Source: Candidatus Coproplasma stercorigallinarum
GTDB taxonomy: Bacteria > Bacillota > Clostridia > Christensenellales > Borkfalkiaceae
Length of the DNA: 64,000 nucleotides
Assembly (NCBI GenBank): GCA_018712655.1
Contig: DVGQ01000019.1
Location: forward strand, 856 to 64,855
Direction: 5' to 3'
Shown here: positions 1-64,000 of the stretch, one piece after another
Layout of the letters: each line of letters opens with the position of its first letter
Numbering within the stretch: the first letter of the stretch is position 1
Notes under the pieces: generated by a model
Told to the model about the DNA's origin: nothing
What the model saw: only the letters and a program-made list of their open reading frames with translations
The model's database searches: none
Position numbers and translations under genes: made by a program

Positions 1-660
1 GACAGCCTTATAATCATAGTGCAGAACGCAATTTTGCAGAGCCGCGGCGGCGCGGACGGAGATATGTGGATAACCGTTTCCACCGTGGTGCAGGCATTCT
101 TTTCGCTGATAACTATGCCTATGCTGGGAATAAGCACGGGCTCGCAGCCCGTTTTAAGCTACGCCTACGGCGCGAAAAACGGCTGGCTTATAAAGCGCGC
201 CGAACTGTGGATAACGATATCCTGCCTGGTATTTACAATCACTATGACGGTGGTTTCGCTGTTCTGCGCGGCGCCGTTCGTAAGCCTTTTCACGCAGAAC
301 GAAGAGATTGCGGAAAAATCCGTATGGGGCATACGCGTGTTTATGCTGGGCGTGATACCGCTTTCCTTCCAATACGCCTTTGTAGACAGCTTTACAGCCC
401 TCGGCCAGCCGAAATACGCCATAACTTTTTCGCTGATAAGGAAGGTTGTGTTCTTTCTGGGCGGGATAATAGCCTTCCCGCTCATCTGGGACGTGAGCGC
501 TGCGTTCTATGCCGAGCCGTTTGCAGACATTGCCGCGTCCATACTTTCGAGCATAGCATTCGCCATATTCTTCCCCAGAATAATACGCCGCAGAATAAAC
601 GGCGAAGACAGCCTTAAAGAGCGGAAATTCAGCCACCGCAGGCAGGCCGAAGAGAGCTGA
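1..660 (+). CDS. MATE-family efflux transporter, C-terminal portion (gene starts left of the window)
   Basis: Frame 1 is open from base 1; the listed ORF 19..660 only begins at an internal GTG. The product is a run of hydrophobic helices (WITVSTVVQAFFSLITMPMLGIS, VFMLGVIPLSFQYAFVDSFTALGQP) typical of the second half of MATE/NorM-type exporters, ending in a basic tail. Confidence 0.7.
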   Translation, partial: DSLIIIVQNAILQSRGGADGDMWITVSTVVQAFFSLITMPMLGISTGSQPVLSYAYGAKNGWLIKRAELWITISCLVFTITMTVVSLFCAAPFVSLFTQNEEIAEKSVWGIRVFMLGVIPLSFQYAFVDSFTALGQPKYAITFSLIRKVVFFLGGIIAFPLIWDVSAAFYAEPFADIAASILSSIAFAIFFPRIIRRRINGEDSLKERKFSHRRQAEES

Positions 661-734
661 AATTTTGAAGAACGCCGCGCGCAACAGCGGCGCGGCAAAA
701 GATACGGCAAAAATCTTAACAGAAAAAAAATATG

Positions 735-777
735 GCCGCGGGGCAGACAAAAATTTGTCTGCCCCGCGGCATTTTTT
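735..777. terminator. Bidirectional rho-independent terminator between convergent MATE gene and hydA
   Basis: Perfect 16-bp stem GCCGCGGGGCAGACAA (735-750) / TTGTCTGCCCCGCGGC (755-770) with a 4-nt loop. A T-run (772-777) follows on the plus strand and an A-run (723-730) precedes it, giving a U-tract for the minus strand. Confidence 0.85.
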
Positions 778-833
778 AATAATTTACTTAAAAAACTGTC
801 GTATGCCGCAGATTTACCGCTTTTGCGCGGGCT

Positions 834-2549
834 TTAATACTTGGGCCTGGGCTGGTAGTGCGTATGCAGCAGCTCGTGCGCCTTGTGCCCGTTGGGTTCG
901 CCGAAGAATTCTTCATACAGCGTCTTTATTGCGGGCGGCTCGTCGGAAAGGCGGTATTTGTTGTAGCGGTCGGAATCGTACAGCGCAGTTGCGCGCAGCG
1001 TCTTCAAATCCATATTGTTGCGCACTTCGTCGTGGATGTACGGCTGTCCGCCGCCGTTTATGCACCCGCCGGGGCAGGCCATAATCTCTACGAAGGTATA
1101 CTTCTTTTTGCCGCTCTTTATATCCTCTATCACCTTGCGGGCGTTGCCCAGACCGCTGGCGACGGCTACGTTTACCGTGACTCCGCCCAGCGTGTAGGTG
1201 GCCTCCTTTATGCCCTTGGTGCCGCGCACTTCGTCGAACACGATGGGTTCGTCGGCATCGCCGAGCGTGCGCGCCGCAACGCGCAGGGCAGCCTCCATTA
1301 CGCCGCCCGTGGCGCCGAATATGGCGCCGCCGCCCGAGGCCTCGCCGAACGGGTCGTCGAACTGACTTTCGGGAAGGTTTGCAAAATCTAACCCCGCCTC
1401 CCTTATCATCTTTGCAAGCTCGCGCGTGGTGAGCGCCGCGTCGGTATAGTGCCCGAGTTCGTCGCGGGTTGCTTCAAACTTTTTGGCGGTGCAGGGTATT
1501 ACCGAAACGACGTACAAGTCTTCGGGCTTTATGCCCTCTTTCATACAGTAGTAAGTTTTGAGCACCGCGCTGAACATCTCCTGCGGGGACTTGCAGGTAG
1601 AGAGGTTGGGAATGAGTTCGGGGTAGTAATGTTCGGCAAACTTGACCCAGGCGGGACAGCAGCTTGTGAACATAGGCAGCGCACCGCCGCCCTTTACCCT
1701 GTTTATGAGCTCGGTCGCCTCTTCCATTATAGTGAGGTCGGCGGTTATATCCATATTGAAGCACTTTACGTCGCCGAGCTGTTTTATGGCGGTGACCATC
1801 TTGCCCTCGACGTTTGTGCCCACGGGCAGGCCGAACGCCTCGCCGAGAGTTGCGCGCACCGAGGGAGCGGTGAAGAACACTACCTTTTTGGTGTCGTCGA
1901 CTATCGCGCCCCATACGTCGGCCACGGCGGACTTTTCGTACAGCGCGCCCACGGGGCAGGCTACTATGCACTGGCCGCAGTTTACGCAGGGAGTGAACGC
2001 CAGAGATACATCGTAGGGCGAACCTATCGTCTTGGCGTAGCCCCTGTTCTTGGGGCCGATTGCGCCTATCGTCTGATGCTCGCACGCCGCCACGCAGCGG
2101 GTGCAGAGTATGCACTTTGAATTGTCGCGCACGACCGAGGGCGAGAGGTCGTCTATCGGCTGAACGTCGTGGTCGGTGCCGTACTCGTCCTCTTCGGCGT
2201 TGTATTCCAGCGCCAGCTTCTGCAACTCGCAGTTCATCGAGCGCACGCACGAAAGGCACTTCTTTTTGTGGGTGGAGAGTATGAGCTCCACAGTCATCTT
2301 GCGCGATTTGCGCACTTTGGGGGTGTTTGTGCGCACCTCCATTCCCTCTGATACGGGGTATACGCAGGCGGCAACAAGTCCGCGCGCGCCCGTGGCCTCT
2401 ACAAGGCACATACGGCAGGAGCCCACGCACTGCACGTCTTTAAGATAGCACAGGGTGGGTATTCTTATATTCGCAAGTTTTGCGGCCTGCATTATGGTGG
2501 AGCCTTCGGGTACGGTTACGGGAATGCCGTTGATTTTAAGATTTACCAT
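834..2549 (-). CDS. hydA: [FeFe]-hydrogenase catalytic subunit (HydA of a HydABC-type NADH/ferredoxin-dependent complex)
   Basis: N-terminal 2Fe-2S ferredoxin fold (CYLKDVQCVGSCRMC). 4Fe-4S motifs CILCTRCVAAC and CVNCGQCIVACP. H-cluster signatures TSCCPAW, PCTAKKFE and MACPGGCINGGGQP. Confidence 0.95.
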   Translation of the reverse strand: MVNLKINGIPVTVPEGSTIMQAAKLANIRIPTLCYLKDVQCVGSCRMCLVEATGARGLVAACVYPVSEGMEVRTNTPKVRKSRKMTVELILSTHKKKCLSCVRSMNCELQKLALEYNAEEDEYGTDHDVQPIDDLSPSVVRDNSKCILCTRCVAACEHQTIGAIGPKNRGYAKTIGSPYDVSLAFTPCVNCGQCIVACPVGALYEKSAVADVWGAIVDDTKKVVFFTAPSVRATLGEAFGLPVGTNVEGKMVTAIKQLGDVKCFNMDITADLTIMEEATELINRVKGGGALPMFTSCCPAWVKFAEHYYPELIPNLSTCKSPQEMFSAVLKTYYCMKEGIKPEDLYVVSVIPCTAKKFEATRDELGHYTDAALTTRELAKMIREAGLDFANLPESQFDDPFGEASGGGAIFGATGGVMEAALRVAARTLGDADEPIVFDEVRGTKGIKEATYTLGGVTVNVAVASGLGNARKVIEDIKSGKKKYTFVEIMACPGGCINGGGQPYIHDEVRNNMDLKTLRATALYDSDRYNKYRLSDEPPAIKTLYEEFFGEPNGHKAHELLHTHYQPRPKY

Positions 2550-2566
2550 ATTTTACGCTCCTTTGA

Positions 2567-4459
2567 TTACTTTTTGATTATAGCGCCGAACTTGCAATGC
2601 GCTATGCACTGGCCGCAGCGGATACACTTTGCCGTATCGATGATGTGCGGCGACTTGACCGAGCCGCTGATTGCCTGCACGGGGCAGTTGCGCGCGCACA
2701 GCGTGCAGCCGCGGCACTTATCGGTGAGGATATAGTAGTTGAGGAGCGATTTGCACACGCCCGCAGGGCAGTGCTTTTCGTTTATGTGTGCCTCGTACTC
2801 ATCGAGGAAGTGGTTCATTGTGGAGAGTATGGGGTTTGGAGCCGACTGGCCGAGGGCGCACAGCGAGGAAGCCTGCATATATTCTGCAAGGTCGCGTATG
2901 CGCTGGATATCTTCGGGCCTGCCCTTGCCTTCGGTTATTCTGGTAAGAATTTCCAGAAGGCGCTTGGTGCCTATGCGGCAGGGATTGCACTTGCCGCAGC
3001 TTTCGTCGGCGGTGAATTCCAGATAGAACTTGGCGATATCCACCATACAGGTATCTTCGTCCATTACTATAAGGCCGCCCGAGCCCATCATAGAGCCGAT
3101 TGCTTTCAGGCTGTCGAAGTCCATTCCCGTATCTATGTATTTTGCGGGTATGCAGCCGCCCGAAGGGCCGCCCGTCTGCGCGGCCTTGAAGGCCTTGCCG
3201 CCCGGTATACCCCCGCCTATGTCGTAAATAATGGTGCGGAGCGTGGTTCCCATAGGCACTTCAACAAGCCCCACGTTGTGTATTTTGCCGCCCACGGCGA
3301 ACACCTTGGTGCCCGTGCTGCCCGGCGTGCCTATCGCAGAAAACCACTTTGCGCCGTTTAAAAGTATGGGCGCGATGTTTGCCCACGTTTCAACGTTGTT
3401 CAGAACGGTGGGTTTGCCGAACACGCCGCTCGTTGCAGAGAAAGGCGGGCGCGGACGGGGTTCGCCGCGGAAGCCCTCTATGCTCTTCATCAGCGCAGTC
3501 TCTTCGCCGCAGACGAAGGCGCCCGCGCCGAGACGTATTTCTATGTCGAAGTCGAAGCCGCTTCCAAGTATGTTTTTGCCCAGAAGGCCGTATTCGCGTG
3601 CCTGGCTTATGGCTATGTTCAGCCTTTCAACGGCGATGGGGTATTCTGCGCGCACGTATATGAAGCCCTGGTGCGCACCCACGCAGTAGCCGGCTATGGT
3701 CATCGCCTCCAACACGCAGTGCGGGTCGCCTTCAAGGACCGAACGGTCCATAAACGCGCCGGGGTCGCCTTCGTCGGCGTTGCACACGACGTACTTTTCG
3801 TCGCCGGGCGCCGCCTTCGACGTGGCCCACTTAACGCCCGTGGGGAATCCCGCGCCGCCCCTGCCGCGCAGGCCCGAGGCCTTGATTTCGTCTATCACGT
3901 CGTCGGGCGACATTCCCGAAAGCACCTTTGCAAGCGCCATATAGTCGCCTGCGGAGATGGCTTCGTCTATGCTCTCGGCGGCAATTACGCCGCAGTTTCG
4001 AAGGGCTATTCGCATCTGGTGCTTATAGAAAGGAATTTCTGCAAACGGTATGATTGAGCCGTCCTCGTGCACGGTGCCCTCGTACAGAAGTTCCTTTACG
4101 ATATCGCCGCCCTTTACAAGGTGCTTTTCGGCGACGGTCTTTGCGTGTTCGGGCGTCATATGCGGATAGAAGGCGCCCTCGGGATAAACTATCATTATGG
4201 GGCCGAGCGCGCACAGGCCGAAACAGCCCGTCTTTACGATGAGAACGTCGTTTATTCCCAGCTCTTTAAAGCTGGCTTCGAGCTGTTCGATTACTTTGAG
4301 CGAGTGGCTTGAAGTACAGCCCGTGCCGCCGCAGACGAGCACCTGCTTTCTGTAACCCGTTACGGGGGCGAGCTTTTCTGCCTGCTCGCGGACGAGCCTT
4401 CTTACCCTGATAAGGTCGGCAAGTTTTTCCGACCTGGCTTTCAATTCTTCAACAGTCAT
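2567..4459 (-). CDS. hydB: NuoF-like flavoprotein subunit of bifurcating hydrogenase (HydB)
   Basis: NADH/FMN-binding motifs GLRGRGGAGFPTG and CNADEGDPGAF. SLBB and NuoF 4Fe-4S region (ESCGKCNPCR). C-terminal 2x[4Fe-4S] (CRGCTLCARNCP, CIRCGQCIAHC). Start moved to ATG 4459 (MTVEEL) behind AAGGAG; the listed ORF begins at GTG 4468. Confidence 0.9.
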   Translation of the reverse strand: MTVEELKARSEKLADLIRVRRLVREQAEKLAPVTGYRKQVLVCGGTGCTSSHSLKVIEQLEASFKELGINDVLIVKTGCFGLCALGPIMIVYPEGAFYPHMTPEHAKTVAEKHLVKGGDIVKELLYEGTVHEDGSIIPFAEIPFYKHQMRIALRNCGVIAAESIDEAISAGDYMALAKVLSGMSPDDVIDEIKASGLRGRGGAGFPTGVKWATSKAAPGDEKYVVCNADEGDPGAFMDRSVLEGDPHCVLEAMTIAGYCVGAHQGFIYVRAEYPIAVERLNIAISQAREYGLLGKNILGSGFDFDIEIRLGAGAFVCGEETALMKSIEGFRGEPRPRPPFSATSGVFGKPTVLNNVETWANIAPILLNGAKWFSAIGTPGSTGTKVFAVGGKIHNVGLVEVPMGTTLRTIIYDIGGGIPGGKAFKAAQTGGPSGGCIPAKYIDTGMDFDSLKAIGSMMGSGGLIVMDEDTCMVDIAKFYLEFTADESCGKCNPCRIGTKRLLEILTRITEGKGRPEDIQRIRDLAEYMQASSLCALGQSAPNPILSTMNHFLDEYEAHINEKHCPAGVCKSLLNYYILTDKCRGCTLCARNCPVQAISGSVKSPHIIDTAKCIRCGQCIAHCKFGAIIKK

Positions 4460-4464
4460 ACAGC

Positions 4465-4953
4465 TCACTCCTTCATATATTTATCGAGCACGCTCTTCAC
4501 GTCTTTTGCGGTGAGCCTGCCGTAAACTTCGTCGTCTACTATCATAACGGGCGCAAGGCCGCACGCGCCCACGCAGCGGCAGCTGTCCAAAGAAAACTTT
4601 CTGTCGGGAGTGAGCTCGCCGCAGGAAATGCGCAGCTCCTTTTCCACCGCGTCAAGAATTTTATCTGCCCCCTTTACGTAGCACGCCGTGCCGAGGCATA
4701 TGCTTATGCGGTGTTTGCCCTTGGGCTTCAACGAAAACTGCGAATAGAACGTGGCCACGCCGTAAACTTCGGCGAGCGGTATATCCAGCTCGTCTGCAAT
4801 CATAGTCTGAACCTCTGCGGGCAGGTAGCCGTAAATTTCGTTGGCCTTGTGCATTATGGGCATAAGGCAGCCCTTTACCCCCTTTTCGGCGGCAATGAAG
4901 GCTTTAAGCTCCTTCTCCTGCTCCTCGGTTCCCTCAAAAGTGAACTGTGCCAT
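4465..4953 (-). CDS. hydC: NuoE-like thioredoxin-fold [2Fe-2S] subunit (HydC)
   Basis: 162 aa with Cys ligand pattern CLGTACYVKG ... CRCVGACGLAP, typical of NuoE/HoxE/HydC. First gene of the hydCBA operon. Confidence 0.9.
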   Translation of the reverse strand: MAQFTFEGTEEQEKELKAFIAAEKGVKGCLMPIMHKANEIYGYLPAEVQTMIADELDIPLAEVYGVATFYSQFSLKPKGKHRISICLGTACYVKGADKILDAVEKELRISCGELTPDRKFSLDSCRCVGACGLAPVMIVDDEVYGRLTAKDVKSVLDKYMKE

Positions 4954-5046
4954 AGATTACTCCTGTTTTTTACTTACGCTTAGCGGCGCCCCTTATCATA
5001 TGCGGCGCACGGTATTTCGATAAAAAAGTAACAAAATACATTCTTT

Positions 5047-5075
5047 ATTATAACATCAAAATGCGATAATTACAA
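5047..5075 (-). promoter_or_regulatory. Predicted sigma-A promoter of the hydCBA operon
   Basis: Minus strand reads TTGTAA (5075-5070), 17 nt, then TGtTATAAT (extended -10, TATAAT at 5052-5047). It lies about 90 nt upstream of the hydC ATG. Confidence 0.5.
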
Positions 5076-5146
5076 ACGATATGACGGCATTGATATGTAA
5101 AATATGCACAAAAAATGTTTGCAGCCATAATTGCGGCAAAAAGAGA

Positions 5147-5179
5147 GCGTGGGCGCGGAAAAATTTTCCGCGCCCACGC
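5147..5179 (-). terminator. Rho-independent terminator after the ABC exporter operon
   Basis: 16-bp stem GCGTGGGCGCGGAAAA / TTTTCCGCGCCCACGC. On the minus-strand transcript it is followed by CTCTCTTTTTGCC. Confidence 0.75.
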
Positions 5180-5188
5180 ACCGCCATT

Positions 5189-6988
5189 TTATTCTGCCGT
5201 TTCAAACTGCGAATAATACAGCTTTGAATAGTACCCGCCCTTTGCCATAAGCTGTTCGTGCGTGCCCTGTTCCACCACGTCGCCGTGGTCCATCACTATT
5301 ATCGTGCGCGCGTGCTTTATGGTTGAAAGCCTGTGCGCTATTACAAAGCACGTTCTGCCCTGCATAAGGTTTTCCATTGCCTGCTGGATATACTGCTCGG
5401 TGCGCGTATCCACGTTGGACGTGGCCTCGTCAAGAATGAGCATAGGCGAGTCGAGCAGCATTGCGCGGGCTATGGTTATAAGCTGTTTCTGCCCCTTGGA
5501 GATATTGACGGCGTTATCGGTGAGCACGGTGTTGTAGCCTTCGGGCAAGCGGGAGATGAAGGAGTGTATTTTGGCCGCTTTGCACACGCGCTCCACATCC
5601 TCAGCCGTCACGTTTTCGCTGCCGTAAGCCACGTTCTCGTATATGGTGCCCGAAAACAGCCAGGTATCCTGCAAAACCATAGTGAATGCCCTGCGCAGAG
5701 ATGCGCGCGTGACCTTGGTTATGTCCTTTCCGTCTATCTTAATCGTGCCCGAATCGGCATCGTAAAAGCGCATTAAAAGGTTGATTACCGTGGTCTTTCC
5801 CGCGCCCGTGTGGCCTACTATCGCCACCACGTCGCCGCTTTCGGCGTGCAGGCAGAAGTCGTGAATTACGGGCTTGCCGGGGACGTAGGCAAAGCGAAGA
5901 TGCTCGATATCCACGTTGCCCTTTACGTCGGTGAGCTCTTCGGCGCCCTCGGCGTCGGCGGGCTCGGGCTGTTCTTCGAGCACCCTGAACGCGCGCTCCG
6001 CCGCAGCGAGAGCAGACTGGAATTCGCTTAAAACGTTGGCAATTTCGTTTATCGGGCCGGAGAATTTGCGCGAATAGAGCACGAACGAAGCTATTGCGCC
6101 CACGCTGGGTATGGCGCCGTTCATATACATTATCGCGCCGAACACGCTGATGAGCGCGAGCGAGAGGTTGTTCATAAAATTGACCGAAGGGCCGGAGATG
6201 GTGCCGTAGTTTTCGGCCACGGTGTATGCCTCCACCGCCTCTTTGTTCTTCTGTTCGAAGCGGGATATTACCGCCTCTTCGCAGCCGTATGCCTTGGTCG
6301 TCTTTTGCCCCGTTATAATCTCTTCGATAAACCCGTTGAGCTCGCCGAGCTTTGAAGAGCGCCTGCGGAAGAGCGGCTGGACCTTGTGCGTGAGCCACCA
6401 CGTGAACAGCGAGGTGAGCGGAATTGTTACCACGAACACCACCACGAGTATGGGCGCGCTTATCAGCATCATAACGAGCGAGCCGACGATTGTGACCACG
6501 CTTGTCAGCACCATCATAGTGTCGTTGGCGAGCGATTCGCCCAGCGTATCCAAATCGTACGAAAGCACGGATATTATGTCGCCCGCCTGGCGGGTATCGA
6601 AGTAGGATACGGGCAGGGACGTCAGCCGCGCGAATATATCGGTGCGGATGCGCTTTACCACGCAGCGCGAAAGGTAGCTCATTCCAATCGAAGAAAGGTA
6701 GGTGAGCAGTCCCGACGCGATATATACCGCGACGAGCACGGAGGCATAAGTCCATATCTTTGCAAAGTCGGTGGTGCCGTCCAATTTAATCTCGTCTATC
6801 GCCATTCCGCACACCTGCGGCCCGAGAAGCGAGCACGCCGTGCCCGCAAGCGAGGCGAAAAAGATGAGCACGAACAAAAGAGCATACGGCCTTATATATC
6901 TGCCCAGGTTTTTGAGTATGTAGCGCACGTTTACCCTGCGCCTTTGCAGGCGGCGGGTGTCGCTTACGTGAATTATGTCGCCCCTCAT
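5189..6988 (-). CDS. ABC transporter permease/ATP-binding protein (type I exporter half-transporter)
   Basis: N-terminal 6-TM domain, Walker A GHTGAGKTT, signature ISKGQKQL, Walker B MLILDEATS. The ATG overlaps the upstream gene's TGA by 4 nt (ATGA), consistent with a heterodimeric pair. Confidence 0.9.
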   Translation of the reverse strand: MRGDIIHVSDTRRLQRRRVNVRYILKNLGRYIRPYALLFVLIFFASLAGTACSLLGPQVCGMAIDEIKLDGTTDFAKIWTYASVLVAVYIASGLLTYLSSIGMSYLSRCVVKRIRTDIFARLTSLPVSYFDTRQAGDIISVLSYDLDTLGESLANDTMMVLTSVVTIVGSLVMMLISAPILVVVFVVTIPLTSLFTWWLTHKVQPLFRRRSSKLGELNGFIEEIITGQKTTKAYGCEEAVISRFEQKNKEAVEAYTVAENYGTISGPSVNFMNNLSLALISVFGAIMYMNGAIPSVGAIASFVLYSRKFSGPINEIANVLSEFQSALAAAERAFRVLEEQPEPADAEGAEELTDVKGNVDIEHLRFAYVPGKPVIHDFCLHAESGDVVAIVGHTGAGKTTVINLLMRFYDADSGTIKIDGKDITKVTRASLRRAFTMVLQDTWLFSGTIYENVAYGSENVTAEDVERVCKAAKIHSFISRLPEGYNTVLTDNAVNISKGQKQLITIARAMLLDSPMLILDEATSNVDTRTEQYIQQAMENLMQGRTCFVIAHRLSTIKHARTIIVMDHGDVVEQGTHEQLMAKGGYYSKLYYSQFETAE

Positions 6989-8682
6989 ACCGCCACCCCC
7001 ATCTGCGTGTTTGCAATGGCACGGTATTCGGCGCAGCTTTGCATAAGCTGTTCGTGCGTGCCCATACCAGATATCCTGCCGTCGTCCATAACTATTATAA
7101 GGTCACAGCTCTTCACCGAGCTCACCCTCTGCGCGACGATTACCTTGGTAGATGAGGCATATTCCCGCACCAATGCCCTTCTCAGCTTGGCGTCGGTGGC
7201 GTAATCGAGCGCGGAGGAACTGTCGTCCAGCACGATGATTTCCGGATTGCCTGCAAGCGCGCGGGCAATTAAAAGGCGCTGTTTCTGCCCGCCCGAAAGG
7301 TTGCCCGCCTTCTGGGCAAGGTCGTAATCCAGCCCGCCTTCCAGCCCGTCGATGAACTCCTTTGCCTGGGCGCACTCCGCCGCGCGCAGTATCTGTTCTT
7401 CGGGCAGGTTTCTGCCGTAGTCTATGTTCTCGCGCACGGACGCCGCCATAAGAAAGTCGTTCTGGAATACCGCGCCGAACTTTGCGCGCAGCTCGTTTGC
7501 GGGCACCGAGCACACGTCGCGCCCGTCTACGTACACGGCGCCGCTTCCCGCGTCGTAAAAGCGCATTAAAAGGTTGATTATGGTAGACTTGCCGCTGCCC
7601 GTCGCGCCTATTATGCCCAGCGACTGCCCGCGGCCGAGAGCGAATGAAATTTCGGAAAGGTTATCCTCCTTTCCGTTATACGAAAAACTTACGTTCCTGA
7701 ACTGCACGGCGTACCTTTCGTCGCCCGCAGGGCGCTCTTCCACGCTCTCCCTCTCGTCGAGGTCGAGTACCTTTTCAATCCTTTCCGAGGAGGCCACCCC
7801 GCGCGAAAGCACTACGAATATTTTGGATATGCCGAGCATTGCGTTGAGCACTATCGTGAAGTAGGTAAGAAAGCCCGTCATATCGCCCGGCCTGCCCGAA
7901 AGGAAGGCGCCCGCCACTATTACGCACACGAGGCCGATGTTTAAAATTAAGGTTGTGAGCGGATTGGTGAGCGACATCGTGCGCTGGGCGCCGAATTCTG
8001 CCGAGGCAAGCTCGCCCGCAACGCCTTCGAACTTTTTGTTTTCGTACTCCGTTTTTGAGAGCGCCTTTATCACCCTTATGCCGCTTATATTTTCCTGCAC
8101 GGAGCGCACCATATTGTCGCCCTTGCGCTGCACGCGCATATACATAGGCACGCTTTTGCGGGTTATAAACCAGATTGCGGCGCCCACGAACGGCACGGTG
8201 GCAAGCAGTACGAACGCCAGCCTTGCATCGAGAAGAAAGCAGAATATAAGCCCGCCCAGAAGGAGTATGGGCGCGCGCACGCCCAGGCGCATTGTGCGCG
8301 CCACCATCTGGTTTACGTAGTACGTATCGGACGTAAGGCGGGATATGAGCGAGGGCACGGTAACGCCGTCGACCTGGCTGCACTTCAAATAGCTGGTCTT
8401 TCTGAACAGGTCGTAGCGGATATCGTGCGTCATTGCGCCCGCAACCTGCGCCGAAAGCCTGTTTGCAAATATGTTGCCGAAGAGCGCGACGAGCGCGAAC
8501 AGCAGCATAAGCCCGCCCATAAGGTAGATTTGCCCCGCGTCTTTGAGCGGAATCAAGTCGTCGATTATGTGCGAGAGAAGAAAGGGCAGAACGAGCTCCG
8601 CCACGCTTCCCGTAAATTTTGTGAAAAGGCCCAGAGCGGTTTTGCCCGCATAGGGCTTCATATATACCATCGTCTTTTTCAT
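6985..8682 (-). CDS. ABC transporter permease/ATP-binding protein (partner half-transporter)
   Basis: Walker A GATGSGKST, signature LSGGQKQRLLIARAL, Walker B IIVLDDSSSALD. Start moved to ATG 8682 (MKKTMVYMKPY); the listed N-terminal 55 aa are Arg-rich and overlap the MarR gene end. Confidence 0.9.
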   Translation of the reverse strand: MKKTMVYMKPYAGKTALGLFTKFTGSVAELVLPFLLSHIIDDLIPLKDAGQIYLMGGLMLLFALVALFGNIFANRLSAQVAGAMTHDIRYDLFRKTSYLKCSQVDGVTVPSLISRLTSDTYYVNQMVARTMRLGVRAPILLLGGLIFCFLLDARLAFVLLATVPFVGAAIWFITRKSVPMYMRVQRKGDNMVRSVQENISGIRVIKALSKTEYENKKFEGVAGELASAEFGAQRTMSLTNPLTTLILNIGLVCVIVAGAFLSGRPGDMTGFLTYFTIVLNAMLGISKIFVVLSRGVASSERIEKVLDLDERESVEERPAGDERYAVQFRNVSFSYNGKEDNLSEISFALGRGQSLGIIGATGSGKSTIINLLMRFYDAGSGAVYVDGRDVCSVPANELRAKFGAVFQNDFLMAASVRENIDYGRNLPEEQILRAAECAQAKEFIDGLEGGLDYDLAQKAGNLSGGQKQRLLIARALAGNPEIIVLDDSSSALDYATDAKLRRALVREYASSTKVIVAQRVSSVKSCDLIIVMDDGRISGMGTHEQLMQSCAEYRAIANTQMGVAV

Positions 8683-8726
8683 ATCCGTTCCCCGCTGCCG
8701 CCTCAGCGGCAGAATGAAAGCCGCCT

Positions 8727-9167
8727 TTATCCGCGGGTTTCCCCGCGCCCGATATATGCACGAGCGTTTGCCACCATCTTTTCGCTCAGACGCTGCAATT
8801 CGGCCTTCTCTTCTTCGGTAAACCCCTCGGTCACCAGCGCGCGCCATTCAGCCAGCACCATACGGACCCGGGGCATTACGTCAAGCAGTTTATCCGTGGG
8901 GTAAAGAAGCACGGCGCGGCGGTCTTTGTCGTTGTCTTCCCTGCGCACAAATCCCCCTTCCTCCAACAGGCTTATCTGGCGGGCGACGTTGCTCTTGTTC
9001 ACAAACAGCCTGCGCGCCAGCTCTTCCTGCGAAATTCCGGGGGAACCGGCTATCGCCAGCAGATACTTCGACTGGCACCCGCGTATGCCGTACGGGCCGA
9101 GCTTTTCTTCGCGGAACAGCTCGGCGCTGCGCGATATGAGGTTTATGTTCTTCATAAATTTTGCCAT
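8727..9167 (-). CDS. MarR-family transcriptional regulator
   Basis: Winged-helix segment ISQEELARRLFVNKSNVARQISLLEEGGFVRREDNDKDRRA. Start set to ATG 9167 (MAKFMKN). Lies directly upstream of the ABC exporter pair. Confidence 0.85.
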   Translation of the reverse strand: MAKFMKNINLISRSAELFREEKLGPYGIRGCQSKYLLAIAGSPGISQEELARRLFVNKSNVARQISLLEEGGFVRREDNDKDRRAVLLYPTDKLLDVMPRVRMVLAEWRALVTEGFTEEEKAELQRLSEKMVANARAYIGRGETRG

Positions 9168-9447
9168 ACTCTTTTCCCTTCGGCGCGGCAGTACGCCGCC
9201 CCTGTTTACGGTCTTTCCGCGGGCGGCGCAAAATAGTTGCGCACGCAACTATATTATATGAGTTTTTTCGGCAAATGTCAACGGCAACGGGGCGCATAAC
9301 GCCGTTCAGGGTCAAAAAAGAGCGTAAAACAGATGGATTTACATTTAAAAAGCGTAAAAAAGGAGCGGCGGCGGACAAAACTGTCCGCCGCCGCGAGTAT
9401 CCCGCTCTCACACAGAATACTTAAAGAGTATGGCGCATTGAAGCGCA

Positions 9448-10554
9448 TTACCCGCCGATTGGAAGAAAAACTATAAAAGTACTGCCCTCGCCCTCGCGGC
9501 TTTCAACGCTTACGCTGCCGCCCGCAAGGGTGACTATTCTCTTTACTATCGAAAGCCCCAGCCCGTTGCCGCGGGTAGAGTGCGAAGCGTCGCCCTGGTA
9601 ATACTTGTCGAATACGTGCAGAGCCACCTCTTTGCTCATACCTATGCCGTTATCCGAAACGCGCACTTCGGCGCCGCCGCCTCTTTCGGCAAGCGAAACG
9701 GCAATTTCGCCGCGCGAGGGCGTGAATTTTATTGCATTGCCGATGAGGTTGAGCCATACCTGCTGCATAAGCGAGGCGTTGCCCTCGTATTCGAGGGGCG
9801 CAAGCTCGGAAGAAACGGTTATATCCTTAGCCGTCCATTCGCGCTCCAATAAAATTACGCACTCCTTTATCTGCAAGTCGAGCCTGTAAGGCTTCACCTC
9901 GCCGAGAAACTGCTGATTTTCCAGCCTGTTCAGCGTGAGCGTGTTTTCTGCCAGCGTAGAGAGCCTTGCAGATTCGTCGGCGATTATTTTAAGATATTGC
10001 CTCTGCTCTTCCTCCGTCAGGCCGCCTTCCAAAAGCAGATTGGCAAAGCCGTTTATCGAGGCGATGGGCGTTTTGAATTCGTGAGAAAAGTCGTGAATGA
10101 ACTCGTCTTTGAGCGTCTGTATGCTCGAAAGCTCCTTACTCATCTTGTTGAAGTTTTCAAACAGAGATTTGAATTGCGATTTTTTTGGCACTTCGAGCTG
10201 ATAGCCGAATTGGCCGTGCGAAACCTTGTCGAACGCCTCCACCACCTTGCCCGCCATCTTGGTGCTTTCGTTGTTCAGCCAGATTATTATGCCAGTCAGC
10301 GCAAGCGCGATTACCGGCATTATGGCAATGGGAACGACGAACGAACCCACGCTCTGCGAATCCCAGAAAAACAGGTTTATTATGGCGAGAGTAACTTCCG
10401 AAACCATTACGAGCGCAACAAAGATGAGCAAAAACATTCCCACGGTTTGCCCCACGTCTTTGCGCTTTTCCTTTTTGGTCTTTTTAAGCGGCAGCCCCTG
10501 CCCGCTTTTCGCTCCGCCCGTAAAAAGCCCCTTCACCTTCTGCCGGAGGCTCAT
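9448..10554 (-). CDS. Sensor histidine kinase (HisKA + HATPase_c, two N-terminal TM helices)
   Basis: H-box FIHDFSHEFKTPIASI, N-box WLNLIGNAIKFT, G-boxes VSDNGIGM and GLGLSIVKRI. ATGA overlap with the upstream response regulator. Confidence 0.9.
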   Translation of the reverse strand: MSLRQKVKGLFTGGAKSGQGLPLKKTKKEKRKDVGQTVGMFLLIFVALVMVSEVTLAIINLFFWDSQSVGSFVVPIAIMPVIALALTGIIIWLNNESTKMAGKVVEAFDKVSHGQFGYQLEVPKKSQFKSLFENFNKMSKELSSIQTLKDEFIHDFSHEFKTPIASINGFANLLLEGGLTEEEQRQYLKIIADESARLSTLAENTLTLNRLENQQFLGEVKPYRLDLQIKECVILLEREWTAKDITVSSELAPLEYEGNASLMQQVWLNLIGNAIKFTPSRGEIAVSLAERGGGAEVRVSDNGIGMSKEVALHVFDKYYQGDASHSTRGNGLGLSIVKRIVTLAGGSVSVESREGEGSTFIVFLPIGG

Positions 10555-11222
10555 TTTTTAATCACCGCCTTATATCCTATGCCGCGCATAGTGACGATTT
10601 CGAACTCGGGATAGCCTTCGAACTTGTTGCGCAGCCTGTTTATATGTGTGCGCACGGTGTTTTCGTCGCTTTCAGATGAATAGCCCCACACCGTGTCGAG
10701 TATGTTTTCTTTGGTGAGTATTTTGTTCGGATAAGATAAAAGCAGAAAAAGAAGCTGAAACTCCTTCGAGGGCAGCTCGGTCACCTCGTCGCCGCGGGTG
10801 ACGGAGTACGTCTCCTTGTCCACAACGACGTCGCCTATGGTAATCTTGCCCTCGTTGGCAATCTTGCTGCGGCGCAGAAGGGCGTCTATGCGCCAGGTGA
10901 GCTCTTCAAAGTTTATCGGCTTTGTCATATAGTCGTCGGTGCCTACGGAAAAGCCGCGGAATTTATCTGACATACCGTCCTTTGCCGTAAGCATTATCAC
11001 GGGCACCGTCTCGCCCCTGCCGCGCAGTATCTCGACCAGAGTATATCCGTCCATAGCGGGCATCATTATATCCGTAATTATGAGGTTTACGTTGCCTTCG
11101 TCGTAAATGTCCAGCGCCTCTTTGCCGTCTTTGGCAAGCAGAACGTTATATTTGTTTTTGAGGCGCGCGTTTAAAAGTATGCGCATATTGGCGTCGTCTT
11201 CCACGACCAGAATATTTGCCAT
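10551..11222 (-). CDS. OmpR-family response regulator
   Basis: Receiver domain (ILVVEDD, LIITDIMMPAMDG, MLTAK) plus winged-helix output (ENTVRTHINRLRNKF, GIGYK). Start set to ATG 11222 (MANILVVEDD). Confidence 0.9.
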   Translation of the reverse strand: MANILVVEDDANMRILLNARLKNKYNVLLAKDGKEALDIYDEGNVNLIITDIMMPAMDGYTLVEILRGRGETVPVIMLTAKDGMSDKFRGFSVGTDDYMTKPINFEELTWRIDALLRRSKIANEGKITIGDVVVDKETYSVTRGDEVTELPSKEFQLLFLLLSYPNKILTKENILDTVWGYSSESDENTVRTHINRLRNKFEGYPEFEIVTMRGIGYKAVIKK

Positions 11223-11621
11223 ATTGCCCTTCCCTTTACCGGTATATGCCGCAGCATACGTGCGCGGCAACGCAAACATTGTAGCAAAACGGCGCAAAAA
11301 AAGCAAGAGCGCGCGCAAAAAAAGGTAAATTTGGCAAAAGTTGATATTGAGTTTATGCTGCGGTTATGAAAGATTTATATTGCACGCATAAAATTGCCTT
11401 GTAAAGTGAATAGAGAAAGACGAGGGCATCAAAACGCCGTTGCCGGGGCAAAACGCTCCGAAAAAAGACAAAATTACAGCTTATTTGCCCTGCCGTTTAC
11501 AGAATATTTACATAATATTGAACTGATATTAACTTTACGCTTACAAAAGTTTAAACGCGCGGCAGTAAAATCATAAAAAAGCCGCTTACGGGGAAGGCTT
11601 CCCCATCGGAGGACAAAATTT

Positions 11622-12797
11622 ATGACAATAGCAATCGTTATAGACCTTATCGACTGTCTTACAAACGGTTCGGTGATGACGGCCCGCCGCTTTGCCGACG
11701 GACTTAAAGCCAAGGGGCACGAAGTGCGCCTTATTGCCGTGGGCGCCGACGGCGAGAACGACTGCAACGTTAAAGAGAGATACGTGCCCGTGCTCACCGA
11801 AGTTTCTGCAAAGAACCAGATAAAGTTCGGCAAATTTGAAGAGGACAAGATAAGAAAGGCGTTCGAGGGCGTTGACATCGTGCACTTCATATTCCCGTTC
11901 AAGCTGGAAAAGAAGTGCAAAGAGCTGGCAGACGAGATGGGCATACCCACCACCGCCGCATTCCACGTTCAGCCCGAAAACATTTCTTTCAACGTGCATA
12001 TGGGCTGGTGCAAGCCCTTTAATTCGCTGATATATGCCTATCTGCGCAAAACATTTTACAGTAAGTTCGACAGAATTCACTGCCCCACCGCCTTTATTGC
12101 CCAGCAGCTTGCCGACCACGGTTACAAGGGCGAGCTTTACGTGATTTCAAACGGATACGACCCCGCCTTCGTGCCGCCCAAAGTGCACACGAAGAACGAA
12201 AAGTTTGAAATTGTGATGACGGGCAGACTTTCGCCCGAAAAGAACCAGCAGGTGATAATACGCGCCATAGCAAAGTCGAAACACAAAGACGAAATCCACC
12301 TCACCCTGCTCGGCAACGGCCCGCTGAAAGGTAAGCTCGCCGAACTTGCCGAAAAGCTGGGAGTAGACGTTTCGTTCGACTTTTTGCCAAAGGAAAAGCT
12401 GATAAAGAAGTTGCAGCAAAGCGACCTTTACGTGCACTCCGCCACCGTGGAGATAGAGGCGATTGCCGCAATCGAGGCGATAGCCTGCGGCCTTGTGCCC
12501 GTGATTGCCGAAAGCAGCCTTTCGGCGACCAGACAGTTTGCTTTAAACGAAAAATCGCTGTTCAAAGACAACAACGCCAAAGAGCTGGCGGCGAAAATAG
12601 ATTATTGGTTCGAGCATCCTTCCGAGCGCGCCTCGATGAGCGGAAGGTACGCAGTGTTCGCTAAAAAATTCAGTCTTAAAAATTCGCTTGCGCTGGCAGA
12701 GCAGATGTTTGCCGACGAAATAAGCGACTATTCCGCCCGCAAACTGCAACAAAACGCAAGTCCTTTCCCCCGCTTTTCGCTGTTCACCCGCGCATAA
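11622..12797 (+). CDS. GT4-family (GT-B fold) glycosyltransferase
   Basis: 391 aa. C-terminal half carries the E-x7-E motif (EIEAIAAIE) and LYVHSATVE, typical of retaining GT4 enzymes. GGAGGA RBS upstream of the ATG. Confidence 0.75.
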   Translation: MTIAIVIDLIDCLTNGSVMTARRFADGLKAKGHEVRLIAVGADGENDCNVKERYVPVLTEVSAKNQIKFGKFEEDKIRKAFEGVDIVHFIFPFKLEKKCKELADEMGIPTTAAFHVQPENISFNVHMGWCKPFNSLIYAYLRKTFYSKFDRIHCPTAFIAQQLADHGYKGELYVISNGYDPAFVPPKVHTKNEKFEIVMTGRLSPEKNQQVIIRAIAKSKHKDEIHLTLLGNGPLKGKLAELAEKLGVDVSFDFLPKEKLIKKLQQSDLYVHSATVEIEAIAAIEAIACGLVPVIAESSLSATRQFALNEKSLFKDNNAKELAAKIDYWFEHPSERASMSGRYAVFAKKFSLKNSLALAEQMFADEISDYSARKLQQNASPFPRFSLFTRA

Positions 12798-12962
12798 CGC
12801 TTTGCCGTTAACAAGCACATAGTACGGGGTCAATTTAAAAAGGGGCGGCAATATGCCGCAACCGACGAAAAGTACAATCGGCACGGGAATATGCCGCAAC
12901 CAACGCAGAATTTTAATTACTTTGCCCACACAAAACACACATTCACATAAACCTCAAAAAGG

Positions 12963-12995
12963 ACGGCGGGGCGCAGTTTTACTGCGCCCCGCCGT
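12963..12995. terminator. Bidirectional terminator between GT4 gene (+) and Sel1 gene (-)
   Basis: 14-bp GC-rich stem ACGGCGGGGCGCAG / CTGCGCCCCGCCGT. An A-run lies on the left (CAAAAAGG) and TCCTTTG on the right. Confidence 0.7.
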
Positions 12996-13014
12996 TCCTT
13001 TGTAAACACGTTGT

Positions 13015-13392
13015 TCAACGCCTGTCTTTCAATTCATTAAGATAAACTTTACAGTCAGAATCGCCCGCCTCAGCGCCCCTTGCAAACCAACTCTCCGCAA
13101 GCGGCAAATTGCGCTCGGCAAAGACGCCCTCGTAATAATAGAGTCCCATCACCTGGCACGCTTCGCCGTCGCCGCCTTCCGCCATACCGCGTATTCTGTC
13201 CAGATATCCGTCTATGAGCTGTTTGGCGCTCGATTTATCCACAAACATCCCGCGACCGAAGTGCATACACAGCGCCAGCCCGTAGGCAGAGCGTTCGTTG
13301 CCAAGTTCGAGGGAGTTTCTGAAAGCCGACAGCGCCTGCCGATAGTTTCCCTTTTTATAATTTTCCATAGCCGAAGAATATACGGTAGCCAT
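13015..13392 (-). CDS. Sel1/TPR-like repeat protein (small)
   Basis: Repeats of the Sel1 pattern (A..W...AAE.G...A...LG..Y..G): NERSAYGLALCMHFGRGM, GDGEACQVMGLYYYEGV, AESWFARGAEAGDSD. Start set to ATG 13392. Confidence 0.6.
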   Translation of the reverse strand: MATVYSSAMENYKKGNYRQALSAFRNSLELGNERSAYGLALCMHFGRGMFVDKSSAKQLIDGYLDRIRGMAEGGDGEACQVMGLYYYEGVFAERNLPLAESWFARGAEAGDSDCKVYLNELKDRR

Positions 13393-13521
13393 AAATAAAT
13401 CTCCCAAAGCACCCTCAATAATCTTTATAAATAAAAGTATGGGGCAATTCTACTGCAATATATTATGCACTAATTATACCACAAAACCGCATTATGGTCA
13501 ATAATTCGCACAACAATCAAG

Positions 13522-13559
13522 CCAAAGGTGCGGGGCTTTTTTAAGCCCCGCACCTTTGG
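13522..13559 (-). terminator. Stem-loop downstream of the uxu operon (probable terminator)
   Basis: Perfect 17-bp stem CCAAAGGTGCGGGGCTT / AAGCCCCGCACCTTTGG with a TTTT loop. The trailing U-tract is imperfect in both directions. Confidence 0.5.
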
Positions 13560-13658
13560 TATGGTATAAGAGAAAAGAATGAAATAAGTAAATTTATATT
13601 GGATAATATCGAAATTAAAAACTATCCCGGAGGATAATTCTGCGCGGCGCCGTTTTAT

Positions 13659-14510
13659 TTATACGCCGCTGTATGCGGAGAAGCCGCCGTCTATCGGCAG
13701 TACAACGCCCGTTATGAAGCCCGCAGCGCGCTCTGAAAGAAGAAAGAGCACCGAACCAATCAAATCGTCGGTTTCGCCGAACCTTGCAAGCGGCGTGCCC
13801 GCAAGAATTTTACCCGTCCTCTGCGTAGGCGTTCCGTCGGGATTCCACAGAAGAGAAGCGTTCTGCTTTGTGGAGAAGAACCCGGGCGCAATGGCGTTTA
13901 CCCTGATGCCCATCTTTGAAAAATGTACGGCGAGCCACTGCGTGAAGTTGGATACGCCCGCCTTTGCCGCGGAATATGCGGGTATTTTTGTGAGCGGAGT
14001 GAACGCGTTCATCGAAGATATGTTAAGTATACAGCAACCGCTTCTGCCAAGCATATCTTTGGTAAATTCCTGGGTGGGCAGAAGCGTGCCGAGGAAGTTG
14101 AGGTTGAACACGAACGACACTCCCTCTTCCGTGAGGTCGAAAAAGGTCTTTATGTCCTTGCCGAGGTCGCCCGCCTCGTAATATTCCTTGTCGGTCTGCG
14201 CCATAGGGTTGTTGCCGCCCGCGCCGTTTATAAGTATATCGCAGGGGCCGAGCTCGGCGAGCACGCGTTCGTGGCAGGCTGCAAGGCTTTCTTTTTGCAG
14301 CACGTTGGCGCAGTATGCCTTTGCAACGCCGCCTTCGGCCGTTATTTCGTCGGCAAACTGCTGCGCCTTTTCAACACTCCTGTCGAGAAGGGCAACTTTC
14401 ATCCCTGCCGCGGCGAGAGCCTTTGCCATATGCGAGCAGAGCACGCCGCCGGCGCCCGTAACTACCGCAACTTTTCCTTTTAAATCTTCAACCTGAATGG
14501 GTAAATTCAT
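13659..14510 (-). CDS. uxuB: SDR-family oxidoreductase, probable D-mannonate (fructuronate) oxidoreductase
   Basis: Rossmann motif VVTGAGGVLC and catalytic YSAAK. It starts 1 nt after the uxuA stop, which is the Gram-positive UxuB/YjmF-type context. Start set to ATG 14510 (MNLPIQ). Confidence 0.65.
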   Translation of the reverse strand: MNLPIQVEDLKGKVAVVTGAGGVLCSHMAKALAAAGMKVALLDRSVEKAQQFADEITAEGGVAKAYCANVLQKESLAACHERVLAELGPCDILINGAGGNNPMAQTDKEYYEAGDLGKDIKTFFDLTEEGVSFVFNLNFLGTLLPTQEFTKDMLGRSGCCILNISSMNAFTPLTKIPAYSAAKAGVSNFTQWLAVHFSKMGIRVNAIAPGFFSTKQNASLLWNPDGTPTQRTGKILAGTPLARFGETDDLIGSVLFLLSERAAGFITGVVLPIDGGFSAYSGV

Positions 14511-14511
14511 A

Positions 14512-15546
14512 TTAAACACCGTCCTTTTCAATAGCTTCAAATAAACCGTTCAGATATGCGGCGCCCAGCGCGCGGTCGTACAGGCCGTAGCCGGGCTTGC
14601 CGTCTTCGCCCCAGATGTTCCTGCCGTGGTCGGGACGGACGTAGCCGTCGAATCCGCCTTCGACAAGCGCCTTTACTATGCCGTAGATATCGAGATTGCC
14701 CGCAGACGTGAGGTGGCCCGCTTCGGTAAAATCGGTATCGCCGTTATATTTGAGCTGCCTTATGTGCGCAAAATATATGCGGCCGGCATATTTTTTTGCC
14801 ATAGAAACGAGGTCGTTGAACCTGCCCGCGCCCAGACTGCCCGTGCAGAAGGTGAAACCGTTGTGCTTGTTTGGCACGGCGGCAATCATCCTGTCGTAGC
14901 TTTCGGCGCCCGTGATTATGCGGGGCAGACCGAACATCGACCAAGGGGGGTCGTCGGGATGAATGGCCATATTTATGCCCGTTTCGTCGCACGCGGGCAT
15001 TATTCCCTTTAAAAAGTATACCAGATTTTCGAACAGTTTGTCATACGAAACCGACGAATATTCTTCAATAAGTCCGCTGAGCTGTTCGGGCGTATAGCTT
15101 TCGTCCCAGCCGGGCAGGTGAAGGTCGTGCGGGTCGAGCTTTAAAAGCTGTTCGTGGCAGTACGAAAGCGACGTGCTTCCGTCGCGCGCAACCGTCTTTA
15201 AATCGGTGCGAAGCCAGTCGAACACGGGCATAAAGTTATAGCATATGCACTTTACGCCGAACCTGCCTAAGTTGCGGATAGTCTGCGCATAGTTCGCAAT
15301 TAGTTTGTCGCGCGTGGGCTTGCCGAGCTTTATATCTTCGTGTACGGGGACGGACTCTATAACTTCCATCTCCAACCCTTCGTCGTCGCACAGCTTTTTG
15401 AGGCTGGCAATCTTTTCCACCGGCCACACCTCGCCCACGGGAACGTCGTATACCGCGGTAACGACGCCGCTCATATTGGGTATCTGTTTTATGTATTCAA
15501 GGGGTATGCTGTCTTTTTCGCCATACCAGCGAAAGGTCATCTTCAT
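14512..15546 (-). CDS. uxuA: Mannonate dehydratase
   Basis: MKMTFRWYGEKDSIPLEYIKQIPN...VIESVPVHEDIKLG is the characteristic UxuA N-terminus, followed by a xylose-isomerase-like TIM barrel. Start set to ATG 15546, overlapping the transporter TAA by 1 nt; the longer listed ORF adds a K/R/G-rich extension in the transporter tail. Confidence 0.9.
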   Translation of the reverse strand: MKMTFRWYGEKDSIPLEYIKQIPNMSGVVTAVYDVPVGEVWPVEKIASLKKLCDDEGLEMEVIESVPVHEDIKLGKPTRDKLIANYAQTIRNLGRFGVKCICYNFMPVFDWLRTDLKTVARDGSTSLSYCHEQLLKLDPHDLHLPGWDESYTPEQLSGLIEEYSSVSYDKLFENLVYFLKGIMPACDETGINMAIHPDDPPWSMFGLPRIITGAESYDRMIAAVPNKHNGFTFCTGSLGAGRFNDLVSMAKKYAGRIYFAHIRQLKYNGDTDFTEAGHLTSAGNLDIYGIVKALVEGGFDGYVRPDHGRNIWGEDGKPGYGLYDRALGAAYLNGLFEAIEKDGV

Positions 15547-17282
15547 TACTTCTTTTCCTTCTTGGCCGCCTTTGCCGCCTTCTTTCTTTCGGCAGCTTCG
15601 CGCTTTGCCGAAAGTTTTGCCTGGTACTTTGCCTCTTCCTCTTCGAAAGAGATGCCCTTCTTTTCGCACTTGGCCCTGAGTTCGGCAATCCTCGCCGCCT
15701 CGGAAAGCCTTTCGGCCTCTTCCTGTTCGAGGCGCAGACGCTCTTCGGGCTCTATCCATTCTATGCCTGCGGCAAGCGCTTCGGCCTTCTGCCTGTCGAG
15801 TATCTTTTCCCTGTCAGATTTGAGGAACTTTTCTACGATGAAGAATATCATAAGCACCGCGCAGGCAACGTACACGCCCGTTTCTATCCAGATATAGCTT
15901 ACGGTTACCATCGTTGCGTTTGCGCCGCCGTTGCTTATGGCATTGAAGAAGCTCTGCGCAAGCGGCGTGGTGGCCGCCATTATAGAGCTGTAAATGCTCA
16001 TAGTAAGGCCGTCGCAGCGGAAGCCGTGCTTTGCTTCGAGATGGTCAAGCACATCGGAAATCATAGCCAGAATCATATAGCAGGCGGGCGAAGAACCGAA
16101 GCTCTTCAACGCGACGCCCACGCACACGGCAAAGAAATTATCGGGCCAGATACCTGCTATCACGCCGCCGACGGCGCCTACGAGCAGGCCAATCATAACG
16201 ACGAGGCGCTTGCCGTACTTGCGCGAAAGAGGCCATATGAACGCCATTGCGATGGCCATAGGAACCGCGCCGAGAACGTTTATAATCGTCATTGCGAAGT
16301 CGCCGTACGCCGTGCCGTCGAACTGCACGGAGCAGAAATATGAGCAAGACATATTTTTAAGCGAGCCGGAGAACTGGAATATGAGGTAGAAACCTATTAT
16401 AAGCCACCAGAACACATCCGTGCCGACTGCCTTGAACTGCTTGCCCATAGATACGGCAGCCTTGGGCTTTTCTTCGCTTTCAAGATGGAACGATTCCTCG
16501 GTAACCCTTTCGCGGGTGAAGTAGTATTGAAGAACTACGAAGAGGAAAGTAACTACGCCTATTACGACGAACGTTATCGTCCAGCCCGAAATACTGGGGT
16601 TATCCCAGCCGCCGAGGAAAAGACTTACCACAAGCGGGAACACCATTCCGCCCGCACCCATAACGCCCAGATGGGAGAAATTCGTGAAGGACGCAAGCAG
16701 CCCGCGCTGGGAACTGTTGCGCGTGGAAACGGGCACGAGCGTGCTGTTCGCCGTGTTATACATAGGATAAGCTATCGCATAATAGATATTGTAAGCAATG
16801 GCCGTGAGCACCATCGTGAGCACCGGGGTATCCGTTCCGTTGCCCATCGGCGCAATAAACAGCACTATACAGCCTATTGCCAGCAACACCGACGAAAGGA
16901 GCATCCAGGGCCTTGCCTTGCCCGCGCGCGTTTTGGTGCGCTCAATCAGCTGGCCCACAAACAGGTTACCGGCCACTATGAGTATGGTTGAAATCAGCGG
17001 CAGCAGCGACAGGAAAGTCGCTATCGGCGAGCCTGCCGGCAGTTCCATTATTGCTTTGCCCGCCTCGTCAACGCCCGTCTGAACCCTGTAATTGGCAAAC
17101 AGCACGTCCGTCCAATACCTGTTCAGGAAGCTCGTGAAGATGCCGCTTGCAAGCAACGCGCCGAACGGGCCGAGAAAGTAGCCTATGAGCAGTTCGGGAG
17201 GCTTTACGTTAGCAGACTTTACCTTTGTAGACAGCAGAGGATTCTGGAAAATGCTCCGCTTTTTTTGGGAATTTGCCATCAT
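15546..17282 (-). CDS. GPH-family (glycoside-pentoside-hexuronide) cation symporter, probable glucuronide transporter, with a long charged C-terminal tail
   Basis: 12 hydrophobic helices and GPH-like segments (IGYFLGPFGALLASGIF, RTKTRAGKARPWML). Operonic with uxuA/uxuB. Start set to ATG 17282 (MMANSQKK). The last ~100 aa are a K/E/A-rich predicted coil. Confidence 0.8.
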   Translation of the reverse strand: MMANSQKKRSIFQNPLLSTKVKSANVKPPELLIGYFLGPFGALLASGIFTSFLNRYWTDVLFANYRVQTGVDEAGKAIMELPAGSPIATFLSLLPLISTILIVAGNLFVGQLIERTKTRAGKARPWMLLSSVLLAIGCIVLFIAPMGNGTDTPVLTMVLTAIAYNIYYAIAYPMYNTANSTLVPVSTRNSSQRGLLASFTNFSHLGVMGAGGMVFPLVVSLFLGGWDNPSISGWTITFVVIGVVTFLFVVLQYYFTRERVTEESFHLESEEKPKAAVSMGKQFKAVGTDVFWWLIIGFYLIFQFSGSLKNMSCSYFCSVQFDGTAYGDFAMTIINVLGAVPMAIAMAFIWPLSRKYGKRLVVMIGLLVGAVGGVIAGIWPDNFFAVCVGVALKSFGSSPACYMILAMISDVLDHLEAKHGFRCDGLTMSIYSSIMAATTPLAQSFFNAISNGGANATMVTVSYIWIETGVYVACAVLMIFFIVEKFLKSDREKILDRQKAEALAAGIEWIEPEERLRLEQEEAERLSEAARIAELRAKCEKKGISFEEEEAKYQAKLSAKREAAERKKAAKAAKKEKK

Positions 17283-17375
17283 TAACACCCTGTAAAAATA
17301 GATTTTTTTCCGCACGGCTTCCGCCGCGGCGGCCGTAAAAAAAGGGGCTGTAAACCCATTTATGTTACGCCTTTT

Positions 17376-17404
17376 ATTATACCTTTCCGTTTTGTGAAAT
17401 ACAA
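17376..17404 (-). promoter_or_regulatory. Predicted promoter of the transporter-uxuA-uxuB operon
   Basis: Minus strand TTGTAT (17404-17399), 17 nt, TATAAT (17381-17376), about 95 nt upstream of the transporter start. Confidence 0.45.
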
Positions 17405-17424
17405 TTACATATTTTATATAAAAA

Positions 17425-17509
17425 TATTGCAATTTTAATGCAAAACCGATACTTTGCGGTCAACCGATGAAAATTATTTGCATTTTTTACACAACCGTAT
17501 TGCAATTTT
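17425..17509. promoter_or_regulatory. Direct repeats in the divergent transporter/araC intergenic region (candidate AraC operator sites)
   Basis: Exact 12-mer TATTGCAATTTT at 17425-17436 and 17498-17509 (73-nt spacing). A near copy TATTTGCATTTT sits at 17475-17486. The first copy is part of the palindrome TTGCA-N7-TGCAA. Confidence 0.4.
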
Positions 17510-17537
17510 CTTACAAGTGTGCTACAATACATATGAT

Positions 17538-18311
17538 ATGTTCAGCTTTGTTTACGGCAATATCGACTTTGCCCATAAAATAGACAACACCTCTTCCCCC
17601 ACGGAAGAGTATTATAAGCATATGCACGCTTTTATCGAGATTATTTACTTCGTGCGGGGCGACGTTGACTATACGGTGGAATCGGAAACGCGCACACTCA
17701 GGCCCGGCGACGTGGTTTTAATCTCACCGGGCAAGTACCATTTTGCCACCGTAAACCTGCGCGAAAAATCTTACGAAAGATATGTGCTGAAATTCCCCGA
17801 AATTATGGTGCCCGACTATATCAAAGATACTTTGCTTGCGCACAGGCCGTTCTTTACCGATACCTCCGCCTACGCCACGATTTTTACGGGGCTGGACGAA
17901 TACGAAAAGAACTTCTCAAAGGAAGAGACGCACACTCTGTTTTTGGGCGAACTTGCAAAGCTGCTGATAATGATGAACAGGACGGCAAGCCTTGGAAAAC
18001 AGAAGGCCAATCCGTTTATAGAAAAGATAATAACGCACATAAACAACAACATTACCGAAGAGATTACGCTTGAAACGCTTGCCGACGATTTGATGTATTC
18101 CAAGTCGTATATAAGCAACGAATTCCGCAAGTATATGCACATTCCCGTTATGCAGTACGTGCGCTCCAAAAAGATTCTGTTTGCACACTCGCTGATTATG
18201 AACGGAATGAAGAAGTGCGAGGCGGCCGAAAAGCTGGGGTTTATGAACTACTCCACCTTTTTCAGGGCCTACCGCAAAACGCTGAGCGCAAACGAATTTC
18301 CCGATGAATGA
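17538..18311 (+). CDS. AraC-family transcriptional regulator (cupin-like sensor + HTH)
   Basis: N-terminal cupin-like segment (HMHAFIEIIYFVRGDVDYTV...PGDVVLISPGKYH). C-terminal double HTH (ITLETLADDLMYSKSYISNEFRKYMH, EKLGFMNYSTFFRAYRK). Start set to ATG 17538; the listed ORF starts at TTG 17454. Confidence 0.85.
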   Translation: MFSFVYGNIDFAHKIDNTSSPTEEYYKHMHAFIEIIYFVRGDVDYTVESETRTLRPGDVVLISPGKYHFATVNLREKSYERYVLKFPEIMVPDYIKDTLLAHRPFFTDTSAYATIFTGLDEYEKNFSKEETHTLFLGELAKLLIMMNRTASLGKQKANPFIEKIITHINNNITEEITLETLADDLMYSKSYISNEFRKYMHIPVMQYVRSKKILFAHSLIMNGMKKCEAAEKLGFMNYSTFFRAYRKTLSANEFPDE

Positions 18312-18326
18312 ACTAACCTTACGTTA

Positions 18327-18358
18327 AAAAAAGCGGCGGACGCTCCCGCCGCTTTTTT
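18327..18358 (+). terminator. Rho-independent terminator after araC-family gene
   Basis: AAAAAAGCGGCGG-acgctc-CCGCCGCTTTTTT: a 7-bp GC stem extended by A/T pairs, followed by a T6 run. Confidence 0.7.
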
Positions 18359-18490
18359 ATTGCCCGCGAAAAAATAGCAGGGCAGCAAATTAAGAGAAAA
18401 ACGCAATACTTTTGAGCGAAAATTGCTATTGATATTTGCGGCGTCGTGTTTTAACATATATAATGTAATAAATAAACAAATTACGGAGGA

Positions 18491-20437
18491 ATGATGAGAA
18501 ACATTATAAACATTAACGGCGGCTGGAAGTTCATCAAGGCCGCGCCCGCGCCCGAACAGGCCGAGAGCGCCGAAGGCGTGCAGCTCGATTTGCCCTATAC
18601 CTGGAACGGAAAAGACGGACAGGACGGCGGCAACGATTATTACCGCGGCACCTGCACTTTCGTAAAACATTTTTCCGCACCCGCACTTGAAGAAGACGGC
18701 AGGCTGTACCTTGAATTCAAGGGAGTGAACTCCTCTGCGCGCGTAGTATTCAACGGCAAGGAAGTTGCCGCGCACGACGGCGGATATTCCACCTTCCGCT
18801 GCGACGTGACCGACCTTCTGAAAGAAGAGAACGTGCTTATTGTATACGCCGACAATTCAAAGAACGAGCGCGTATACCCGCAGACGGCCGACTTTACTTT
18901 TTACGGCGGAATATACCGCGACGTAAATCTTGTTCTGGTAAGCAAAAACCACTTCGATTTGGACTTTTACGGGGCGCCCGGAATTGCAATTACCCCCACA
19001 GTATGCGGCAACGAATGCAAAGTAAAGGTTGACGGATATGTGAGCGGCGAGGGCGAAGTGAAAGTTACAATATTTGACCGCGACGGCAATAAAGTTTCAG
19101 AAGGCGCTGGCGGCGAGGAAATAGCCATTGCAAACGCCCGCCTGTGGAACGGCACCGAAGACCCCTACCTCTATTCCGCGAAGGCAGACCTTGTTTGCGA
19201 CGGAAAGGTGTGCGACAGCATAACCAAAAAATTCGGCTTCCGCAGCTTTGCGATAGACCCGAAAAAGGGCTTTATATTAAACGGCAGAAGCTATCCCCTG
19301 CGCGGCGTGTGCAGGCACCAGGACAGACCCGGCGTGGGCAACGCGCTGACAAAGCAGATGCACGACGAGGATATGGCGCTGATTAAGGAGATAGGCGCCA
19401 ACACGCTGAGGCTTGCGCATTATCAGCACGACGACTATTTTTACGACCTGTGCGACGAAGCGGGCCTTGTGGTGTGGGCTGAAATACCATATATATCGCG
19501 ACATATGCCCGGGGCAAACGCAAACGCCGAAAGCCAGATGAAGGAGCTGATTTACCAGCAGTACAACCACCCCTGCATCGTAATGTGGGGCGTATCGAAC
19601 GAAATAACGATGTATCACAAGCATAAAAAGGATATGCTTGCATTCCACAAAAAGCTGAACGATTTGGTACACAGGCTTGACCCCACCCGCCTTACCACCC
19701 TTGCGTGCTTTGCGATGTGCGGGTTTGCAAACAGGTCTGCACACATAACCGACGTGGTGGCGTGGAACCTGTACCTCGGCTGGTACGTGCCCGGATTCTT
19801 CCTGAACGATTTGTGGATTTCGGTATTCCACGCGCTGTACCCCAAACGCGCGCTCGGCTATTCGGAATACGGCGCCGAGTGTATGCCCCACCTCCATTCA
19901 AAACACCCCAGGCGCGGCGACAACAGCGAGGAATACCAGGCGAACTACCACGAGTTTATGTTAAGATGCTTTGAAAGGCACCCCTATATGTGGGGCACGT
20001 ACGTGTGGAATATGTTCGACTTTGCCGCCGATGCAAGGAACCAGGGCGGCGAACCCGGAATGAACCACAAGGGACTTGTAACCTTTGACCGCAAGACCAG
20101 AAAAGACAGCTTTTACGTATACAAGGCATATTGGAGCAAGCAGCCGTTCGTTCACATTGCGGGCAAGCGCTTTGAAAACCGCACGGGCAGAAATACTACG
20201 ATAAAGGTATACACCAACTGCACGGGCGGCGTAAAGCTGACCTGCAACGGCAAGGAAATTGCGGGAAAGACGAAGGACGGACACGTTTATGCCTTTAAAG
20301 TGAGGCTTGAAGAGAAATGCGAAATAACCGCTTTGAGCGGAACCTGTTCCGACAGATGCACGATACGCAAAGTTTCTTCGCCCGACCCTGCTTATAAACT
20401 TCACGTTCATTCAGAAACTCAGAGCTGGCAGAAGTAA
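18491..20437 (+). CDS. uidA: GH2 beta-glucuronidase (GUS-type)
   Basis: GH2 sugar-binding, Ig-like and TIM-barrel layout. Acid/base region WGVSNEIT and nucleophile region YSEYGAE. The glucuronate-specific N-x-K motif is present (GMNHKGLVTFDRK; N525/K527 at nt 20063-20071). Sits next to uxuAB and a GPH transporter. Confidence 0.75.
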   Translation: MMRNIININGGWKFIKAAPAPEQAESAEGVQLDLPYTWNGKDGQDGGNDYYRGTCTFVKHFSAPALEEDGRLYLEFKGVNSSARVVFNGKEVAAHDGGYSTFRCDVTDLLKEENVLIVYADNSKNERVYPQTADFTFYGGIYRDVNLVLVSKNHFDLDFYGAPGIAITPTVCGNECKVKVDGYVSGEGEVKVTIFDRDGNKVSEGAGGEEIAIANARLWNGTEDPYLYSAKADLVCDGKVCDSITKKFGFRSFAIDPKKGFILNGRSYPLRGVCRHQDRPGVGNALTKQMHDEDMALIKEIGANTLRLAHYQHDDYFYDLCDEAGLVVWAEIPYISRHMPGANANAESQMKELIYQQYNHPCIVMWGVSNEITMYHKHKKDMLAFHKKLNDLVHRLDPTRLTTLACFAMCGFANRSAHITDVVAWNLYLGWYVPGFFLNDLWISVFHALYPKRALGYSEYGAECMPHLHSKHPRRGDNSEEYQANYHEFMLRCFERHPYMWGTYVWNMFDFAADARNQGGEPGMNHKGLVTFDRKTRKDSFYVYKAYWSKQPFVHIAGKRFENRTGRNTTIKVYTNCTGGVKLTCNGKEIAGKTKDGHVYAFKVRLEEKCEITALSGTCSDRCTIRKVSSPDPAYKLHVHSETQSWQK

Positions 20438-20503
20438 CTTGCCAAGCGGCAAGTTGTTTCCGCCGTCGCAACTGACAGACATTTCTATCCCCATATCATT
20501 TAA

Positions 20504-20549
20504 AGAATGTGCCGCGGGTTTTTTAAACCCGCGGCACATTCTTTTTTTG
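20504..20549 (+). terminator. Rho-independent terminator after the GH2 gene
   Basis: 19-bp stem AAGAATGTGCCGCGGGTTT / AAACCCGCGGCACATTCTT followed by TTTTT. Confidence 0.85.
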
Positions 20550-20570
20550 CGCGCCTTATAAAGCAGCAGG

Positions 20571-20593
20571 CGCGGGCTTTTAAAGCCCGCGCC
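20571..20593 (-). terminator. Possible terminator after traX-family gene
   Basis: Stem GCGCGGGC / GCCCGCGC with a 7-nt loop. The downstream U-tract on the minus strand is weak. Confidence 0.35.
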
Positions 20594-20626
20594 CGCAAAT
20601 AAACCCGTATGAACCTGCCGCTGCGC

Positions 20627-21424
20627 TCACGCAAATGCAAACGCGAGCGCGGGCGAAGCTATAAAATAAATGGCGTAAAGCACGGCGAGATGTGCGGGAT
20701 AGAAGGCATAAAACAGATATTTAAGCCTGAGCCTCCCCCTCTTTCCGCTGTACATAAGAAGGGGCACTATTGCAATGAGGCAGTAAGCCTGACTGCCGCC
20801 GAGCGCCGCCGTGAGCGCCACCAATCCCACAAAAAACAGCAAAAAGACAGTTGCGGGAGTGTAAAGTTCGGCAAGCAGTCCGCTCGCGCCGTACGATTTA
20901 AAATCCAAAAGCCGCACCGTGACGGGAAGAAGTGCGCCCGCAAGGCCGTACTCTATATGCACGGGCGAAAAACAGCAAAGGTATATGCTTGCGCCGAGCG
21001 AAAGCGCAAGGGCGGCCGACGACGCCGCAACCGCCTTCGGCCTGTGCGCAAACGCCGCGCCTTTCAGCATTGCAAGGCTGTATATTATAAGGCAGGACAG
21101 GCTGAAAGTTATAAGAATGTTGCCCTCTGCCCTTTCGTTTACGAGCGATATGCCCGCGCTTGTGACAAGGCCGAGCGCAAAGACGAGCGCGAAGTGCCTG
21201 ATTTTGTGCCGTGTGTAATGACAGCCTTCTGCAAACATAAAGGCAAATATGGGCATAGAAAGCCTGCCAACGGCACGCAGGGCGGACACCTCGGAAAATA
21301 AAATCATTCCGATATGGTCTGTGAGCATTAAAAGGCAAGCCAGAATTTTGAGCGCGTTGCCGCTTAAAAAACCGAAATAAAATTTTTCGCCGCCCTCAGG
21401 CGCACTGCCCACGCTACCTTCCAT
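20627..21424 (-). CDS. TraX-family integral membrane protein
   Basis: Polytopic membrane protein with the TraX-family N-terminal signature LSGNALKILACLLMLTDHIGMILF. The start is uncertain (11-nt overlap with the rfbB stop). Confidence 0.65.
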   Translation of the reverse strand: MEGSVGSAPEGGEKFYFGFLSGNALKILACLLMLTDHIGMILFSEVSALRAVGRLSMPIFAFMFAEGCHYTRHKIRHFALVFALGLVTSAGISLVNERAEGNILITFSLSCLIIYSLAMLKGAAFAHRPKAVAASSAALALSLGASIYLCCFSPVHIEYGLAGALLPVTVRLLDFKSYGASGLLAELYTPATVFLLFFVGLVALTAALGGSQAYCLIAIVPLLMYSGKRGRLRLKYLFYAFYPAHLAVLYAIYFIASPALAFAFA

Positions 21425-22433
21425 CGGACAGGCCTTCTTCGTATTTTTTGTATTCGCCGCTTAAAATTTCTTCCCACCAGCTTCGGTTATCGAGGTACCA
21501 GCGCACAGTTTGTTCCAGGCCGACGGAAAAGTCGGTTTCGGCCTTCCACCCAAGTTCGCTCTCCGTCTTCGAGCAATCTGTGGCATAGCGCCTGTCGTGC
21601 CCCTTTCTGTCCGCCACGAACTCAATGAGGCTTTCTGGCATATTCAACAGTCCGAGTATTCGTTTTACGACTTCCGTGTTGGGCAGTTCGCAGCGCCCGC
21701 CCACGTTATACACCTCCCCCGACCTGCCGCCGCGCAGAATTGCGTCTATCGCGCGGCAATGGTCCGAAACGTGCAGCCAGTCGCGCACGTTCTTTCCGTC
21801 GCCGTATACCGGCAGGCTTTTACCCGCGAGCGCGTGCGTTATCATAAGCGGTATCAGCTTTTCGGGAAACTGGTAAGAGCCGTAGTTGTTTGAACAGCGC
21901 GAAATTGTTGCAAAAATACCGTACGTGCGGCAATATGCCTGAACCAACAGGTCGGCAGAGGCCTTGCTGGCGGCATACGGACTGGAAGGGCGGAGCGGAG
22001 AATTTTCGGTAAAGCGCAGGTCGCCTCTTTCTATCGGCAGGTCGCCGTAGACTTCGTCGGTAGAAATCTGGTGAAACCGCCCGACGCCGTATCTGTTGCA
22101 CGCATCCAGAAGAACCTGCGTTCCTATTATATTGGTAACGAGGAAGGGGCGGGCGTTTACTATGCTCCTGTCTACGTGGCTCTCGGCGGCAAAATTTACC
22201 ACCGCGTCGAACCTTTCGTCACCGAACAGGCGATACACAAAATCACCGTCGGCTATATCGCCCCGCACGAACCTGAAACGCCCGTCTTTAAGGGCGCCGA
22301 AAAGCGTGCGGAGGTTGCCCGCGTAAGTAAGTTTATCGAGGCATACTATGCGGCAATCGGTGTATTTGCCGAGCATATGATATATGAAATTGCTGCCAAT
22401 GAACCCGGCACCGCCGGTAACAAGAATTTTCAT
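21414..22433 (-). CDS. rfbB: dTDP-glucose 4,6-dehydratase
   Basis: MKILVTGGAGFIGSNF NAD-binding motif, catalytic YAASKAS, and C-terminal VADRKGHDRRYATD typical of RmlB/RfbB. Confidence 0.9.
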   Translation of the reverse strand: MKILVTGGAGFIGSNFIYHMLGKYTDCRIVCLDKLTYAGNLRTLFGALKDGRFRFVRGDIADGDFVYRLFGDERFDAVVNFAAESHVDRSIVNARPFLVTNIIGTQVLLDACNRYGVGRFHQISTDEVYGDLPIERGDLRFTENSPLRPSSPYAASKASADLLVQAYCRTYGIFATISRCSNNYGSYQFPEKLIPLMITHALAGKSLPVYGDGKNVRDWLHVSDHCRAIDAILRGGRSGEVYNVGGRCELPNTEVVKRILGLLNMPESLIEFVADRKGHDRRYATDCSKTESELGWKAETDFSVGLEQTVRWYLDNRSWWEEILSGEYKKYEEGLSDGR

Positions 22434-22607
22434 TTATACTCCCGTGCGGGCCGATTTACGGGTGCCACGCACAACAAGAGTATATCACACGCCGCGCCAA
22501 ACTGCAAGAGCAAACGGGCATTTGCAGCCGTCCGATTCGTTCCGCCCGACAGAACGCGGCAAAATGCGGCATTTGGCTGTTTAATCCGTATGTCAGGGCA
22601 AAGAATA

Positions 22608-22631
22608 GGGGGCGGACAAAAGTCCGCCCCC
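22608..22631 (-). terminator. Terminator of the GH3-1 operon
   Basis: GGGGGCGGAC-aaaa-GTCCGCCCCC, a perfect 10-bp stem. The minus transcript continues TATTCTTTGCC. Confidence 0.65.
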
Positions 22632-22650
22632 TGAACGAAGCCTCATGTTT

Positions 22651-23073
22651 TTATTCGACTTCCGCGCTCTTTTTCTTCCTTCCGGTGAAAACCGCCGCAA
22701 CCACGCACAGAACCGCGCACGCCAGAAGACAAATCACCGTAAGTATGTAGGCAAAGCTGAACACGTTGCCGTCTATGCCCATAAATACGTTCACTATATA
22801 GCCGCCCTGCGTGTAGCACCACGCCGCAAACGCAAAGAAGTATACCGCAAAGGCGCCTATTTTTACAAGACTGTTGCGCACAAACACCGCCGCAACGTTT
22901 ATAACCAGCGCTATGATTAAGGGAACGTACACCATTGCAGAGACGAACGTTTCGGTCATCCCCGACTTATCTTCCGCGGATACGAGATAGCATATCAGGC
23001 CCACAATTCCCGCGGCAAAGGCGATTATATTCAAAAGGTCGCCTATTCCCCTGTCTTTAAGCAATTTATTCAT
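22651..23073 (-). CDS. Small polytopic membrane protein (about 4 TM), paralog of 32846..33298
   Basis: Hydrophobic helices throughout. Shares the segment YTQGGYIVNVFMGIDGNVFSF with GTQVNYIANVLVSIDGNSFTP of the paralog. ATG 23073 overlaps the GH3-1 stop by 8 nt. Confidence 0.6.
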   Translation of the reverse strand: MNKLLKDRGIGDLLNIIAFAAGIVGLICYLVSAEDKSGMTETFVSAMVYVPLIIALVINVAAVFVRNSLVKIGAFAVYFFAFAAWCYTQGGYIVNVFMGIDGNVFSFAYILTVICLLACAVLCVVAAVFTGRKKKSAEVE

Positions 23074-26000
23074 TATCGTCACCTCCCTTTCTGTACTTTT
23101 CGGGATGGCGTTTTTCATCGACGGTGCGAAGCACTACCCAGGCCACGCCTGCCGCCGCGATAACGCCGGCAATCACGTCAAACACGATAAGACCTATTCT
23201 CCAAGGCGACATATCGTAATAAGCGTACGAACCGGGCGCTATTCCGTTGTATGCCGAGCTGTTGACTATGGTGTAAGCTATATTCTTTATGGCGTTTCTT
23301 GCCGCCCACTGTGCGGTGGCGGTATCGAGGTCGTTGAGCGGCGTGGTGCGCATACCCATCCACAGGTCGTTGCCCACCTTGTAGCCGCAGTCCTTGCTCT
23401 TGTTGTCGCCGCTGGTGAAGTCGGTTATTACGAAGCCTTCGAAGCCCCATTCGTTACGGAGAAGGGTTGTGAGCAGTTCATAGCTTGCGCCGCTGAACTT
23501 AGGGCCTATGAAGGTCATCGAGGTCATATATGCGCCTGCCGCCTTCAACTCTACCGTCTTCTGTCCGCCCGTTTCGCCGTCGTAAACCTGAATGGTGCAT
23601 TCCGCTTCCTTGGTGGCAATTTCAAAGCCGCGCAGATACATTTCGCGCATAGACTGCTCGGTTGTATACACCTGAATGTTGCCGCGGGCGTGGTCCATTT
23701 CGTTGAGCGCAAAGTGTTTGATGTGCGCGAACAGGCCGTTCTGGCGTGCGCCCGATACCATTGCCGCGCCTATCTTGCCGGAAATTAAGGGGTCTTCCGA
23801 ATAATATTCGAAGTTGCGTCCGCCGAAGGGGCTGCGGTGAAGGTTTACGGCAGGGGCGTACCAGCCGTGTATGCCGTTGGTAAGGCCTTCCTGCCCGATG
23901 GCAAGACCCATTTCGTATACGAGGTCGGTGTTCCACGTAGCCGCCGTGAGGGGCGCCGAGGTCCACGCGCAGGCAACGACGTGGCCTACCGTGCCCGACC
24001 ACGTTGCCGTAAGTCCGAGAGGGCCGTCGTTATCGCCCGTCTGAACGAGGCCGATATCGTCGAGCGGCTGAGTCATATACAGACCGTAAGTTATCAGCGC
24101 GCTTATGGCTTCCTCATCGCTGAAATCTATCTGGTCGAGAAGCTCGTCCCACATAGGGTCGTCGTATGCAAGGCCGCGGAGCGAGCTGAGCGTAAGTCCG
24201 TTATCTGCGCCCGACGTAGGCTTTTCGGACTTGTAAAGGATTGCGTCGGGGTTGGCAACGCCCGATACGGGGTCGTTCTTGCTGTCGTATGCCGCGTTGG
24301 CTTCCACCACGTAATCGGGAGCCGTTTTGTCGAGTTCGGGAGCCTTGGGATATGTGCCCGCAAAATCGCTCCTCGACATAACGGTCATATATTCGTCGTC
24401 GATGTACTTATTTACGTCGTCAAACTGGTTGACTGCCTCTATACCGTCGGAAGAACGCTTTCCTACGGCTTCGGCACCGTTCTTAACGCCTTCGTCAACG
24501 TATGCCCTGGTGCCCTCTATTTCAAATTTTGCGCTGTCCCAGTCCTCGTGCGAGTTCTTGCCGAGGTGAAGGACGTATTCGCCCTCCTCTATTACGTAGC
24601 TGCCGCTCTCGGAATAGTAGCAGTTGTCGTCGTAAGAGGCAAACTCTTCGATGGGAACGGTGAAGGTAAAATCGTAAGTGCCGCCCGCGCCCACTTCGTA
24701 CTTGCCGAAATCGATAAGCACCTTAGAGGCCTTCTCTATGCCGCTGCCTTCCTCGTAGTAGGGAGCTTCCACATAGAGCTGAACGGTCTCTTTTACGCTG
24801 CGCGAAGATTCGTTTATTATGGTGCCCGAAACGCGGAGGGTGTTGCCGTAAAGGGCAACTTCGGTGAGTTCCTGGCTGATTTTATCGTTGTCGTAGTGCA
24901 GGCCGTAACCGAAGGGATAAACCACCTGCTCGTCATAGTCGAAGCCCGCATAATTGCCTGCCGCAGCTTCTGCCGCCGCCGTTTCGTAATAGCGGTAGCC
25001 CATATATATGCCCTCTTCGTACTCGTAATAGTTCTTCGATATCAGGTCGGAATTGCCGTAAGTGCCGTTCATCACGTTTACGTACGAAGGGTCTGCGGTG
25101 TGGTCTGCAACCCATACGTCAACCGTTCTGCCCGAGGGATTTATGTCGCCCACGAGCACTTCGCTCATAGCTTGAAGTCCCTTGGCGCCGGGGTTGCCTA
25201 TCCATACGATTGCATCTATGCCGCTGTCTTTTTCAAGCTCGCCCATCTCTACCACGTTCGAGAAGTTGCATATAACAACAACCTTGTCGCAGTTGGTCTT
25301 GGCGAACTGTATCATCTCTTTTTCGTGAGTGGTGAGCTGCAAGCTGTGCTGCGCAACGCCGTTCTGGTAGGGGAACGCCCACATATCGTTGCCTTCGAGG
25401 CCGAGCCTGCCTATGAACACTATGCCCACGGTACCCGCGCAGGAGCTTTCCGTGCCCGAGTATATCGAGGAATCGTATTCAAAGATAGACATATTGGTGG
25501 AACCCGAATTGCTCCACGTGGCCGTAGAGGGCGCGGCCGAAAGGTCGCCCTGCATCTCTATCGGCGTAGCCGCCTTCATCTTTTCAACAACGGTGGAGTT
25601 TACCGTGAAGTTGCGGGCAAGCGCCTCTTCCGCCGTCTCTACGTAGTCGAAATTCATATTCGTGGCGGCAGAGCCGGAACCGCCCCACACGGGTTCGATG
25701 TAGCGGTAGCCGAACGGGGTAACCTTGCTGTTTTTGGCGAGGGGCAGCACGCCGTCGTTCTTTAAAAGCGTTACGCCCTCTTCCGCAACTTTAAGCGCCG
25801 TTTCTGCGGCGTGGTTGCGCGACTGTTCCTCTATCGCCGTGGGAGGGTCCTCGTTTTGGAGTTTGCCCGCATCGGGATTGGGGAACATCACGTCGTAATA
25901 TTCGGTAGCTTCTTCCGATATGTTGTCCGCATCCACAACGTGGCGCTGTCCGCGGCCGAGAGCCATATCGAGCTGTGCCGAATAGGTGTTCGCGGCCATC

Positions 26001-26080
26001 GAGAGCACAATCATAAGGACGACTATTATCGCCACGATTGGCAGAACGATGACGCGAAACTTTTCATTGCTCATTTTCAT
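23066..26080 (-). CDS. GH3 glycoside hydrolase 1 (reversed domain order, N-terminal TM anchor and C-terminal TM tail)
   Basis: The order is alpha/beta-sandwich domain first (VTLLKNDGVLPL, GDINPSGRTVDVW, YMGYRYYE, FPFGYGLHY), then an Fn3-like domain, then the barrel domain last (GGRNFEYYSEDP, IKHFALNE, nucleophile motif GFVITDF). Hydrophobic segments lie at both termini (VLPIVAIIVVLMIVLSMAA; GLIVFDVIAGVIAAAGVAWVVL). Confidence 0.85.
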   Translation of the reverse strand: MKMSNEKFRVIVLPIVAIIVVLMIVLSMAANTYSAQLDMALGRGQRHVVDADNISEEATEYYDVMFPNPDAGKLQNEDPPTAIEEQSRNHAAETALKVAEEGVTLLKNDGVLPLAKNSKVTPFGYRYIEPVWGGSGSAATNMNFDYVETAEEALARNFTVNSTVVEKMKAATPIEMQGDLSAAPSTATWSNSGSTNMSIFEYDSSIYSGTESSCAGTVGIVFIGRLGLEGNDMWAFPYQNGVAQHSLQLTTHEKEMIQFAKTNCDKVVVICNFSNVVEMGELEKDSGIDAIVWIGNPGAKGLQAMSEVLVGDINPSGRTVDVWVADHTADPSYVNVMNGTYGNSDLISKNYYEYEEGIYMGYRYYETAAAEAAAGNYAGFDYDEQVVYPFGYGLHYDNDKISQELTEVALYGNTLRVSGTIINESSRSVKETVQLYVEAPYYEEGSGIEKASKVLIDFGKYEVGAGGTYDFTFTVPIEEFASYDDNCYYSESGSYVIEEGEYVLHLGKNSHEDWDSAKFEIEGTRAYVDEGVKNGAEAVGKRSSDGIEAVNQFDDVNKYIDDEYMTVMSRSDFAGTYPKAPELDKTAPDYVVEANAAYDSKNDPVSGVANPDAILYKSEKPTSGADNGLTLSSLRGLAYDDPMWDELLDQIDFSDEEAISALITYGLYMTQPLDDIGLVQTGDNDGPLGLTATWSGTVGHVVACAWTSAPLTAATWNTDLVYEMGLAIGQEGLTNGIHGWYAPAVNLHRSPFGGRNFEYYSEDPLISGKIGAAMVSGARQNGLFAHIKHFALNEMDHARGNIQVYTTEQSMREMYLRGFEIATKEAECTIQVYDGETGGQKTVELKAAGAYMTSMTFIGPKFSGASYELLTTLLRNEWGFEGFVITDFTSGDNKSKDCGYKVGNDLWMGMRTTPLNDLDTATAQWAARNAIKNIAYTIVNSSAYNGIAPGSYAYYDMSPWRIGLIVFDVIAGVIAAAGVAWVVLRTVDEKRHPEKYRKGGDDNE

Positions 26081-26132
26081 GTCTCATTTGCTCCTTATCT
26101 TGATTTTGCGCCTTTTGGGCGCCTGCAAGACA

Positions 26133-26199
26133 ACTATAAGACAGAAAAAAATTTTTTCAATACGTTCAACGCGAACTTAGATTTTAAAGCGTAAACTTA
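26133..26199 (-). promoter_or_regulatory. GH3-1 promoter with LytTR-type direct repeats
   Basis: Minus strand: TAAGTTTAC (26199-26191) -11 nt- TAAGTTCGC (26179-26171) -10 nt- TTGAAA (26160-26155) -16 nt- TATAGT (26138-26133). Each 9-mer matches 8/9 of the AgrA/LytTR consensus [TA][AC][CA]GTTN[AG][TG]. Confidence 0.55.
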
Positions 26200-27534
26200 T
26201 TGACGCGGATTGTTTTTGAGCGGAAATATGATGTTCAGGTAAAACATACCGCCTTCGGTGCGCACAGACATTCTTCCGCCGTATTTTTCGGCTATGTAGC
26301 GTATGCTTTTAAGCCCAAGACCGTGGTTTTCGGCGTCGGATTTGGTGGTGACGGGCAATCCGTTTTTGCCTGTTTTAATTTCGCCCGAATAGCGGTTGCG
26401 CACCTGCACGGTGAGAAAAGACTTGATTTTGCGCACGGTAAGGCCTATCGTCCTGGGTGCGTCCTGCACCTCGCTTACGGCGCGCGCGGCATTGTCTATG
26501 GCGTTGCCGAACATACTGTATATCTCACCTTCGGTGAGGAAGGAAAGGAGCGAGCCGTCTGCCATACACTCTATCTTTATGCCGTTTTTGCGGCAGGCGA
26601 GGCTCTTTTCGGTGAGTATGATGTCGAGCGGGCCGTTGCCCGTGTCCATTCCGCTGTCGTATACCGACACGGCATCGTATATTTCAGATATGGCGTCGTC
26701 GCTTATCAGCTTGGCCTTGCCTATGGTGCGTATCTGCTGTTTTAAATCGTGGCACTTGATGTTGACCATCTCAACAGATTTCTTGCTCACTTCGTACTGC
26801 TCTTCCGCGCAGGCGAGCATATGCGTCACAGAGTCGAGCTCGTGCTGCATATCAGATTTTTTGAGCATACTGAACATTACGTATATGATGAACAGACAGC
26901 ACGCACCGTTATACAGGTTCATTAAAAGTATCAGATAGTAATCGGTTGCGGCATATACGAACACCGCGTTTATCGCTATCGAAAGAACGAGCGCGCATAC
27001 GCAGACGGGCAGAAGGGAACGATTTTTAAGCCTGGGAGCCACTCCCCTCTTTATTCTCCGCACAAAGAACAGATAAAAGAGCCAGTAAGTGAGATAATAG
27101 ATTACAAACGAGATTATGTAGCCGAATACGTCGAGTATGTTGAAATATTCCTGAATTATGACTTCGTCGGTATATATGCCGTAGATATCGGAATTAAGGC
27201 CGCATATTATGAGAACGCAGTTTGAAAGGCAGTAGGCAAAATGCTGCATAACGTATGCGCAGGTCATACACATCAGAAGGCTGCCGAAAGGCACTTCGTA
27301 GCAGAAAAAGGCTGCAAGCAGCGTAACCACGAAGAATGCCAGAAATACCGCGCACAGCCCGAGGGCGTTTTCGGGCGTCCACATTATCAGCACAGAGAGC
27401 GCTATGCACGCCGCCGCCGAAGCGGTATACCGCAGCCAGAACAGACTGCGGCGGGGCAGCCTGCAACAGAACAGAAAGCCCGCCACAAGAAGCTGCACCA
27501 TAAACAGCGGTTTGTAAAAAGCAAAATATTCCAT
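26197..27534 (-). CDS. AgrC-like (HPK10-type) GHKL sensor histidine kinase, polytopic, no large extracellular domain
   Basis: About 6-7 N-terminal TM helices, H-box VNIKCHDLKQQIR, N-box MFGNAIDNAARAV, G-box ENHGLGLKSIRYIAEKYGG. Confidence 0.85.
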   Translation of the reverse strand: MEYFAFYKPLFMVQLLVAGFLFCCRLPRRSLFWLRYTASAAACIALSVLIMWTPENALGLCAVFLAFFVVTLLAAFFCYEVPFGSLLMCMTCAYVMQHFAYCLSNCVLIICGLNSDIYGIYTDEVIIQEYFNILDVFGYIISFVIYYLTYWLFYLFFVRRIKRGVAPRLKNRSLLPVCVCALVLSIAINAVFVYAATDYYLILLMNLYNGACCLFIIYVMFSMLKKSDMQHELDSVTHMLACAEEQYEVSKKSVEMVNIKCHDLKQQIRTIGKAKLISDDAISEIYDAVSVYDSGMDTGNGPLDIILTEKSLACRKNGIKIECMADGSLLSFLTEGEIYSMFGNAIDNAARAVSEVQDAPRTIGLTVRKIKSFLTVQVRNRYSGEIKTGKNGLPVTTKSDAENHGLGLKSIRYIAEKYGGRMSVRTEGGMFYLNIIFPLKNNPRQ

Positions 27535-27558
27535 AACACCCCGTTTCTGCCGCAGAAT

Positions 27559-28248
27559 TTATCCGCAGAGATAGTCAGTGAGCGCCTTTGTGAATTCGGT
27601 GCGGCGCGGATAGCTTATGAGCAGCTTTTCGCCGCCCACCACCGCGTGGTTTTCCTCTATCGCCGTCACATAGCGCAGGTTTACAAGGTAACATTTGTTG
27701 CACCGCACAAAACAGGGGTCGGCAAGCTCTTCCTCCACCTTTTTGAGCGTGCCATACGAAACTATGTTTTTGCGCACGAGGTGATACACGAGCTTATGGC
27801 TCATCACCTCTACGTACATTATGTCGTCAACGGCTATGCGCATTATGTCGGTGCCCGAATGTACGAGCAGCGTTCTGCCGCGCACAAGGCTTTCAAGCCG
27901 CTTTACTATGCGCGGCATTTTGCCTGTGAAGTCTTCGTAAGATACGGGCTTTACGATAAAGTCGTATGCGGCGACCTCGTAACCCTGCACGGCGAGGCGG
28001 GCAAGGTTGGTCACAAACACCAGGCACACGTTTTCGTCAAGCTCGCGCAGTTTGTGCGCGGCGGACATTCCGTCGAGGTAGGGCATATCTATGTCCATAA
28101 ACACGAGGTCGTACACAGGCTGGTAACCCGTAAGAAAATCTACCGCGGAAGAAAATTTGCTGACGATAAAACCGCCGGATTTTTCAAGATAAGATTCCAG
28201 CAGCTCCCTGTCGCTGTCACTGTCTTCCACTATCGCCGCTCTGAACAT
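27559..28248 (-). CDS. LytTR-family response regulator
   Basis: Receiver domain (AAIVEDSDSD, LVFMDIDMPYLDG) plus C-terminal LytTR domain (IMYVEVMSHKLVYHL...FVRCNKCYLVNLRYV). Start set to ATG 28248 behind GGGAGGG. Confidence 0.9.
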   Translation of the reverse strand: MFRAAIVEDSDSDRELLESYLEKSGGFIVSKFSSAVDFLTGYQPVYDLVFMDIDMPYLDGMSAAHKLRELDENVCLVFVTNLARLAVQGYEVAAYDFIVKPVSYEDFTGKMPRIVKRLESLVRGRTLLVHSGTDIMRIAVDDIMYVEVMSHKLVYHLVRKNIVSYGTLKKVEEELADPCFVRCNKCYLVNLRYVTAIEENHAVVGGEKLLISYPRRTEFTKALTDYLCG

Positions 28249-28340
28249 AGCGCCCTCCCGCTTGCCCGAAAAATGCAAAACCTCCCGTCAGCGGAGCAAT
28301 CCGCCGGCCGCTTATGCACATCAGACGTATTTACAAAAAG

Positions 28341-28368
28341 ATTATAGCATACTTTTCAAAAATTGCAA
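28341..28368 (-). promoter_or_regulatory. Predicted promoter of the RR1-HK1 operon
   Basis: Minus strand TTGCAA (28368-28363), 16 nt, TGcTATAAT (TATAAT at 28346-28341). Confidence 0.5.
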
Positions 28369-28526
28369 CACCGTAATTCATATAAGTGCATATTGCACAA
28401 ATATACTGAAATAGTTGCGGCATATATGCGGGTCAATTATTTTCAGACGTGTAAATCGCGATAAAAGTCCGACATTGCCGCACCGCATAAAAGCAAGCGG
28501 CGGCGCACCGATACAGCAAAAAAGAC

Positions 28527-28558
28527 GGCGGCGCCTCACCTTGCGGAGAGGCGCCGCC
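28527..28558 (-). terminator. Terminator downstream of the LytTR fragment
   Basis: 11-bp stem GGCGGCGCCTC / GAGGCGCCGCC. The minus transcript continues GTCTTTTTTGCTG. Confidence 0.7.
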
Positions 28559-28652
28559 CGTTTAAAAAACTGAATTTTGTTCTGCCCGGCGAGCAAACAG
28601 TTTACGCACCCCGTCCCGCAGCACGGCGCCATTACGCGCGCTCTTGCGCGGG

Positions 28653-28928
28653 CTACATCATATACCCCGCCTTGCGCAGATATTTGAGGTAGCCGTCCTT
28701 TACGTCGCGCGCCTTGTTGCGGCTTACGGGCACCCTTTCGCCGCCCGTTAAAAGCAGTTCGGAAGTTTCGAACCGCTGAACGTATTTATAATTGACAAGA
28801 AAACTTTTATGCACGCGCACGATGTCGAAGGAGGCTAATTTTTCTTCGATTTCGCCGAGCGTCATTCTTACGTCCACCTTTTCGCCGCTGCCCAGCTTTA
28901 TGTACTGGTGGTCGCGCATACTCTCCAC
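28653..28928 (-). pseudogene. C-terminal two-thirds of a LytTR DNA-binding domain (no receiver domain); probable gene remnant
   Basis: VESMRDHQYIKL...FDIVRVHKSFLVNYKYVQ aligns with VEVMSHKLVYHL...FVRCNKCYLVNLRYV of the intact regulator at 27559..28248. Homology starts abruptly at the ORF's GTG. Upstream in this frame there is only Arg-rich non-homologous sequence. Confidence 0.5.
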
Positions 28929-29701
28929 ATGTCGTGCCGCAGTTCGTGCATCTCTTCGACGGCCCTGTCGGAAAGCTGCAACATCATCTTAGCCGATTCG
29001 AGCAGCTTGTTTTCTATCTGCAACCTCGTGTTTTCGTCGCGCTCGCGGCAGTGAAAGTATACGAGCAGATACCCCGCCACGCACACCACGAACATCATAG
29101 ACAGCGCGAAACAGAAGAACTTATCGCCCATCACCGCGCCGAACAGCACAAGGTTTGAAAATTCCACCACCATCGCGGCGACGTTTATCACCACCACTAT
29201 CACGGCGGAATATATGGGGACCTCGTAATATTCGTTGAGCGACAGCTTTTTCATAAGCAGGGTGAAGGCAATTATCAGCAGGTAGGCGGGTATTGTTAAG
29301 AATTCGTGCATACCACCGCCCACGCTTGCAAGGCGCATTATCTGTGCGCCGAGCTCGTTTAAAAGTATTGCCGAGGCAAATACGGTGCTTGCAAGAACCA
29401 GCCTGTTGCGCACGGGATACCTGCATAAAAATGCGGTATATATCACAACGATTATAAAATGGCTGAGGGGGAAATTTATGCCCTGTATTCCCCTCAGGCT
29501 GGCGGAAGCGACGAACATTGCAAGGTTGACGGCCGTTTCGGCAACAAAAACCACGCTTATATGCGCAAGGCATATCAGCGCGCCGCGCCAGCTCCTTTCA
29601 AATTCCCGCATAAGAAAGACAACCGAAAACGAGACGGTTATCAGTTGTATTGCAAAACTGTAATCGTAAGCTATGGTAAAAAAATCTGTAAATGCTTTCA
29701 T
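28898..29701 (-). pseudogene. AgrC-like kinase truncated immediately after the H-box (membrane sensor domain only)
   Basis: Six-TM N-terminus like the two intact kinases. AVEEMHELRHDM aligns with SVEMVNIKCHDLK and EEIDLINMKCHDIK. The frame then stops after 10 codons, with no N/G-box ATPase domain. It overlaps the LytTR fragment by 31 nt in another frame. Confidence 0.5.
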
Positions 29702-29856
29702 CGTCCCCTGTCCCTCTCATTGTAAAGCAAGCCGCGCCACGGGCGGCATAATTATTTTACAACCGCCCTGCGGCAAAATCAATGCCCTTATGCAAAATTT
29801 ATGGCGCGCACACAATAAAATTTTTTAAAATGAACGGCATATATGCCTTAATAAAA

Positions 29857-29888
29857 CGCGCCGCCCGTTTGATTTTGCGGGCGGCGCG
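29857..29888 (-). terminator. Terminator of the GH3-2 operon
   Basis: 11-bp stem CGCGCCGCCCG / CGGGCGGCGCG. The minus transcript continues TTTTATTAAGG. Confidence 0.75.
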
Positions 29889-29898
29889 AAGTACAAGT

Positions 29899-32853
29899 TT
29901 ATTCCTTTACGGCCGCAAAACGGTTGCGGACTATGCAGTATATATACATAGAGCCGCAAACTGCGGTAAATACGGCAGAAACGGTTATGGCGGCTATTAT
30001 CGTTGCCTGCCACCAGGGCATTGACCTGTTCACCATCGTATCGGGAGTTATTCCGTTCATCGCCGCGCTGTAATTTGCCACGGCATACAATATTCTGTGG
30101 CAGCTTTCGCGCATATCCTGCGCAAACGTTGCGTTGTTGCGGAAGGAATTCAGCGCGTCCTCAGAGCCGTTGCCCAGCCAGCAGTCGGTGCCGCCCGTAA
30201 CGCCGTCCTGATAGGTCATATAGAATGCGCCGTTTGAATCGGTCATATCCGTTATGCAATAGCCGTCGAAGCCGAATTCGCCGCGCATTATGTCGTTCAG
30301 AAGTACGTCGTGCGCGCCCGCCCATACGGTGCCAACGCGGTTGAAGCCGCTCATCATAGCGTGGCCGTTGCCCTTGGAGGGCGACAGGGCGTAATCGAAC
30401 ACTTCGAGCATAAGCTCGCGCGCGGTCTGTTCGTTGAGCCACACGGCGATGCCGCTGCGCTGGTCTTCCATATCGTTGAACGCCACGTGCTTTACGTGCG
30501 CTATGACGCCCTTGGACTGCATACCCTGAATTTCGTACATACTCATCACGCCGGCAAGGTAAGAATCTTCTGAAAAATATTCTGCCGAGCGGCCGCCGAA
30601 GGGCGAACGGTGAAGGTTGGCGCCGTTGGCGTACAGTCCCGTATATCCCGCGTTGAGCGCGTCTTCTGCAAGCGCTTCGCCTATTTGCTTTACAAGGTCG
30701 TTGTTGAACGTTGCCGCCCAAATTCCCTGGCAGGGCATAGAGCGCGCGCCCGTGGATTTCACGAAGCCGGTGGGGCCGTCGTATTCCTTTGTATCCGGCT
30801 TTGCCACCGAGGACACGGCAACAGTCGAAAAGCCTGCGTTGGTAATCAGCAGCGCCTGCTCTTCCCAGGTCATCTGGTCGAGCACCTTCTGCCAGTCTTC
30901 GTGGCCGTATTCCCTGCCGCGCATCGCGGCTATCGAAATGCCGTTATTTGCGCCATATGCAGGCATCTTTGCCCCGGAATCTTCCTCTATCGCCTTGTTG
31001 CTGCCAAGGTCTGCCGCCATCTGTTCGGTGAGAGTGATTGTAACCGCCTCTTCGGGGAAGGTGCCGTTCCAGTCGCTGCGCGAAACGTAAGTTACCGAAT
31101 TATCGCCCCTGCCCGAATACTTGTTGATATCGGATTCGCCGAGCTTGTTGGTTATGGGTTCGCCCGTTTCGGAAGAGGCGGCATAGCTCGTGGCGTCGGG
31201 CTGCTCTTCTTCCGCGGCGTATACCATACCGTCGTTGGTGGAAGTGTTGTTGTAATATGCCGCCGAGGCGCGGTCGGTCTTTGCCGCCGCATTTGCATAT
31301 TCTATTATGTTGTTGGCGGCGTCGTGCGCGTTGTCGGCAACGGTGAAGTAATATGTGCCGTCGTCGACTACGTACGTGCCCGTGCCGTTATTGTAATTTT
31401 CGTCGTAACTTTTGAACTCTTCGCGGCTGACGTCTATCGTCACCGTTTCGCTGCCCTCGCCGTTCGGCGCAAGCTCCTGCGTTTTGGCGTAGCCTACGAG
31501 CTCCACGGCCGCCTTTTCAACGCCGCCTTCCTCGTAAGGCTTTTGCAGGTAGACCTGCACCGCCTCTTTGCCGGCTACACTGCCCGTGTTGGTGACAGTT
31601 ACGGAAATCGTAAAGGTTTCGCCGTCGTCCGATTGGGTTACTGAAAAGTCGCTGTATTCAAAGTTGCTGTAAGAGAGGCCGTAACCGAAGGGATAGGCGA
31701 CGTCGGCAGAATAGTTATAACCCGCCGTGTTGCCATCGCCGTTCACCGCGTCGGTGTAGCGCGTTTCGTAGTAGCGGTAGCCCACGTATATGCCCTCGAC
31801 GTAAACGCCGTAGCTGCTCTGCGTGTTGTTGAGCGAGTATGCCGCCGAGTTGGAATATTGCTGCGCAAACCCGCCGCCGAGCGCGTCGGAAGCCGCCGCG
31901 GGGGAGCTTAAATTATCGCGCACGAATGTATCGGTGAGCCTGCCCGAAGGGTTTACCTCGCCCGAAAGCGCCTTTGCCACGGAGGTGAGGCCGTATTTGC
32001 CGGGATAACCTATCCACATCACTGCGTCGGCGTCGATATCGTAGCCCTCATCCGCATATTCGCCGAAGAGGAAATCGAGCTGAACGGACGCCGAGGAGTT
32101 GAGAAGAACCACTATGTTGTCTATCTGACCGCTCCCCTTCAACTCGGTGAGTTTGTCCAGAACTTCGAGCTCCTGCTCGCTGAGGGTGAGGTAGCTGCCG
32201 TCAACCGTGCCCGCGCCCGACATATTTATATCCTTGCCCTCGCCAGTGTCGCGGGTGATTACGGCTATCGCCGTGCCCGAGATGTTGTCGAGAGCGCTGC
32301 CGTAGGCGCTTAAAGGCGCTTCGTTCATCAGGTAGTTGGTGCCGCGGGTGGTGCGGCCGTATTTGCTGCCGCCGCCCGTCGTGTAGAAGTTCCACAGCTC
32401 TTCGTTTACTTCAAAGCCCTCTGCCGTGAGCACGTCTTTGAAATTTGAATAGGTTGTGGTGGGGAGTGCAGACGAGCCCGACGAGCCGTAAGCTATATCT
32501 GCCGCGCCCGTGAGCACCAGGCTTACTTCGGCGCCGTCGCCGAGCGGGAGAGCGCCGTCGTTTTTGAGGAGCACCAGCCCCTCTGCCTCGGTCTGTTCGG
32601 CCACCTGCTTATAAAAACTTTCAAGCGAATCTTCGGTGGTGTATCCGCGCTTGAAATACTGATACTGCTCTTCGTCGCTGCGCTCTATTTCCGAGCCGCC
32701 TATATTCAGCGCGTTGTTTATGGTGGCGCTGTTTGCAACTGCGATGTTATAGCCCGCGGAAAAGAGCACCAGAAGGCTGGCAAACACCACCGCAAGGCTT
32801 TCCCACAGGCGGCGTATGCCTATTTTATTCAAAAATGCCGTAAACTTAGTCAT
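29899..32853 (-). CDS. GH3 glycoside hydrolase 2 (reversed domain order, TM segments at both ends)
   Basis: LVLLKNDGALPL, GEVNPSGRLTDTF, YVGYRYYE and YPFGYGLSY come first. GGRSAEYFSEDS, VKHVAFND and nucleophile motif GYCITDM come last. Start set to ATG 32853 (MTKFTAF), overlapping the upstream stop by 8 nt. C-terminal TM is ATIIAAITVSAVFTAVCGSMYIY. Confidence 0.85.
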   Translation of the reverse strand: MTKFTAFLNKIGIRRLWESLAVVFASLLVLFSAGYNIAVANSATINNALNIGGSEIERSDEEQYQYFKRGYTTEDSLESFYKQVAEQTEAEGLVLLKNDGALPLGDGAEVSLVLTGAADIAYGSSGSSALPTTTYSNFKDVLTAEGFEVNEELWNFYTTGGGSKYGRTTRGTNYLMNEAPLSAYGSALDNISGTAIAVITRDTGEGKDINMSGAGTVDGSYLTLSEQELEVLDKLTELKGSGQIDNIVVLLNSSASVQLDFLFGEYADEGYDIDADAVMWIGYPGKYGLTSVAKALSGEVNPSGRLTDTFVRDNLSSPAAASDALGGGFAQQYSNSAAYSLNNTQSSYGVYVEGIYVGYRYYETRYTDAVNGDGNTAGYNYSADVAYPFGYGLSYSNFEYSDFSVTQSDDGETFTISVTVTNTGSVAGKEAVQVYLQKPYEEGGVEKAAVELVGYAKTQELAPNGEGSETVTIDVSREEFKSYDENYNNGTGTYVVDDGTYYFTVADNAHDAANNIIEYANAAAKTDRASAAYYNNTSTNDGMVYAAEEEQPDATSYAASSETGEPITNKLGESDINKYSGRGDNSVTYVSRSDWNGTFPEEAVTITLTEQMAADLGSNKAIEEDSGAKMPAYGANNGISIAAMRGREYGHEDWQKVLDQMTWEEQALLITNAGFSTVAVSSVAKPDTKEYDGPTGFVKSTGARSMPCQGIWAATFNNDLVKQIGEALAEDALNAGYTGLYANGANLHRSPFGGRSAEYFSEDSYLAGVMSMYEIQGMQSKGVIAHVKHVAFNDMEDQRSGIAVWLNEQTARELMLEVFDYALSPSKGNGHAMMSGFNRVGTVWAGAHDVLLNDIMRGEFGFDGYCITDMTDSNGAFYMTYQDGVTGGTDCWLGNGSEDALNSFRNNATFAQDMRESCHRILYAVANYSAAMNGITPDTMVNRSMPWWQATIIAAITVSAVFTAVCGSMYIYCIVRNRFAAVKE

Positions 32854-33298
32854 CTGCAACCTCCAAGTCGTCCTGCTCGTCTTCCGCCTTGTTCCAGGGC
32901 GCAACGCGCGTGGTTATGGCGGCGGCGAGCATTACGAACGCCGCAAGCACGAAGCATATTGCCGCGCCGAGAAAATCGGGAGTAAAGCTGTTGCCGTCTA
33001 TGCTGACGAGCACGTTGGCGATATAGTTTACCTGCGTGCCGATAAACGCGATGAAGGCATACAGATAAACGAGGTAAGAAACGTACCTTACCGCCTTCAA
33101 GTCGATGACGAACGCTATTACGGCGAGCGCGGCCGCCGCCCACACGGCGGCGATTACGCTTGAAGAGAGTTCGGTGGCGAAGTCGTTTACGCCGCACTTA
33201 TAGTAAAGCCCCAGCGCAACGAAGCCGAGCGCGAGTGCCGCAAACGAAAGCCAGTAGCCCAGCCCCCTTTCCGTCACAAATTTTTTGATTGCCCCCAT
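32846..33298 (-). CDS. Small polytopic membrane protein (about 4 TM), paralog of 22651..23073
   Basis: Same length class, same hydropathy layout and the shared Y-I-x-N-V-x3-IDGN-x-F segment. Acidic C-terminal tail. Translationally coupled to GH3-2. Confidence 0.6.
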   Translation of the reverse strand: MGAIKKFVTERGLGYWLSFAALALGFVALGLYYKCGVNDFATELSSSVIAAVWAAAALAVIAFVIDLKAVRYVSYLVYLYAFIAFIGTQVNYIANVLVSIDGNSFTPDFLGAAICFVLAAFVMLAAAITTRVAPWNKAEDEQDDLEVADD

Positions 33299-33310
33299 AA
33301 TATGCCTCCG

Positions 33311-34435
33311 TCAACCCGTGATTGTCGTGTTGTGTTCCGTCATCGTGAGCGCCGAAGTGCTGTAAACATATATGCAGTCGAACATAGGCGCGGTCGCATT
33401 CAGCGTGCCCGTGGTGCCGGGCTTGTCGTCGTTGTTTACGGTGAGCCTTATGGTGTTTTTGCCCGCATCGAGCGGGATGTTGCCTATGGTATAGTCAGAG
33501 AAGGGGCGCTTGTTCATCGAGCTCATATCGGTTATGGCGCCCGTTATGGATATGTCGCTGAAAGTGAGCGCTTCGCCGTTGACTTCAACGAGGAAGGCAT
33601 CGTCGGTGAGGGTTACGTCGTAATACTCCGCCGAGAGCCTGAGAATTAAAATGGCGTCGTCCACAGCCACGTCGGAGGTTATCTCCCATTCGAGGTATGC
33701 GCCGTTATAGTACAGGCTGGAAACATAGTAGCCGCCGCTGGCGTTTGCACCGCTTTCGCCCTCGGCAACGATGAGGCCCGTGCCCGCAGGGTTGTTTGAG
33801 TAGCCCTGGCCGTACTTGTCGCCCGCGGAGCCCGTTGCAAGGCCGGAATCAACGTCGTCGTGAAGGCCCGTGAGCTGGGTATTTTCCGCCTCGAAGGTAT
33901 AAATCGTCATCCACTTTGCGTAGAACGACTGGTCGTCGTCGTAGCGGCGCATTGCGCTGTATGCGGTGGTGCATTCCTCGTCCTCGTACCAGCCCGCAAA
34001 ATAGTAACCTTCGCCGCGGGAAGGGGTTTCGGGAGCGGTTACCCTGCCGCCCGCCTGGAAGTAAAAAGTTTCATACACCTCCTCCGCCGCGCCGTCGTAG
34101 TTCCAATAGAACGTGGCGGTTGCCGCGCCCTCGCTGCTTACCCAGCCCGCATACAGGGTGGTATCGGCATTGACGGGGGTTTCTGCAAAGTTATACACGC
34201 TGTCTTCCGAAAGTTCTTCATCGGAATACCAGTTGGTGAAAAAATATCCGTCGCGGGTGGGGTCTTCCGGCTCGGTGGCATAGCCGCCCGCCTCTACCTG
34301 CTGCGATTCGACGGCAGAACCGCCGTTGCTTTCAAACGAAACGGTATAAGTATCGCCGCCCGAGCACGCGCCAACCGTGAACATCAAAGCGAGAGCCGCC
34401 GAAATTGCGCCTGCCGCCATTATTATCTTCTTCAT
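33311..34435 (-). CDS. Lipoprotein with Listeria-Bacteroides-type repeats and a C-terminal CBM-like beta-sandwich
   Basis: Lipobox LMFTVGAC. Repeats ending in aromatic-G-W-Y (DGYFFTNWYSDEE, GYYFAGWYEDEE, YAKW). The C-terminal ~200 aa begin IYTFEAENTQL and look like CBM6/35-type modules. Start set to ATG 34435 (MKKIIMAAG). Confidence 0.6.
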   Translation of the reverse strand: MKKIIMAAGAISAALALMFTVGACSGGDTYTVSFESNGGSAVESQQVEAGGYATEPEDPTRDGYFFTNWYSDEELSEDSVYNFAETPVNADTTLYAGWVSSEGAATATFYWNYDGAAEEVYETFYFQAGGRVTAPETPSRGEGYYFAGWYEDEECTTAYSAMRRYDDDQSFYAKWMTIYTFEAENTQLTGLHDDVDSGLATGSAGDKYGQGYSNNPAGTGLIVAEGESGANASGGYYVSSLYYNGAYLEWEITSDVAVDDAILILRLSAEYYDVTLTDDAFLVEVNGEALTFSDISITGAITDMSSMNKRPFSDYTIGNIPLDAGKNTIRLTVNNDDKPGTTGTLNATAPMFDCIYVYSTSALTMTEHNTTITG

Positions 34436-34585
34436 AAATATAGTCTCCTTTTTTTTGTTTGCGGGGCGGCAAATGCTGCGCGCCGCCCGCTGAAAAATGT
34501 GCGTTGATTGCGCCATATGTGCGGGGTAATTAAAAAAGTGCACCCTATGGCAATTTGCTGATTGCGCTTTGAAAAGTTATATAAG

Positions 34586-34619
34586 GCGCGGGGTATGCCG
34601 CGAGCGGCGTACCCCGCGC
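34586..34619 (-). terminator. Terminator after GH3-3
   Basis: Stem GCGCGGGGTA / TACCCCGCGC with an internally paired loop. The minus transcript continues CTTATATAACTTTTC. Confidence 0.6.
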
Positions 34620-34678
34620 GCCTATATTGCACGAATACGCGTTACTTTAAAGTAACCTGGTGTGAGTTGCTGAAACTA

Positions 34679-37600
34679 TCAGTCCTTTTTACGGGATTTA
34701 ACCGCTATTACAACGGCCGCCGCGCCTGCAAGAACTGCAACGCCGAGCGATACGCCGGCGAGCGCAAGTGCCGCCGTGTTGTCGCCGCCGTCCTGGCTGC
34801 CGCCCTGTTCAAGCCCGTCTATCCTGTCGGCAAGGTCGCCTATCTGGTCGGCAATGTCGTCGATGGTGATTTCTTCTTCACCGCCGCCCGTACCCGTGCC
34901 GTCTTCGGCAACAACTATGGTGATTTCGTAATCGAGCGTAGTGGTTTCCGTTCCGCCGCCACCGAAAGGAGGCATACCGCCGCCGGGGAATCCACCGCCG
35001 CCGGGGCCGCCGGGGCCTCCGGGACCTGCGGGAGCGTCTGCAAGAGGAGTTACCTCAGCGCTGAAAGGCATATCGCCGCCGGGGAACGGGAAGCCGCCTC
35101 CCGAGCTTTCTTTGGTTGCAGTCATACGTATGGTCACGTTGAAGGTGCCTGCTTCGGTGGGGGTACCCGAAATTATGCCGTCTTCGCCGAGCGTTAAGCC
35201 TGCGGGAAGATTGCCCTGGGCAACTTCGTATTTAACGGTGTCGTAAGCCTCGCCCGCGGTGGTGAACACGTCGGACTTAATCTGTGCCATAAACTCGGTA
35301 CCTACCTTTGCGGAATCGAGCGCGTCGCCCTCTTCGTCCATATACAGCGCCGAAGCAACCGTTATGGTGTGCTGGGCGGTCTTTTCTACATAGCCGTCGA
35401 TGAGATAGTTTACCGTGAACGTATAGGTGCCAGCCTGGTTGGTGGTGCCCGTAATTTCGCCCGTTGCGCCGTTTAATTCAAAGCCTGCGGGCAGGTTGCC
35501 GCTCACCGTATATTCGACGAACGAACCGGAAGTGAGCTGATTTGCGTCGATTGCGACGCTGCCTTCGAAGTCAACGCCCGTGGTGGCAGTCATCTGCTTG
35601 CCCGCAACGGCGAGAGTGCTGTAACCGTTGAACTGCGAAGTGGTGTCTGCACCGCCGTAAAGAACGGCCTTTGCCGACTGGCGCACACAGTACCACTGTG
35701 TGGGGCTTTCGGAACCGTCTGCAAGCACAACCGTATTCTTGGAAGCGTCCCACGTGCCGGAAAGTTCTTCAACGAAAGGCGAGGTATAGAGCTGCAACTG
35801 ATAGCCCGTGCGGACCATTATGTCGAGCTCGGTGGCGTCCTGCCAGCCGATGTAGCCGTCGGTTACGAAGTATGCCTTGCTGCCCCATTCTTCCTGCATA
35901 AGGCCCGTCATAAGGTTATAGTTGCCGGTGTTGGGTATGCCGCCTATGCGCGCATAGCCCGTCATTGCCGCCTTAGAGCCGCCTTCCTGCAATGCCATCT
36001 GGAATACCTTTGCATAGTTTTCGCGGATGGTCTGTTCGTTTGCCCATACAAAGAGCACCTTGCCGTCGCGGTTGGTCTCCTGGTCGTTGAGGAAGCAGTG
36101 CTTAACGTAAGTTATAACGCCCTTGGACTGCGCGCCCTGAATAACCGCCGCCGCTATGTAGCCGCCCTGGATGCCGTCCTGCGAGTAATATTCGTTGTTG
36201 CGGCCGCTGAAAGGCGAACGGTGAGTGTCCATACCGGGGCCGTACCAGCCCTGCGTGCCGAGAAGGAGCGCGATGTTGCCCACCATTCTGCCCTGCTCTT
36301 CGGCAAGTTCGGTGTTCCAGGTGGAAGATATTATATCCTCACTGCACCAGCAGTGCGAGCTGCTTAAATTGTTGGGGCCGTCGGCGTCTACCGTCTGCGC
36401 CTTGCCGATTGAAGCTATCGCCGTAGTGCCGTAGCCGCCCAGTTCAACTATCTGGCACAGTTCGTCGTAAGTGAGCTGGTTGAGGAAGGTATCCCAGACG
36501 GGGTCGTCCCACGCAACGCCGCTCATATCGGAGTACTGTATTGCAGCAGAACCTTCTTTGCCTGCCGTTGCCGCCTGAGTCCAACCTTCGGGGATATCAT
36601 CTGCCGTCTTTTCCCATACCTGGCCTTCGTCGCTGTAAACGGCTTTGCCGTCTGTGCCGAGGGTGTCTACATTGTATTCATCCCAATACAGCCAGTTATC
36701 TATGGCGTCGTCGTTGAACGTGAGGTCTGCCTCGGTGGGAGCTTCGGGGAAGGTTTCTGCAAAGTCTGACCTCGACATCTGCGTCATTGCAGCCTTGCCG
36801 TCTGCCGCGAGCGAAGCCGTGCGCGTGGAGTTATAGTTGAGCACGTCTGCCCTGTCGGTTCCGTTCCATACGCCGTTTTCGGTCGAGAACTTGTTGCCGA
36901 GTTCGCCGCCGCTGAAATCGTCAGTCTTCATATTGGCGGCCTTGTCGCCTTCGGTCGCCGCTATGATGTTGAAGTTTACTTCGTCGTAGGCGTCATTTTC
37001 GTCAGAGACGTCGGTTGCGCAGTCGAAGTGCGAATTTTCCATTACGCGCACGGTGTAAGCGCCCGTATCGAGCTCGTAATCGCCCTTGCTGCCGTCCTGG
37101 TTGGCGTCGAGATAGTCCCACGAAGCCATATCCTGAACGTTGAACTCAACGGTCACAGTCTGCGTTTCGCCGGGGGCGAGTTCATCGGTCTTGGCATAAC
37201 CGACGAGCGTTACGGCAGATTTTTCAATTCCGCCGCTCGTGTAGGGAGCAGTCACGTATACCTGAACGACCTGTTTGCCCGCCACGTCGCCCGTGTTCTT
37301 AACGTCGACGTCGACGTACAGTTTTTCAACCTGCGCGTTGCCGTTGTTCGTGCCCGCCGCAGAATCGAACAGCGCGGTGGAAAGGTTTGCGCCGTCCGCA
37401 ACCGTCGTCTTTGTGCCGTTGTTGTAGTACATCTCCTTCACGTTCATACTGAAAGAGGTGTAAGAAAGGCCGTAGCCGAAGGGATATGTAACGTTATCTG
37501 CCCACCACTTCTGCGCGGCCTCTTCCTTGCTAAGGCTTGTATAGCCTTCGGGAATGGCCTGCCTGCCGTAGTAGATATCCTGATAATAGGTTTCGTAATA

Positions 37601-38674
37601 TTTGTAGCCGAGGTAGATGCTCTCTTCGTAGTCAACGCCGTATATGCCGCTCTTGACCATACCGCCGCCCGTCGGCGCATATGCAGAGTTGCCCGCCTCG
37701 TTGAGATATTCGTTGCTGCTGCCCGTCTGAGCGTTGTTGCCGAAGTTATACCACGTGGGGTCGGATGTAAAGTCGGCCATCCACTCGTCAACCAGCCTGC
37801 CGCTGGGGTTATAGGTGCCGTTCAGAATGCCGGCAAGGCCTGCAAGGCCGCCTACGCCCGGCCTGCCGATGTGCACGATGGCGTCTACCTGAGAATCTTC
37901 TTTGAGGCAGTCCACCTCCATTATGTTGGAAGTGTTCAGAACGACGATTACCTTATCGAAGTTGGACTCAACGTACTTTACGAGCGCCTGCTCGCTGTCG
38001 GTGAGCATCAGGCTGTGCTTATACTGCTTGCCGTCTTTGTCGGTATACAGCGCCTTATGCGTGCCGTCGTCCTCTTTGGCCTCTTCCGCCGAACCGTGCG
38101 CCGCCGTCGTGGTGGAGGCGTCGCTGCCTTCGCCGCCCTCGCGCGAGAGCACTATTATAGCCGCATCGTTGTATGCGCTGAGCGACTGTTTCGCCTTGCC
38201 CGAGAACTCGTCTTCGGTAACTTCGTCGCCGTGCTTGTTGGTGTTCTGCGCATAGAAGTTTTTAAGCGTGGGGTTTACGATGAAGCCCGCCTCTTCAAGC
38301 GCGTCGGCAACAGTCTCCTGACTGCTTGTAGCCGTCGAGCCGAAGGCGCCGGAACTGTCGGATGCGCCCACGAGGTTATCGGAAGTTACGCCGAATACGC
38401 TCACCTTAGAGCTGCCCGACATAGGCAGCGCGTTGTTGGCGTTTTTGAGGAGCACGTCGCCCTCGGAAGCCAGCTCTTCGGTCAGTCTTTCCGCCGCCGA
38501 CTTCGCTTCGTCCATCGAATCGTAGTCGCTGTAAAATTTAGCGGTCTCGTTTGCGTTTTCTGCCGCAAGAGCAACCGAAGAAAGCGTGCTTGCCGTGGCA
38601 GTCGCCGTCATTGCAACCGCCGCGAGTACGGCAAACGGTATCATCGCTCTCTTGCGCCACTTTGTTTTAATCAT
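34679..38674 (-). CDS. GH3 glycoside hydrolase 3 (1331 aa; signal peptide, reversed GH3, two Ig-like repeats, Pro/Gly-rich linker, C-terminal TM anchor)
   Basis: Signal peptide ...SSVALAAE. GH3 motifs VLLKNANNALPM, GTYNPSGRLVDEW, YLGYKYYE, YPFGYGLSY, then SGRNNEYYSQDG, VKHCFLND, AYFVTDG. Two LP-AG-x-L...G-x-I-x-GT repeats (NLPAGFELNGATGEITGT, NLPAGLTLGEDGIISGTPTEAGT). A PGGPGGPGGGGFPGGGMPPFGGGG stretch. Final TM ALALAGVSLGVAVLAGAAAVVIAV-KSRKKD. Strong RBS AAGGAGGA. Confidence 0.85.
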   Translation of the reverse strand: MIKTKWRKRAMIPFAVLAAVAMTATATASTLSSVALAAENANETAKFYSDYDSMDEAKSAAERLTEELASEGDVLLKNANNALPMSGSSKVSVFGVTSDNLVGASDSSGAFGSTATSSQETVADALEEAGFIVNPTLKNFYAQNTNKHGDEVTEDEFSGKAKQSLSAYNDAAIIVLSREGGEGSDASTTTAAHGSAEEAKEDDGTHKALYTDKDGKQYKHSLMLTDSEQALVKYVESNFDKVIVVLNTSNIMEVDCLKEDSQVDAIVHIGRPGVGGLAGLAGILNGTYNPSGRLVDEWMADFTSDPTWYNFGNNAQTGSSNEYLNEAGNSAYAPTGGGMVKSGIYGVDYEESIYLGYKYYETYYQDIYYGRQAIPEGYTSLSKEEAAQKWWADNVTYPFGYGLSYTSFSMNVKEMYYNNGTKTTVADGANLSTALFDSAAGTNNGNAQVEKLYVDVDVKNTGDVAGKQVVQVYVTAPYTSGGIEKSAVTLVGYAKTDELAPGETQTVTVEFNVQDMASWDYLDANQDGSKGDYELDTGAYTVRVMENSHFDCATDVSDENDAYDEVNFNIIAATEGDKAANMKTDDFSGGELGNKFSTENGVWNGTDRADVLNYNSTRTASLAADGKAAMTQMSRSDFAETFPEAPTEADLTFNDDAIDNWLYWDEYNVDTLGTDGKAVYSDEGQVWEKTADDIPEGWTQAATAGKEGSAAIQYSDMSGVAWDDPVWDTFLNQLTYDELCQIVELGGYGTTAIASIGKAQTVDADGPNNLSSSHCWCSEDIISSTWNTELAEEQGRMVGNIALLLGTQGWYGPGMDTHRSPFSGRNNEYYSQDGIQGGYIAAAVIQGAQSKGVITYVKHCFLNDQETNRDGKVLFVWANEQTIRENYAKVFQMALQEGGSKAAMTGYARIGGIPNTGNYNLMTGLMQEEWGSKAYFVTDGYIGWQDATELDIMVRTGYQLQLYTSPFVEELSGTWDASKNTVVLADGSESPTQWYCVRQSAKAVLYGGADTTSQFNGYSTLAVAGKQMTATTGVDFEGSVAIDANQLTSGSFVEYTVSGNLPAGFELNGATGEITGTTNQAGTYTFTVNYLIDGYVEKTAQHTITVASALYMDEEGDALDSAKVGTEFMAQIKSDVFTTAGEAYDTVKYEVAQGNLPAGLTLGEDGIISGTPTEAGTFNVTIRMTATKESSGGGFPFPGGDMPFSAEVTPLADAPAGPGGPGGPGGGGFPGGGMPPFGGGGTETTTLDYEITIVVAEDGTGTGGGEEEITIDDIADQIGDLADRIDGLEQGGSQDGGDNTAALALAGVSLGVAVLAGAAAVVIAVKSRKKD

Positions 38675-38834
38675 ATATCCTCCTTAGAATGATTATTAGC
38701 CGCAAGGCCGCGCCGCAATGCCCCGCAGCGAGGGTAAAAAAGCACCCTGCAAACAAGAGGATGCCATAAGTTTACCCCGTCGCATTCCCCCGTGCCCGCT
38801 GCGGCAAAAGCGCCCGCGCCCTGCCGACAACTAC

Positions 38835-38943
38835 ATTTTATCTCAAAGATTTTTTATGGCAAGGAAAGCACGACGAACGGTATGTTTTTTAAATTTACGC
38901 GCATACGCACCCTACGAACGGTAAAATTTTTAACACGAACGGC
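38835..38943 (-). promoter_or_regulatory. GH3-3 promoter with three LytTR-type boxes
   Basis: Minus strand: GCCGTTCGT (38943-38935) -12 nt- ACCGTTCGT (38922-38914) -32 nt- ACCGTTCGT (38881-38873) -10 nt- TTGCCA (38862-38857) -16 nt- TAAAAT (38840-38835). ACCGTTCGT matches the LytTR consensus 9/9. Confidence 0.6.
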
Positions 38944-39066
38944 AGATTGTGTACGCCGCAAACCGCAGATGAAAAATCAAAACAACCCGCGGGCGGCCGA
39001 AATGAGCGGGAATAACAAACCTTGCTTCCTTGCGCAAAAAAACAAAACCGTTGCCGCGTTATAAAC

Positions 39067-39095
39067 TTGCAAATTCATTGCTTTTCTGGTACTAT
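39067..39095 (+). promoter_or_regulatory. Predicted promoter of the MFS transporter gene
   Basis: TTGCAA (39067-39072), 17 nt, TACTAT (39090-39095). Confidence 0.45.
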
Positions 39096-39169
39096 CGGTA
39101 TGGCGCTGCAACGGCTGTCCGCCGAACCCGCAGAAGGCAGCATTTTCAAAGCGGCGGAGCTATAAAAAA

Positions 39170-40414
39170 ATGCAGAAAAGCAACTTTGCTTTTCTGCAAA
39201 ACAGCACTATCCCGCAAGGAAGTAAAACAAAAATGTATTCGCTTTTGCTGACATTGATTTATATAGCGTTTATAAGCCTGGGTCTGCCCGATTCGCTTCT
39301 CGGTTCGGCCTGGCCAACTATGCACTACGATTTGGAAGTGCCCGTATCTTATATGGGCATCATTTCGATGGTAATTTCGGGCGGAACTATCGTTTCGAGC
39401 CTCTTATCGGACAAACTGACAAGAAAACTCGGGACGAGAATAGTTACCGTAGTCAGCGTCATACTTACTGCGGCCGCCCTGTTCGGCTTTTCGTTTGCAA
39501 CAGAGTTCTGGATGCTGATAGTTTTTGCCGTGCCCTACGGCCTTGGGGCGGGCGCGGTAGACGCGGCGCTCAATAATTATGTTGCGCTGCATTACAAAGC
39601 CAGGCATATGAGCTGGCTGCACTGCTTTTGGGGCGTAGGCACGATTGTAAGTCCGTTTATTATGAGTTTTGCGCTTACAAATTCGACGTGGAACGACGGA
39701 TACCGCATTGTGGGATATATACAGCTCGGAATTTCGGTGCTGTTGCTTGCCGCCCTGCCCGTGTGGAAGGTAAACAAAAAAACGGAAGTTGCGCCGCAGA
39801 GGCACTTCGGCCTTTCGGGCGCGCTGAAAATAAGGGGCGTACCCTTTCTGCTGGTTGGTTTTTTTGCCTATTGCGCGCTGGAATCTACGGCAATGAACTG
39901 GGCAAGCACATATTTTGCAGAAGTAAAAGGAATTTCGGCAGAGCAGGCGGCGCAGTTTGCCTCCTTTTTCTATATAGGTATAACGGCGGGAAGATTTTTA
40001 AGCGGGTTTATTTCGGACAGAGTTGGCGACAGGCGGATGATTATTGCAGGAACGATTGTTCTTGCCTGCGGAATAATTCTGCTGTTCATACCAGGCCCCT
40101 CCGCCCTCTCGTTCACAGGTTTTATTGTAACAGGCCTCGGCTGCGCCCCCATATATCCCTGCATAATCCACTCCACTCCCGCCAACTTCGGCGCCGAAAA
40201 CTCGGGCTCGGTAATAGGAATACAGATGGCCGCCGCATATATAGGTTCAACATTCGTTCCGCCGCTGTTCGGACTGCTCGGAAGACTGCTCGGCTTCAAC
40301 ATTCTGCCGGTATACCTGATTATTTTTGCGGCTTTGATGATAACGATGACCGAACTTACGTTCCGCACGGCGGCGAAGGCAAGAGAACGGGAAAACACCC
40401 CCGACCGAACCTGA
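39170..40414 (+). CDS. MFS transporter (12 TM)
   Basis: Twelve hydrophobic helices with MFS-like loops (LSDKLTRKLGTR between TM2/3, SDRVGDRRM between TM8/9). Start is ambiguous: ATG 39170 or ATG 39233 (MYSLLL). A perfect 13-bp inverted repeat at 39171-39198 argues for 39233. Confidence 0.8.
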   Translation: MQKSNFAFLQNSTIPQGSKTKMYSLLLTLIYIAFISLGLPDSLLGSAWPTMHYDLEVPVSYMGIISMVISGGTIVSSLLSDKLTRKLGTRIVTVVSVILTAAALFGFSFATEFWMLIVFAVPYGLGAGAVDAALNNYVALHYKARHMSWLHCFWGVGTIVSPFIMSFALTNSTWNDGYRIVGYIQLGISVLLLAALPVWKVNKKTEVAPQRHFGLSGALKIRGVPFLLVGFFAYCALESTAMNWASTYFAEVKGISAEQAAQFASFFYIGITAGRFLSGFISDRVGDRRMIIAGTIVLACGIILLFIPGPSALSFTGFIVTGLGCAPIYPCIIHSTPANFGAENSGSVIGIQMAAAYIGSTFVPPLFGLLGRLLGFNILPVYLIIFAALMITMTELTFRTAAKARERENTPDRT

Positions 40415-40450
40415 AAAAATATGCGCTGATAAGCGACGTAAAAATTACGG

Positions 40451-40474
40451 AGGCGGGCATATGTATGCCCGCCT
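40451..40474 (+). terminator. Terminator after the MFS gene
   Basis: AGGCGGGCAT-atgt-ATGCCCGCCT followed by TCGCTTTTAC. Confidence 0.6.
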
Positions 40475-40554
40475 TCGCTTTTACACTGCAATAATCTTTT
40501 TTTTGCGGAGTCCGCCCCGCCTTTTTGCAGGGCGTTATCCGCGCAGTGCTTCAA

Positions 40555-42738
40555 TCAGCCTTCAAACCAGCCGAGAGTCTCTTCCGATGCAAGCATAAGG
40601 CTGTCGAAATCGAATCCCGCGTTTACGTCGCCGTTTATGACCTCGAACACAATTACGTTTTCACCCGGTTCAAGTTCTATCTGCGCGAGCTGAATCATCT
40701 CAAATTCCGTCCATTCCGACGCGGAGAATGCGGGAATTACAGCTTCCGACGATATTTCTGTGCCGTTAAGAGTAATCTTCATTGTATCCGTAAATTTAAG
40801 AACGGAGCCGCGCTTGCACACAGACGCAAAGAGAGTTGCAATAGCGCCGTCTTCGCCGCCGTCAATCCTGAACGTGAGCGTTGCCCCCACGTTGGCATTG
40901 AGCGTACCGACTTTATTTCCGGAAGGGGCAGGGGTTGCCTCGCTTCCGTCGGTAGACATATGGCCGGCGCCGTAAGTTACGTGAGCGGTGTCTTCGGCCT
41001 CAAATATGTTCTGAACGAGGTCGCCCATATCCATCTTTACGTTGACGGTATACGACGCGGAAACCTTTTCGTACTTTACGAGCACCGTCTTAGCGCCCAT
41101 AGTGGAGAGGTCGGGCGTGGATATATCGCAATCTTCGGCGGAAATGGTAACTTGGTTGCCCGTACGCGTAGTTGCCGTTATAACTATACCTTCGCTGCTG
41201 AATTCTTCGCCCATAATATACTCTGTCTTTGCGGCAGAAGCGTCAACGGAAAGCGATGTATAAGTATAATATTGTCCGAGCGTCCACGGGCGTATTGCTA
41301 TCACATCCATATCGGGCGCGTTGTCGCCCGTATATTTAAACGTAAGCGTATGTTCGCCGGCCGCAAGGTCTACGTACTCAGACCCGTCAATGCCGAGGCG
41401 TACGCGCACGAAGGGATTTGACGCTCCCGAATCGGCCCTGCCTTTAAAGCCCTTTTTGCCGTTTATGAATATATCATCCTTAGCGAGCTGTGTTCCGTCC
41501 AAATAAAACTCAACATTAGCCATAAGGTCGTCTATGGTATATCCTTCGGGCGCGGCCATATACGTATTGATATATATGGTACCCTTCGAAATCATATAGA
41601 AATTGAACTCCAACGACTGCCCGCTGAGCTTTGTTCCATCGAAGCACCTGCCGTCTTCACCCGCTTCTGCGGCGCCGCCCATATGGTCGGTATATGCGGG
41701 GAAGTTCTTTCCATAGGTCTGCATTTCGTCCGTCATAATTTCAGCAAGCACAAAATCTTTGCTGTAAGCCATAGTTATTACAGCGTCGTAGGCAGAAGTA
41801 TCGGCGTCTTCCAATATGGCGTCTTCCGCCTTATCGGACCAACCTATCTTTGCATCGGTCTTAATCTTGATATTGTCAAAGTTATACCCGAAGTCAGCGG
41901 ATATATTCATAAACTGAATGTTGTTCATCCCTGATTTTAGCTGTATGCAACCAAGATTTACGTCAATGAAGTCAGCCCACGTATCTGTACCCGTGCCCGT
42001 GGAGGGAACAAAGGTGTCGCGTTCGAGCATTTCGTTGTTCACCATAACGGCAACGCCCTGCGTGAAGATTGCCGAGCTGAGGCGCTTGCACACCGATACG
42101 AGCAAAGTCGCCGTGGCGTCCTTTTCCGCCCATACATTATATTCTATCGTTGCGCCCGCGCTGGCATTGAAATTGCCAATATATACGACGTCGGAATTGC
42201 GCTCCTTAATTTCGTCGGTAACGCCTGCATCGTCTATAACACGGAAGGTCGTAAGCTCGCCCCGAGCCCCTGCACGCAGAGACACGTTATAATCTTCCGC
42301 CTGCAACGTATAGGTCTTGTATGAGGACGCGTCGCCGCACTTTTCGGCGCAGACGGGGTCTTCGCACTCCATATCCATACACTTGCCGCATACGGGGCAC
42401 TGCTGGGTGCACTTATGGATTACCTCTATCGTATACTTGGCAGAAAATTCCTGATAGGTTACCGTAACTTCCTTCTGGCCTACGGCCGAGGTGTCGGGCG
42501 TGGATACCGTGCACTCTTCAAGAGGTATGTCCTGCGTGGTGTCGTTATCGAGATGTCCGATTACTTTGAGTCCGTCGTAGGTGAACGCGTCACCTTCGCT
42601 GAACGTGGTCGTCACGGCAGAGGTATCCAGCGATATGCTCGTTATGACGGGGTCGGCGCACGCCGAAAGAACGGCGAGCATCACGCACATCATAACCGCA
42701 ACAAAGACGGATACAACTCTTGTTACTGCTTTTTTCAT
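40555..42738 (-). CDS. Lipoprotein with Ig-like domains and several CBM-like beta-sandwich modules
   Basis: Lipobox AVLSAC. Ig-like modules (ISLDTSAVTTTFSEGDAFTYDGLKV...KEVTVTYQEFSAKYTIEV, repeated near residue 500). Repeated Y-T-L-Q-A-E-D / IFEAEDT-type module starts, as in CBM6/35-like domains. Cys-rich linker HKCTQQCPVCGKCMDMECEDPVCAEKC. RBS AAGGAGGAA. Confidence 0.6.
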   Translation of the reverse strand: MKKAVTRVVSVFVAVMMCVMLAVLSACADPVITSISLDTSAVTTTFSEGDAFTYDGLKVIGHLDNDTTQDIPLEECTVSTPDTSAVGQKEVTVTYQEFSAKYTIEVIHKCTQQCPVCGKCMDMECEDPVCAEKCGDASSYKTYTLQAEDYNVSLRAGARGELTTFRVIDDAGVTDEIKERNSDVVYIGNFNASAGATIEYNVWAEKDATATLLVSVCKRLSSAIFTQGVAVMVNNEMLERDTFVPSTGTGTDTWADFIDVNLGCIQLKSGMNNIQFMNISADFGYNFDNIKIKTDAKIGWSDKAEDAILEDADTSAYDAVITMAYSKDFVLAEIMTDEMQTYGKNFPAYTDHMGGAAEAGEDGRCFDGTKLSGQSLEFNFYMISKGTIYINTYMAAPEGYTIDDLMANVEFYLDGTQLAKDDIFINGKKGFKGRADSGASNPFVRVRLGIDGSEYVDLAAGEHTLTFKYTGDNAPDMDVIAIRPWTLGQYYTYTSLSVDASAAKTEYIMGEEFSSEGIVITATTRTGNQVTISAEDCDISTPDLSTMGAKTVLVKYEKVSASYTVNVKMDMGDLVQNIFEAEDTAHVTYGAGHMSTDGSEATPAPSGNKVGTLNANVGATLTFRIDGGEDGAIATLFASVCKRGSVLKFTDTMKITLNGTEISSEAVIPAFSASEWTEFEMIQLAQIELEPGENVIVFEVINGDVNAGFDFDSLMLASEETLGWFEG

Positions 42739-42756
42739 CTGTTTCCTCCTTACTGA

Positions 42757-45700
42757 TTATTTATCTGTATTCTTACGTTTGCCCCTGTTTATTATGGGAA
42801 GAACAAACGAAGTTACCGCCATTCCCAGGCACAGAACCGCCACCACGCCGCTGACTACCTGTCCTGCGGTAAGGGCCGTCTGCCACCAGGGTGTATGATA
42901 TATCATTCTCGAACCCTTGGTCATACCGTTGATGGCATTGGAATGAAGCTGGGTGTAAAGGTTGCGGTGACACGCTTCGCGTATGGCTTGAAGCACGACG
43001 GGATTGTTTTTGTAATCGCCGAACGCATTGAGGTTGGCGCCGCCCATCCACAGGTCGTTGCCTGCCACTACGCCGCCCGCGTATGCTTCGGGAACGAGCA
43101 TATGCGTACCTACGCCCGCATCCGTTTCAACCATTCCTATAAAGTTCCATTCGCCGCGGAGTACGTCGGTTAAAAGACCCTTGTGCGAACCTGCCCACGT
43201 GCAGCCTATGCGGTTGAACGACGACATCATCGCGTTTGCGTTGCCTTCGGTAACGCCCGCTTCAAACGCCTTCAAGTATATTTCCCTTATGGACTGTTCG
43301 TTGGCCCATACGCTGCCGCCGTAACGGTTGCGCTCCTGTTCGTTGAGGGCAAAGTGCTTGGTGAAAGTTATAACGCCCCTGTTTTGCAGTCCGCGCACTT
43401 CTGCCGCGTATGCCTTGCCGGAGAGGAAGCCGTCTTCCGAGTAATACTCCCACGAACGGCCGCAGTAGGCGTTGCGGTGGATATCGGCGCCCGTGCCGTA
43501 TATGCCCGTGAAGCCTATGTGCATAATCTCCATACCGAACGCGTTGCCGAGTTCTTCGATGAGCGGTTCGTTCCAGGTTGCCGCAAGAAGGCCGTTGCAG
43601 GGGAATGCCATATAAGATTCGAGTATGGCGCCGTCCCTTATGCCGCAGGGGCCGTCCTGGCTCTTGCCGCCGGGGGCAGCCACGCTCTCGGCGCCGGCAA
43701 ACGATGCCGAACCTGCCGTTACCAGGATTATGGATTCGTCGAGCGTGAGCTGGTTGAGAAGGTCTTCCCAAAGAGGGTCGTCGTATTCAACGTCCATAAG
43801 CATTGCAAGGGTAAGCTGGCCGAGTTCGGAAGTAACCATGCCGTAAGTGGGGGCTTCCACCCCTTCTTCCGCAGGTTCGGGCGCAGGGCCGTACTGCAAA
43901 TCTTTAATCATCTGCTCGGAGCAGGTGAGCACTACGGGCTTGGGATAGGTGCCGTTCCAGTCGCTGCGCGAAAGGTAGGTTATCTCCTGCCCCTTGGTGC
44001 CTTCGTACCTGTTCACGTCGGCGTCGTCGAACCTGTTTTCAACGGGGTTATTAGTGAAAGGAGATACCGAGAATTCGTCCTCGGCTATATTCACGTCGTC
44101 CAGCTTTACGGCGAGCTTGCCGTTGCCGTTATAGTCCATACCGTCGTCAACGGTATAGCCCTTGTTTGCAAGTATGTTGTTGAGGGCGTCGTGCGAGTTT
44201 GAACCTACGGCGATATAGTGTTCGCCGTCTTCAACTATATACGTGCCCTTGCCGTATGCGTCGTACGTCTTGAATTCGTATGCAGGTACGGTTATGGTCA
44301 CCGTCTGCGATGCGCCGGGTTCAAGCTCTTCGGTCTTGTCGAAGCCGACGAGTTCAACCGAAGCCTTTTCTATGTGATTCTGCTTGTCGTATTCGGTGTA
44401 GGGCTTCTGAATGTATGCCTGAACGACTTCCTTGCCCTTCACGTCGCCCGAGTTGGTTACGGTTACGCTGACTTCATAGTCGCCGTCGCCGTTCTGTTCA
44501 ACAGTGTAGTCGCTGTAAGAGAACGTGGTATAAGAACCGCCGTAGCCGAAGGGGAAGGCAACTTCGTCGGAATAAGACCAGCCCTTGCTTGCGTCGCCCG
44601 CAGTAACGCCCGCCGCGCCGTTTGCGTTGCGGCCGCCCAGAATGAGGTCTTCATACCTCGTCTCGTAGTAGCGGTAGCCCACGTATATGCCCTCTGCATA
44701 TACGACGTATTTGGTGTTGTGGGTGTACTGCGTATCCGCAGGCACGCCGTTGTGCTCGGTGAAGGTATAGTCGCCGAAGTTTACCGTGGAGGGAGCGGAA
44801 TCGGTGCTCATCGCCCACGTATCGGTCAGCCTGCCGTAAGGGTTGGCGCTGCCCGCAAGCAGTTTTGCAAGCTGGTCGTACGAAGCGTTGCCGCCCATAC
44901 CTACCCACATACAGGCGTCTATATCGTGTTCGAGGATGTTTTCCATCGACATTGCCGCGGCGGAGTTGATTAAAAGAACTATCTTCTTAATCGTGCCGTT
45001 GGCCTTCATTTCGTCGAGCTTGGTAAGAATTTCGTCCTCGTTGATGGCAAGGTCCATATAATTTTCGTTAAGGCATTCGGGTGCGGGGAAGTCTGTATCG
45101 CCGTTCTCGCTGCCGTTGCGCGAAATTATCATTACCGCCGCGTCGCCGTACTGCTTTACAGAGGGGCCTACGTCGCCGAACATAGTGGAATTGAGCGCAT
45201 CCCACGAAGCCTCGCCCACTTTGAACTCTATATAGTTGGGGTCGGTCACGCCGCTGTAAATGCCCTGCGCCCTGCCGAAGCCCTTGGTTTTAACCAGCCT
45301 GTAAGCATTCCAGAGCTGATTGTTTACCGTAAGGCCCTCGTCTTCGCACGAAGATTTGAGGTTGTCGGTAGTAGTTATGGTTACGTGGCCGCTGCCTTCG
45401 CCGCTGTAAATGTAGTTGGATTCGAGGCAGGAAATGCCGAAGAGGCTTATTTTTGAACCGCCGGCAAGGGGAAGCGCAGGCTTTCCGTCTACGTCGTCGT
45501 TCCACAAAAGCACCGAACCTTCGGTGGCAACCTTTGTGGCAACCGACATAGAGTTGTTGCGCATAGCGTTGTGGTTATACGTAACCGTGCCGTCGGAATT
45601 CATCGTTTCGTAATCCGACTTGTAATATCTTGCCTGCGTGGGGTCGTCGTTTTCGTCCTTGACCATCTCCCACGGGTTGATATCGAAGTATTTGTTTATC

Positions 45701-45819
45701 CAGCCGTCGTTCTTCATTGCAATGGGCTTGCCGACGGTGAATACGACAAACCATATTGCAAAGAAAACTGTGAGAAGCACCCAGACAGAGCGCTTGCATA
45801 TTTTGTTGAAAGTATTCAT
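42757..45819 (-). CDS. GH3 glycoside hydrolase 4 (reversed domain order, TM segments at both ends)
   Basis: SVLLWNDDVDGKPALPL, GSANPYGRLTDTW, YVGYRYYE and FPFGYGGSY come first. CGRSWEYYSEDG, TKHFALNE and nucleophile motif GMVETDA come last. N-terminal TM VWVLLTVFFAIWFVVFTV and C-terminal TM VVSGVVAVLCLGMAVTSFVL. Confidence 0.85.
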   Translation of the reverse strand: MNTFNKICKRSVWVLLTVFFAIWFVVFTVGKPIAMKNDGWINKYFDINPWEMVKDENDDPTQARYYKSDYETMNSDGTVTYNHNAMRNNSMSVATKVATEGSVLLWNDDVDGKPALPLAGGSKISLFGISCLESNYIYSGEGSGHVTITTTDNLKSSCEDEGLTVNNQLWNAYRLVKTKGFGRAQGIYSGVTDPNYIEFKVGEASWDALNSTMFGDVGPSVKQYGDAAVMIISRNGSENGDTDFPAPECLNENYMDLAINEDEILTKLDEMKANGTIKKIVLLINSAAAMSMENILEHDIDACMWVGMGGNASYDQLAKLLAGSANPYGRLTDTWAMSTDSAPSTVNFGDYTFTEHNGVPADTQYTHNTKYVVYAEGIYVGYRYYETRYEDLILGGRNANGAAGVTAGDASKGWSYSDEVAFPFGYGGSYTTFSYSDYTVEQNGDGDYEVSVTVTNSGDVKGKEVVQAYIQKPYTEYDKQNHIEKASVELVGFDKTEELEPGASQTVTITVPAYEFKTYDAYGKGTYIVEDGEHYIAVGSNSHDALNNILANKGYTVDDGMDYNGNGKLAVKLDDVNIAEDEFSVSPFTNNPVENRFDDADVNRYEGTKGQEITYLSRSDWNGTYPKPVVLTCSEQMIKDLQYGPAPEPAEEGVEAPTYGMVTSELGQLTLAMLMDVEYDDPLWEDLLNQLTLDESIILVTAGSASFAGAESVAAPGGKSQDGPCGIRDGAILESYMAFPCNGLLAATWNEPLIEELGNAFGMEIMHIGFTGIYGTGADIHRNAYCGRSWEYYSEDGFLSGKAYAAEVRGLQNRGVITFTKHFALNEQERNRYGGSVWANEQSIREIYLKAFEAGVTEGNANAMMSSFNRIGCTWAGSHKGLLTDVLRGEWNFIGMVETDAGVGTHMLVPEAYAGGVVAGNDLWMGGANLNAFGDYKNNPVVLQAIREACHRNLYTQLHSNAINGMTKGSRMIYHTPWWQTALTAGQVVSGVVAVLCLGMAVTSFVLPIINRGKRKNTDK

Positions 45820-46100
45820 TCGCGTTCTCCTCCGTTGCTTGCTGCCGGGGTATCGAACAGCCCCCTCTTTTTAAGAATGTACATCACGACAGAACCTATG
45901 AGAATTACCGCAAAAATGACGGCTGCCGCGAACAGCGCAGACTGATACCATTCGTCAAAAAGACCTACCGTTTCGTTCGTCTGTGCGGCAACGCCGCCCA
46001 GCACCATATAGAGCGCGACAAAGCCTATCGTGGAAAAACATACCACGATTGCGCTTGCACCCGCTATGATGCCCCAGGGAAACTTTTTTAAAAGTCCCAT
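45816..46100 (-). CDS. Small membrane protein (2-3 TM), first gene of the GH3-4 operon
   Basis: 94 aa, hydrophobic (IIAGASAIVVCFSTIGFVALYMVLGGV; ALFAAAVIFAVILIGSVVMYI). RBS AGGAGGAAGAG. ATGA overlap with GH3-4. No clear similarity to the two 140-150 aa paralogs. Confidence 0.5.
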   Translation of the reverse strand: MGLLKKFPWGIIAGASAIVVCFSTIGFVALYMVLGGVAAQTNETVGLFDEWYQSALFAAAVIFAVILIGSVVMYILKKRGLFDTPAASNGGERE

Positions 46101-46196
46101 CTCTTCCTCCTGTTATGTTTTGTTTTTTCGTCCCGGCACGCGGTACCTTTCGTGCTGCGGCGATGAGCGGGATTGCCCCGCCAGAGCAAAATTAAA

Positions 46197-46234
46197 GCCG
46201 GAAGCCAACCGGTCATTCCGGCCGAGCTTCCGGC
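46197..46234 (-). terminator. Terminator of the RR2-HK2 operon, abutting the GH3-4 promoter
   Basis: 9-bp stem GCCGGAAGC / GCTTCCGGC with an internally paired loop. The minus transcript continues TTTAATTTTGC. Confidence 0.55.
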
Positions 46235-46237
46235 TAA

Positions 46238-46307
46238 AGTATATTTTATAAATCGCAAAAGTGTCAATATCTACCGCACGAACGATATTCTGTACCGCAC
46301 GAATCAA
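46238..46307 (-). promoter_or_regulatory. GH3-4 operon promoter with LytTR-type direct repeats
   Basis: Minus strand: TTGATTCGT (46307-46299) -12 nt- ATCGTTCGT (46286-46278) -10 nt- TTGACA (46267-46262) -18 nt- TATACT (46243-46238). An exact 11-mer TTCGTGCGGTA is repeated with a 21-nt period (plus-strand TACCGCACGAA at 46272-46282 and 46293-46303). Confidence 0.6.
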
Positions 46308-47677
46308 TCTTCCGAACAGAGGTCCGAGTGAGCATTTTTACCCGTCTTCACTGGCAGAAGAACGCTTATGCGGAAGATGTTTCCGCAGGCGTCCGCCTTG
46401 ACGTTTCCGCCGTATTTTTCGGCTATGTGGCGCACGCTTTTAAGGCCGTAGCCGTGCATTCCGCGGTCCTGCTTCTTTGTTGCGGGCAGCCCGTCTTCGT
46501 TGAAACTGAGCGTGCCGTCGAAGTAGTTTTCAACCATTATGGATATCCAGCCGCGCACCTCGTGTATGTTCACGCCTATGCAGCGCATACACTCGTCGTC
46601 AACGGCGCTCACCGCCTCTACCGCGTTGTCTATTATGTTGCCGAACAGGGCGTAAAGGTCGCCGTTTGCCATAAAGCCGATATTGCGGCAGTCGGCTATG
46701 CAGGTAATTCTTATGTTCTTGCTGCGGCAGAGAATGCTCTTGTCTGTGAGAATGAGGTCTATTACGTCGTTGCCCGTCTTTACCGAAGCATCGTACAGCG
46801 AAACGATTTCATTCATCTCGGCATAAGTCTTTTCGTCGAGCGCGTCGGCGCCGCGGCGGGCGTTAAGAAGGTGCTTGATGTCGTGGCACTTCATATTTAT
46901 CAGGTCAATCTCTTCCTTCCTCATCGCGTACTGCCTGTTGGCTTTGGAAAGAAGTTCGGTGACCACTTCCAGCTCGCCCACCACCGTTTTTTCAAACAGG
47001 ATGTTGTGCTGGATATAGAACACGAGTATGCAGCACAGAGTGTTGTAAATGCTTGCAACGCTGTCGTACAATTTGTTGTAATCGTCCACTATATACACCA
47101 CAACGGCGTTGAGCACCACGTCTATGAGCAGAATGACGCCCGAAAGCACGAACATACCAGCGCTTTTAAGGCGCAGATTTTTGCCGTCGCCTATCTTACG
47201 GCCTATCGCAAAATACACAATCGCGTATACCGCGAGATAGATGTTGACGTATACCAGCGCCGCGACGAACGTAGTCGTATCTACAGACGAAAGGTCGAAT
47301 GGGTCGTCACCGTACATTCCCTGCGCAACGAAAATATCGAACTGCGTAAAAATCAGTTTGAAAATTTCATAGGCGAGGTGCTGGACGGTGTATGCGGCTA
47401 TCGCACTGAACAGCAGACCCTTTGCAGAAGTTTCGTACATAAGAACGAGCGCGCCGCAGAACACGGCGAACATTGCAAGGAATATGAGCGAAGCCTGCCA
47501 GCCCGTGCCTGCCGCGCCCGTCATCGACAGCCCGAAAACGGAGAGATAGCACAGCGCCATTGCCCCGGCAAAGCGGACGGGAAACAGATTTCTGCGCGCG
47601 AACTTGCGCGAAAAAAGCATTCCCGCCACTATCAGCTCGGTCATAAACAGATATTCATACAACTGGAAAGCCGTCAC
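46304..47677 (-). CDS. AgrC-like (HPK10-type) GHKL sensor histidine kinase 2
   Basis: Polytopic N-terminus, H-box LINMKCHDIKHLL, N-box LFGNIIDNAVEAV, G-box GMHGYGLKSVRHIAEKYGG. Paralog of 26197..27534. Confidence 0.85.
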   Translation of the reverse strand: MTAFQLYEYLFMTELIVAGMLFSRKFARRNLFPVRFAGAMALCYLSVFGLSMTGAAGTGWQASLIFLAMFAVFCGALVLMYETSAKGLLFSAIAAYTVQHLAYEIFKLIFTQFDIFVAQGMYGDDPFDLSSVDTTTFVAALVYVNIYLAVYAIVYFAIGRKIGDGKNLRLKSAGMFVLSGVILLIDVVLNAVVVYIVDDYNKLYDSVASIYNTLCCILVFYIQHNILFEKTVVGELEVVTELLSKANRQYAMRKEEIDLINMKCHDIKHLLNARRGADALDEKTYAEMNEIVSLYDASVKTGNDVIDLILTDKSILCRSKNIRITCIADCRNIGFMANGDLYALFGNIIDNAVEAVSAVDDECMRCIGVNIHEVRGWISIMVENYFDGTLSFNEDGLPATKKQDRGMHGYGLKSVRHIAEKYGGNVKADACGNIFRISVLLPVKTGKNAHSDLCSED

Positions 47678-48390
47678 AGAAGTTTACCCCCGCCGGCGAT
47701 ATAGCTGTTGAATTCCTGCAAAAATTCCTTTCGGCGCATCTTCGAGATGACCAGCCTTTCGTTCATTATGACGACTTCGGTCGCGTTGACTTCGGTTATA
47801 TACTTCATATTGACGAGGTAACAGCGGTTGCATTGCGCAAAAGGAAGGCCTTCGAGCATCTCCTTTATTCCGCCTAGCGTGCCGCTGCACACCGTTGAGC
47901 CCTCTTCCGTATGGAAAATTATGGAGTGCTTCATAACCTCGACGTACATCAGCTTTTCGGTGTTGACAGCCTTTTTGCCGCCGCGGGTAGATACCCATAT
48001 GTTCCTGCCCTCGCGCTGGCGCATACAGTTGACCGCGCGCAGCATCTTCATCGAAAATTCAGCGTAGGTCACGGGCTTGACCATAAAATCGAAAGCGTCC
48101 ACCTCGTAGCCCTTCACCGCATACTGCGCAAGGTTGGTGACGAATATTATCATCACCTCGGTGTCGCGCTCCCTTATGCGCCGCACGAGTTCCATACCGT
48201 TCATTTCAGGCATATCAATGTCCATCATTATAAGTTCGTAGTCGCAGGAATAAACGGAAAGAAAATTGACCGAACTTTCAAAATGCACCGTTCTGAATTC
48301 GATGCCGTGCTCTGCGCCGTACTTTGAAAAGAAAGACGACAGCCGCTCTGCGGCCTTCTTGTCATCCTCTACGATGGCTACGTTAATCAT
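47674..48390 (-). CDS. LytTR-family response regulator 2
   Basis: Receiver (INVAIVEDD, LIMMDIDMPEMNG) plus LytTR domain (LMYVEVMKHSIIFHT...FAQCNRCYLVNMKYI). ATGA overlap with the kinase. Confidence 0.9.
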   Translation of the reverse strand: MINVAIVEDDKKAAERLSSFFSKYGAEHGIEFRTVHFESSVNFLSVYSCDYELIMMDIDMPEMNGMELVRRIRERDTEVMIIFVTNLAQYAVKGYEVDAFDFMVKPVTYAEFSMKMLRAVNCMRQREGRNIWVSTRGGKKAVNTEKLMYVEVMKHSIIFHTEEGSTVCSGTLGGIKEMLEGLPFAQCNRCYLVNMKYITEVNATEVVIMNERLVISKMRRKEFLQEFNSYIAGGGKLL

Positions 48391-48495
48391 ATGTTTGCTC
48401 CCCCGTTTTGCTCCCCCCGAAGGGCGTTGTCGCGCGTTTGAAATTATGCTCCCGACAGAGCATTTTGCCGAAGCCTGAAAAATTACTTAGCGTAT

Positions 48496-48524
48496 ATTGT
48501 AACACACTACCCCCCACCCGTCAA
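48496..48524 (-). promoter_or_regulatory. Predicted promoter of RR2-HK2
   Basis: Minus strand TTGACG (48524-48519), 17 nt, TACAAT (48501-48496). Confidence 0.5.
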
Positions 48525-48638
48525 GTATCAGAATTACTTTTCAACATAATGCTCAAAACTGCAAATAAAACTATTCATTTATATAAGTCTTCAACATCTC
48601 ACATTGCCGCATAGTTTTATGGGTAGCAAATAAATACA

Positions 48639-48663
48639 GCGCCCGCAATTTATTTGCGGGCGC
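48639..48663 (-). terminator. Terminator after the phosphoesterase gene
   Basis: GCGCCCGCAA-tttat-TTGCGGGCGC. The minus transcript continues TGTATTTATTTGC. Confidence 0.7.
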
Positions 48664-48670
48664 CGCACGG

Positions 48671-49363
48671 TCAGAACTTATATTCCTTTACATAAAACGC
48701 GCGGCAGGTATCTATGCAGAAACAGCCGAGAGGCCCGCCAAGCCACGTCCCCGTATCGAGGTGTATTTTGTAATAATCGCAAATATCGTCGCCGCGGCGG
48801 CCGTCGCGCTTATAGGCAAGAATTCTGTCCTCCCCGCACACGTTGCGCGTGGGAGTATGGCCGAAACAAACGCATTTGCAGTCTTTCGGGACGACCTCGG
48901 GGCGCATAAAGTTCCTGTCTTCCAGCAGAACAGCTTCGCGCGCCGATTGGGGCGGCACTATGCGGCAATTATCGTCCAGCGGCAGTCCCGCGTGCACGCA
49001 GATGAACTCCTCTTCCTCTATGTAGAGCGGCAGGGCTTCGAGCTTGTCTACCGTTTCCCAGCGCAGAAGTTTTCCGTCGCCGCCGAACCATCTTTGCAAA
49101 TCGGCGAGCACTTTATCGAAGTCGGAAGGCGACGACTTCATTACCGCCCAATAGTAGGCGAGAAAGCCGTATTCGTGGTTGCCGAGAATGCACTTTACGT
49201 TGGGCGCGTTCAGCAGAAAATCAAGCAGCCGTACGCTTTCGTCGCCCTTGTCCACCATATCGCCGCACACATACAGGACGTCGCTTGCCGAAAATTTAAT
49301 TTTATCAAGCAGGCGCATACAAAGCCCGTATTCGCCGTGGATATCAGAAATAACGTACCTCAT
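48671..49363 (-). CDS. PPP-family metallophosphoesterase (PrpE/ApaH/lambda-phosphatase-like)
   Basis: Signature motifs DIHG (VISDIHGEYG), GDMVDKG and GNHE in canonical order and spacing. Start set to ATG 49363; the listed ORF begins at TTG 49426. Confidence 0.8.
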   Translation of the reverse strand: MRYVISDIHGEYGLCMRLLDKIKFSASDVLYVCGDMVDKGDESVRLLDFLLNAPNVKCILGNHEYGFLAYYWAVMKSSPSDFDKVLADLQRWFGGDGKLLRWETVDKLEALPLYIEEEEFICVHAGLPLDDNCRIVPPQSAREAVLLEDRNFMRPEVVPKDCKCVCFGHTPTRNVCGEDRILAYKRDGRRGDDICDYYKIHLDTGTWLGGPLGCFCIDTCRAFYVKEYKF

Positions 49364-49508
49364 AAACAGTTTTCCGCCATAAGCATATAGTAGCGCCCGC
49401 ACAAAAACGTTGTTTGCCGCGCGCAAGACAGATAAGACCTCCTTTGCGGGGGTCTTGCGGCAACAAAACAGACATTAAAGAAAATTTACAACGCGTAAAC
49501 GCGCAGGT

Positions 49509-51671
49509 TCAGACGCCGTTTTCAACAATTTTATAGCCCATTGAAGATATTTCGCTGTAAAGGCGGTCCAAATCCATATAGTCGTACTGATAAATGTTAT
49601 ACAGCTCCCTCAGCCTTGAATCAGTCGGCGGCACATTGTTTATATCCTCGCCCGGATACATAACGCCGAATTTATATTCTATAAGCTCTTTCAGGCCGTA
49701 ATAGGTAGTGAGGCAGGCGTGCTGTTTGAGCGCCGTGTTTTTATGTGGCGCCACGATTTTTACGTTGCCCTCTTTATCCATCTCCTCTTTGGCGACTATA
49801 TCCTTCTTTTTCATCTGCTTGTAGTCATACAGAATGTACAGGGCGTTCCAGCGCAGATGTTCGATGAACGCCAGCACGTTGGACGACTGCAAGCCGAAAA
49901 AGAAACCGATATCGGCATAATTGTTTTCCCTGCCCGTATTTACGTATCTCTTATCGAATTCCTCTTCCGAAATTCCCGTATCGCCGTCGCCTGCGCGCTT
50001 TACCATATCAAACCCGAGCAGGTTGAGCTTGAACGGAAGGTTGAGGGCGTGATACAAATTCGACGCCTGTTCAATCATAGGGCGGCTTTCCCAATTTTCG
50101 CGCATAAGCTCGCGGCAGTCATAATTTTGCAGGCTCTTATCCAACGCCTCGCCCTGCTGCCCGACGGGAAGTTTGCGTATATCAGCCAGCCACTGCGGCA
50201 TATTGCCGATGCTGTCGTACAGCATATTGAGGCGGCGGGCAAGTTCAGAAAGTTCGTCGTTTACTATATAGCCGTGGGTATATATTTTGCTTTCGTCGCC
50301 GAAATAAATTACCTTTCCTCCGCCGAAATTTTCGGCGCTGCTCTTGGCCCTGACGAATATGCGGTAGTTTCCGTCTTCCGGCAGCAGCCTTCTGATGGTC
50401 TGCGCGTAAGAGGCGTCTTCCAGGTCGGCATTCAGCGAGATTATAAAGTAAGTGAAGCTGTTGTCCGTGACCAGTTCTTTAAACTTCTTTTTTGCCTCAA
50501 CCGAATTTATGTCGGTCTGACCTACTTCGGCTATGTCGCAAATCCTTTCGGGACGGGGGAAATCGCAGTCTTTGAAATCCTCGTCGAACTCGTAAAGCAT
50601 ACGCGAGAAAAATTCATTGTGCAGCGCCTCGCCCCTGTGGTCATAGATATAGTAATGCACGGGCTTCGATTGAAGTCTGTCGCCGCACGGGGCGGCAAAC
50701 TGGAACTGCATAGAGCACATTCTGAAAAGCTGATAGTTCATCTTGCCGAAGCCTATGAATACGATGTTTATATCCTTGTCGGGTTTAAGCGTATAATTTT
50801 CGTTGTAAAAGCTGCGGGGTATGAATTTGGTTACGGGATATTGCGCCACGAACTGCCGCGCGATAAGCTCGTGCTTGCTGAAACAACTTATGAACGAGCC
50901 CACCTTGTCGTCCGTATCCGCGATGAGGCGCTCCTTTATTATTTTTACGCTGTCCTGATTGGCTTCCATATTCAACGTCACCCTCTTACCGCCCCGTTTG
51001 ACGGTTATAAATTCTTCGATTACGCCTGTATACGATATATTGCAACCGCTGAAAAGTATAAGATTATATTCCTTGCCGCACAGTTTTTTGCCGAAATCTT
51101 TAAGCGCGCCACGGGCGACGGTGTAGCCGCCCTTGATAAGCTCGGCATAGCGGGCGCGGGTAACCGCAGGCATAAGCAGCAGACAGTTTTTATTGTTTTT
51201 TGCAAACCTTAGCGAATCTGCGCAGTCGCCTATGACTATGTCGCACCCTCTGCGCAGGGCGCGCCTTAAAGAAATGTAATTGCGTATGCGCGGGCTGAAA
51301 AAGCTGGCAACGCTTAAAACGACAGCCGCTCCGCCCGCAACGTAAGCCATTACGAACGCCGCGTAAAATACGGGATATTCATTGCATATGGGGGTTACGA
51401 GCGAGCTGTCGGCTTTGAATTTGGTTATAACTTCGAGAACGGAGCCGAGCAGCGAAAAGCAACTGAAAAAATCAAGGCCGTTGCCGTTGTAAACCCACGC
51501 CGCCATATGCAGAAAGTAAATGAGCATAAGCGTCGGCGCGAGGTATATCAGATTCTTTTTTGAAATTATCAGTTCGCCCCTGTCTTTAACCGTGCGCACA
51601 GTGGTGAAAGCTATGGCGAAAATCATCGCCGCAGATATTATCAACAATAAAATTCCAGTAACTAAAAACAT
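49509..51671 (-). CDS. Membrane protein: about 4 TM + Rossmann-like modules + C-terminal RyR-like domain
   Basis: N-terminal helices (LVTGILLLIISAAMIFAIAF, YPVFYAAFVMAYVAGGAAVVLSVASFF). Glycine-loop-like INIVFIGFGKMN. C-terminal segment with RyR-domain hallmarks (MIEQASNLYHALNLPFKLNLLGF, AFIEHLRWNALY, KQHACLTTYYGL, ISSMGYKIV). Confidence 0.55.
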   Translation of the reverse strand: MFLVTGILLLIISAAMIFAIAFTTVRTVKDRGELIISKKNLIYLAPTLMLIYFLHMAAWVYNGNGLDFFSCFSLLGSVLEVITKFKADSSLVTPICNEYPVFYAAFVMAYVAGGAAVVLSVASFFSPRIRNYISLRRALRRGCDIVIGDCADSLRFAKNNKNCLLLMPAVTRARYAELIKGGYTVARGALKDFGKKLCGKEYNLILFSGCNISYTGVIEEFITVKRGGKRVTLNMEANQDSVKIIKERLIADTDDKVGSFISCFSKHELIARQFVAQYPVTKFIPRSFYNENYTLKPDKDINIVFIGFGKMNYQLFRMCSMQFQFAAPCGDRLQSKPVHYYIYDHRGEALHNEFFSRMLYEFDEDFKDCDFPRPERICDIAEVGQTDINSVEAKKKFKELVTDNSFTYFIISLNADLEDASYAQTIRRLLPEDGNYRIFVRAKSSAENFGGGKVIYFGDESKIYTHGYIVNDELSELARRLNMLYDSIGNMPQWLADIRKLPVGQQGEALDKSLQNYDCRELMRENWESRPMIEQASNLYHALNLPFKLNLLGFDMVKRAGDGDTGISEEEFDKRYVNTGRENNYADIGFFFGLQSSNVLAFIEHLRWNALYILYDYKQMKKKDIVAKEEMDKEGNVKIVAPHKNTALKQHACLTTYYGLKELIEYKFGVMYPGEDINNVPPTDSRLRELYNIYQYDYMDLDRLYSEISSMGYKIVENGV

Positions 51672-51714
51672 ACCGCCACCGCCATTTTTTCTTTCGCGTT
51701 CCGCCGCTATAAAA

Positions 51715-53496
51715 TCAAAGATTTATTTCCGGACTGTTGTCCTTTACGTACGAACACCAGATGCCGTTTTCCACAATCTCTTCGCGGGCAATTTCCTTCA
51801 CAAACTTAGCTATCTCTTCCGCGGGGCGCGCCTTGGCCTCGCTCCACCTGGCATATGCCGAAGCGTAGAACATACTCATCTTGCGGTTGTCTTCCGCCTT
51901 GCGGCCGAATGAAAGTTTGCCGAAATAGCCCGTAAACAGCAGCGACGCCGCCGTCACCGTTCCCATCACTATTATGCCTGAGCTGCGCCAGGAAATTCCG
52001 CCCGCAAGTTCCCCGTTCCAGAACCACTCTTTGCCGAAGGCGCCAAGTATGTGCCCCGCCGCCTCCATTAAAAAGATTACGATGTATACCGCAACGGTGA
52101 TTATCGTAAGGCAGTTTGAAATCTTTGCATATTTTTCGGCTTTGTTTCTGTTTTTGACAAGTTTGTCCGTGTGATATCTGAGCTGACCGTCGGGATTTTT
52201 GCTGTTGCCTATCCACACGTCTATTATCTTCGTCGTTTCCATTTCGGGAACTTCGGCCGCGCTTACGGCGGCAACGGCCTGCAAAGCCTTGTATATCCAC
52301 GCAGAATCCACCTTCTGAGTCCAGGAATACAGCCTGCACACGTTGGCGAGTATCTGCTTTTCGCGCAGGCACAGCGACATATAGAACTGTATTCTGAACG
52401 CCTCTGAAAACGCCCTGTATTCGATATATTTTGAATGGTATCCCTTTTTGTTGCCCCGCACTATTATCCAGATAAGCGCGGCCACGGCGAGTGCGCACGG
52501 AAATATCATAAACGTCAGCGACGCGTCGTCGTACAGCATAAACGAAAATGCCACAAAGGTACCTATAATGGCTATGAGCAGTATTAACCTGTTGTAATAT
52601 TTCTGATTCCCGCCGAAAGAAACGGCGTCTGCCTTGGAATAGTGATAGCCTATATTTTTACGGTAATCGTCCAGCTCTTCGGGTCTGTCCCACAGCCTGC
52701 CGCCGCCTACGGCTCCCGCACAATTCTCGCCGTTGTACCTCACTGTTTTTGCTATTATTTCGGCCATATATGCGGGCATATCGTCGCATACGAAGTAATT
52801 GCCGAACTCCTCCGCACCCTTCTCTCCGGCGAGCGCGCCCGCCAGCCAGCGCCTGCGGACGGGCTGTTTTTCTCCGCCGCTTCTGCGGGCGTGCAGCCAC
52901 AGTACGGCGCAGTCGTTGAGTATTCCGGGATTGAACAGATGGTCGCCGTCAAGGAATTTGTGGCCGAGCGCAAAATTTATCACTTCGACTGTGCCGCACC
53001 CGAACTGCTTTTCCGGCGGGCACCCGTCCCAAAGGGCGAGCAGCACGTGGCAATGCTCAGCTATGTAAATCCCCGCCTGACGGTATTCGTAGTCGTCGGC
53101 GCCCATCTTAAATTCGCTGCCGAGCCACGCGGCATTCTTTTCAAGGTCGGGGGCAACCATTACCCGCTCTGACTTTGCAAGGTACGAACGCAGCTTTTCC
53201 GCGTCTTCGGCGTCGGTAAAACTTTTTATGTATTTTTCCTCGCTGCACGGCAGCACGGCATACACGGCTATGCCCATACCGAAGGCAACCTCCGCGCACA
53301 GCATATCCGCTCCCTGAGCAAACGCATTGAGCATTATGACGGGAGTATCGCCCCCGTCGCCGCCGCCCGAACAGGCCGACCTGATTTCCGAAAGCGCGGC
53401 GGCAACTTCACGTTTAAGTTCGTCCTTGTCCCTGCCGTCGATATTCCTGTGGCCCGTAACGCCTATGACGACGGGAATTCTTTCGCAACTCACCAT
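51715..53496 (-). CDS. SLOG-domain protein fused to a 4-TM, SLATT-like membrane module
   Basis: N-terminal Rossmannoid with SLOG hallmarks: IPVVIGVTGHR (Gly-rich loop after strand 1), NAFAQGADMLCAE, AVLP, ALWDG...GCGTVEVINFA. C-terminal half has four TM helices. The last pair is preceded and followed by amphipathic helices (RYHTDKLVKNRNKAEKYAKISN ... KLSFGRKAEDNRKMSMFYASAYARW), as in SLATT modules. Confidence 0.6.
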   Translation of the reverse strand: MVSCERIPVVIGVTGHRNIDGRDKDELKREVAAALSEIRSACSGGGDGGDTPVIMLNAFAQGADMLCAEVAFGMGIAVYAVLPCSEEKYIKSFTDAEDAEKLRSYLAKSERVMVAPDLEKNAAWLGSEFKMGADDYEYRQAGIYIAEHCHVLLALWDGCPPEKQFGCGTVEVINFALGHKFLDGDHLFNPGILNDCAVLWLHARRSGGEKQPVRRRWLAGALAGEKGAEEFGNYFVCDDMPAYMAEIIAKTVRYNGENCAGAVGGGRLWDRPEELDDYRKNIGYHYSKADAVSFGGNQKYYNRLILLIAIIGTFVAFSFMLYDDASLTFMIFPCALAVAALIWIIVRGNKKGYHSKYIEYRAFSEAFRIQFYMSLCLREKQILANVCRLYSWTQKVDSAWIYKALQAVAAVSAAEVPEMETTKIIDVWIGNSKNPDGQLRYHTDKLVKNRNKAEKYAKISNCLTIITVAVYIVIFLMEAAGHILGAFGKEWFWNGELAGGISWRSSGIIVMGTVTAASLLFTGYFGKLSFGRKAEDNRKMSMFYASAYARWSEAKARPAEEIAKFVKEIAREEIVENGIWCSYVKDNSPEINL

Positions 53497-53590
53497 ACTG
53501 CCTTCACCGTAAAATTGATTTTCTGCGCCGCGCAGAACGCGTCAGCGCGCCCTGCGTTTTAAGAATATCCGGATAATTTTCCGTCCGATG

Positions 53591-54124
53591 CTAAATTTCC
53601 TGTTTTTTAATCTGCTCTGAAAAGTTGATATTGCGGTTGCCCCACGGAACAAGCACAAAATTTTTCAGCGGCTTCGAATAAATATCTATCGGATATATTT
53701 TGCAGGCGGAGTCTTCGTCGTTTATATATTGTTCGCAAACGTATCCGTTAGACTCGTAAAATTTTTTTGCAATTTCGTTTTCAAACCTGTCGGTATACAA
53801 TCTGCAAAATTTGAAGCCGCGCCTTTTTGCTTCCTCTTCAAAACGGCTTAGCGCCATACTTCCGAAGCCCTGCCGCCTGAATTCTTTCAGAATTCCGAAC
53901 CATCCGAGCCAGGCGCTTTCGGTATCGGCGGCATAATAATACAGCCCGCAGATTCCTATATTTTCTCCGCCGTGCCTGACTATCCAATAAACGTTGTCCG
54001 TAAGTTTTTCAACAGCCTCGCGGTAATTGACGTATGCGCTGTGCGATGGGAATAATTCGTTTTGTATTTTCAGTGCGACGTCAAAATTATCTCTGTTCAG
54101 ATTTACAAATTCAAGCGCGCTCAC
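53591..54124 (-). CDS. GNAT-family N-acetyltransferase
   Basis: Acetyl-CoA motif A: FGILKEFRRQGFGSMALSRFEEEAKRRG, with C-terminal FYESNGY. Start moved to GTG 54124, which gives a GTGA overlap with the TIR-gene stop and sits 7 nt after GGAG. The listed ORF starts at another GTG (54151). Confidence 0.8.
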   Translation of the reverse strand: MSALEFVNLNRDNFDVALKIQNELFPSHSAYVNYREAVEKLTDNVYWIVRHGGENIGICGLYYYAADTESAWLGWFGILKEFRRQGFGSMALSRFEEEAKRRGFKFCRLYTDRFENEIAKKFYESNGYVCEQYINDEDSACKIYPIDIYSKPLKNFVLVPWGNRNINFSEQIKKQEI

Positions 54125-55176
54125 TTTTTTTCTCCGTTTAGTTTTGAACACAATGAAGGGTATTTCTTTTGCAGATACGGATGATTTTTTATTTGCGAAA
54201 TATCTGCGTCATAAATCTTTCCGTCAGCCATATTTTTCGCAACGCACGTGAAGCCCAGGGACTGAACTACTTTTTCAAGGATGTGGGAATATACTGAAAT
54301 GCCTATCCTCTTTATAGCAATGCCTCTGTCGTACATATCTTCTATACGGCTGAACAGCTTATCCCACAGAAGCATCATATTTTTATTGTTTTCATATTCT
54401 TTCAGAATAGGCATAATTGCGATGTAGCAGTAAAATTCCCCGCCGAAATCGTAGAATTCAAGCATATCGGCGTCGACGATTTTTTCGCCGCGCAGAATGG
54501 AATTATAATTTTCCTCGTTCATTAGAACAAACTGCCAATAGCCGATTATGTTGTCATCTTTAACCAACAGCGAATATAATTCGGGATAATTGCTTACGTG
54601 GTCAAGCCACGAATCGACGTTGCCCTCTATGCTTTCGTTAATCGTAAAATCATTGTTGAGCGTAAGGTAGTCTATTTCAATTGTTTCCATTACGATTTTT
54701 TTTGCGTCATAGCCTATATTTTTTGCTTCTGCATAATCGAGGACGGTCGGCCCGGGATAATGCACCGCGCTCTCCTCTGTATTTTGGACGCTTGTGTTGT
54801 TTATCGCCGCAATCAATGCGTCAAGTCCGCCTTTGAAATCGGGAGCCGTTATCCAATGAGTGACGCCGAGGTAAAACTCCATAGCGTCTGACGGCACAGA
54901 ATCGTCGATTTTATAAGGAATGATAGTTTTATTGTGCAATACGGCGGAATTTATTTCGCGCAAAACATAGCCGGAAATATTTGATTCTTTGGTAAAAATC
55001 AAAGTTACCATATCCTGGGTTTTTATGGCGTCAACAATTTCGCACGCATAATCTTTTCCGGGTGTAATATCGCGGGGAGCAATATAACATTTAAGCCCGC
55101 GCTTTTCCAGCTCCTCAACGATGCGGAAAGCAATTTCTTTGTTGTGCGTGGAATACGATATAAACGTTGTTTTCAT
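54121..55176 (-). CDS. TIR-domain protein with an uncharacterised C-terminal domain of about 220 aa
   Basis: N-terminus TTFISYSTHNKEIAFRIVEELEKRGLKCYIAPRDITPGKDY...VTLIFTKESNISGYVLREINSAV...IIPYKID matches the bacterial TIR_2 pattern, including the conserved Glu after the S-x-[WY] element. The C-terminal part is an alpha/beta region that may be GNAT-like but lacks a clear Q/R-x-x-G-x-G/A motif. Start set to ATG 55176 behind AGGGGAA. Confidence 0.7.
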   Translation of the reverse strand: MKTTFISYSTHNKEIAFRIVEELEKRGLKCYIAPRDITPGKDYACEIVDAIKTQDMVTLIFTKESNISGYVLREINSAVLHNKTIIPYKIDDSVPSDAMEFYLGVTHWITAPDFKGGLDALIAAINNTSVQNTEESAVHYPGPTVLDYAEAKNIGYDAKKIVMETIEIDYLTLNNDFTINESIEGNVDSWLDHVSNYPELYSLLVKDDNIIGYWQFVLMNEENYNSILRGEKIVDADMLEFYDFGGEFYCYIAIMPILKEYENNKNMMLLWDKLFSRIEDMYDRGIAIKRIGISVYSHILEKVVQSLGFTCVAKNMADGKIYDADISQIKNHPYLQKKYPSLCSKLNGEKK

Positions 55177-55302
55177 AATTTTCCCCTGACCGTATAAATA
55201 TTGGTTTAATAATATAATAACATCACGGATATCCTTTGTCAATATCATAAAAATCCGATTTAATTCAACCGAAAAATATAATTTTCAAATTAAACACAGC
55301 TA

Positions 55303-55331
55303 TTGCAAACAGGAGGACTATTTGATATAAT
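55303..55331 (+). promoter_or_regulatory. Predicted promoter of the HD-RyR-SLOG gene
   Basis: TTGCAA (55303-55308), 17 nt, TATAAT (55326-55331), in an AT-rich divergent intergenic region. GGGGGAA RBS before ATG 55361. Confidence 0.55.
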
Positions 55332-55360
55332 TAAAATACAATACGCTTGGGGGAATACTT

Positions 55361-57631
55361 ATGAAAACGCTGGCAAAACTTGCCAATAAATTTTTTGAAA
55401 ACGTCTGCTTCGCCGAAATTCCCGGCACGGCCTGCCCGGAGAGCGACAGGCAGTGCTTTATAAGGGCGCTGAACCAATTTTTGAGTTCGGGCGACAAGGG
55501 CGACGCATTTACCGTATATTTTTGTTTCAGCGAAATATTCAGGCTGTTCGGCAAAGGCTACGCAAACACCCAAAAATTGCTCGAACTGCTTTCAGACCAC
55601 GAATACCACTCGGGCGAACTGCTTTCAAAACACCGCGACCACTACTCCCACTCCGTCTACGTTTTTGCGTTAGGCCTGGCAATATATGCCAACGACGGCG
55701 TATTCCGCTCGGCATTTCTGCGATTTTACGGGCAGAAAGACGACACCCTGTCGCGCAGGGATTTTTTGTACTGCTGGGGAATGACGGCGCTGTTCCACGA
55801 CACGGGATATCCCTTTCAGCTGGCCTACGAACAGATTAAAAATTACTGCGAAGATTTGTGGGGCAGCGGCGCTGCAACCAACCCGTTCGTGACATTCGGG
55901 AACTACGATAATTTTACAGGCATAGCGGAAGAAGACGGCAGGCGCATAAGCGCGGCGCTGAAAACAGACAAAAAGTTCGCCTCGCTGAACGACCTGTTCG
56001 CATACGGGCTGAACCTGCGCTTCGGCTATGACGAAGAGGATATGCGCGTGCGCCTTAAAAAGCGCATACTCGAACAGAGGACTTTTCTGGACCACGGCTA
56101 TTTCAGCGCCGCCATACTTGCGCGCCAATTGCTTGAAAGGCCCGACATAGAGCTTACCCCAAAGCGGCTGGACGTGCTGACGGCGATAGTCCTGCACAAC
56201 AGCCTTTCGCGCTACGACTTCAACAACGAGCGCCCCGCGTCCCCCGACAATCATCCCCTTGCATATCTACTGATTCTGTGCGACGAACTGCAAAACTGGG
56301 ACAGGCAGGCCTACGGCAAGGCGAGCAAATACGACCCCGTCGCGTGGGACATAAGGCTGGCGATAAACGATGATTACATAAGCATCACGTATATTTTTGA
56401 CAGCAGCACAGCCACCGACCGCGAGAGCGGCGAAGACAGGATAAACAAACATTACGGCGATATTCAAAAAGGCAAATTCGTAAAGAACATACTCGGCGGC
56501 GACGGCAGAGGCGGACTTTTGAAAAGCTCGCTGAACCTTACGGCCGACGTAGCCGTGGCGCCCAAAGAAAAGCGCAACAAACTTTACGCCTCCGAAAACA
56601 ACTTCATAAATCTGTGCGATTTTGCAAGGGCCATTCACGCGAGTTACAGTAAACTTTGCCTGGAAACGGGATTGGAAAAACCGAAAGCCTTTGACGACCT
56701 TTCGCTGGAATTCAAAGTTTCAAACATAGAACAGGCCAAATCTTACGCCCGGAAACTTGAACTTATAAACTGTTTTTACAGCAGCAAAGACCTGGACTAT
56801 CCCGTAGTGGAAAACTTTAAAGACGGCGATTACGGGGCAATAGGTTCAGACAACCTCGGCTTTTTGTGCAGGGAAGAGCACGTGCGCTGGGTAAAGGAAA
56901 AGCTGGGAATGGGCTGGAAATACGGCACAGGCTACTCCTCCTCCGCCGAGCGCAATGAAAAGAAGATTCACAAAGACATAGTCCCCTACGAAATGCTTGC
57001 GCCGGAAGAGCAGGCCAAAGACGAACTGATGGTGAACAACATCATACCGTTTTTAAGAAAGTTCGGGCACAATATCAGAATTTATAACTACCGCATAGGC
57101 AGAAAGCCCGACCTGGAAATTGCGGGAACAGGCCACAGATTCTTTACCGACAACCCTGCCAGGCTGAAAGAGCAGATTAAAAAACAACTTGAAAAATACA
57201 GCAAGACCAACCGCGTGGTCGTGCGTACCTGTTTTGCACACGGCGCCGACCAGCTGATAGCCGAATGCGCAAACGAAATGGGCATAACAACAAAGGCCGT
57301 TTTGCCCGTCGGATACGAAGACTATATAAAAATGGTGCGCAACGACTGCCTGGCGCACGGCTATGCCTACACCGAAAAGGACGAACTTAAATTGCGGCAT
57401 CTGCTTGCCCAGACGGTAGTATGCAAAGTAGTATCCTCGCCCGACGGCGGATACAAAGCGGCGATAAATTACATAATGAAGAAGTGCGACAAGGTGATTG
57501 CCGTATGCGACTGCGAATATGCAGACGAAAGCGGCGCAGAAAGATGCGGCACCGCGCGCTGCCTTGAAATTGCAAAGCGGTACAGCCTTACCCCAGGCGA
57601 CGACATAAAAATCATACGTTGCCATAAATAA
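55361..57631 (+). CDS. Three-domain protein: HD phosphohydrolase + RyR domain + C-terminal SLOG domain
   Basis: HD: HRDHYSHSVYVFALGL ... ALFHDTGYP ... DHGYFSA ... LHN ... LILCDELQNWDR. RyR: FARAIHASY...VSNIEQAKSYARKL...CREEHVRWVKEKLGMGWKYG...KIHKDIVPYEMLAPEEQAKDELMVNNI. SLOG: LEIAGTGHR...CFAHGADQLIAECA...AVLP...AVCD...RCGTARCLEIA, the same motif series as in 51715..53496. Confidence 0.65.
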   Translation: MKTLAKLANKFFENVCFAEIPGTACPESDRQCFIRALNQFLSSGDKGDAFTVYFCFSEIFRLFGKGYANTQKLLELLSDHEYHSGELLSKHRDHYSHSVYVFALGLAIYANDGVFRSAFLRFYGQKDDTLSRRDFLYCWGMTALFHDTGYPFQLAYEQIKNYCEDLWGSGAATNPFVTFGNYDNFTGIAEEDGRRISAALKTDKKFASLNDLFAYGLNLRFGYDEEDMRVRLKKRILEQRTFLDHGYFSAAILARQLLERPDIELTPKRLDVLTAIVLHNSLSRYDFNNERPASPDNHPLAYLLILCDELQNWDRQAYGKASKYDPVAWDIRLAINDDYISITYIFDSSTATDRESGEDRINKHYGDIQKGKFVKNILGGDGRGGLLKSSLNLTADVAVAPKEKRNKLYASENNFINLCDFARAIHASYSKLCLETGLEKPKAFDDLSLEFKVSNIEQAKSYARKLELINCFYSSKDLDYPVVENFKDGDYGAIGSDNLGFLCREEHVRWVKEKLGMGWKYGTGYSSSAERNEKKIHKDIVPYEMLAPEEQAKDELMVNNIIPFLRKFGHNIRIYNYRIGRKPDLEIAGTGHRFFTDNPARLKEQIKKQLEKYSKTNRVVVRTCFAHGADQLIAECANEMGITTKAVLPVGYEDYIKMVRNDCLAHGYAYTEKDELKLRHLLAQTVVCKVVSSPDGGYKAAINYIMKKCDKVIAVCDCEYADESGAERCGTARCLEIAKRYSLTPGDDIKIIRCHK

Positions 57632-57646
57632 AAAACATAAACCGAA

Positions 57647-57672
57647 CGGGCGGCCTTTAAAAAGGCCGCCCG
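57647..57672. terminator. Bidirectional terminator between convergent genes
   Basis: CGGGCGGCCTTT-aa-AAAGGCCGCCCG, a 12-bp stem. An A-rich run lies upstream on the plus strand (U-tract for the minus strand). Confidence 0.65.
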
Positions 57673-57702
57673 CATTCATTTAAAAGACATTATCCCGGGC
57701 AA

Positions 57703-60585
57703 TCACGTATATTTTATCATCTTGAAGTATTTTTCCTTATGGTTATTGCCTTCGCCTCTGTTGTCGTAGGCGGACACATAAGGAATGAATCCCATAAGGT
57801 TATACAGGCTCATCGCCGAAATGTTATTTTCGTAGACAGACAAAACCACGTTTACGCCCGTCTGCTTTTCGGCAACCCTTATAATATTGTTCAGCATACA
57901 TTTGCCGTAGCCGCGGTTGCGGTAGTTTTCGTCCACGCATATGTCCGAAACATAATAATTGTCGCCGATTGCATCGTCGAACGTGTCGCACAGACTTTCA
58001 AAGGCCGACCTGGTTTCCTCAGTTACAGGCACCTTTGCCGCATTGAAGGCGTTGACCATTACATTTTCGTCCCAGGCGGGAAGTGTGCGGTAAAGCGTTG
58101 CCGCGGCAATCACTCCGTTATCGTCCGCTCCCGAGATGCGCAGCAGCCGAACATATCTTTTATTGAATACCGAATGCCCCTTGTCGAAGAGTATTTCCAG
58201 CACTTTTACGGCATTTTCCATATTGCCGAACATACGGCGGTACATAATATCGGAACAATAAATCAGTTCCGCCGCTTTTTTGTAATCTTCTTTATTTTCA
58301 AGCTGTTCAAACGACGCGCTGACGTTTGGCAGATACGCGTTGTACGGAATTATGTGGGGATTTATCCAAACATACTCCACCTTTCCCGAACGGCCCGGTA
58401 TGTGCAGGCACTTTTTTACGTTGGGCACACAGTAATACGCCTCGCCCGTACGCAATACCTCGTTTGAAATTATCTTTATCCTTATGGCCCTCTTGTTTAT
58501 CTCGCTGTCTACCGAAAGATATGCGTACCTGTACCCGTCCTGCGACATAACGCTCTGCGAGCATATTCCTATTACGGGATATATCGCGCCTTCGATTGGA
58601 GCGTCCTTTTCGGGCGAACCGTCGCGCATATAGCCTAAATACCCGCAGAAATTTTCGTGCAGCTTTCCGAGCCAGGAATCAACCGAACGCACGTCGCCGA
58701 ACGAAGATATTATGCGCTGTTTGAACGCGGCAAGCCTGTCGGAATTTATCAGGCTGCGCTTGCCTGTCATATCGTAAAACTGCTCGTTCTTGTTGGTGTT
58801 GCGCACATTCAGCGAAGCATTGAGTTTTTCAAGCTCTTCAAAGGAATCTTTTACGAGAGATTTAAGTTTTTCAAGCGTACTTCCGTCGAAATCCTTTATC
58901 AGGCACATAGTATTGTAGCGCTCGTAGATATTTCTGCGGGCGACAGACGTGGCCTGACGGAAGAAATCATAGCTTATGGAAGAGAGCTGTTTGCCACCCG
59001 AGTCAGAGAAGAACAGCATTTCACTCTCTTCTATATCCCTGATTTTCTGCTTATCGTAATAGCTGAGCAACCCGTCGTAAAAAACAACTATAAACATATT
59101 GAAGTTTATAATTTTGTTTACGTAATAAATGACCTTTTCCTTCGGGTTCAGCGAAGCATTTTCGTAAACATTGTTGATGTCATCCAGGATTTCGGCAACC
59201 GACGAGAGCGACTCGTTGAAAGACACGCTCACTTCGTTTGCCGTGAGCAGTTTGGTGGCGAAAAATATGAGCGCCTGAACCTGACAGCTTACGATGTTGT
59301 TCGCATTCCTTAAAGTAAGTTTGCTCGTCGGGTCGCGTATTATCTCGTAAGTATCTTCAAGTTTTTTCACGTTCTCGCCAAACCTGAGCCTGAACGCGTT
59401 TTTTACTGCGTTATAGCTCAAATCGGTATTTTTAAACAGATATGTAAGCAGATTATATATTCCGACTTCGAGAAGCAGAAAGATAAAAATTTCGTCCCAA
59501 TGAATTATCTGGGAATTCCCGAGCTTTTTGAAAACTTCTCCGTAATCGTTGCGATAGTGGTTATATACCTTCCTTTTGCTGTCTATGCTTATAAGGTCAG
59601 AGATGGTCATTGCAAGGTACTTTATGTACTTGTTGTCTACGAAGAAGAAATCCCTAAAAAAATAGTTCTCGCTGCCTCCCGGCACGTTGAAGAGCCTGTA
59701 TTTGAACATAAAGTCTTCTATCGCGGTGTCGCTCACAACGCACACTTTATATCCCTTACCCGCCGCGTTTTCTTCGGAAGACTTGTCCAGAAAAACAATT
59801 TTGTACTCCATCCTGGCAAACAGCGGCGCATATTCCGCCGCAAGCATCTGGCTTTTTTGCGGATTGTCTGCCGTGAATTTGCGGGGGTCGTCAATCCACA
59901 CGCCGTAAAGATAGTCAATCTGGCCGTTGATTTCGGTAAGCAGTTCGTCGAGGCACAGCTTTTCGCCGTCGATGGTCAGGTTTACCGTCCTCAGCGGCCT
60001 GTTGCAGCAGGGCAGCGGCACGTATTCGGCGGAAGCGTTCCCCAAAAACGGGAAGGCACGGAAAAACCTTTTAAGGCTATCGAACCCGAACTGCGCATCG
60101 TAACGACTGGAAAGCATACGCTTTTTAAGGGCGAAAATGAACTTGCTGAGGTCGTTGCCGAGCACCGAAAAATTGAAGCACCCCTCCATTCCCACCTTTT
60201 GTATAAATCCGTCGGCAGGGGAAAGCGAGGAATCGACTTGAAGATTGAGCAATACGTTTTCCACCAGATTGAAGTCAAGCCGCCTGGTGGAATAACATTC
60301 GTCGAACATATTGTAAAGGCGCACCATCGAATTGGAAAAAGACGCTATCTCGCGAGCGCGCTCTTCGGCGTCGAGTTCTTCGAACCACGCTTTATAGCTT
60401 ACAAATTTTTTGTAAGTTATTAAAGTGACAAGATAGAGCGTATTTTTGAAATAATCGATATATTTGCCTATATTTGAAAGGAAAGAGCTGCTTGTTTCGC
60501 CCGACTCAAAGATGATATCCCTCAGCACGCTGTCGGGAATCAGCCTGATTATTTCGTTGCGCCGGGCAGTAAGTTCGTCAGTCAT
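57703..60585 (-). CDS. Large (960 aa) uncharacterised protein with a C-terminal GNAT acetyltransferase domain
   Basis: The last ~170 aa carry GNAT motif A (ICVDENYRNRGYGKCMLNNIIRVAEK) and LYNLMGF. The first ~780 aa are helical, N/K/Y/F-rich, with no motif I recognise. ATG overlaps the ParA-like gene stop by 8 nt. Confidence 0.55.
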   Translation of the reverse strand: MTDELTARRNEIIRLIPDSVLRDIIFESGETSSSFLSNIGKYIDYFKNTLYLVTLITYKKFVSYKAWFEELDAEERAREIASFSNSMVRLYNMFDECYSTRRLDFNLVENVLLNLQVDSSLSPADGFIQKVGMEGCFNFSVLGNDLSKFIFALKKRMLSSRYDAQFGFDSLKRFFRAFPFLGNASAEYVPLPCCNRPLRTVNLTIDGEKLCLDELLTEINGQIDYLYGVWIDDPRKFTADNPQKSQMLAAEYAPLFARMEYKIVFLDKSSEENAAGKGYKVCVVSDTAIEDFMFKYRLFNVPGGSENYFFRDFFFVDNKYIKYLAMTISDLISIDSKRKVYNHYRNDYGEVFKKLGNSQIIHWDEIFIFLLLEVGIYNLLTYLFKNTDLSYNAVKNAFRLRFGENVKKLEDTYEIIRDPTSKLTLRNANNIVSCQVQALIFFATKLLTANEVSVSFNESLSSVAEILDDINNVYENASLNPKEKVIYYVNKIINFNMFIVVFYDGLLSYYDKQKIRDIEESEMLFFSDSGGKQLSSISYDFFRQATSVARRNIYERYNTMCLIKDFDGSTLEKLKSLVKDSFEELEKLNASLNVRNTNKNEQFYDMTGKRSLINSDRLAAFKQRIISSFGDVRSVDSWLGKLHENFCGYLGYMRDGSPEKDAPIEGAIYPVIGICSQSVMSQDGYRYAYLSVDSEINKRAIRIKIISNEVLRTGEAYYCVPNVKKCLHIPGRSGKVEYVWINPHIIPYNAYLPNVSASFEQLENKEDYKKAAELIYCSDIMYRRMFGNMENAVKVLEILFDKGHSVFNKRYVRLLRISGADDNGVIAAATLYRTLPAWDENVMVNAFNAAKVPVTEETRSAFESLCDTFDDAIGDNYYVSDICVDENYRNRGYGKCMLNNIIRVAEKQTGVNVVLSVYENNISAMSLYNLMGFIPYVSAYDNRGEGNNHKEKYFKMIKYT

Positions 60586-61474
60586 CGGCTATCACCTTCG
60601 CAAGTTTTTCGTATTTTCTCTGCGCTTCGGCCTCGTCTTCGGCAAGTTTATAAATTTCTGCCTTGGTAAGCTCGTATTCCTTGGCTTTGAGGCGCAGATT
60701 GGTCTCTTCGAACTTGAACAGCCTTACTTCGTGAATACCTCCTTCGTCTATCAGGTCGGTAGTCACCTTGTTGTGTCCCGCTTCGCCCGCCACAGTAAGG
60801 TCGTCCTTAATTCTGCGCAGAATATTTTCGATGCTGTATATGGTGCCTTCGGCAGACGGCACGGCGTTAGGAACTATTATATAATCCTTGTTGTCGAAAT
60901 TTTTCTGACGGGCGATGAATTCCCTGGTGCCCTCCTTGAACTGCTTGGTTATTCGCATAGCAACGACTATTTTATCGGAAATGCGCAGCGCGACGCTGGC
61001 GGGCAGCTGGCCGCCGGCGGGGTTATCCATAACCAGGGCTTTGCACCCGAATTTTTCGAGCCTGTTGGCGAAATTTTCAAGTTCGACGTTGCGTCCGTCG
61101 TAGTTGCTGTCGCCGTTGAGCTTTTCGTTTGAATGCGCGGTGATAAACAGTATATTGCCGTTCTTGCCCTCGCCGAGGCCGAGCATTTTTCCGACGGGAA
61201 TCATCTTTCCCAGAATCTCTTCCTTGGTGGCAAAGGCGTCCGCCGTAATATCGGTCTGGTTGAGAACTTTTACCACGTCGAGTTTATCGGCAGTATCGGC
61301 GCCCTCGTCCACGAGCAGATAAGAAAGACCTTTGCTGTCTATGTCGAGGTCGAGCACAACAACAGGCTCTTCGGGCGTGGCACCAAGCTCGTCGGCCAGA
61401 TACGATATCGTATTGTAAAGCATCGATGTTCTGCCTGCGCCGCCCTTATACGAAAAAAACGAAACTTTAAGCAT
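60578..61474 (-). CDS. ParA/MinD-like (SIMIBI class) P-loop ATPase with deviant Walker A
   Basis: KVSFFSYKGGAGRTS (deviant Walker A, with Arg in place of the usual second Lys). Walker A-prime VVVLDLDIDSKGLS. Walker B ALVMDNPAGG. C-terminal charged helix. Confidence 0.7.
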   Translation of the reverse strand: MLKVSFFSYKGGAGRTSMLYNTISYLADELGATPEEPVVVLDLDIDSKGLSYLLVDEGADTADKLDVVKVLNQTDITADAFATKEEILGKMIPVGKMLGLGEGKNGNILFITAHSNEKLNGDSNYDGRNVELENFANRLEKFGCKALVMDNPAGGQLPASVALRISDKIVVAMRITKQFKEGTREFIARQKNFDNKDYIIVPNAVPSAEGTIYSIENILRRIKDDLTVAGEAGHNKVTTDLIDEGGIHEVRLFKFEETNLRLKAKEYELTKAEIYKLAEDEAEAQRKYEKLAKVIADD

Positions 61475-61518
61475 ATTACTCCCCTTTTGTACAAATATCT
61501 TTATAAAAACCTTTCGGC

Positions 61519-63534
61519 TTAAAATTTAAACAACTCTGACAGTCTGGCAAGCAGAACGTTTTTCTGCTGCTCGTCGCTCACGCCGCGTATGCTTTCTTTT
61601 ATCTTATCGGAAGTTGTGGCGTCGGCGAGCGTTGAAAGGAACAATATGCTTTGCAGGCGCCTGTCGGTCACCAGCCTGGCCTTCATCGTTTCCTTTTCCG
61701 CGCTCGCGCAGGTAAGCGCTTTTACGATATAGTCGACGGCATACCCGAACTGCTCTTCGAAGCACTTTTCGAAATACTCGCCAAAACTTTTTTCAAAGAG
61801 CGACTGAGCCAGTTTTTCCACCTCGGTATCGAGCGGCGAACGTTTATTGAGAGCGTCGTTCAAAGCAACATTGTATCTCTCCTCCCTGTCCCTCAGCTCC
61901 TTTTCATACCTTACGCGTTCGGCGGCAAGCTCGTCCGCTTTCTCCTTTGCCTTGCCGCGCTGAACGTCCGCATCGAGAAGTTCTTTTTCGTATTTTTCGT
62001 AATACAGATAGAACGAGTCGATTGCATAAATATAGTACAGGTTATTGTTTACGCTGAAACCTTCTTTGCGCCAGAACCATCCATCGGGAGATTTGTTTTC
62101 AAGTATCCACACAAGGTTGTCGCGCATCTCCTTTTGGGGATATTTGATTATGTAGTTGAATATAAGGTTATACGTGTTGCAATACAGCGGAACAAGCTCG
62201 TACGGAGCTATCGTGCTCTTTTTGCGCCAGTTCTGCATTATGTGGCTGACACTGTCGGGGCACTTGTCTTCGCCGAGGGAATAGTTTTCAATCAAATCTT
62301 CGCGGCTCTTGTCCTTATAGTCCACATAAATCTTCTTTATGTTGGTGAGCGCGAACTGAATACTCTGGTATATGCTCGACTTGCCGATGCTGAGATAGTC
62401 GTCGTCGACGCCGGCGTTTATCAGAATGGCGAAGGCAAACAGCGAGTTCATTATGTGGTTGTTTTTGCTGTTGCCTATCGCGCTGACAGAGATGGGGTTG
62501 AGGTTTTTATCCACGTAATCGAACGAGATGTTGACGTTGTTCCTTTTCATCTTCGTTTCGATATATCTGCCCGCCGACGCGGTAATTTTACGGAGCGTAT
62601 CAAGCACTTCGCTGTTTGCGCCGTAAAACTTTTTATCGCTCAGGTACTTGGCATACCTCTTTTTGTCTTCATCGCTCAGGCTGTTTTTGTCGCGGTCGCC
62701 GAAAAGCGCCGTGCCGTTATCGAGCTCTTCGTATAAATCTTCCATAGAGTTATATACCGAGATGAAGGCATTGGTGCCGTAGTATGTGTAATATAACGAA
62801 GTATCATATTCGGCGGCATCGTCTTCGGCAGGCTTCTGGAAAGCCCAGCCGCGGTGAGTCACCACCGAACCTACATACGTTCGGCCGCTCTTTTTGCCGT
62901 CGATTTCATAAACGAACGGTTCTGCGTTCACCAAGGCGGCGTCGTTCAGCATAGCGGAAGCATCGACAATCAGCTTTTCTGAATATCTGAGCAGCCCCGC
63001 CGCGTCGTCGACCGTGTCGCCGCAGATTTTTACGGCAACGGGCAGCTTGGCCCCGCCGTCTTCGTACAGCGCATCCAGAAGGTCGTCGCGCAGGTCCACT
63101 ATTGTTGAAACGACTTTCGATGCGCTTTCAACATACGTCGTAATTTTGTAATCGGCATTTTCCCAATAAGGAGTGGCGTCGAACACCTTCTCTCCGCCCT
63201 GATACACGCAGGCAAAGACCTTTTCGATAAGCCCGAAATAAATGTCGTCGTACTGGCTTATGTCCACGCCCAGCGATTTAAGTTCGAGAAACGTCGACAG
63301 CGCCATTATGTGCGTGATGAGCCCGAACTTCTGCCTGTAATCTTTATCGTCAAGCGGAAAACTGCCCGCCTTTTTATCGTAAAACTTTACAAAATCTTTT
63401 AAAATTTTTGCACCGACTTTATCCGCAGGCTGATATGCGTAAATCATTCTGTCGCTGCCTGCGCCGGGAATTCCCCCTATCTTGCTTTTGGTTATAATTT
63501 CGAGTATATCTTCGTAGTTGCCTGTGGTTCCCAT
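61519..63534 (-). CDS. Uncharacterised 671-aa protein (helical repeat N-region, C-terminal coiled coil)
   Basis: Coding-like ORF with a 3-nt gap to the upstream gene. Repeated helix-end aromatic patterns (TTYVESASKVVSTI, SLYYTYYGTNAFISVY, SPDGWFWRKEG, NLYYIYAIDSFYLYY) may indicate an alpha/alpha-toroid-like fold. Residues ~500-560 are a K/E/R coiled coil. No motif recognised with confidence. Confidence 0.45.
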   Translation of the reverse strand: MGTTGNYEDILEIITKSKIGGIPGAGSDRMIYAYQPADKVGAKILKDFVKFYDKKAGSFPLDDKDYRQKFGLITHIMALSTFLELKSLGVDISQYDDIYFGLIEKVFACVYQGGEKVFDATPYWENADYKITTYVESASKVVSTIVDLRDDLLDALYEDGGAKLPVAVKICGDTVDDAAGLLRYSEKLIVDASAMLNDAALVNAEPFVYEIDGKKSGRTYVGSVVTHRGWAFQKPAEDDAAEYDTSLYYTYYGTNAFISVYNSMEDLYEELDNGTALFGDRDKNSLSDEDKKRYAKYLSDKKFYGANSEVLDTLRKITASAGRYIETKMKRNNVNISFDYVDKNLNPISVSAIGNSKNNHIMNSLFAFAILINAGVDDDYLSIGKSSIYQSIQFALTNIKKIYVDYKDKSREDLIENYSLGEDKCPDSVSHIMQNWRKKSTIAPYELVPLYCNTYNLIFNYIIKYPQKEMRDNLVWILENKSPDGWFWRKEGFSVNNNLYYIYAIDSFYLYYEKYEKELLDADVQRGKAKEKADELAAERVRYEKELRDREERYNVALNDALNKRSPLDTEVEKLAQSLFEKSFGEYFEKCFEEQFGYAVDYIVKALTCASAEKETMKARLVTDRRLQSILFLSTLADATTSDKIKESIRGVSDEQQKNVLLARLSELFKF

Positions 63535-63537
63535 AGT

Positions 63538-64000
63538 TTATTTCCTCCTGTTTATTTTATCGTCATCGAGCACAAGCACGAGTCTTATACCCGCCGTAAA
63601 CTGATTGTTTTCAAAATTGACGTATCCCGTAAGCGGGCGGTTGGTCGAGTTATACAAAAGCAGATTGCCGCTGCCGTCCTTCACCCAGAATGCGCGCAGG
63701 CTTTGCGTGCGGCGGCTGTCGGCATAGTCGGTGGGAACTGCGGGGCCTATAACTTCGCCGAACTTGTCGATGAGCGATTTTTCGATAAGCCGCAGACCTA
63801 CAACCGATTCCTCCCCTTCAATGCCGAATTTTTTTGCCTCTATGTCCTCTATTGCAGAATAATCTATAAAATCAAGGCAATATCTGGAAACAAAATACAG
63901 AAGATTTTTATCGCGGCTGAACATATCCCATACTATCGGAACAGCTTTTTCGCCGTCGCTCTGAGGATATTCGCCGAGGCTGTATTCGCGGAGCTTTCCG
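63538..64000 (-). CDS. Uncharacterised protein, C-terminal part (gene continues beyond the right edge)
   Basis: The frame stays open from 63925 to base 64000 (...GKLREYSLGEYPQSDGEKAVPIVWD before the listed Met). The stop lies 3 nt before the next gene's ATG, so this is the upstream member of the same operon. Confidence 0.45.
   Translation of the reverse strand, partial: GKLREYSLGEYPQSDGEKAVPIVWDMFSRDKNLLYFVSRYCLDFIDYSAIEDIEAKKFGIEGEESVVGLRLIEKSLIDKFGEVIGPAVPTDYADSRRTQSLRAFWVKDGSGNLLLYNSTNRPLTGYVNFENNQFTAGIRLVLVLDDDKINRRK

Follow-up and report, generated by a model that had tools for sequence, protein, structure and literature searches.

A gene island joining TIR, SLOG and RyR proteins in a gut Clostridia bacterium looks like a new Thoeris variant

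Organization of the island

The window, that is, the whole 64,000-nucleotide stretch of DNA analysed here, comes from a gut Clostridia bacterium (Christensenellales-like) and carries a gene island of ~16 kb in which TIR genes lie together with SLOG/RyR membrane and enzyme proteins (Table 1). All six open reading frames named in an earlier sequence-only reading of this DNA were recovered at the same positions, and the unit was found to extend past E, beyond what had been described, to the genes TIR2, I, H and G. GH3 and two-component cassettes occupy the flanks.

Table 1. Genes and regulatory features of the island, in window coordinates
Feature	Position (nt)	Strand	Basis
Intrinsic-terminator-like hairpin, 3' end of D-C-B-A-F unit	48634..48668	-	15-bp stem, 9 GC pairs, T-rich tail
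F, calcineurin-like/ApaH-like metallophosphoesterase, last gene of operon	48671..49426	-	Pfam Metallophos 8.5e-15
A, 720-aa membrane protein: TM, tandem Rossmann, RyR(R12)-like C-terminus	49509..51671	-	AF2, Foldseek, hhalign
B, 593 aa: YpsA-like SLOG, 4-TM SLATT-like module, conserved C-terminal helix	51715..53496	-	hhalign, TM prediction
C, GNAT acetyltransferase	53591..54124	-	GNAT E=5.7e-14
D (TIR1), N-terminal TIR_2 domain and 210-aa C-terminal domain	54121..55176	-	TIR_2 E=5.8e-16
Divergent promoter region between D and E	55177..55360	.	Promoter-like sequence on both strands
E, 756-aa soluble HD-like, RyR/R12 and YpsA-like SLOG protein	55361..57631	+	AF2, Foldseek, Pfam, PDB profiles
GC-rich hairpin between convergent E and G	57647..57672	.	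11-bp stem
G (family n2), 960-aa uncharacterised protein, last gene of TIR2-I-H-G operon	57703..60585	-	GNAT 1e-9
H (family n1), KGGVGR-motif ParA/MinD-like AAA ATPase	60578..61474	-	NF047398 5.8e-15, below cutoff
I (family n4), 671-aa uncharacterised soluble protein	61519..63534	-	Recurrence in related loci
TIR2, C-terminal 153 codons of second TIR_2 protein (339 aa)	63538..64000	-	Same-species contigs

Within the D-C-B-A-F operon, genes are separated by 94 nt (B-C), 43 nt (A-B) and 82 nt (F-A), while the GTG start of C and the stop codon of D share 4 nt (GTGA). The GNAT identity of C (177 aa, identical in an independent gene call) is firm. The strong minus-strand terminator previously placed near 48639 was confirmed as the hairpin running from 48668 to 48634. 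Between D and E, the promoter-like sites read TTGACA-17-TATTAT with TG on the D side (minus strand, 55242-55214) and TTGCAA-17-TATAAT with TG on the E side (plus strand, 55303-55331). An alternative start of D at 55248 is possible; the ATG at 55176 is nevertheless the better one, since it has a GGGGA Shine-Dalgarno and lies downstream of the D-side site. The hairpin between E and G is probably a bidirectional terminator. The window ends inside the TIR2 gene, whose TIR domain lies beyond the edge, and the complete gene with PF13676 is present on same-species contigs (L090-L092, 98.7% nucleotide identity).

Domain architecture of the encoded proteins

The TIR identity proposed for D is borne out by a Pfam TIR_2 match (59.5 bits, cutoff 28; nt 54844..55164) and by the presence of the catalytic glutamate within VLREI, a residue kept in 73/73 aligned linked TIRs, and the domain looks catalytically competent. 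The C-terminal domain of D, a fold without assignment that was matched again only in L037 among the related loci, is a candidate sensor. PADLOC recognised the TIR, weakly, and nothing else of the D/C/B/A/E cluster, and found no ThsA-like effector at the locus.

In B, the SLOG domain (nt 52942..53472) and four TM segments (within positions 301-349 and 456-526 of the protein) agree with the architecture read earlier from the sequence. The SLATT-like character of the 4-TM module (nt 51907..52605) is the weaker part of that assignment, the SLATT-clan family DUF4231 matching B below cutoff (E=7e-4) and being recorded for 58 of 120 listed homologues. This SLOG domain and that of E belong to one shared family (hhalign 99.4%, E=5e-22).

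Protein E (AF2 model pLDDT 85) comprises an HD-like region (nt 55598..56305), a RyR/R12 domain (nt 56612..57085) and a SLOG domain (nt 57113..57616). The RyR domain scores 31.6 bits in Pfam against a cutoff of 27.4 and matches PDB RyR repeats in profile search (8e-14), and Foldseek aligned the SLOG domain with YpsA (2nx2, E=7.5e-5, TMt 0.69), DprA, LOG, a MoCo-carrier protein and TRPM5; it also matched E to RyR3 R12. Of the HD-RyR-SLOG architecture proposed for E, these two parts stand, whereas the HD part is less firm: it reaches 14-15 bits in Pfam (cutoff 22), although the pattern H..H…HD…DH…H…D is invariant in the family and PF01966 is matched by 13/32 diverse family N-termini (best 6e-5). 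Among E relatives, Pfam finds RyR in 40/40 and HD in 10/40. The third SLOG motif is degenerate in the sub-lineage of the window. The RyR residues H507, W510, H537 and D554 form the motif H..W-(22/27)-H-(17)-D, which aligns onto H75/W78/H100/D117 of RyDEP, so that E retains all four ligand and catalytic residues of phage RyR-domain proteins; in order, they are kept in 166, 166, 159 and 163 of 166 E relatives.

Protein A (AF2 model pLDDT 87) begins with 3-4 TM helices (nt 51294..51671), followed by tandem RCK/TrkA_N-like Rossmann domains with a conserved GFGKxN loop (nt 50277..51245) and a divergent RyR(R12)-like domain (nt 49659..50252). Foldseek matched the model to the TrkA gating ring, MthK and KefC, the TrkA ring 4j9v aligning over 412 columns (E=5e-4) with low TM-scores (0.27/0.41). 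A Pfam search of A returned no match at all, TrkA_N and RyR included, and its family (851 representatives in profile search) is likewise without Pfam RyR. The C-terminal assignment comes from a single profile-profile result, a deep-profile hhalign match to the RyR region of E (89.5%, E=2e-6), and no RyR structures were among the top 50 Foldseek matches; H605, W608 and H651 are conserved and the Asp is absent. Thus, in the TM-Rossmann-RyR description of A, the TM and Rossmann (TrkA-like fold) parts hold and the RyR part is weaker.

For the remaining genes, F matched the NCBIfam ApaH-like model at 2.5e-19, below cutoff, and adjoins A in other strains (L179/L180). Neither C nor F recurs in related loci of other species, and both are thus accessory at best. 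In the companion operon, the C-terminal GNAT domain of G is lineage-specific, H matches the PADLOC candidate PDC-M28B (1.2e-8), and I gave no match to family and PDB profiles. The three families recur, G next to TIR/E in 12 loci, H in 15 and I in 10 with the gene order T, n4, n1, n2, and 12 or more other loci have this conserved TIR-I-H-G operon beside E.

Conserved linkage and a candidate signalling mechanism

The E family is far larger than those of A or B (1524 matches; at least 546 genome stretches), and linkage was analysed in loci centred on an E gene, 79 at species level. Of these, 62% carry at least one of A-like, B and TIR, with A-like genes in 29 (adjacent in 23), TIR genes in 32 and B in 4. 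Of the 44 loci in which each flank extends for 5 kb or more, 32 had a TIR, A-like or B gene within 5 kb, and ~27% had no TIR, A or B nearby. TIR density peaks beside E, at 12.5 per 100 kb in the nearest 1 kb as compared to 0.9-2.1 at 3-10 kb. As linkage is conserved across dozens of species, the adjacent clustering noted earlier is real and not chance. Linkage of TIR, A, B and E was found in many genomes. At the window's locus, no classical defence-island context, and no known defence genes in the flanks, were found.

B is TIR-linked in Clostridia, and its distant soil and marine relatives occur as simple pairs of a TIR gene followed by B. Moreover, shorter HD-RyR proteins without SLOG have a TIR adjoining in 8/17 cases, which makes RyR no less likely a sensor in E than SLOG; it is the HD-RyR core of the E family that is conserved as partner of TIR. 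The proposal of one TIR with two SLOG-gated outputs therefore holds in so far as a TIR lies beside B (4-TM) and E (HD-like), which share one SLOG, while the unit is larger than proposed and RyR may be the sensor.

Taken together, we consider it reasonably probable (roughly 60%) that the island is a multi-gene, TIR-based nucleotide-signalling conflict system of the Thoeris kind. The domain identities, the retained TIR catalytic and RyR ligand-binding residues, the operon structure and the conserved linkage are established here; we infer signal production, the identity of the signal, the domains binding it, the effector activities and the anti-phage function as follows. The variable C-terminal domains of D and TIR2 would sense infection, upon which both proteins would make from NAD+ a signal derived from ADP-ribose, of the cADPR-isomer kind. 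Three partners (A, B and E) would read this signal through two kinds of nucleotide-binding module, the YpsA-like SLOG of B and E and the RyR/R12 domain, of which E has the canonical and A a divergent form. B and A might then permeabilise the membrane or drive ion flux across it, and E might act as a soluble signal-gated HD phosphohydrolase. The TIR2-I-H-G operon would be a conserved companion module with a ParA-like KGGVGR ATPase. With the complete RyDEP His/Asp dyad present in its RyR domain, E may also hydrolyse the signal, limiting the response.

Ring nucleases in type III CRISPR systems degrade the signal, and E could similarly be an off-switch rather than an effector, its RyR and HD domains degrading the TIR-made signal and leaving B and A as sole effectors. 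The four RyDEP catalytic and ligand residues of E, its own divergent promoter, its degenerate SLOG motif and a family size expected of a shared regulator are in keeping with this, but E or an HD-RyR protein is the sole TIR partner in many loci (L014, L027, L078, L084), where no effector would be left, and of the phage RyR homologues tested that share these conserved residues, most bind the signal without cleaving it (PMC13232231); on balance, we regard such a role as unlikely.

We also considered a physiological, non-immune role in Christensenellales-like bacteria, that of an NAD/ADPR-linked module for ion homeostasis or stress signalling, with RCK/RyR domains sensing adenine nucleotides and the TIR as a housekeeping cADPR or NAD-turnover enzyme. 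Such a role would fit the likeness of A to gating modules of TrkA/MthK/KefC K+ channels and transporters, the lack of known defence neighbours in the window, the stability of the island within the species (L090-L092) and the occasional location of A and E among housekeeping genes (L007, L010), where A may stand alone (L007). However, five loci inspected by hand (L001, L003, L008, L009, L010) carry TIR, A, B and E in shuffled combinations, and flanking genes vary between loci. Paralogous copies exist inside one MAG (L021 and L075), several related loci have multiple TIRs, which are fused to variable LRR, STAND or other domains, and mobile or conflict genes (Mob_Pre, recombinase, RHS) lie near some loci. 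These are hallmarks of conflict systems and render the physiological role quite improbable.

TIR domains serve as terminal NAD+-depleting effectors in TIR-STING, TIR-pAgo and Avs-TIR. If the same applied here, A, B and E would be independent neighbours or upstream sensors. In line with this, some of the linked TIRs (several) carry a fused STAND NTPase or LRR domain, an architecture shared with Avs-like single-protein systems, and among the weak PADLOC matches of D (ThsB and SAVED-TIR) the best is the SAVED-TIR effector model. Such an arrangement fails to explain, however, why three ADPR/nucleotide-binding (SLOG, RyR) families cluster specifically with TIR and why simple two-gene TIR/SLOG-4TM pairs exist in distant phyla, and we hold it to be highly improbable.

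Comparison with known systems

Returning to the Thoeris-like reading, the closest description is that of a predicted Thoeris type composed of a TIR and a 'SLOG and 4TM' protein (Yirmiya et al., bioRxiv 10.64898/2025.12.03.692087, Tables S1 and S2). As judged from the description, a TIR beside an N-terminal SLOG followed by four TM segments is the architecture of B, although B sits in a larger island with RyR proteins and a second TIR operon. Some experimental precedent for the combination exists, contrary to what had been supposed: two distant 'SLOG and 4TM' systems, from Streptomyces and Nitrospira, gave no defence in E. coli, whereas phage defence was validated for TIR with SLATT (type VII, cADPR) and for TIR with an ion channel (type X) (10.64898/2025.12.03.692087).

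Type I Thoeris (ThsB TIR and ThsA SIR2-SLOG) likewise combines a TIR bearing the catalytic Glu with SLOG-superfamily effectors; the SLOG of ThsA binds 3'cADPR, and multi-effector Thoeris operons exist (10.64898/2025.12.03.692087). In contrast, the window has no SIR2 domain and no ThsA match (PADLOC, NCBIfam), its SLOG is YpsA-like and fused to TM or HD-RyR modules, and it encodes two TIRs and three candidate outputs. YpsA-clade SLOG and SLATT have been predicted to sense ADPr-derived signals (PMC9503650). Type VII shares the pairing of a TIR with a membrane effector, in agreement with the weak DUF4231 match of B, but its effector ThsH, which responds to canonical cADPR, is described as carrying a SLATT annotation, its ligand pockets being predicted to lie between protomers, and without mention of SLOG (10.64898/2025.12.03.692087), whereas B has a SLOG in addition and a second TM pair. 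In type X the membrane effector is the ion channel ThsK, and A in the window has a channel-regulator-like (RCK) architecture, in which no K+ selectivity filter (TVGYG-type) is recognisable. A shares two tandem Rossmann domains with the TrkA gating ring and is TM-attached as in MthK, but differs from TrkA/MthK/KefC by lacking a sequence-level match and by its extra RyR-like domain.

The RyR domains, which the sequence-only reading had called an unexplained third element, have since gained a precedent, as phage proteins that carry this domain either bind 2'/3'cADPR or cleave it (Lopez Rivera et al., PMC13232231). RyDEP, a small anti-defence protein and phage cADPR glycosidase with a His/Asp dyad (PMC13232231), shares PF02026 and its H..W…H…D residues with E. 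The RyR domains of the window, in contrast, belong to large proteins of the host (HD-RyR-SLOG and TM-RCK-RyR-like) that are encoded in linkage with host TIR genes, implying that here the domain serves defence, as sensor or regulator. Such TIR-linked host RyR proteins appear undescribed so far, and the island that carries them looks like a new Thoeris variant and a candidate for anti-phage signalling.

Genetic organization of the TIR island

Every open reading frame that the sequence-only reading had assigned to a Thoeris-like defence cluster at 49509-57631 was recovered at the same position. The island is larger than first reported, as judged from same-species contigs that carry the complete second TIR gene and from the recurrence of the n4-n1-n2 gene module in related loci. 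It spans ~16 kb in the order TIR2→I→H→G, then E, then TIR1 (D)→C→B→A→F. In the same-species contigs L090-L092 (98.7% nucleotide identity), TIR2 is a 339-aa TIR_2 gene located directly upstream of I.

Coordinates of the island genes in the window, with predicted products
Gene	Coordinates	Strand	Product or family
F	48671..49426	-	metallophosphoesterase
A	49509..51671	-	TM-Rossmann protein with putative RyR-like C-terminus
B	51715..53496	-	SLOG domain plus four TM segments
C	53591..54124	-	GNAT
D (TIR1)	54121..55176	-	TIR-domain protein
E	55361..57631	+	putative HD domain, RyR and SLOG domains
G	57703..60585	-	family n2
H	60578..61474	-	family n1, KGGVGR-type ParA-like ATPase
I	61519..63534	-	family n4
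TIR2, 3' part	63538..64000	-	ORF running off the window end; last 153 codons, non-TIR C-terminal part only

Within the D-C-B-A-F unit, the intergenic spacing is 82 nt between F and A, 43 nt between A and B and 94 nt between B and C, and the GTG start codon of C, which was called as the same 177-aa GNAT protein on a same-species contig in an independent gene call, overlaps the stop codon of D (GTGA). The unit ends at a strong hairpin (48668-48634) that carries a T-rich tail, in agreement with the strong terminator anticipated near 48639. The convergent genes E and G are separated by a GC-rich hairpin (57647-57672), and the 184-nt region between D and E contains two good promoter-like sites in divergent orientation. 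The start of D at 55176 is preferred, given its GGGGA Shine-Dalgarno sequence and the promoter-like site on the minus strand. The segment 54001..56000, which covers the TIR gene together with the divergent promoters, has a GC content of 0.43, compared to 0.49-0.58 elsewhere in the window, a drop that would fit a horizontally acquired TIR module. Four shadow ORFs located inside or opposite A, B and E (49719..51212 on the plus strand; 51806..52498, 55670..56254 and 57053..57679 on the minus strand) have low-complexity or Arg/Gly-rich translations and should therefore not be annotated as genes.

The island is flanked by GH3 and LytTR/histidine-kinase cassettes, and no known defence genes neighbour it within the window. 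GH3 glycosidase genes are repeated in the window (23066..26080, 29899..32904, 34679..38674 and 42757..45819), each near a LytTR response regulator and GHKL histidine kinase pair (26197..27534, 46304..48390). In strain L179 the A-F genes adjoin a different cassette, one that lies ~20 kb away in the window, indicating rearrangement between paralogous cassettes.

Domain composition of the island proteins

The TIR assignment of D was borne out by a Pfam TIR_2 match (E=5.8e-16), and its catalytic glutamate, located in the motif VLREI, is kept in 73/73 aligned TIRs from related loci. The 210-aa C-terminal domain of D has no family match in Pfam, and its sole relative among the fetched loci is found in L037. 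C is likewise a GNAT protein as proposed (Pfam, E=5.7e-14). GNAT domains recur around the system, namely in C, at the C-terminus of G (57703..58100) and as a C-terminal fusion on the distant A-family protein P0424, and most related loci do not retain a GNAT. Since neither C nor the phosphatase F recurs in related loci of other species, both were ruled out as core components.

The RyR domain proposed for E scores 31.6 bits against a Pfam gathering cutoff of 27.4, is matched by Pfam in 40/40 E relatives tested, and, using the E family profile, retrieves solved RyR repeat domains in the PDB (8e-14). Using Foldseek, the AlphaFold2 model of E (pLDDT 85) matched YpsA (2nx2, E=7.5e-5, TMt 0.69), DprA, LOG, MoCo-carrier protein and TRPM5, which are all members of the SLOG superfamily, and also human RyR3 Repeat12. 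The SLOG domains called in B and E display the Rossmann-like fold and the glycine-rich loops (GxTGHR, GAD, WDG…GGT) of the YpsA-like clade; the Pfam YpsA and DprA HMMs reach only E ~0.2 on this domain. Homology links the N-terminal domain of B (aa 9-185) to the SLOG domain at the C-terminus of E (aa 585-747; hhalign 99.4%, E=5e-22), indicating that both proteins carry the same YpsA-like SLOG family. In the window E and P0239-P0250, which form one sub-lineage, the third SLOG motif has decayed (AVCDC…ERCGT versus ALWDG…NRGGT in most relatives; window 57476..57590, residues ~706-742) and is accompanied by a 7-residue loop deletion, with GxGHR and GAD kept.

Two domain assignments of the sequence-only reading stay putative. 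For the putative HD domain of E, the motif is present and invariant, and Pfam PF01966 stayed below its cutoff (14-15 bits versus 22). HD was nevertheless the only family recurring in E relatives (10/40 full-length proteins and 13/32 diverse N-termini, best E=6e-5), and residues H94, H97, H146-D147, D244-H245, H279 and D308 do not vary among relatives sharing as little as 35% identity. Sequence-profile searches of the PDB with the E N-terminus, based on two alignments, gave no HD confirmation, and we regard this predicted domain as the weakest of the domain calls. For the putative SLATT module (a predicted TM effector module) of B, the four TM segments were found, and the match to DUF4231 was sub-threshold (20.5 bits versus a cutoff of 24.7, E=7e-4, aa 298-373). 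DUF4231 (PF14015), which we take to be a SLATT clan member, is recorded for 58/120 B homologues among the matches listed. Profile comparison gave no sign that one TM pair of B arose by duplication of the other, and PDB sequence-profile searches with the B and A families returned nothing useful.

A has no match in Pfam, NCBIfam or PADLOC. Its structural model (pLDDT 87) comprises 3-4 N-terminal TM helices, two tandem Rossmann domains and a helical C-terminal domain, and the Rossmann pair matches the TrkA gating ring (Foldseek E=5e-4, 412 aligned columns) as well as MthK, Slo2.2 and KefC. Together with the conserved GFGKxN loop, this supports a tandem RCK-like fold; no pore or selectivity-filter signature was recognized in the TM helices. 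Pfam RyR was found in none of 38 A-family members, Pfam RyR or TrkA in none of 10 distant A-family representatives (one of them with a GNAT fusion), and RyR structures were absent from the best 50 Foldseek matches of A; a Foldseek search of the model against viral structures (BFVD) was uninformative. Shallow hhalign profiles aligned the A C-terminus with the RyR region of E at E=0.01-0.09, and deep profiles (172 and 198 sequences) at 89.5% and E=2e-6; the deep-profile alignment spans 140 columns and brings the EHxRW and K.H…Y..L motifs into register. On the basis of these profile alignments, the A C-terminus is probably RyR-like. The putative HD, SLATT and A-RyR assignments, which rest on sub-threshold or single-method evidence, are among the main uncertainties of the analysis.

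A further family of ~650 aa (n5), for which no Pfam match was obtained at E<=0.01, combines TM helices with a Rossmann domain and an RyR motif that looks more canonical (EHRRW…RHNPNLVSWGEL). It adjoins E or TIR genes and occurs in L074 (9826-11775) and six other loci (L022, L030, L053, L080, L084 and L089).

Conserved linkage across genomes

Scanning a single genome for each GTDB species uncovered relatives of E in at least 546 stretches. Most of them belong to Christensenellales-like, 'Borkfalkiaceae' and Coproplasma MAGs, and shorter HD-RyR forms occur in Lachnospiraceae, Eggerthellaceae and [Clostridium] aminophilum. Relatives of B were found in at least 416 metagenome stretches. The families are abundant in uncultured gut and rumen Clostridia, organisms which are under-represented in defence-system surveys.

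Linkage was counted on six-frame ORFs of 79 kept E loci using purpose-built HMMs. An A-like gene was present in 29/79 loci (directly adjacent in 23), a TIR gene in 32/79 (within 3 kb in 26) and B in 4/79, and at least one of the three lay within 5 kb in 32 of the 44 loci that extend 5 kb or more to either side of E. TIR density amounted to 12.5 per 100 kb within 1 kb of E compared to 0.9-2.1 per 100 kb at 3-10 kb. Among 80 B loci, many of which are on short contigs, a TIR gene was found in 22 and an HD-RyR gene directly upstream in 19; simple TIR→B pairs occur in distant soil and marine relatives. As the loci themselves were the sole source of the TIR HMM, these counts are lower bounds. The expected co-occurrence of TIR, A, B and E thus recurs across genomes, and these statistics rule out chance adjacency of E and its partners. 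A phage origin was ruled out as well, as 2.9 million viral contigs yielded 2 matches for E and 3 for the B SLOG domain.

Clustering of the neighbours of E, A and B uncovered a recurrent three-gene module, composed of a ~700-900 aa protein (n4 or n8), the ATPase n1 and a ~770-990 aa protein (n2 or n9). It lies beside E in at least 12 loci (including L009, L027, L039, L042, L054, L058, L062, L069 and L073) and is usually preceded by a TIR gene; in the window it corresponds to I, H and G. H matches NF047398 (5.8e-15) and the PADLOC candidate PDC-M28B (1.2e-8). Single-sequence PDB searches with H and I found nothing, and literature searches on KGGVGR and PDC-M28 returned nothing relevant. In L036, L047 (14591-15691) and L064, a radical-SAM enzyme gene (n11) is located between an A-like gene and an n4-n1-n9 module.

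Taken together, these results suggest, with a probability that we put at roughly 60%, a TIR signalling island of Thoeris-like type with several outputs, whose signal receptors would be the SLOG and RyR domains. Further main uncertainties of this reading are that about a quarter of E loci are without a nearby TIR gene, that the island adjoins no known defence genes in the window, and that the third SLOG motif of E has decayed in its sub-lineage. A purely physiological island, devoted to ion or NAD signalling, is a possible alternative; it agrees poorly with loci that are shuffled, paralogous and multiplied in TIR genes, in which combinations such as B→TIR→…→STAND-TIR, TIR-LRR→HD-RyR→LRR→B, A→E→…→TIR-LRR, B→E→TIR-LRR, divergent A/E and A alone are encountered.

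RyR domains and relationship to known Thoeris systems

The phage RyR/R12-domain (PF02026) protein RyDEP cleaves 2'/3'cADPR, and several of its homologues bind 2'/3'cADPR with nanomolar affinity, residues H75, W78, H100 and D117 being involved (2026 preprint, PMC13232231); that study is confined to viral proteins. The canonical phage and animal RyR motif (H-x2-W, 22 residues, H-P, 17 residues, D) has the same spacing as RyDEP. In E, the ligand residues correspond to H507, W510, H537 and D554, with a 5-residue loop insertion relative to the canonical spacing, and they are kept in 166/166, 166/166, 159/166 and 163/166 non-identical relatives, respectively, short HD-RyR proteins included. E may act as a signal-degrading regulator instead of an effector. 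The A family keeps H605 (155/163), W608 (163/163) and H651 (161/163), and Tyr, Phe or Ala occupies the position of the RyR Asp, suggesting a binding role without glycosidase activity. A segment (3922-4305) encoded by MT836912.1 (H1), an 8.3-kb 'Bacteriophage sp.' contig of human faecal origin that carries no annotation, covers 99% of the E RyR region at 32% identity.

Returning to the reading of SLOG and RyR domains as receptors, we tentatively propose, with the odds somewhat against it, that host RyR/R12 domains could be receptors of TIR-made cADPR-type immune signals, one located on the TM-RCK channel-like protein A and another gating or partnering the putative HD hydrolase E. RyR/R12 domains have so far been tied to cADPR isomers via phage counter-defence proteins only, and the island adds a host-side sensor candidate. 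If correct, this proposal would establish a 'TIR → cADPR-like signal → RyR-domain membrane protein' pathway in prokaryotes, from which animal cADPR-RyR signalling could have evolved and which would match, on the host side, the phage RyDEP sponges and glycosidases. Binding of TIR products by the RyR domains of E and A would also give a reason for the existence of phage RyR-domain sponges, possibly host-captured, and would make the HD-RyR hydrolase and the TM-RCK-RyR membrane protein new classes of effector. It would likewise provide a simple bacterial model for the long-debated direct action of cADPR-type ligands on RyR repeats, and a natural case of one TIR island feeding several different outputs.

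Thoeris-type TIR signalling is widespread, and its sensor repertoire is still being mapped. With regard to the general definition of Thoeris, D provides a TIR with catalytic glutamate, and the adjacent conserved genes carry SLOG (B, E) or RyR (E) domains, predicted binders of ADPR signals. An assignment to Thoeris I/II was not supported by PADLOC-DB v2 and NCBIfam, which gave weak ThsB matches for D (3e-4) and no ThsA match for A, B or E. Against a cutoff of 220, the ThcB4 model of NCBIfam for Thoeris type III reached 22 bits. PADLOC had no match for B, C, E, G or I either, and NCBIfam none for B, E or the E family.

In the parts of the text and supplements of Yirmiya et al. (bioRxiv 10.64898/2025.12.03.692087) that were accessible, we found no mention of RyR, PF02026, DUF4231, TrkA or HD-type effectors, and within the literature searched, which includes these parts, TIR-linked host RyR proteins, the HD-RyR(-SLOG) and TM-RCK-RyR-like families and the TIR-n4-n1-n2 module are not described. 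The study presents 29 predicted Thoeris types, reports type VII (TIR and SLATT effector, with canonical cADPR as signal) and type X (TIR and ion channel) as validated, and describes operons with two effectors. It also lists 'SLOG and 4TM' as a predicted Thoeris effector, two examples of which did not confer defence in E. coli. Compared on the basis of this description, B fits the architecture of the predicted 'SLOG and 4TM' type.

Follow-up and report, generated by a model that had tools for sequence, protein, structure and literature searches.

SLATT domains (SMODS and SLOG-associating 2TM effector domains) take their name from their association with SLOG domains, an association that Burroughs et al. 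are said to have predicted in 2015. In animals' TRPM2, gating by ADPR proceeds through an N-terminal SLOG-like domain. SLATT has been predicted to be a membrane effector regulated by ADPr derivatives (PMC9503650). The SLOG domain of the Thoeris protein ThsA binds 3'cADPR, and the SLATT effector ThsH is activated by TIR-made cADPR in its canonical form and, by prediction, forms oligomers in the membrane (Yirmiya et al. 2025, bioRxiv 10.64898/2025.12.03.692087). The same study names 'SLOG and 4TM' or '4TM SLOG' as a putative Thoeris effector (Tables S1-S2), and two 'SLOG and 4TM' systems, from Streptomyces and Nitrospira, failed to protect E. coli MG1655 (bioRxiv 10.64898/2025.12.03.692087). The SLOG-4TM concept has already been predicted (Burroughs et al. 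2015; Yirmiya et al. 2025) and is not a new principle. The novelty implied by a sequence-only reading of the gene described here was overstated, in view of both the SLATT name and the earlier study that had put 'SLOG and 4TM' among the candidate Thoeris effectors and found it negative in E. coli. The value of the present locus lies in a well-defined SLOG-4TM family, its operon partners and a set of testable residues.

The gene occupies 51715..53496 on the reverse strand of the window (the whole stretch of 64,000 nucleotides that was analysed, from Candidatus Coproplasma stercorigallinarum), and its 593-aa ORF spans exactly these positions from ATG to stop. The product was assigned as a SLOG + 4TM (double SLATT-like) protein from the ORF, a family alignment (A1, 44 sequences; some profile counts were taken over 49 members) and an AlphaFold2 (AF2) model with a pLDDT of 90 and a pTM of 0.90. 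Because homologues are numerous (126 word-indexed homologues, more than 431 in GTDB species representatives and, at E<=1e-30, at least 2,190 clusters of 50% identity), this is not a chance ORF. The clusters with a readable source come mostly from uncultured gut and rumen Clostridia (Bacillota). The family is patchy across species, its genomic context is variable, island-like and low in GC, and the direct SLOG-SLATT fusion is kept throughout. A search of phage genomes gave no match, and in IMG/VR there were three SLOG-only matches and a single full-length relative, which lies at a contig end; the family is cellular and not phage-borne. No SLOG or SLATT model of Pfam or NCBIfam reaches its threshold in the window protein, and the PADLOC 2.0 effector models did not match it.

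The N-terminal domain (residues ~7-205; 52882..53478, reverse strand) was identified as a YpsA-like SLOG domain, predicted to be cytoplasmic, from Foldseek comparison, Pfam matches in relatives and invariant residues. The SLOG motif series noticed earlier in residues 1-200 is present in full: VIGVTGHR (10-17), QGADMLCAE (61-69), AVLP (80-83) and LALWDG...GCGTVEV (152-173) form the most conserved columns of the 44-sequence alignment, in which G12, H16, G62, D64, P83, R139, Q140, W156, C167 and G168 are invariant. In alignments A1 and A4, G12, G15 and H16 of GVTGHR and C167-G168-T169 of GCGT are invariant or nearly so. Residues G62-A63-D64, with G and D invariant, correspond to the G-x-D/E signature of the YpsA-like clade, which has been predicted to be a substrate-binding signature (PMC6459960). 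The SLOG fold was assigned by fold comparison, since PDB sequence searches with HMMER (using the protein, the family profile and the N-domain profile) yielded no relevant match to either the SLOG or the TM part. The best PDB match of the AF2 model was B. subtilis YpsA (2nx2; E 2e-4, TMt 0.66), and the best 15 matches were all SLOG members (YpsA, DprA, ShosA), each with a Foldseek probability of 1.00. LOG enzymes ranked well under YpsA and DprA, and a Moco carrier protein and the TRPM5 N-domain (rank 25, probability 0.89) stood lower in the list. Structures of ThsA were absent from the best 50 matches, and the STALD profile neither matched the window protein nor appeared among the 25 families listed for the 44 members. 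Pfam matches of SLOG type among these members were to YAcAr (9, best E 3.5e-4), YpsA (1) and DprA (1). Judged from the model, the N-domain has a SLOG fold that is YpsA-like and not of the STALD (ThsA) type. When the domain was checked for membership of another Rossmann family, it came out as SLOG, and neither a plain LOG enzyme nor a DprA enzyme with housekeeping neighbours describes it. A variable beta/helical insert and linker (residues 206-276; 52669..52881, reverse strand) separates the SLOG domain from the membrane module; it is gap-rich and length-variable in A1 and contains strands (215-237) and a helix (242-256) in the AF2 model.

YpsA (2nx2) and the YAcAr clade share the G-x-D/E signature and the order of motifs with the SLOG-4TM protein, and this clade has been linked to NAD/ADP-ribose and to conflict systems (PMC9503650, PMC6459960). 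YpsA itself differs in that it is soluble, stands alone and has been linked to the inhibition of cell division, and its sequence similarity to the SLOG-4TM protein is too low for HMMER searches of the PDB to detect. In ThsA of type I Thoeris (SIR2-SLOG), a TIR-made cADPR isomer is received by a SLOG domain, which turns on the effector fused to it; this effector is, however, a soluble SIR2 NADase and the SLOG is of the STALD type, whereas the SLOG-4TM protein combines a membrane module with a YpsA-like SLOG.

The four long hydrophobic helices reported at residues ~300-560 were recovered as four Kyte-Doolittle segments between residues 303 and 526 (~303-322, 328-346, 463-483 and 507-526). The cytoplasmic-side flanks of the TM segments are rich in K/R (3, 6, 7 and 8 residues), the TM1-TM2 loop is short and acidic (YDDAS) and the TM3-TM4 loop is Trp-rich. 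The predicted topology is N-in, with a cytoplasmic SLOG domain on two 2-TM hairpins of the SLATT type. Hydropathy and AF2 secondary structure give these hairpins cytoplasmic helical flanks, with long helices at 277-324, 328-351 and 353-377 and again at 438-486, 503-528, 530-554 and 559-585. The amphipathic helices said to bracket the last two TM segments are real, as long helices are found there in the AF2 model.

Hairpin 1 (residues 277-377; 52366..52668, reverse strand) was assigned to the SLATT type from DUF4231, weak SLATT_1 and SLATT_3 matches and hydropathy. It contains TM1 (residues 303-322; 52531-52590), which follows the stalk helix, and TM2 (residues 328-346; 52459-52515), both on the reverse strand, and a conserved cytoplasmic helix, YRAxxEAxRxQ, after TM2. 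Pfam DUF4231, a member of the Pfam SLATT clan, aligned with residues 298-373 of the window protein (E 6.6e-4; 20.5 bits, cutoff 24.7) and matched 37/44 members (best E 6.6e-8), many of which carry a precomputed PF14015 match. SLATT_1 matched 5/44 members, and the NCBIfam models SLATT_1 and SLATT_3 gave weak matches to residues 286-375 of the window protein. When the TM region was checked against transporters, it was these SLATT-clan models that matched and no transporter family. A helical connector (residues 378-437; 52186..52365, reverse strand; AF2 helices at 386-429), predicted to be cytoplasmic, joins the two hairpins and carries the invariant residues W400 and W428.

Hairpin 2 (residues 438-554; 51835..52185, reverse strand) was delimited from sub-threshold SLATT_4 matches, hydropathy and conservation. 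Its stalk helix carries the motif GQLxYH and a K/R-rich helix follows TM4; TM3 (residues 463-483; 52048-52110, reverse strand), with the invariant Glu478, was placed by hydropathy and conservation, and TM4 (residues 507-526; 51919-51978, reverse strand) by hydropathy. Of 49 members, 25 gave a match of NCBIfam SLATT_4 to hairpin 2; the best E was 1e-5, and no match reached the curated cutoff of 55 bits. The match in the window protein had an E of 0.0039, and Pfam SLATT_4 matched 2/49 members. Hairpin 2 is thus weakly SLATT-like as judged from these profiles. The 4-TM SLATT-like module of the sequence-only reading is supported in hairpin 1 by DUF4231, SLATT_1 and SLATT_3 and in hairpin 2 by SLATT_4 matches below threshold. 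The sub-alignments of hairpins 1 and 2 showed no significant profile similarity in hhalign (probability 1.5%), and for this reason a tandem duplication is not claimed. Near the C-terminus lies a conserved helix (residues 559-585; 51742..51822, reverse strand; AREEIVENGxWxSY), seen in the alignment and as an AF2 helix, in which E576 and W580 are invariant and at least 90% of the sequences share R571, E572, E573, N577 and G578.

ThsH of type VII Thoeris is likewise a SLATT-type membrane effector beside a TIR gene. It differs in carrying a SLATT annotation only, with ligand pockets modelled between protomers, whereas the SLOG-4TM protein has an N-terminal SLOG and two hairpins. The CBASS membrane effectors (SAVED-4TM, Cap15 and the SLATT-type 2TM proteins) are described as a nucleotide sensor joined to membrane-disrupting TM helices and as acting by abortive infection; their sensors are SAVED or others and their signals are cyclic oligonucleotides made by CD-NTases, which sets them apart from the SLOG-4TM protein.

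A TIR-domain gene (54121..55248, reverse strand; Pfam TIR_2, E 5.8e-16), a probable signal generator or sensor, lies 625 bp upstream of the SLOG-4TM gene on the same strand. The TIR domain covers residues ~26-140 of its product and is followed by an unassigned C-terminal domain of ~210 aa. Translation probably starts at Met25 (nt 55176), and a promoter-like site is present at 55242-55214. The position of the catalytic Glu is kept (YVLREI aligns with WVRYEI of BcThsB), and PADLOC gave weak ThsB and SAVED-TIR matches. The TIR context of the gene is thereby borne out in the window, and the linkage recurs across the family. A GNAT acetyltransferase gene (53591..54151, reverse strand; Pfam Acetyltransf_1, E 5.7e-14) sits between the TIR and SLOG-4TM genes and overlaps the 3' end of the former. 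Downstream of the SLOG-4TM gene follow a gene for a 720-aa protein with three N-terminal TM segments (49509..51671, reverse strand) and a metallophosphatase gene (48671-49426; Pfam Metallophos, E 8.5e-15), after which a strong intrinsic-terminator-like hairpin with a 15-bp stem (48634..48668, reverse strand) marks the probable end of the operon. The 720-aa gene co-occurs with the SLOG-4TM gene in the closest relatives; its product had no Pfam or PDB match, and a RyR-like motif in it was not significant in profile-profile comparison.

Divergently transcribed from these genes is a gene for a 756-aa protein (55361..57631, forward strand), to which Pfam and Foldseek assign an HD-like N-domain, a RyR repeat and a C-terminal YpsA-like SLOG domain. 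The RyR repeat is found by Pfam (E 2e-7) and by profile comparison with RyR repeats in the PDB (E 2e-14). The HD-like call relies on Pfam HD matches in 7/31 homologues, which are weak, and on invariant His and Asp residues. Foldseek returned matches for the SLOG part only, with YpsA at E 2.9e-5, and this SLOG is paralogous to that of the SLOG-4TM protein (29% identity, E 3e-10).

Linkage was assessed in 79 non-redundant SLOG-4TM loci over a range of 10 kb, 39 of which are fully flanked. A TIR or TIR-like (DUF4062) gene is present within 10 kb in 27 of the 39 fully flanked loci and missing from this range in the other 12; strict TIR criteria give 40/79 loci. The 79 loci hold 69 TIR genes, of which 67 are on the strand of the SLOG-4TM gene and 63 upstream of it, and up to 7.5 kb from the SLOG-4TM gene there are 6-8 TIR genes per 100 kb, as opposed to 1.2 per 100 kb farther out. 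Sensor-type repeats (LRR, STAND/NACHT, WD40) occur beside the TIRs, TIR-like DUF4062-NACHT genes are among the neighbours of Bacillota members, and a distant proteobacterial member on a Caballeronia plasmid is flanked by a TIR + WD40 pair. TIR linkage is conserved across the SLOG-4TM family and across phyla, and is not universal. The HD-RyR-SLOG partner is present in 26/39 fully flanked loci; counted over all 79 loci, a homologue lies within 10 kb in 43 and is adjacent (at most 317 bp away) in 29.

The computational checks named in the sequence-only reading came out in its favour. Overall, the data make it probable that the SLOG-4TM protein serves as membrane effector in a Thoeris-like (TIR-signalling) conflict system, and the best-supported reading is one in which a TIR-made nucleotide binds the SLOG domain and gates the SLATT effector. 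Upon infection, the TIR protein (elsewhere TIR-LRR or TIR-STAND sensors) would turn NAD+ into an ADP-ribose-derived signal, for which the invariant GHR, GxD, E119, R139-Q140, WDG and GCGT residues form the predicted pocket in the SLOG domain. The long stalk helices may relay binding to a rearrangement or oligomerisation of the hairpins, with the invariant Glu478 in TM3 and Tyr322-Asp323 and Arg504 at the outer face as candidate pore or gate residues. The membrane would be permeabilised or depolarised, and growth would therefore stop or the cell die before phage release. The HD-RyR-SLOG protein may be switched on in parallel by the same signal.

A more far-reaching version of this proposal, which we regard as tentative, is a hitherto undescribed TIR-signalling system with two effectors in gut and rumen Firmicutes, in which one YpsA-type SLOG is carried on a double-SLATT effector and on an HD-phosphohydrolase with a RyR repeat, both answering a TIR product, and in which sensing is done by TIR-LRR, TIR-STAND or TIR-X proteins; alternatively, the close relatives that lack a TIR would answer a different, non-TIR nucleotide. 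Such sensing is reminiscent of the plant TNL and animal TLR receptors. If this version were true, the RyR repeat beside a receptor for a cADPR-type signal would be a prokaryotic antecedent of the animal cADPR-RyR connection.

The loci without a TIR gene also fit an account in which the core is a TIR-independent nucleotide-sensing module, made up of the HD-RyR-SLOG and SLOG-4TM proteins, to which the 720-aa TM protein may or may not belong. The SLOGs would then sense NAD+, ADPR or the nucleotide of another generator, the membrane output would be of the same kind, and the TIRs would be optional inputs or NAD+-depleting effectors. We consider this unlikely. In its favour, the partner is the immediate neighbour in 29 loci, 6 of the 39 fully flanked loci have the partner and no TIR, and a further 6 have neither. 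In the closest relatives (loci L010, L012, L014 and L022) the partner and/or the 720-aa gene is present with no TIR within 10 kb, the flanks holding unrelated genes only (surface proteins, ADH, an IS element). Moreover, Yirmiya et al. caution that the TIR in unverified types may be an NADase effector (bioRxiv 10.64898/2025.12.03.692087). However, the enrichment of TIR genes is strong and they lie upstream in the same orientation, even in the distant proteobacterial member; the TIR of the window keeps its catalytic Glu, like the signalling ThsB; and contigs are often short, so that a TIR may be encoded elsewhere.

It is less probable still that the SLOG domain is an enzyme and not a sensor, that is, a membrane-anchored, N-glycosidase-like nucleotide processor that makes, trims or destroys a signal, as SLOG enzymes of the LOG family do, with the TM part serving as an anchor or for docking of partners. 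The many invariant polar residues of the pocket (H16, D64, E119, R139, Q140) agree with such a role, and analyses from the Aravind laboratory weigh both sensor and enzymatic roles for SLOGs of the YpsA clade. The alignment of the SLOG profile with nucleoside 2-deoxyribosyltransferase was weak and not significant (E 0.41), and Foldseek places the LOG enzymes well under YpsA and DprA. In a single locus the same type of SLOG is found on two unrelated output scaffolds, a pattern that fits an input domain common to both. The TM module is of the SLATT family of effectors, and its high conservation, which extends to the membrane-embedded Glu, is unlike that of a passive anchor.

An ordinary housekeeping membrane protein or transporter with a coincidental TIR neighbour is highly improbable and transporter identity was rejected, for the matches to TctB, MFS_1 and CitMHS are isolated, weak (E > 0.01) and confined to single members, no transporter family recurs across members as DUF4231 and the SLATT models do, and the variable, low-GC, island-like context, the patchy species distribution and the strong statistical linkage to TIR effectively refute it family-wide.

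Under the TIR-signalling reading, the family would represent a widespread, still putative branch of TIR-based immunity in the gut microbiome and one more abortive-infection barrier for phage therapy or microbiome engineering. With two putative effectors per system, the locus is a concrete place to seek a new TIR product. The SLOG-4TM protein may also reveal the way in which a membrane module is gated by a SLOG domain, for which the nearest functional analogue is the gating of TRPM2 by ADPR. TRPM channels resemble it in placing a cytoplasmic domain of SLOG fold (MHR1/2) on an ion-conducting membrane module, a likeness limited to the SLOG fold; their TM module is unrelated, being a 6-TM tetrameric channel as opposed to a 2x2-TM SLATT arrangement.

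The published 'SLOG and 4TM' proteins share the stated architecture (SLOG and four TM segments) beside a TIR gene, a comparison made by description alone. They come from Streptomyces and Nitrospira, whereas the gut-Bacillota loci add the HD-RyR-SLOG protein and often TIR-LRR sensors. The 'SLOG and 4TM' protein of Ca. Nitrospira nitrosa was sought via its TIR in Table S1; this yielded only TIRs of 55-64% identity on short contigs, and the one usable neighbourhood (L091) was unrelated. Type III Thoeris, in the account of van den Berg et al. 2024 as cited in PMC13276650, consists of several TIR proteins and an SMF/DprA-type SLOG effector. Several TIRs with a non-STALD SLOG effector are also what the SLOG-4TM loci offer, at least two TIR genes being present in 23/79. 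Membership of type III was rejected: the NCBIfam effector model did not match, and ThcB4 matched TIR proteins only, at 19-22 bits against a cutoff of 220. Separately, a related YpsA-type SLOG was observed in a plasmid operon of the order TIR-caspase-SLOG-TIR.

The gene at 51715-53496 on the reverse strand, which the sequence-only reading had called as a SLOG sensor fused to a 4-TM SLATT-like module, is a genuine open reading frame of exactly the length called (593 aa). We found 126 word-indexed homologues, and GTDB species representatives contained more than 431 relatives; among the matches listed for the latter, every one is a Bacillota MAG of gut or rumen origin. By exhaustive profile search we obtained 10,106 clusters at 50% identity (E≤1e-3; 2,190 at E≤1e-30), and the best 150 are nearly all near-full-length (~480-680 aa), with a few shorter fragments. 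The family was absent from the phage genomes searched and nearly absent from IMG/VR, and PADLOC returned no match for the protein. Modelling with AlphaFold2 from a 44-sequence family alignment yielded a confident single body (pLDDT 90, pTM 0.90).

In this alignment, conservation in the N-terminal third centres on the motifs from which a SLOG domain had been proposed (GVTGHR, A-x-GAD, LP, YRQ, LALWDG and GCGT), with G12, H16, G62, D64, P83, E119, R139, Q140, W156, C167 and G168 invariant. Residues 7-205 are modelled as an alpha/beta domain, for which the top Foldseek matches in the PDB were exclusively SLOG-superfamily proteins: B. subtilis YpsA led (2nx2, E 2e-4, TMt 0.66), followed by DprA from three species, ShosA, Moco carrier protein and, lower down, the TRPM5 N-terminal domain. 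Pfam gave no match to the N-domain of the window protein itself; among the 44 relatives it assigned YAcAr to 9, YpsA to 1 and DprA to 1. G-x-D/E is the signature of the YpsA clade and a predicted substrate-binding motif (PMC6459960), and since the invariant G62-x-D64 fits this signature, the head is a YpsA-type SLOG. It is not of the STALD type of ThsA, because no STALD profile match was found and no ThsA chain occurs among its top 50 Foldseek matches.

Hydropathy placed four TM segments (303-322, 328-346, 463-483 and 507-526), the number first read, with K/R-rich flanks on the SLOG side, a short, acidic first outer loop and a Trp-rich second one; the chain is N-in and forms two hairpins (TM1-TM2 and TM3-TM4). 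In the AlphaFold2 model a long stalk helix precedes each hairpin and an amphipathic helix follows each, in agreement with the amphipathic helices noticed earlier around the last two segments. The proposed SLATT likeness of the whole module stood for hairpin 1 and is tentative for hairpin 2. Hairpin 1 matched Pfam DUF4231 in 37 of 44 relatives (best E 6.6e-8; for the window protein E 6.6e-4 and 20.5 bits, under the cutoff of 24.7) and, weakly, SLATT_1 and SLATT_3. Hairpin 2, scanned alone, matched NCBIfam SLATT_4 in 25 of 49 relatives (best E 1e-5, all below the curated cutoff). To judge from these profiles, 'double SLATT' is a reasonable description, not a proven one, because profile-profile comparison detected neither similarity between the hairpins nor a duplication. 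Foldseek against the PDB gave no convincing match to the TM part. Invariant residues are Tyr322-Asp323 in the outer turn of hairpin 1, Glu478 in the middle of TM3 and Arg504 at the outer end of TM4, and the C-terminal helix carries the conserved motif AREEIVENGxW.

In the window, five genes with short gaps share the reverse strand, in the order TIR (54121-55248; TIR_2, E 5.8e-16), GNAT (53591-54151, overlapping the 3' end of the TIR gene and lying between it and the predicted effector), SLOG-4TM, a 720-aa TM protein (49509-51671) and a metallophosphatase (48671-49426), after which comes a strong terminator-like hairpin (48668-48634, reverse strand). A good sigma70-like promoter on the same strand (55242-55214) lies within the TIR frame as listed, and the true start of the protein is therefore probably Met25 (nt 55176). 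The TIR domain retains a Glu at the position aligned to the catalytic one in ThsB of B. cereus; the C-terminal ~210 aa have no family assigned. The 720-aa protein has three TM segments at its N-terminal end and could not be assigned to a family, and its large domain had no Pfam or PDB match; an 'EHLRWNA' motif in it looks RyR-like, but the profile comparison gave no significant result. Its gene accompanies the SLOG-4TM gene in the four closest relatives (L010, L012, L014, L022).

Divergent from this probable operon, and equipped with separate promoter- and terminator-like sites, lies the gene for a 756-aa HD-RyR-SLOG protein (55361-57631, forward strand). Its N-domain is predicted to be HD-like, with invariant His/Asp and Pfam HD matches in 7 of 31 homologues; the RyR repeat scored E 2e-14 against solved RyR repeats, and the C-terminal SLOG is 29% identical to that of the SLOG-4TM protein (E 3e-10) and likewise has YpsA as best structural match. 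The family of this partner gave more than 1,500 matches at E≤0.001. In a survey of 79 non-redundant loci of SLOG-4TM homologues, a partner homologue was found at ≤10 kb in 43; in 29 it is the immediate neighbour (≤317 bp), and in 38 it shares the strand. In animals cADPR is linked to RyR, which makes it curious to see an RyR repeat paired with what may be a receptor for a cADPR-type signal.

Strictly defined TIR domains were present in 40 of the 79 loci, with at least two TIR genes in 23; 67 of 69 TIR genes are co-oriented with the SLOG-4TM gene and 63 of 69 lie upstream of it. Within 7.5 kb of this gene the density of TIR genes was 6-8 per 100 kb, and beyond that distance 1.2 per 100 kb. The 39 loci flanked by ≥8 kb on both sides divide into 20 with partner and TIR, 7 with TIR only, 6 with partner only and 6 with neither. 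A recurrent operon, typical of the 30%-identity branch, encodes in this order a ~280-aa TIR protein, in which the catalytic Glu is missing, a ~390-aa TIR-LRR protein, in which it is kept, 1-3 LRR proteins of ~1000 aa, the partner and the SLOG-4TM protein (for example L041, 2016-11593; likewise L008, L043, L055, L082 and others). These operons of rumen and gut Clostridia place two TIR genes and the large LRR proteins upstream of the two SLOG proteins, a bacterial TIR-LRR arrangement. Alternative sensors are TIR-STAND (L001, L003) and DUF4062-NACHT (L006, L074). A different recurrent neighbourhood was seen downstream in the 45-55% identity branch (L003, L018, L021): an AAA+ ATPase of ~660 aa, two proteins of ~158 aa, VWA proteins, a protein of ~593 aa and a Ser/Thr kinase.

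Overall, the best-supported reading, which we hold to be fairly probable, is that of a TIR-signal-gated membrane effector. Its computed support comes from fold and topology, from the affinity to the SLATT clan, from the conserved, co-oriented linkage to TIR genes, and from one SLOG input type that occurs, within a single locus, on two different output scaffolds. In ThsA the SLOG binds 3'cADPR, and the type VII Thoeris SLATT effector ThsH is activated by TIR-made cADPR and, as modelled, spans the membrane as an oligomer (bioRxiv 10.64898/2025.12.03.692087); SLATT is a predicted membrane effector regulated by ADPr derivatives (PMC9503650). A putative TIR-derived signal would bind the SLOG head and may cause oligomerisation or gating via the stalk helices, with Glu478 and Arg504 as candidate participants in a pore or gate and abortive infection as the presumed end result. 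The main rival takes partner and effector as the core module, for which a signal of non-TIR or distal origin could suffice; it is favoured by the four closest relatives and a third of the fully flanked loci, which have no TIR nearby, and we consider it rather unlikely. A catalytic role of the SLOG is doubtful, and a housekeeping role is highly improbable.

The SLOG-SLATT link is reportedly owed to Burroughs et al. 2015. The very name of SLATT, 'SMODS and SLOG-associating 2TM effector domain' (Pfam description), makes the link a decade old. Yirmiya et al. (Dec 2025; bioRxiv 10.64898/2025.12.03.692087) include '4TM SLOG' / 'SLOG and 4TM' in a list of 29 putative types of Thoeris effector and cloned two 'SLOG and 4TM' systems (Streptomyces sp. 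GKU 895 and Ca. Nitrospira nitrosa) in E. coli, with defence given as 'No'; our protein is likened to these by described architecture, not by sequence. Since both the link and this type precede our analysis, the protein is one more case of a predicted, experimentally unverified kind. Membership of type III Thoeris was rejected, there being no match to the type III models. Our additions are the definition and size of the family, the YpsA-type assignment of its SLOG, the weak affinity of hairpin 2 to SLATT_4, the recurrence of the HD-RyR-SLOG partner, the operon type with TIR-LRR genes and specific residues for mutation.

Two relevant plasmid loci lie outside Bacillota. On plasmid pSBC2-4 of Caballeronia sp. 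SBC2 (L092; NZ_CP049320.1, ~20.5-27.9 kb), the SLOG-DUF4231 protein WP_165106806.1, annotated 'DUF4231 domain-containing protein', matches the family profile (E 4.6e-28) over the SLOG part as well as the TM part; a TIR protein and a protein with WD40 repeats come next. The annotated start of the SLOG-DUF4231 protein seems to truncate the first SLOG strand, since the match found by tblastn already starts 39 nt before the CDS. Plasmid p4 of Rhizobium binae (L093; NZ_CP071608.1, ~180.7-183.1 kb) carries TIR, caspase family, DUF1273 and TIR genes in this order; the DUF1273 protein is a YpsA-type SLOG, 27% identical to that of the SLOG-4TM protein. This operon is similar to a type IV Thoeris-like system, the stand-alone SLOG being extra.

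On both strands of 43183-51212 in the window, many long antisense ORFs mirror real genes, such as 46328-47704 (forward, 458 aa) opposite a histidine-kinase gene (46304-47677, reverse); they were rejected as genes, being artefacts of codon composition. GC falls from ~55% to 43-49% across 54-64 kb, a pattern that fits an acquired island. In this low-GC stretch, the reverse strand of 57703-63924 encodes a 960-aa protein, in which a C-terminal GNAT domain is all that was recognised; after it come three ORFs of 298, 671 and 128 aa, to which Pfam gave no match; these genes may constitute another conflict system in the same island.

Follow-up and report, generated by a model that had tools for sequence, protein, structure and literature searches.

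The protein encoded at 55361-57631 of the window, by which we mean the whole 64,000-nucleotide stretch of DNA that was analysed, combines an HD-like, a RyR and a SLOG domain, and is probably a new type of signal-responsive anti-phage component. More specifically, we put the probability that it serves a Thoeris-like TIR immune cluster as a signal-responsive effector at about one half. The domain composition of the protein, the conservation of its putative catalytic and pocket residues and its genomic linkage were observed directly.

As to how such an effector might operate, we infer its ligand, its activation, the substrate of its HD domain and its function in defence as follows. On infection, one or both of the neighbouring TIR proteins would convert NAD+ to an ADP-ribose-derived signal, probably a cADPR isomer. 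This signal would be bound by the RyR (R12) domain, which is probably dimeric, and perhaps by the YpsA-like SLOG domain as well, and ligand-driven assembly or allostery would then switch on the N-terminal binuclear HD-type phosphohydrolase. The activated enzyme would degrade nucleic acid or the nucleotide pool, such that phage replication stops, and the co-encoded membrane-Rossmann-RyR and SLOG-4TM proteins would respond to the same signal.

The gene and the domains of its product

The gene, its expression signals and the domains of its product are as follows.

55303..55331, + strand: sigma-70-type promoter, TTGCAA-17-TATAAT with a TG extended -10, 10/12 matches
55349..55353, + strand: Shine-Dalgarno sequence GGGGG, 7 nt upstream of the ATG, identified by eye
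55361..57631, + strand: ORF of the HD-like/RyR/SLOG protein, complete from ATG to stop, 756 aa
55361..56335, + strand: all-helical N-terminal domain, aa 1-325, candidate divergent HD phosphohydrolase
56336..56575, + strand: small beta-rich linker domain, aa 326-405, from the secondary structure of the AF2 models, assigned to no family
56594..57085, + strand: RyR/R12 domain, one repeat, aa 412-575, Pfam PF02026 above cut-off
57086..57628, + strand: SLOG domain of the YpsA-like clade, aa 576-756, from Foldseek (2nx2) and hhalign to p593
57647..57672, no strand: GC-rich hairpin past the stop, 11 bp stem with 9 GC pairs

The original prediction had read the three domains from short motifs, all of which are present in the translation: HRDHYSH, LFHDTGYP, DHGYF and CDELQNWD for HD, EEHVRWVKEKLGMGWKYG and KIHKDIVPYEMLAPEEQAKDE for RyR, and GTGHR, HGADQL, AVLP and CGTARCLE for SLOG. 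The near-consensus promoter that it had claimed is likewise the one listed above. In the window, the gene forms its own transcription unit, flanked by two multi-gene operons and co-transcribed with neither TIR gene; this separation of its promoter from both TIR transcripts speaks against an effector role. The hairpin is likely a two-way terminator between the convergent 55361-57631 and p960 genes.

The same prediction had described the HD-RyR-SLOG fusion as unusual, and this description has to be given up, as the protein belongs to a large conserved family. The 756-aa protein has a 99%-identical counterpart (P0001) and more than 1,500 homologs; a search with the full sequence yielded 1,524 matches at 90% clustering, the best 120 of which are all full length, and a search with the N-terminal domain alone yielded 2,135 representatives at 50% clustering. 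The full-length relatives, of which there are more than 1,500, come chiefly from gut Clostridia, and the family is very common across gut Clostridia and Bacilli. A RyR domain is present in 114 of the best 150 N-terminal-domain representatives, and the remaining 36 are mostly short fragments. HD-RyR is the deep core of the family and SLOG is an add-on.

When the full-length protein was compared with Pfam, NCBIfam, PADLOC and PDB sequences, RyR was the sole match. The RyR identity of aa 412-575, as originally called, is certain at the sequence level: PF02026 scores 31.6 bits over residues 503-573 (cut-off 27.4), the Pfam match recurs in 38/38 family members, and a search of the PDB with the family profile finds RyR repeats (E 1.6e-18). 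Before May 2026, to our knowledge, the function of the RyR domain was known in animal calcium channels only. The earlier statement that the role of the bacterial domain is unknown now needs amending, in that phage RyR/R12-domain proteins have been shown to bind or hydrolyse 2'cADPR and 3'cADPR (May 2026 preprint, PMC13232231).

One of these phage proteins, RyDEP, opens 2'/3'cADPR to ADPR by means of the ligand and catalytic residues H75/W78/H100/D117 (PMC13232231). Residue mapping places the candidate pocket residues H507, W510, H537 and D554 of the window protein at these positions, with a spacing of 3/30/17 as compared with 3/25/17 in RyDEP. The two proteins belong to the same Pfam family, PF02026, share all four ligand or catalytic residues at the same spacing save for a 5-residue insertion, and are both linked to TIR or Thoeris signalling. 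Of approximately 100 aligned distant relatives, 90-97 retain the pocket H, W and D. RyDEP, however, is viral, small and made of one domain, and acts against defence, whereas the window protein is a 756-aa chromosomal fusion encoded beside TIR genes. The intact catalytic dyad could also mean that the signal is destroyed rather than sensed, which would count against an effector.

The N-terminal domain is probably a very divergent HD metal-dependent phosphohydrolase. Its candidate metal ligands, H97, H146-D147, D244-H245, H279-N280 and D308, are retained by 118-124 of 126 distant representatives (~95%; mutual identity at most 50%), and because this H..HD..DH..HN..D set is near-invariant, the domain is predicted to be an active enzyme. 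The HD motif set of the original prediction is therefore real and conserved, but the profile and fold matches stay below threshold, an observation that weighs against the effector reading. Pfam HD is the sole recurrent family, found at sub-threshold scores in 9/16 and 8/20 members of two sequence sets, with a best E of 9.5e-4 among relatives; the window protein itself, at 13.9-15.5 bits (E 0.022-0.066), falls short of the cut-off of 22. No HD protein was retrieved from the PDB sequences with a profile of either 16 close or 20 diverse sequences.

The structural model of this domain is all-helical (pLDDT 81.5), and its best PDB matches by Foldseek are the HD-like C-terminal domains of exopolyphosphatases (PPX; 3rf0 and 1u6z; E 6e-3, prob 0.82), at a TM score of just 0.17-0.33. 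With the binuclear HD phosphohydrolases (HD-GYP, PgpH, the HD domains of Cas3/Cas10, and the C-terminal PPX/GppA fold that was matched) it has in common the H...HD...H...H...D pattern on an all-helical domain; it differs from them in an insert of ~100 residues that separates the HD dyad from the motif after it, in its sub-threshold profile matches and in the weakness of the structural likeness. No match was obtained by Foldseek against BFVD, nor by hhalign between the N-terminal profile and the YfbR-like HD domain of the neighbouring TIR-STAND-HD protein, a comparison in which one sequence served as template. A dGTPase/SAMHD1-like reading of 'HDIGYPF..H' was dropped, as no such structure is among the Foldseek matches.

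The C-terminal domain was rightly called SLOG, and its closest relatives are of the YpsA-like type. In a Foldseek search with an AlphaFold model (pLDDT 84, pTM 0.86), the top PDB match for aa 576-756 is B. subtilis YpsA (2nx2; E 4e-5, prob 1.0, TM 0.69 on target). The next matches are ShosA, DprA, Moco-carrier and LOG proteins. The Pfam YpsA, YAcAr and DprA models give weak matches, in 2-3 of 38 family members. SLOG motifs are seen as GTGHR, GAD..E, LP, D717 and T731, of which GTGHR and GAD, together with E635, are invariant in the SLOG domains of the family. YpsA shares with the window protein the N-terminal G-x-G-H-R-type loop, the GAD..E helix and the C-terminal D...(G)GT elements, but it is a stand-alone, cell-division-linked protein, whereas the SLOG domain of the window protein is fused and has a degenerate C-terminal glycine-rich loop: the family motif WDG...RGGT has become CDC...CGT in this protein and its subclade. 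The degeneration of this loop is a further point against an effector.

The YpsA-like SLOG clade includes cADPR-sensing members, and relatives in the LOG clade are N-glycosidases (PMC9503650). That the SLOG domain has catalytic activity of the LOG type was judged unlikely, since the PGGxGTxxE-type loop is not conserved. The SLOG domain was also correctly recognised as a paralog of that in the 51715-53496 product (p593): hhalign aligns it with residues 6-187 of p593 at 99.2% (E 2e-19) and, in an independent tblastn search, the N-terminus of p593 matches the C-termini of HD-RyR-SLOG homologs.

Genomic linkage to TIR genes and an ATPase module

The gene is surrounded in the window by the following genes.

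49509..51671, - strand: membrane protein (p720), TM helices at the N-terminus, then a Rossmann-like region and, at the C-terminus (aa 525-665), a divergent RyR domain
51715..53496, - strand: YpsA-like SLOG domain (aa 6-187) and four transmembrane helices, weak DUF4231/SLATT match
53591..54151, - strand: GNAT acetyltransferase, within the TIR operon
54121..55248, - strand: TIR_2-domain protein, divergent from 55361-57631 and 112 bp away
57703..60585, - strand: p960, conserved protein assigned to no family, ending in a GNAT domain; closes the TIR-p671-ATPase-p960 module
60578..61474, - strand: KGGVGR-motif ParA-like ATPase (NCBIfam NF047398, PADLOC PDC-M28B)
61519..63534, - strand: p671, conserved module protein, assigned to no family
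63538..64000, - strand: TIR protein, C-terminal 153 of 339 aa, the rest lying beyond the end of the window; heads the module

The TIR_2 gene, from which the fusion gene had been described as divergent, does lie on the opposite strand. Its product, which probably starts at M25 (near 55176), has the conserved catalytic-type Glu in LREINSAV, and its C-terminal 200 aa are assigned to no family. The full-length, 339-aa form of the second TIR gene is present in another locus (L073). The 51715-53496 product is predicted to be a membrane effector, and fits the 'SLOG and 4TM' candidate class of Yirmiya et al. 2025. PADLOC holds no models for p671, p960, c6, c21, c8 or c9.

A second RyR domain in the cluster, to which attention had also been drawn, is indeed present at the C-terminus of p720. 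A direct hhalign comparison of the window-protein RyR region with the p720 family gives a probability of 8%. This value is overridden by the full-length homology of p720 (99.6% in hhalign) to a TM-Rossmann-RyR family that has a Pfam RyR match, by an iterated profile (E 2e-18) and by the conserved motifs EH.RW / H / D, because of which p720 is assigned a RyR domain.

The neighbourhoods of 68 family loci were sampled, with partners sought within 10 kb. The predicted link to TIR was borne out, as a TIR gene occurs in 27/68 loci and is directly adjacent in 14. TIR positions relative to the family gene number 14 at +/-1, 5 at +/-2 and 2 at +/-3, and many loci have same-strand gaps of -8 to 47 bp, operon-like in both gene orders. 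The commonest partner, however, is not TIR but the membrane-Rossmann-RyR protein of the 49509-51671 type, found in 32/68 loci, and the TIR-p671-KGGVGR ATPase-p960 module is conserved in 15/68, the window among them. The original prediction had taken occurrence of the architecture in settings without TIR or SLOG partners as counter-evidence, and this is partly what was found: 22/68 loci have no TIR, membrane-RyR or ATPase partner within 10 kb. These loci, and the several in which the family gene is paired with a membrane-RyR gene with no TIR nearby, tell against an effector role.

TIR linkage is kept in relatives at just 31-36% identity. Distant HD-RyR relatives that have no SLOG form two-gene pairs with TIR in three loci (L067, L068 and L138) and lie near TIR in a fourth (L136); such pairs are confined to distant HD-RyR relatives. 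In loci other than the window, the family gene also lies in 6-7-gene operons with a KGGVGR ATPase. Viewed from the ATPase side, the core module is flanked by membrane-RyR alone in ~12 loci, by HD-RyR(-SLOG) in 8 and by SLOG-X in 5. Alternation of RyR and SLOG proteins around a constant core is the pattern expected of swappable effectors with a common sensor. In these loci HD-RyR(-SLOG) usually accompanies the membrane-RyR protein and does not substitute for it, a co-occurrence that also fits an accessory or regulatory role and so counts against an effector; in four loci (L017, L034, L049 and L056) the HD-RyR-SLOG type is the sole RyR protein beside the core.

Candidate roles of the HD-RyR-SLOG protein

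The choice that had been proposed for this protein, between a signal-activated effector and a regulator that degrades the signal, still contrasts the right alternatives, between which the comparative data incline somewhat towards the effector. The regulator, which we regard as rather unlikely, would be an off-switch, or a guard against autoimmunity, that clears the signal and resets the membrane-RyR and SLOG-4TM effectors. In the same rather unlikely scheme, a RyR glycosidase would open 2'/3'cADPR to ADPR, the HD domain would cut a phosphoanhydride or phosphoester of the product, and SLOG would capture or process the nucleotide. Consistent with such a role, H507 and D554, the equivalents of the RyDEP catalytic dyad, are conserved, HD, RyR and SLOG are all nucleotide-handling domains, the gene has a strong promoter of its own in the window, the LOG-clade relatives of SLOG are N-glycosidases (PMC9503650), and in ATPase-centred loci the protein mostly occurs alongside a membrane-RyR protein, which could be the true effector. 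Yet the four RyR residues are no proof of catalysis, because RyDEP homologs that bind and do not cleave retain them too (PMC13232231). Furthermore, loci in which HD-RyR(-SLOG) is the sole RyR or SLOG protein beside TIR would be left with no recognisable effector, as would the distant two-gene pairs of HD-RyR and TIR, and a limited look at the Thoeris literature found no precedent for a multidomain host protein that degrades the Thoeris signal.

It is improbable that the protein is instead a self-contained hydrolase that senses nucleotides and serves general physiology (control of stress or of the nucleotide pool), brought close to TIR genes by shared variable islands. While the partnerless loci, the abundance of the family in gut Clostridia and Bacilli, and the cell-division-related, non-defence role of YpsA, the nearest SLOG structure, would all agree with this explanation, the sharp peak of TIR positions at the adjacent gene, the operon-like TIR gaps in both gene orders and the persistence of TIR linkage in distant relatives do not. 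Nor does the setting of the window copy, which lies in a low-GC island together with two genes for TIR proteins and two for further RyR or SLOG proteins.

It is highly improbable that the protein serves a mobile element in counter-defence, sponging up or degrading the Thoeris signal as phage RyR-domain proteins do (PMC13232231). A search of 2.9 million IMG/VR contigs gave just 2 that encode a relative and a search of 50,697 phage records gave 1, and SLOG is missing from each of the three. Around the gene in the window, neither phage nor integrase genes were seen, in many chromosomal loci the gene is co-operonic with TIR, and an enzyme fusion of 756 aa does not resemble the small sponge proteins.

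Outside animal calcium channels, functional data on RyR domains are known so far only from phage proteins that neutralise Thoeris signals. In this locus and its relatives, a RyDEP-type pocket is found on the host side, fused to enzyme and membrane proteins and linked to TIR. We tentatively extend the effector reading, at somewhat less than even odds, to host RyR (R12) domains in general as immune sensors of TIR-made cADPR-type signals, with HD-RyR(-SLOG) (>2,000 representative clusters) and the membrane-Rossmann-RyR proteins forming a large undescribed class of Thoeris-like effectors joined to a sensing core, TIR-p671-KGGVGR ATPase-p960, that would be new. On this view, the cADPR-modulated ryanodine-receptor channels would have prokaryotic forerunners in the membrane-RyR proteins. 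If the effector reading is true, RyR would be the third sensor fold in TIR immune signalling, with SLOG and Macro; a gut Firmicutes family now annotated just as 'RyR domain-containing' or 'hypothetical' would gain a function; a new multi-gene TIR-ATPase system would be defined; and the long-debated link between cADPR and the ryanodine receptor could be tested in a simple bacterial protein.

Comparison with known sensor-effector systems

The HD-RyR-SLOG cluster fits no described defence system that we found: the literature search turned up no description of the architecture or of the TIR-p671-KGGVGR ATPase-p960 module, the window protein matches none of the described Thoeris effectors (ThsA, ThsC to ThsL), no Thoeris model of PADLOC or NCBIfam recognises it, and RyR, PF02026 and PF01966 were not found in the available parts of the text and supplements of Yirmiya et al. 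2025. With regard to the layout of Thoeris loci, a TIR gene does adjoin the candidate effector (TIR_2, at 112 bp) and a second TIR gene heads the neighbouring operon; the window does not contain a simple TIR-plus-effector operon. Thoeris loci with two effectors that respond to one signal have been documented (Yirmiya et al. 2025).

A close parallel is with ThsA, the SIR2-SLOG protein of type I Thoeris, which like the window protein has an N-terminal enzyme and a C-terminal SLOG-type sensor and is encoded beside TIR genes. The same logic, in which the TIR product binds the sensor and the enzyme is switched on, would be expected of the window protein. The output of ThsA is, however, a SIR2 NADase and that of the window protein an HD-like hydrolase, and the window protein has an extra domain, RyR, between output and SLOG, which is more deeply conserved than SLOG itself. 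Furthermore, its SLOG domain is closest to YpsA, and ThsA structures are absent from the top 50 Foldseek matches. A similar principle operates in the CARF/SAVED fusions of type III CRISPR and CBASS, such as Csm6, where binding of the ligand by one domain regulates the attached hydrolase and where this sensor may itself break the ligand down and so act as a timer, although the folds, the ligands and the signal-making enzymes are unrelated and the likeness is by analogy only. In Csm6, the CARF domain also degrades its own activator.

The HD-RyR-SLOG gene and its family

The HD-RyR-SLOG protein is encoded by one ATG-to-stop frame of 756 codons in the ORF listing (55361-57631, forward strand), and every motif string quoted for it in the original prediction is found in its translation. 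The predicted promoter, TTGCAA-17-TATAAT, is present at 55303-55331 and carries a TG extended -10. A GGGGG ribosome-binding site lies 7 nt 5' of the ATG, and a hairpin 3' of the stop (57647-57672, 11 bp including 9 GC) stands between the gene and a convergent 960-aa gene. Promoter, ribosome-binding site and hairpin together mark the gene, as judged from the sequence, as an intact and separate transcription unit. As proposed, it is divergent from a TIR gene, which carries a TIR_2 domain (54121-55248).

The fusion had been called unusual, a description that did not survive a word-indexed search, in which 1,524 relatives were recovered at 90% clustering. The best 120 of these 1,524 share 51-99% identity with the protein and are full length (742-804 aa), except for two that are C-terminally truncated. 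Nearly all relatives come from gut Clostridia, Christensenellales and Bacilli MAGs, and source names, where given, are 'RyR domain-containing protein' or 'hypothetical'. When the N-terminal domain was used in an exhaustive profile search, 2,135 representatives emerged at 50% clustering, and the architectures of the best 150 suggest that HD-RyR is the ancient unit and that SLOG was gained in one branch.

Table. Architectures among the best 150 of 2,135 N-terminal-domain representatives
HD-RyR: 70
HD only, mostly short fragments: 36
HD-RyR-SLOG: 23
HD (split)-RyR: 14
HD-RyR-RyR: 6
HD-HD-RyR-SLOG-SLOG: 1

The three domains and their putative active sites

HD is the least secure of the three domain calls. 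No significant HD family match was found in Pfam, NCBIfam or PDB sequence searches, and PF01966 was the sole family to recur when N-terminal-domain sequences were scanned singly (9/16 and 8/20, best E 9.5e-4), the protein itself scoring a sub-threshold 13.9-15.5 bits (cut-off 22). A separate model of residues 1-405 is all-helical (pLDDT 81.5), and its best PDB matches are to the exopolyphosphatase C-terminal HD-like domain, with low TM (E 6e-3, probability 0.82). The strongest argument for HD is residue conservation: of 126 representatives at <=50% identity, 112-124 retain R92-D93-H94, H97-S98, H146-D147-x-G-Y, D244-H245, H279-N280 and D308-E-x-Q..R315. This pattern is the one found in binuclear HD enzymes (H..HD..H..H..D) and points to a conserved active site. 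The HD motif set originally noted therefore stands as conserved, while profile and fold support stays below threshold; the N-terminal domain is probably a very divergent HD hydrolase.

The RyR call was borne out by Pfam (PF02026, residues 503-573, 31.6 bits against a curated cut-off of 27.4), which matches 38/38 aligned family members. A profile of residues 412-580 matches Bacteroides and mammalian RyR repeat structures (E 1.6e-18), and the domain is a single repeat. In a bioRxiv preprint of 29 May 2026, the mycobacteriophage RyR/R12-domain protein RyDEP was reported to be a homodimeric glycosidase that converts 2'cADPR and 3'cADPR to ADPR, with H75 and D117 as the catalytic dyad, W78 stacking the adenine and H100 contacting the phosphates, all four residues being conserved across PF02026 (Lopez Rivera et al., PMC13232231). 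Among other phage homologs, 6/8 tested bind 2'cADPR/3'cADPR, two characterised in detail having nanomolar affinity, and 0/8 cleave (PMC13232231). The equivalent residues here are H507, W510, H537 and D554, spaced 3/30/17 as against 3/25/17 in RyDEP (the Bacteroides repeat alignment served as a check). Of ~100 aligned distant relatives, 90-97 retain H, W and D.

The SLOG call was upheld by an AlphaFold2 model of the full-length protein based on 38 sequences (pLDDT 84.2, pTM 0.86), whose best PDB structural match is B. subtilis YpsA (2nx2; E 4e-5, probability 1.0, TM 0.69 on the modelled protein), followed by the ShosA, DprA, Moco-carrier and LOG proteins, all of SLOG fold. The suspected paralogy with the protein at 51715-53496 extends over the N-terminal 187 residues of the latter (hhalign 99.2%, E 2e-19), and tblastn agrees. 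SLOG domains that sense cADPR are grouped in the YpsA-like clade (Iyer et al. 2022, PMC9503650). The family's C-terminal SLOG loop has the motif WDG..ELPL.D..G.PINRGGT, which in the protein's own subclade is degenerate and shorter (CDCEYADESGAERCGT); at residues 714-734 (57500-57560) the loop reads CDCEYADESGAERCGTARC, with four cysteines, as it does in close relatives. Such a loop could mean that ligand binding has changed or become relaxed, or that it forms a metal site.

The cluster and its counterparts in other genomes

The cluster packs a pair each of TIR genes, RyR proteins and SLOG proteins into about 14.5 kb of the window; it is listed here after its neighbours on one side:

46304-48390 (-): GHKL histidine kinase and LytTR response regulator, directly adjoining the cluster
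48671-49426 (-): calcineurin-like metallophosphoesterase, 82 nt 3' of the next gene
49509-51671 (-): membrane-RyR protein, 720 aa, with N-terminal transmembrane helices, Rossmann-like middle and divergent RyR (aa 525-665)
51715-53496 (-): YpsA-like SLOG with four transmembrane helices; weak DUF4231/SLATT match
54121-55248 (-): TIR375, C-terminal ~200 aa without family assignment; the gene shares 31 nt with the GNAT gene at 53591-54151
55361-57631 (+): HD-RyR-SLOG protein
57703-60585 (-): p960, with C-terminal GNAT
60578-61474 (-): KGGVGR-motif ParA-like ATPase
61519-63534 (-): p671
63538-64000 (-): C-terminal 153 aa of TIR339, a 339-aa TIR protein

The last frame was first listed as a 128-aa ORF; the protein runs past the window edge, and its complete gene is found in a near-identical copy of the locus (L073, ATPase 100% identical). 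Since TIR339 heads the p671-ATPase-p960 operon, the cluster has two TIR genes. This operon is convergent with the HD-RyR-SLOG gene, which is divergent from TIR375-GNAT-SLOG/4TM-membrane-RyR. A near-consensus reverse-strand promoter (TTGACA-17-TATTAT, 55242 to 55214) falls within the longest TIR375 ORF, at its 5' end, so that the true start is probably Met25 (MKTTFISYS, near 55176).

GC drops to 0.43 at the TIR/HD-RyR-SLOG junction (54001-56000) against ~0.50-0.57 upstream, and the putative defence cluster has the look of an acquired island. The 64-kb window contains no tRNA genes; positions 1-46000 carry Fe-hydrogenase, ABC transporter, GH2, MFS and four paralogous GH3 genes, with a sugar-utilisation character. 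In the cluster PADLOC picks up only the ATPase, as candidate PDC-M28B, and, weakly, the TIRs.

ORFs were called and clustered in 71 genome loci, with domains labelled by iterated profiles. The membrane-RyR protein is the commonest neighbour of the family.

Table. Partners within 10 kb in 68 loci with a full-length homolog
Membrane-RyR (49509-51671 type or homologous family): 32/68
TIR gene: 27/68
KGGVGR ATPase: 15/68, with TIR too in 14 of the 15
Another SLOG protein: 5/68
None of these: 22/68

TIR position peaks at the adjoining gene (+/-1, n=14; +/-2, n=5; +/-3, n=2), and the spacing from a membrane-RyR or TIR gene on the same strand is in many cases 1-34 bp, whichever gene comes first. One operon recurs: membrane-RyR, HD-RyR-SLOG, TIR-LRR_5, p671-like, KGGVGR ATPase, p960-like and two AdoMet_dc genes (L043, L053), most of it also in L060 and the truncated L042; other loci have a radical-SAM gene first and TIR after p960. 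Distant HD-RyR relatives that lack SLOG (31-36% identity) sit directly 5' of TIR in two-gene arrangements (L067, L068, L138), and one in L136 has TIR genes nearby.

Scanning metagenomes from the ATPase side identified TIR-p671-ATPase-p960 as the core (57703-64000, reverse strand, in the window), with a variable flanking slot. The module occurs in >50 metagenome loci (L072-L122), and its accessories differ by locus: GNAT, a tandem AdoMet decarboxylase-like protein, or a radical-SAM protein. The large proteins p671 and p960 have no Pfam assignment.

Table. Proteins flanking the core
Membrane-RyR alone: about 12 loci
HD-RyR(-SLOG): 8 loci, 6 of 8 also with membrane-RyR
SLOG-X: 5 loci
None recognised: about 10 informative loci

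A possible role in TIR signalling

The conserved catalytic domain, its consistent fusion to a pocket of the kind that binds TIR-made cADPR isomers, the repeated adjacency to TIR and the swappable slot next to a TIR-ATPase core together point to an enzyme responsive to a TIR signal. We favour an effector, at a probability of roughly 0.5: a TIR-made signal would bind RyR, and perhaps SLOG too, the protein would then assemble or change shape, and the HD site would degrade nucleic acid or nucleotides. Ligand, substrate and phenotype are all what we infer. This proposed mode is that of a Thoeris effector. The protein fits none of the Thoeris types described so far, and it is recognised by no model of a defence system. 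Yirmiya et al. 2025 (bioRxiv 10.64898/2025.12.03.692087) describe 29 Thoeris configurations, including SLATT and ion-channel effectors and an 'SLOG and 4TM' candidate, listed but not validated, to which the 51715-53496 protein corresponds; some loci have two effectors responding to one signal. RyR, PF02026 and an HD effector go unmentioned in the text and available supplements of that paper.

The main rival is a built-in off-switch, in which RyR, with its dyad intact, would open the signal and HD and SLOG would process the product. It would suit the frequent membrane-RyR partner, which might then be the real killer; we hold it roughly half as likely as an effector. A mixed form may also be envisaged, in which the sensor slowly breaks down the ligand that activates it, like the CARF domains of Csm6. 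An unrelated housekeeping role, to which the 22/68 loci without partners within 10 kb would lend themselves, appears improbable given the associations seen in the other loci. Counter-defence is very improbable, the family being nearly absent from viruses (2 of 2.9 million IMG/VR contigs, 1 of 50,697 phage records).

The membrane-RyR family likewise retains EH.RW, H and D, conserved in 30 homologs, and the 49509-51671 protein is a candidate cADPR-gated membrane effector. A literature search found no description of host-side RyR domains in TIR signalling. A bolder, tentative idea, to which we give slightly less than even odds, is that RyR serves hosts generally as an immune sensor of cADPR-type signals and that membrane-RyR proteins are forerunners of cADPR-modulated ryanodine receptors.

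Enzymes of the calcineurin-like superfamily (ADPRibase-Mn) cleave ADPR and cADPR, so the metallophosphoesterase could clear the signal; neither its gene is conserved in other family loci, nor does the GHKL/LytTR pair lie next to the family there. The recurring GNATs, which are separate genes in other loci, hint at a modified signal or substrate. A 116-aa RyR-only ORF adjoins the membrane-RyR gene in a TIR-ATPase locus (L113), and in L023 and L065 a 987-aa TIR-STAND-HD protein is encoded directly beside the HD-RyR-SLOG homolog.
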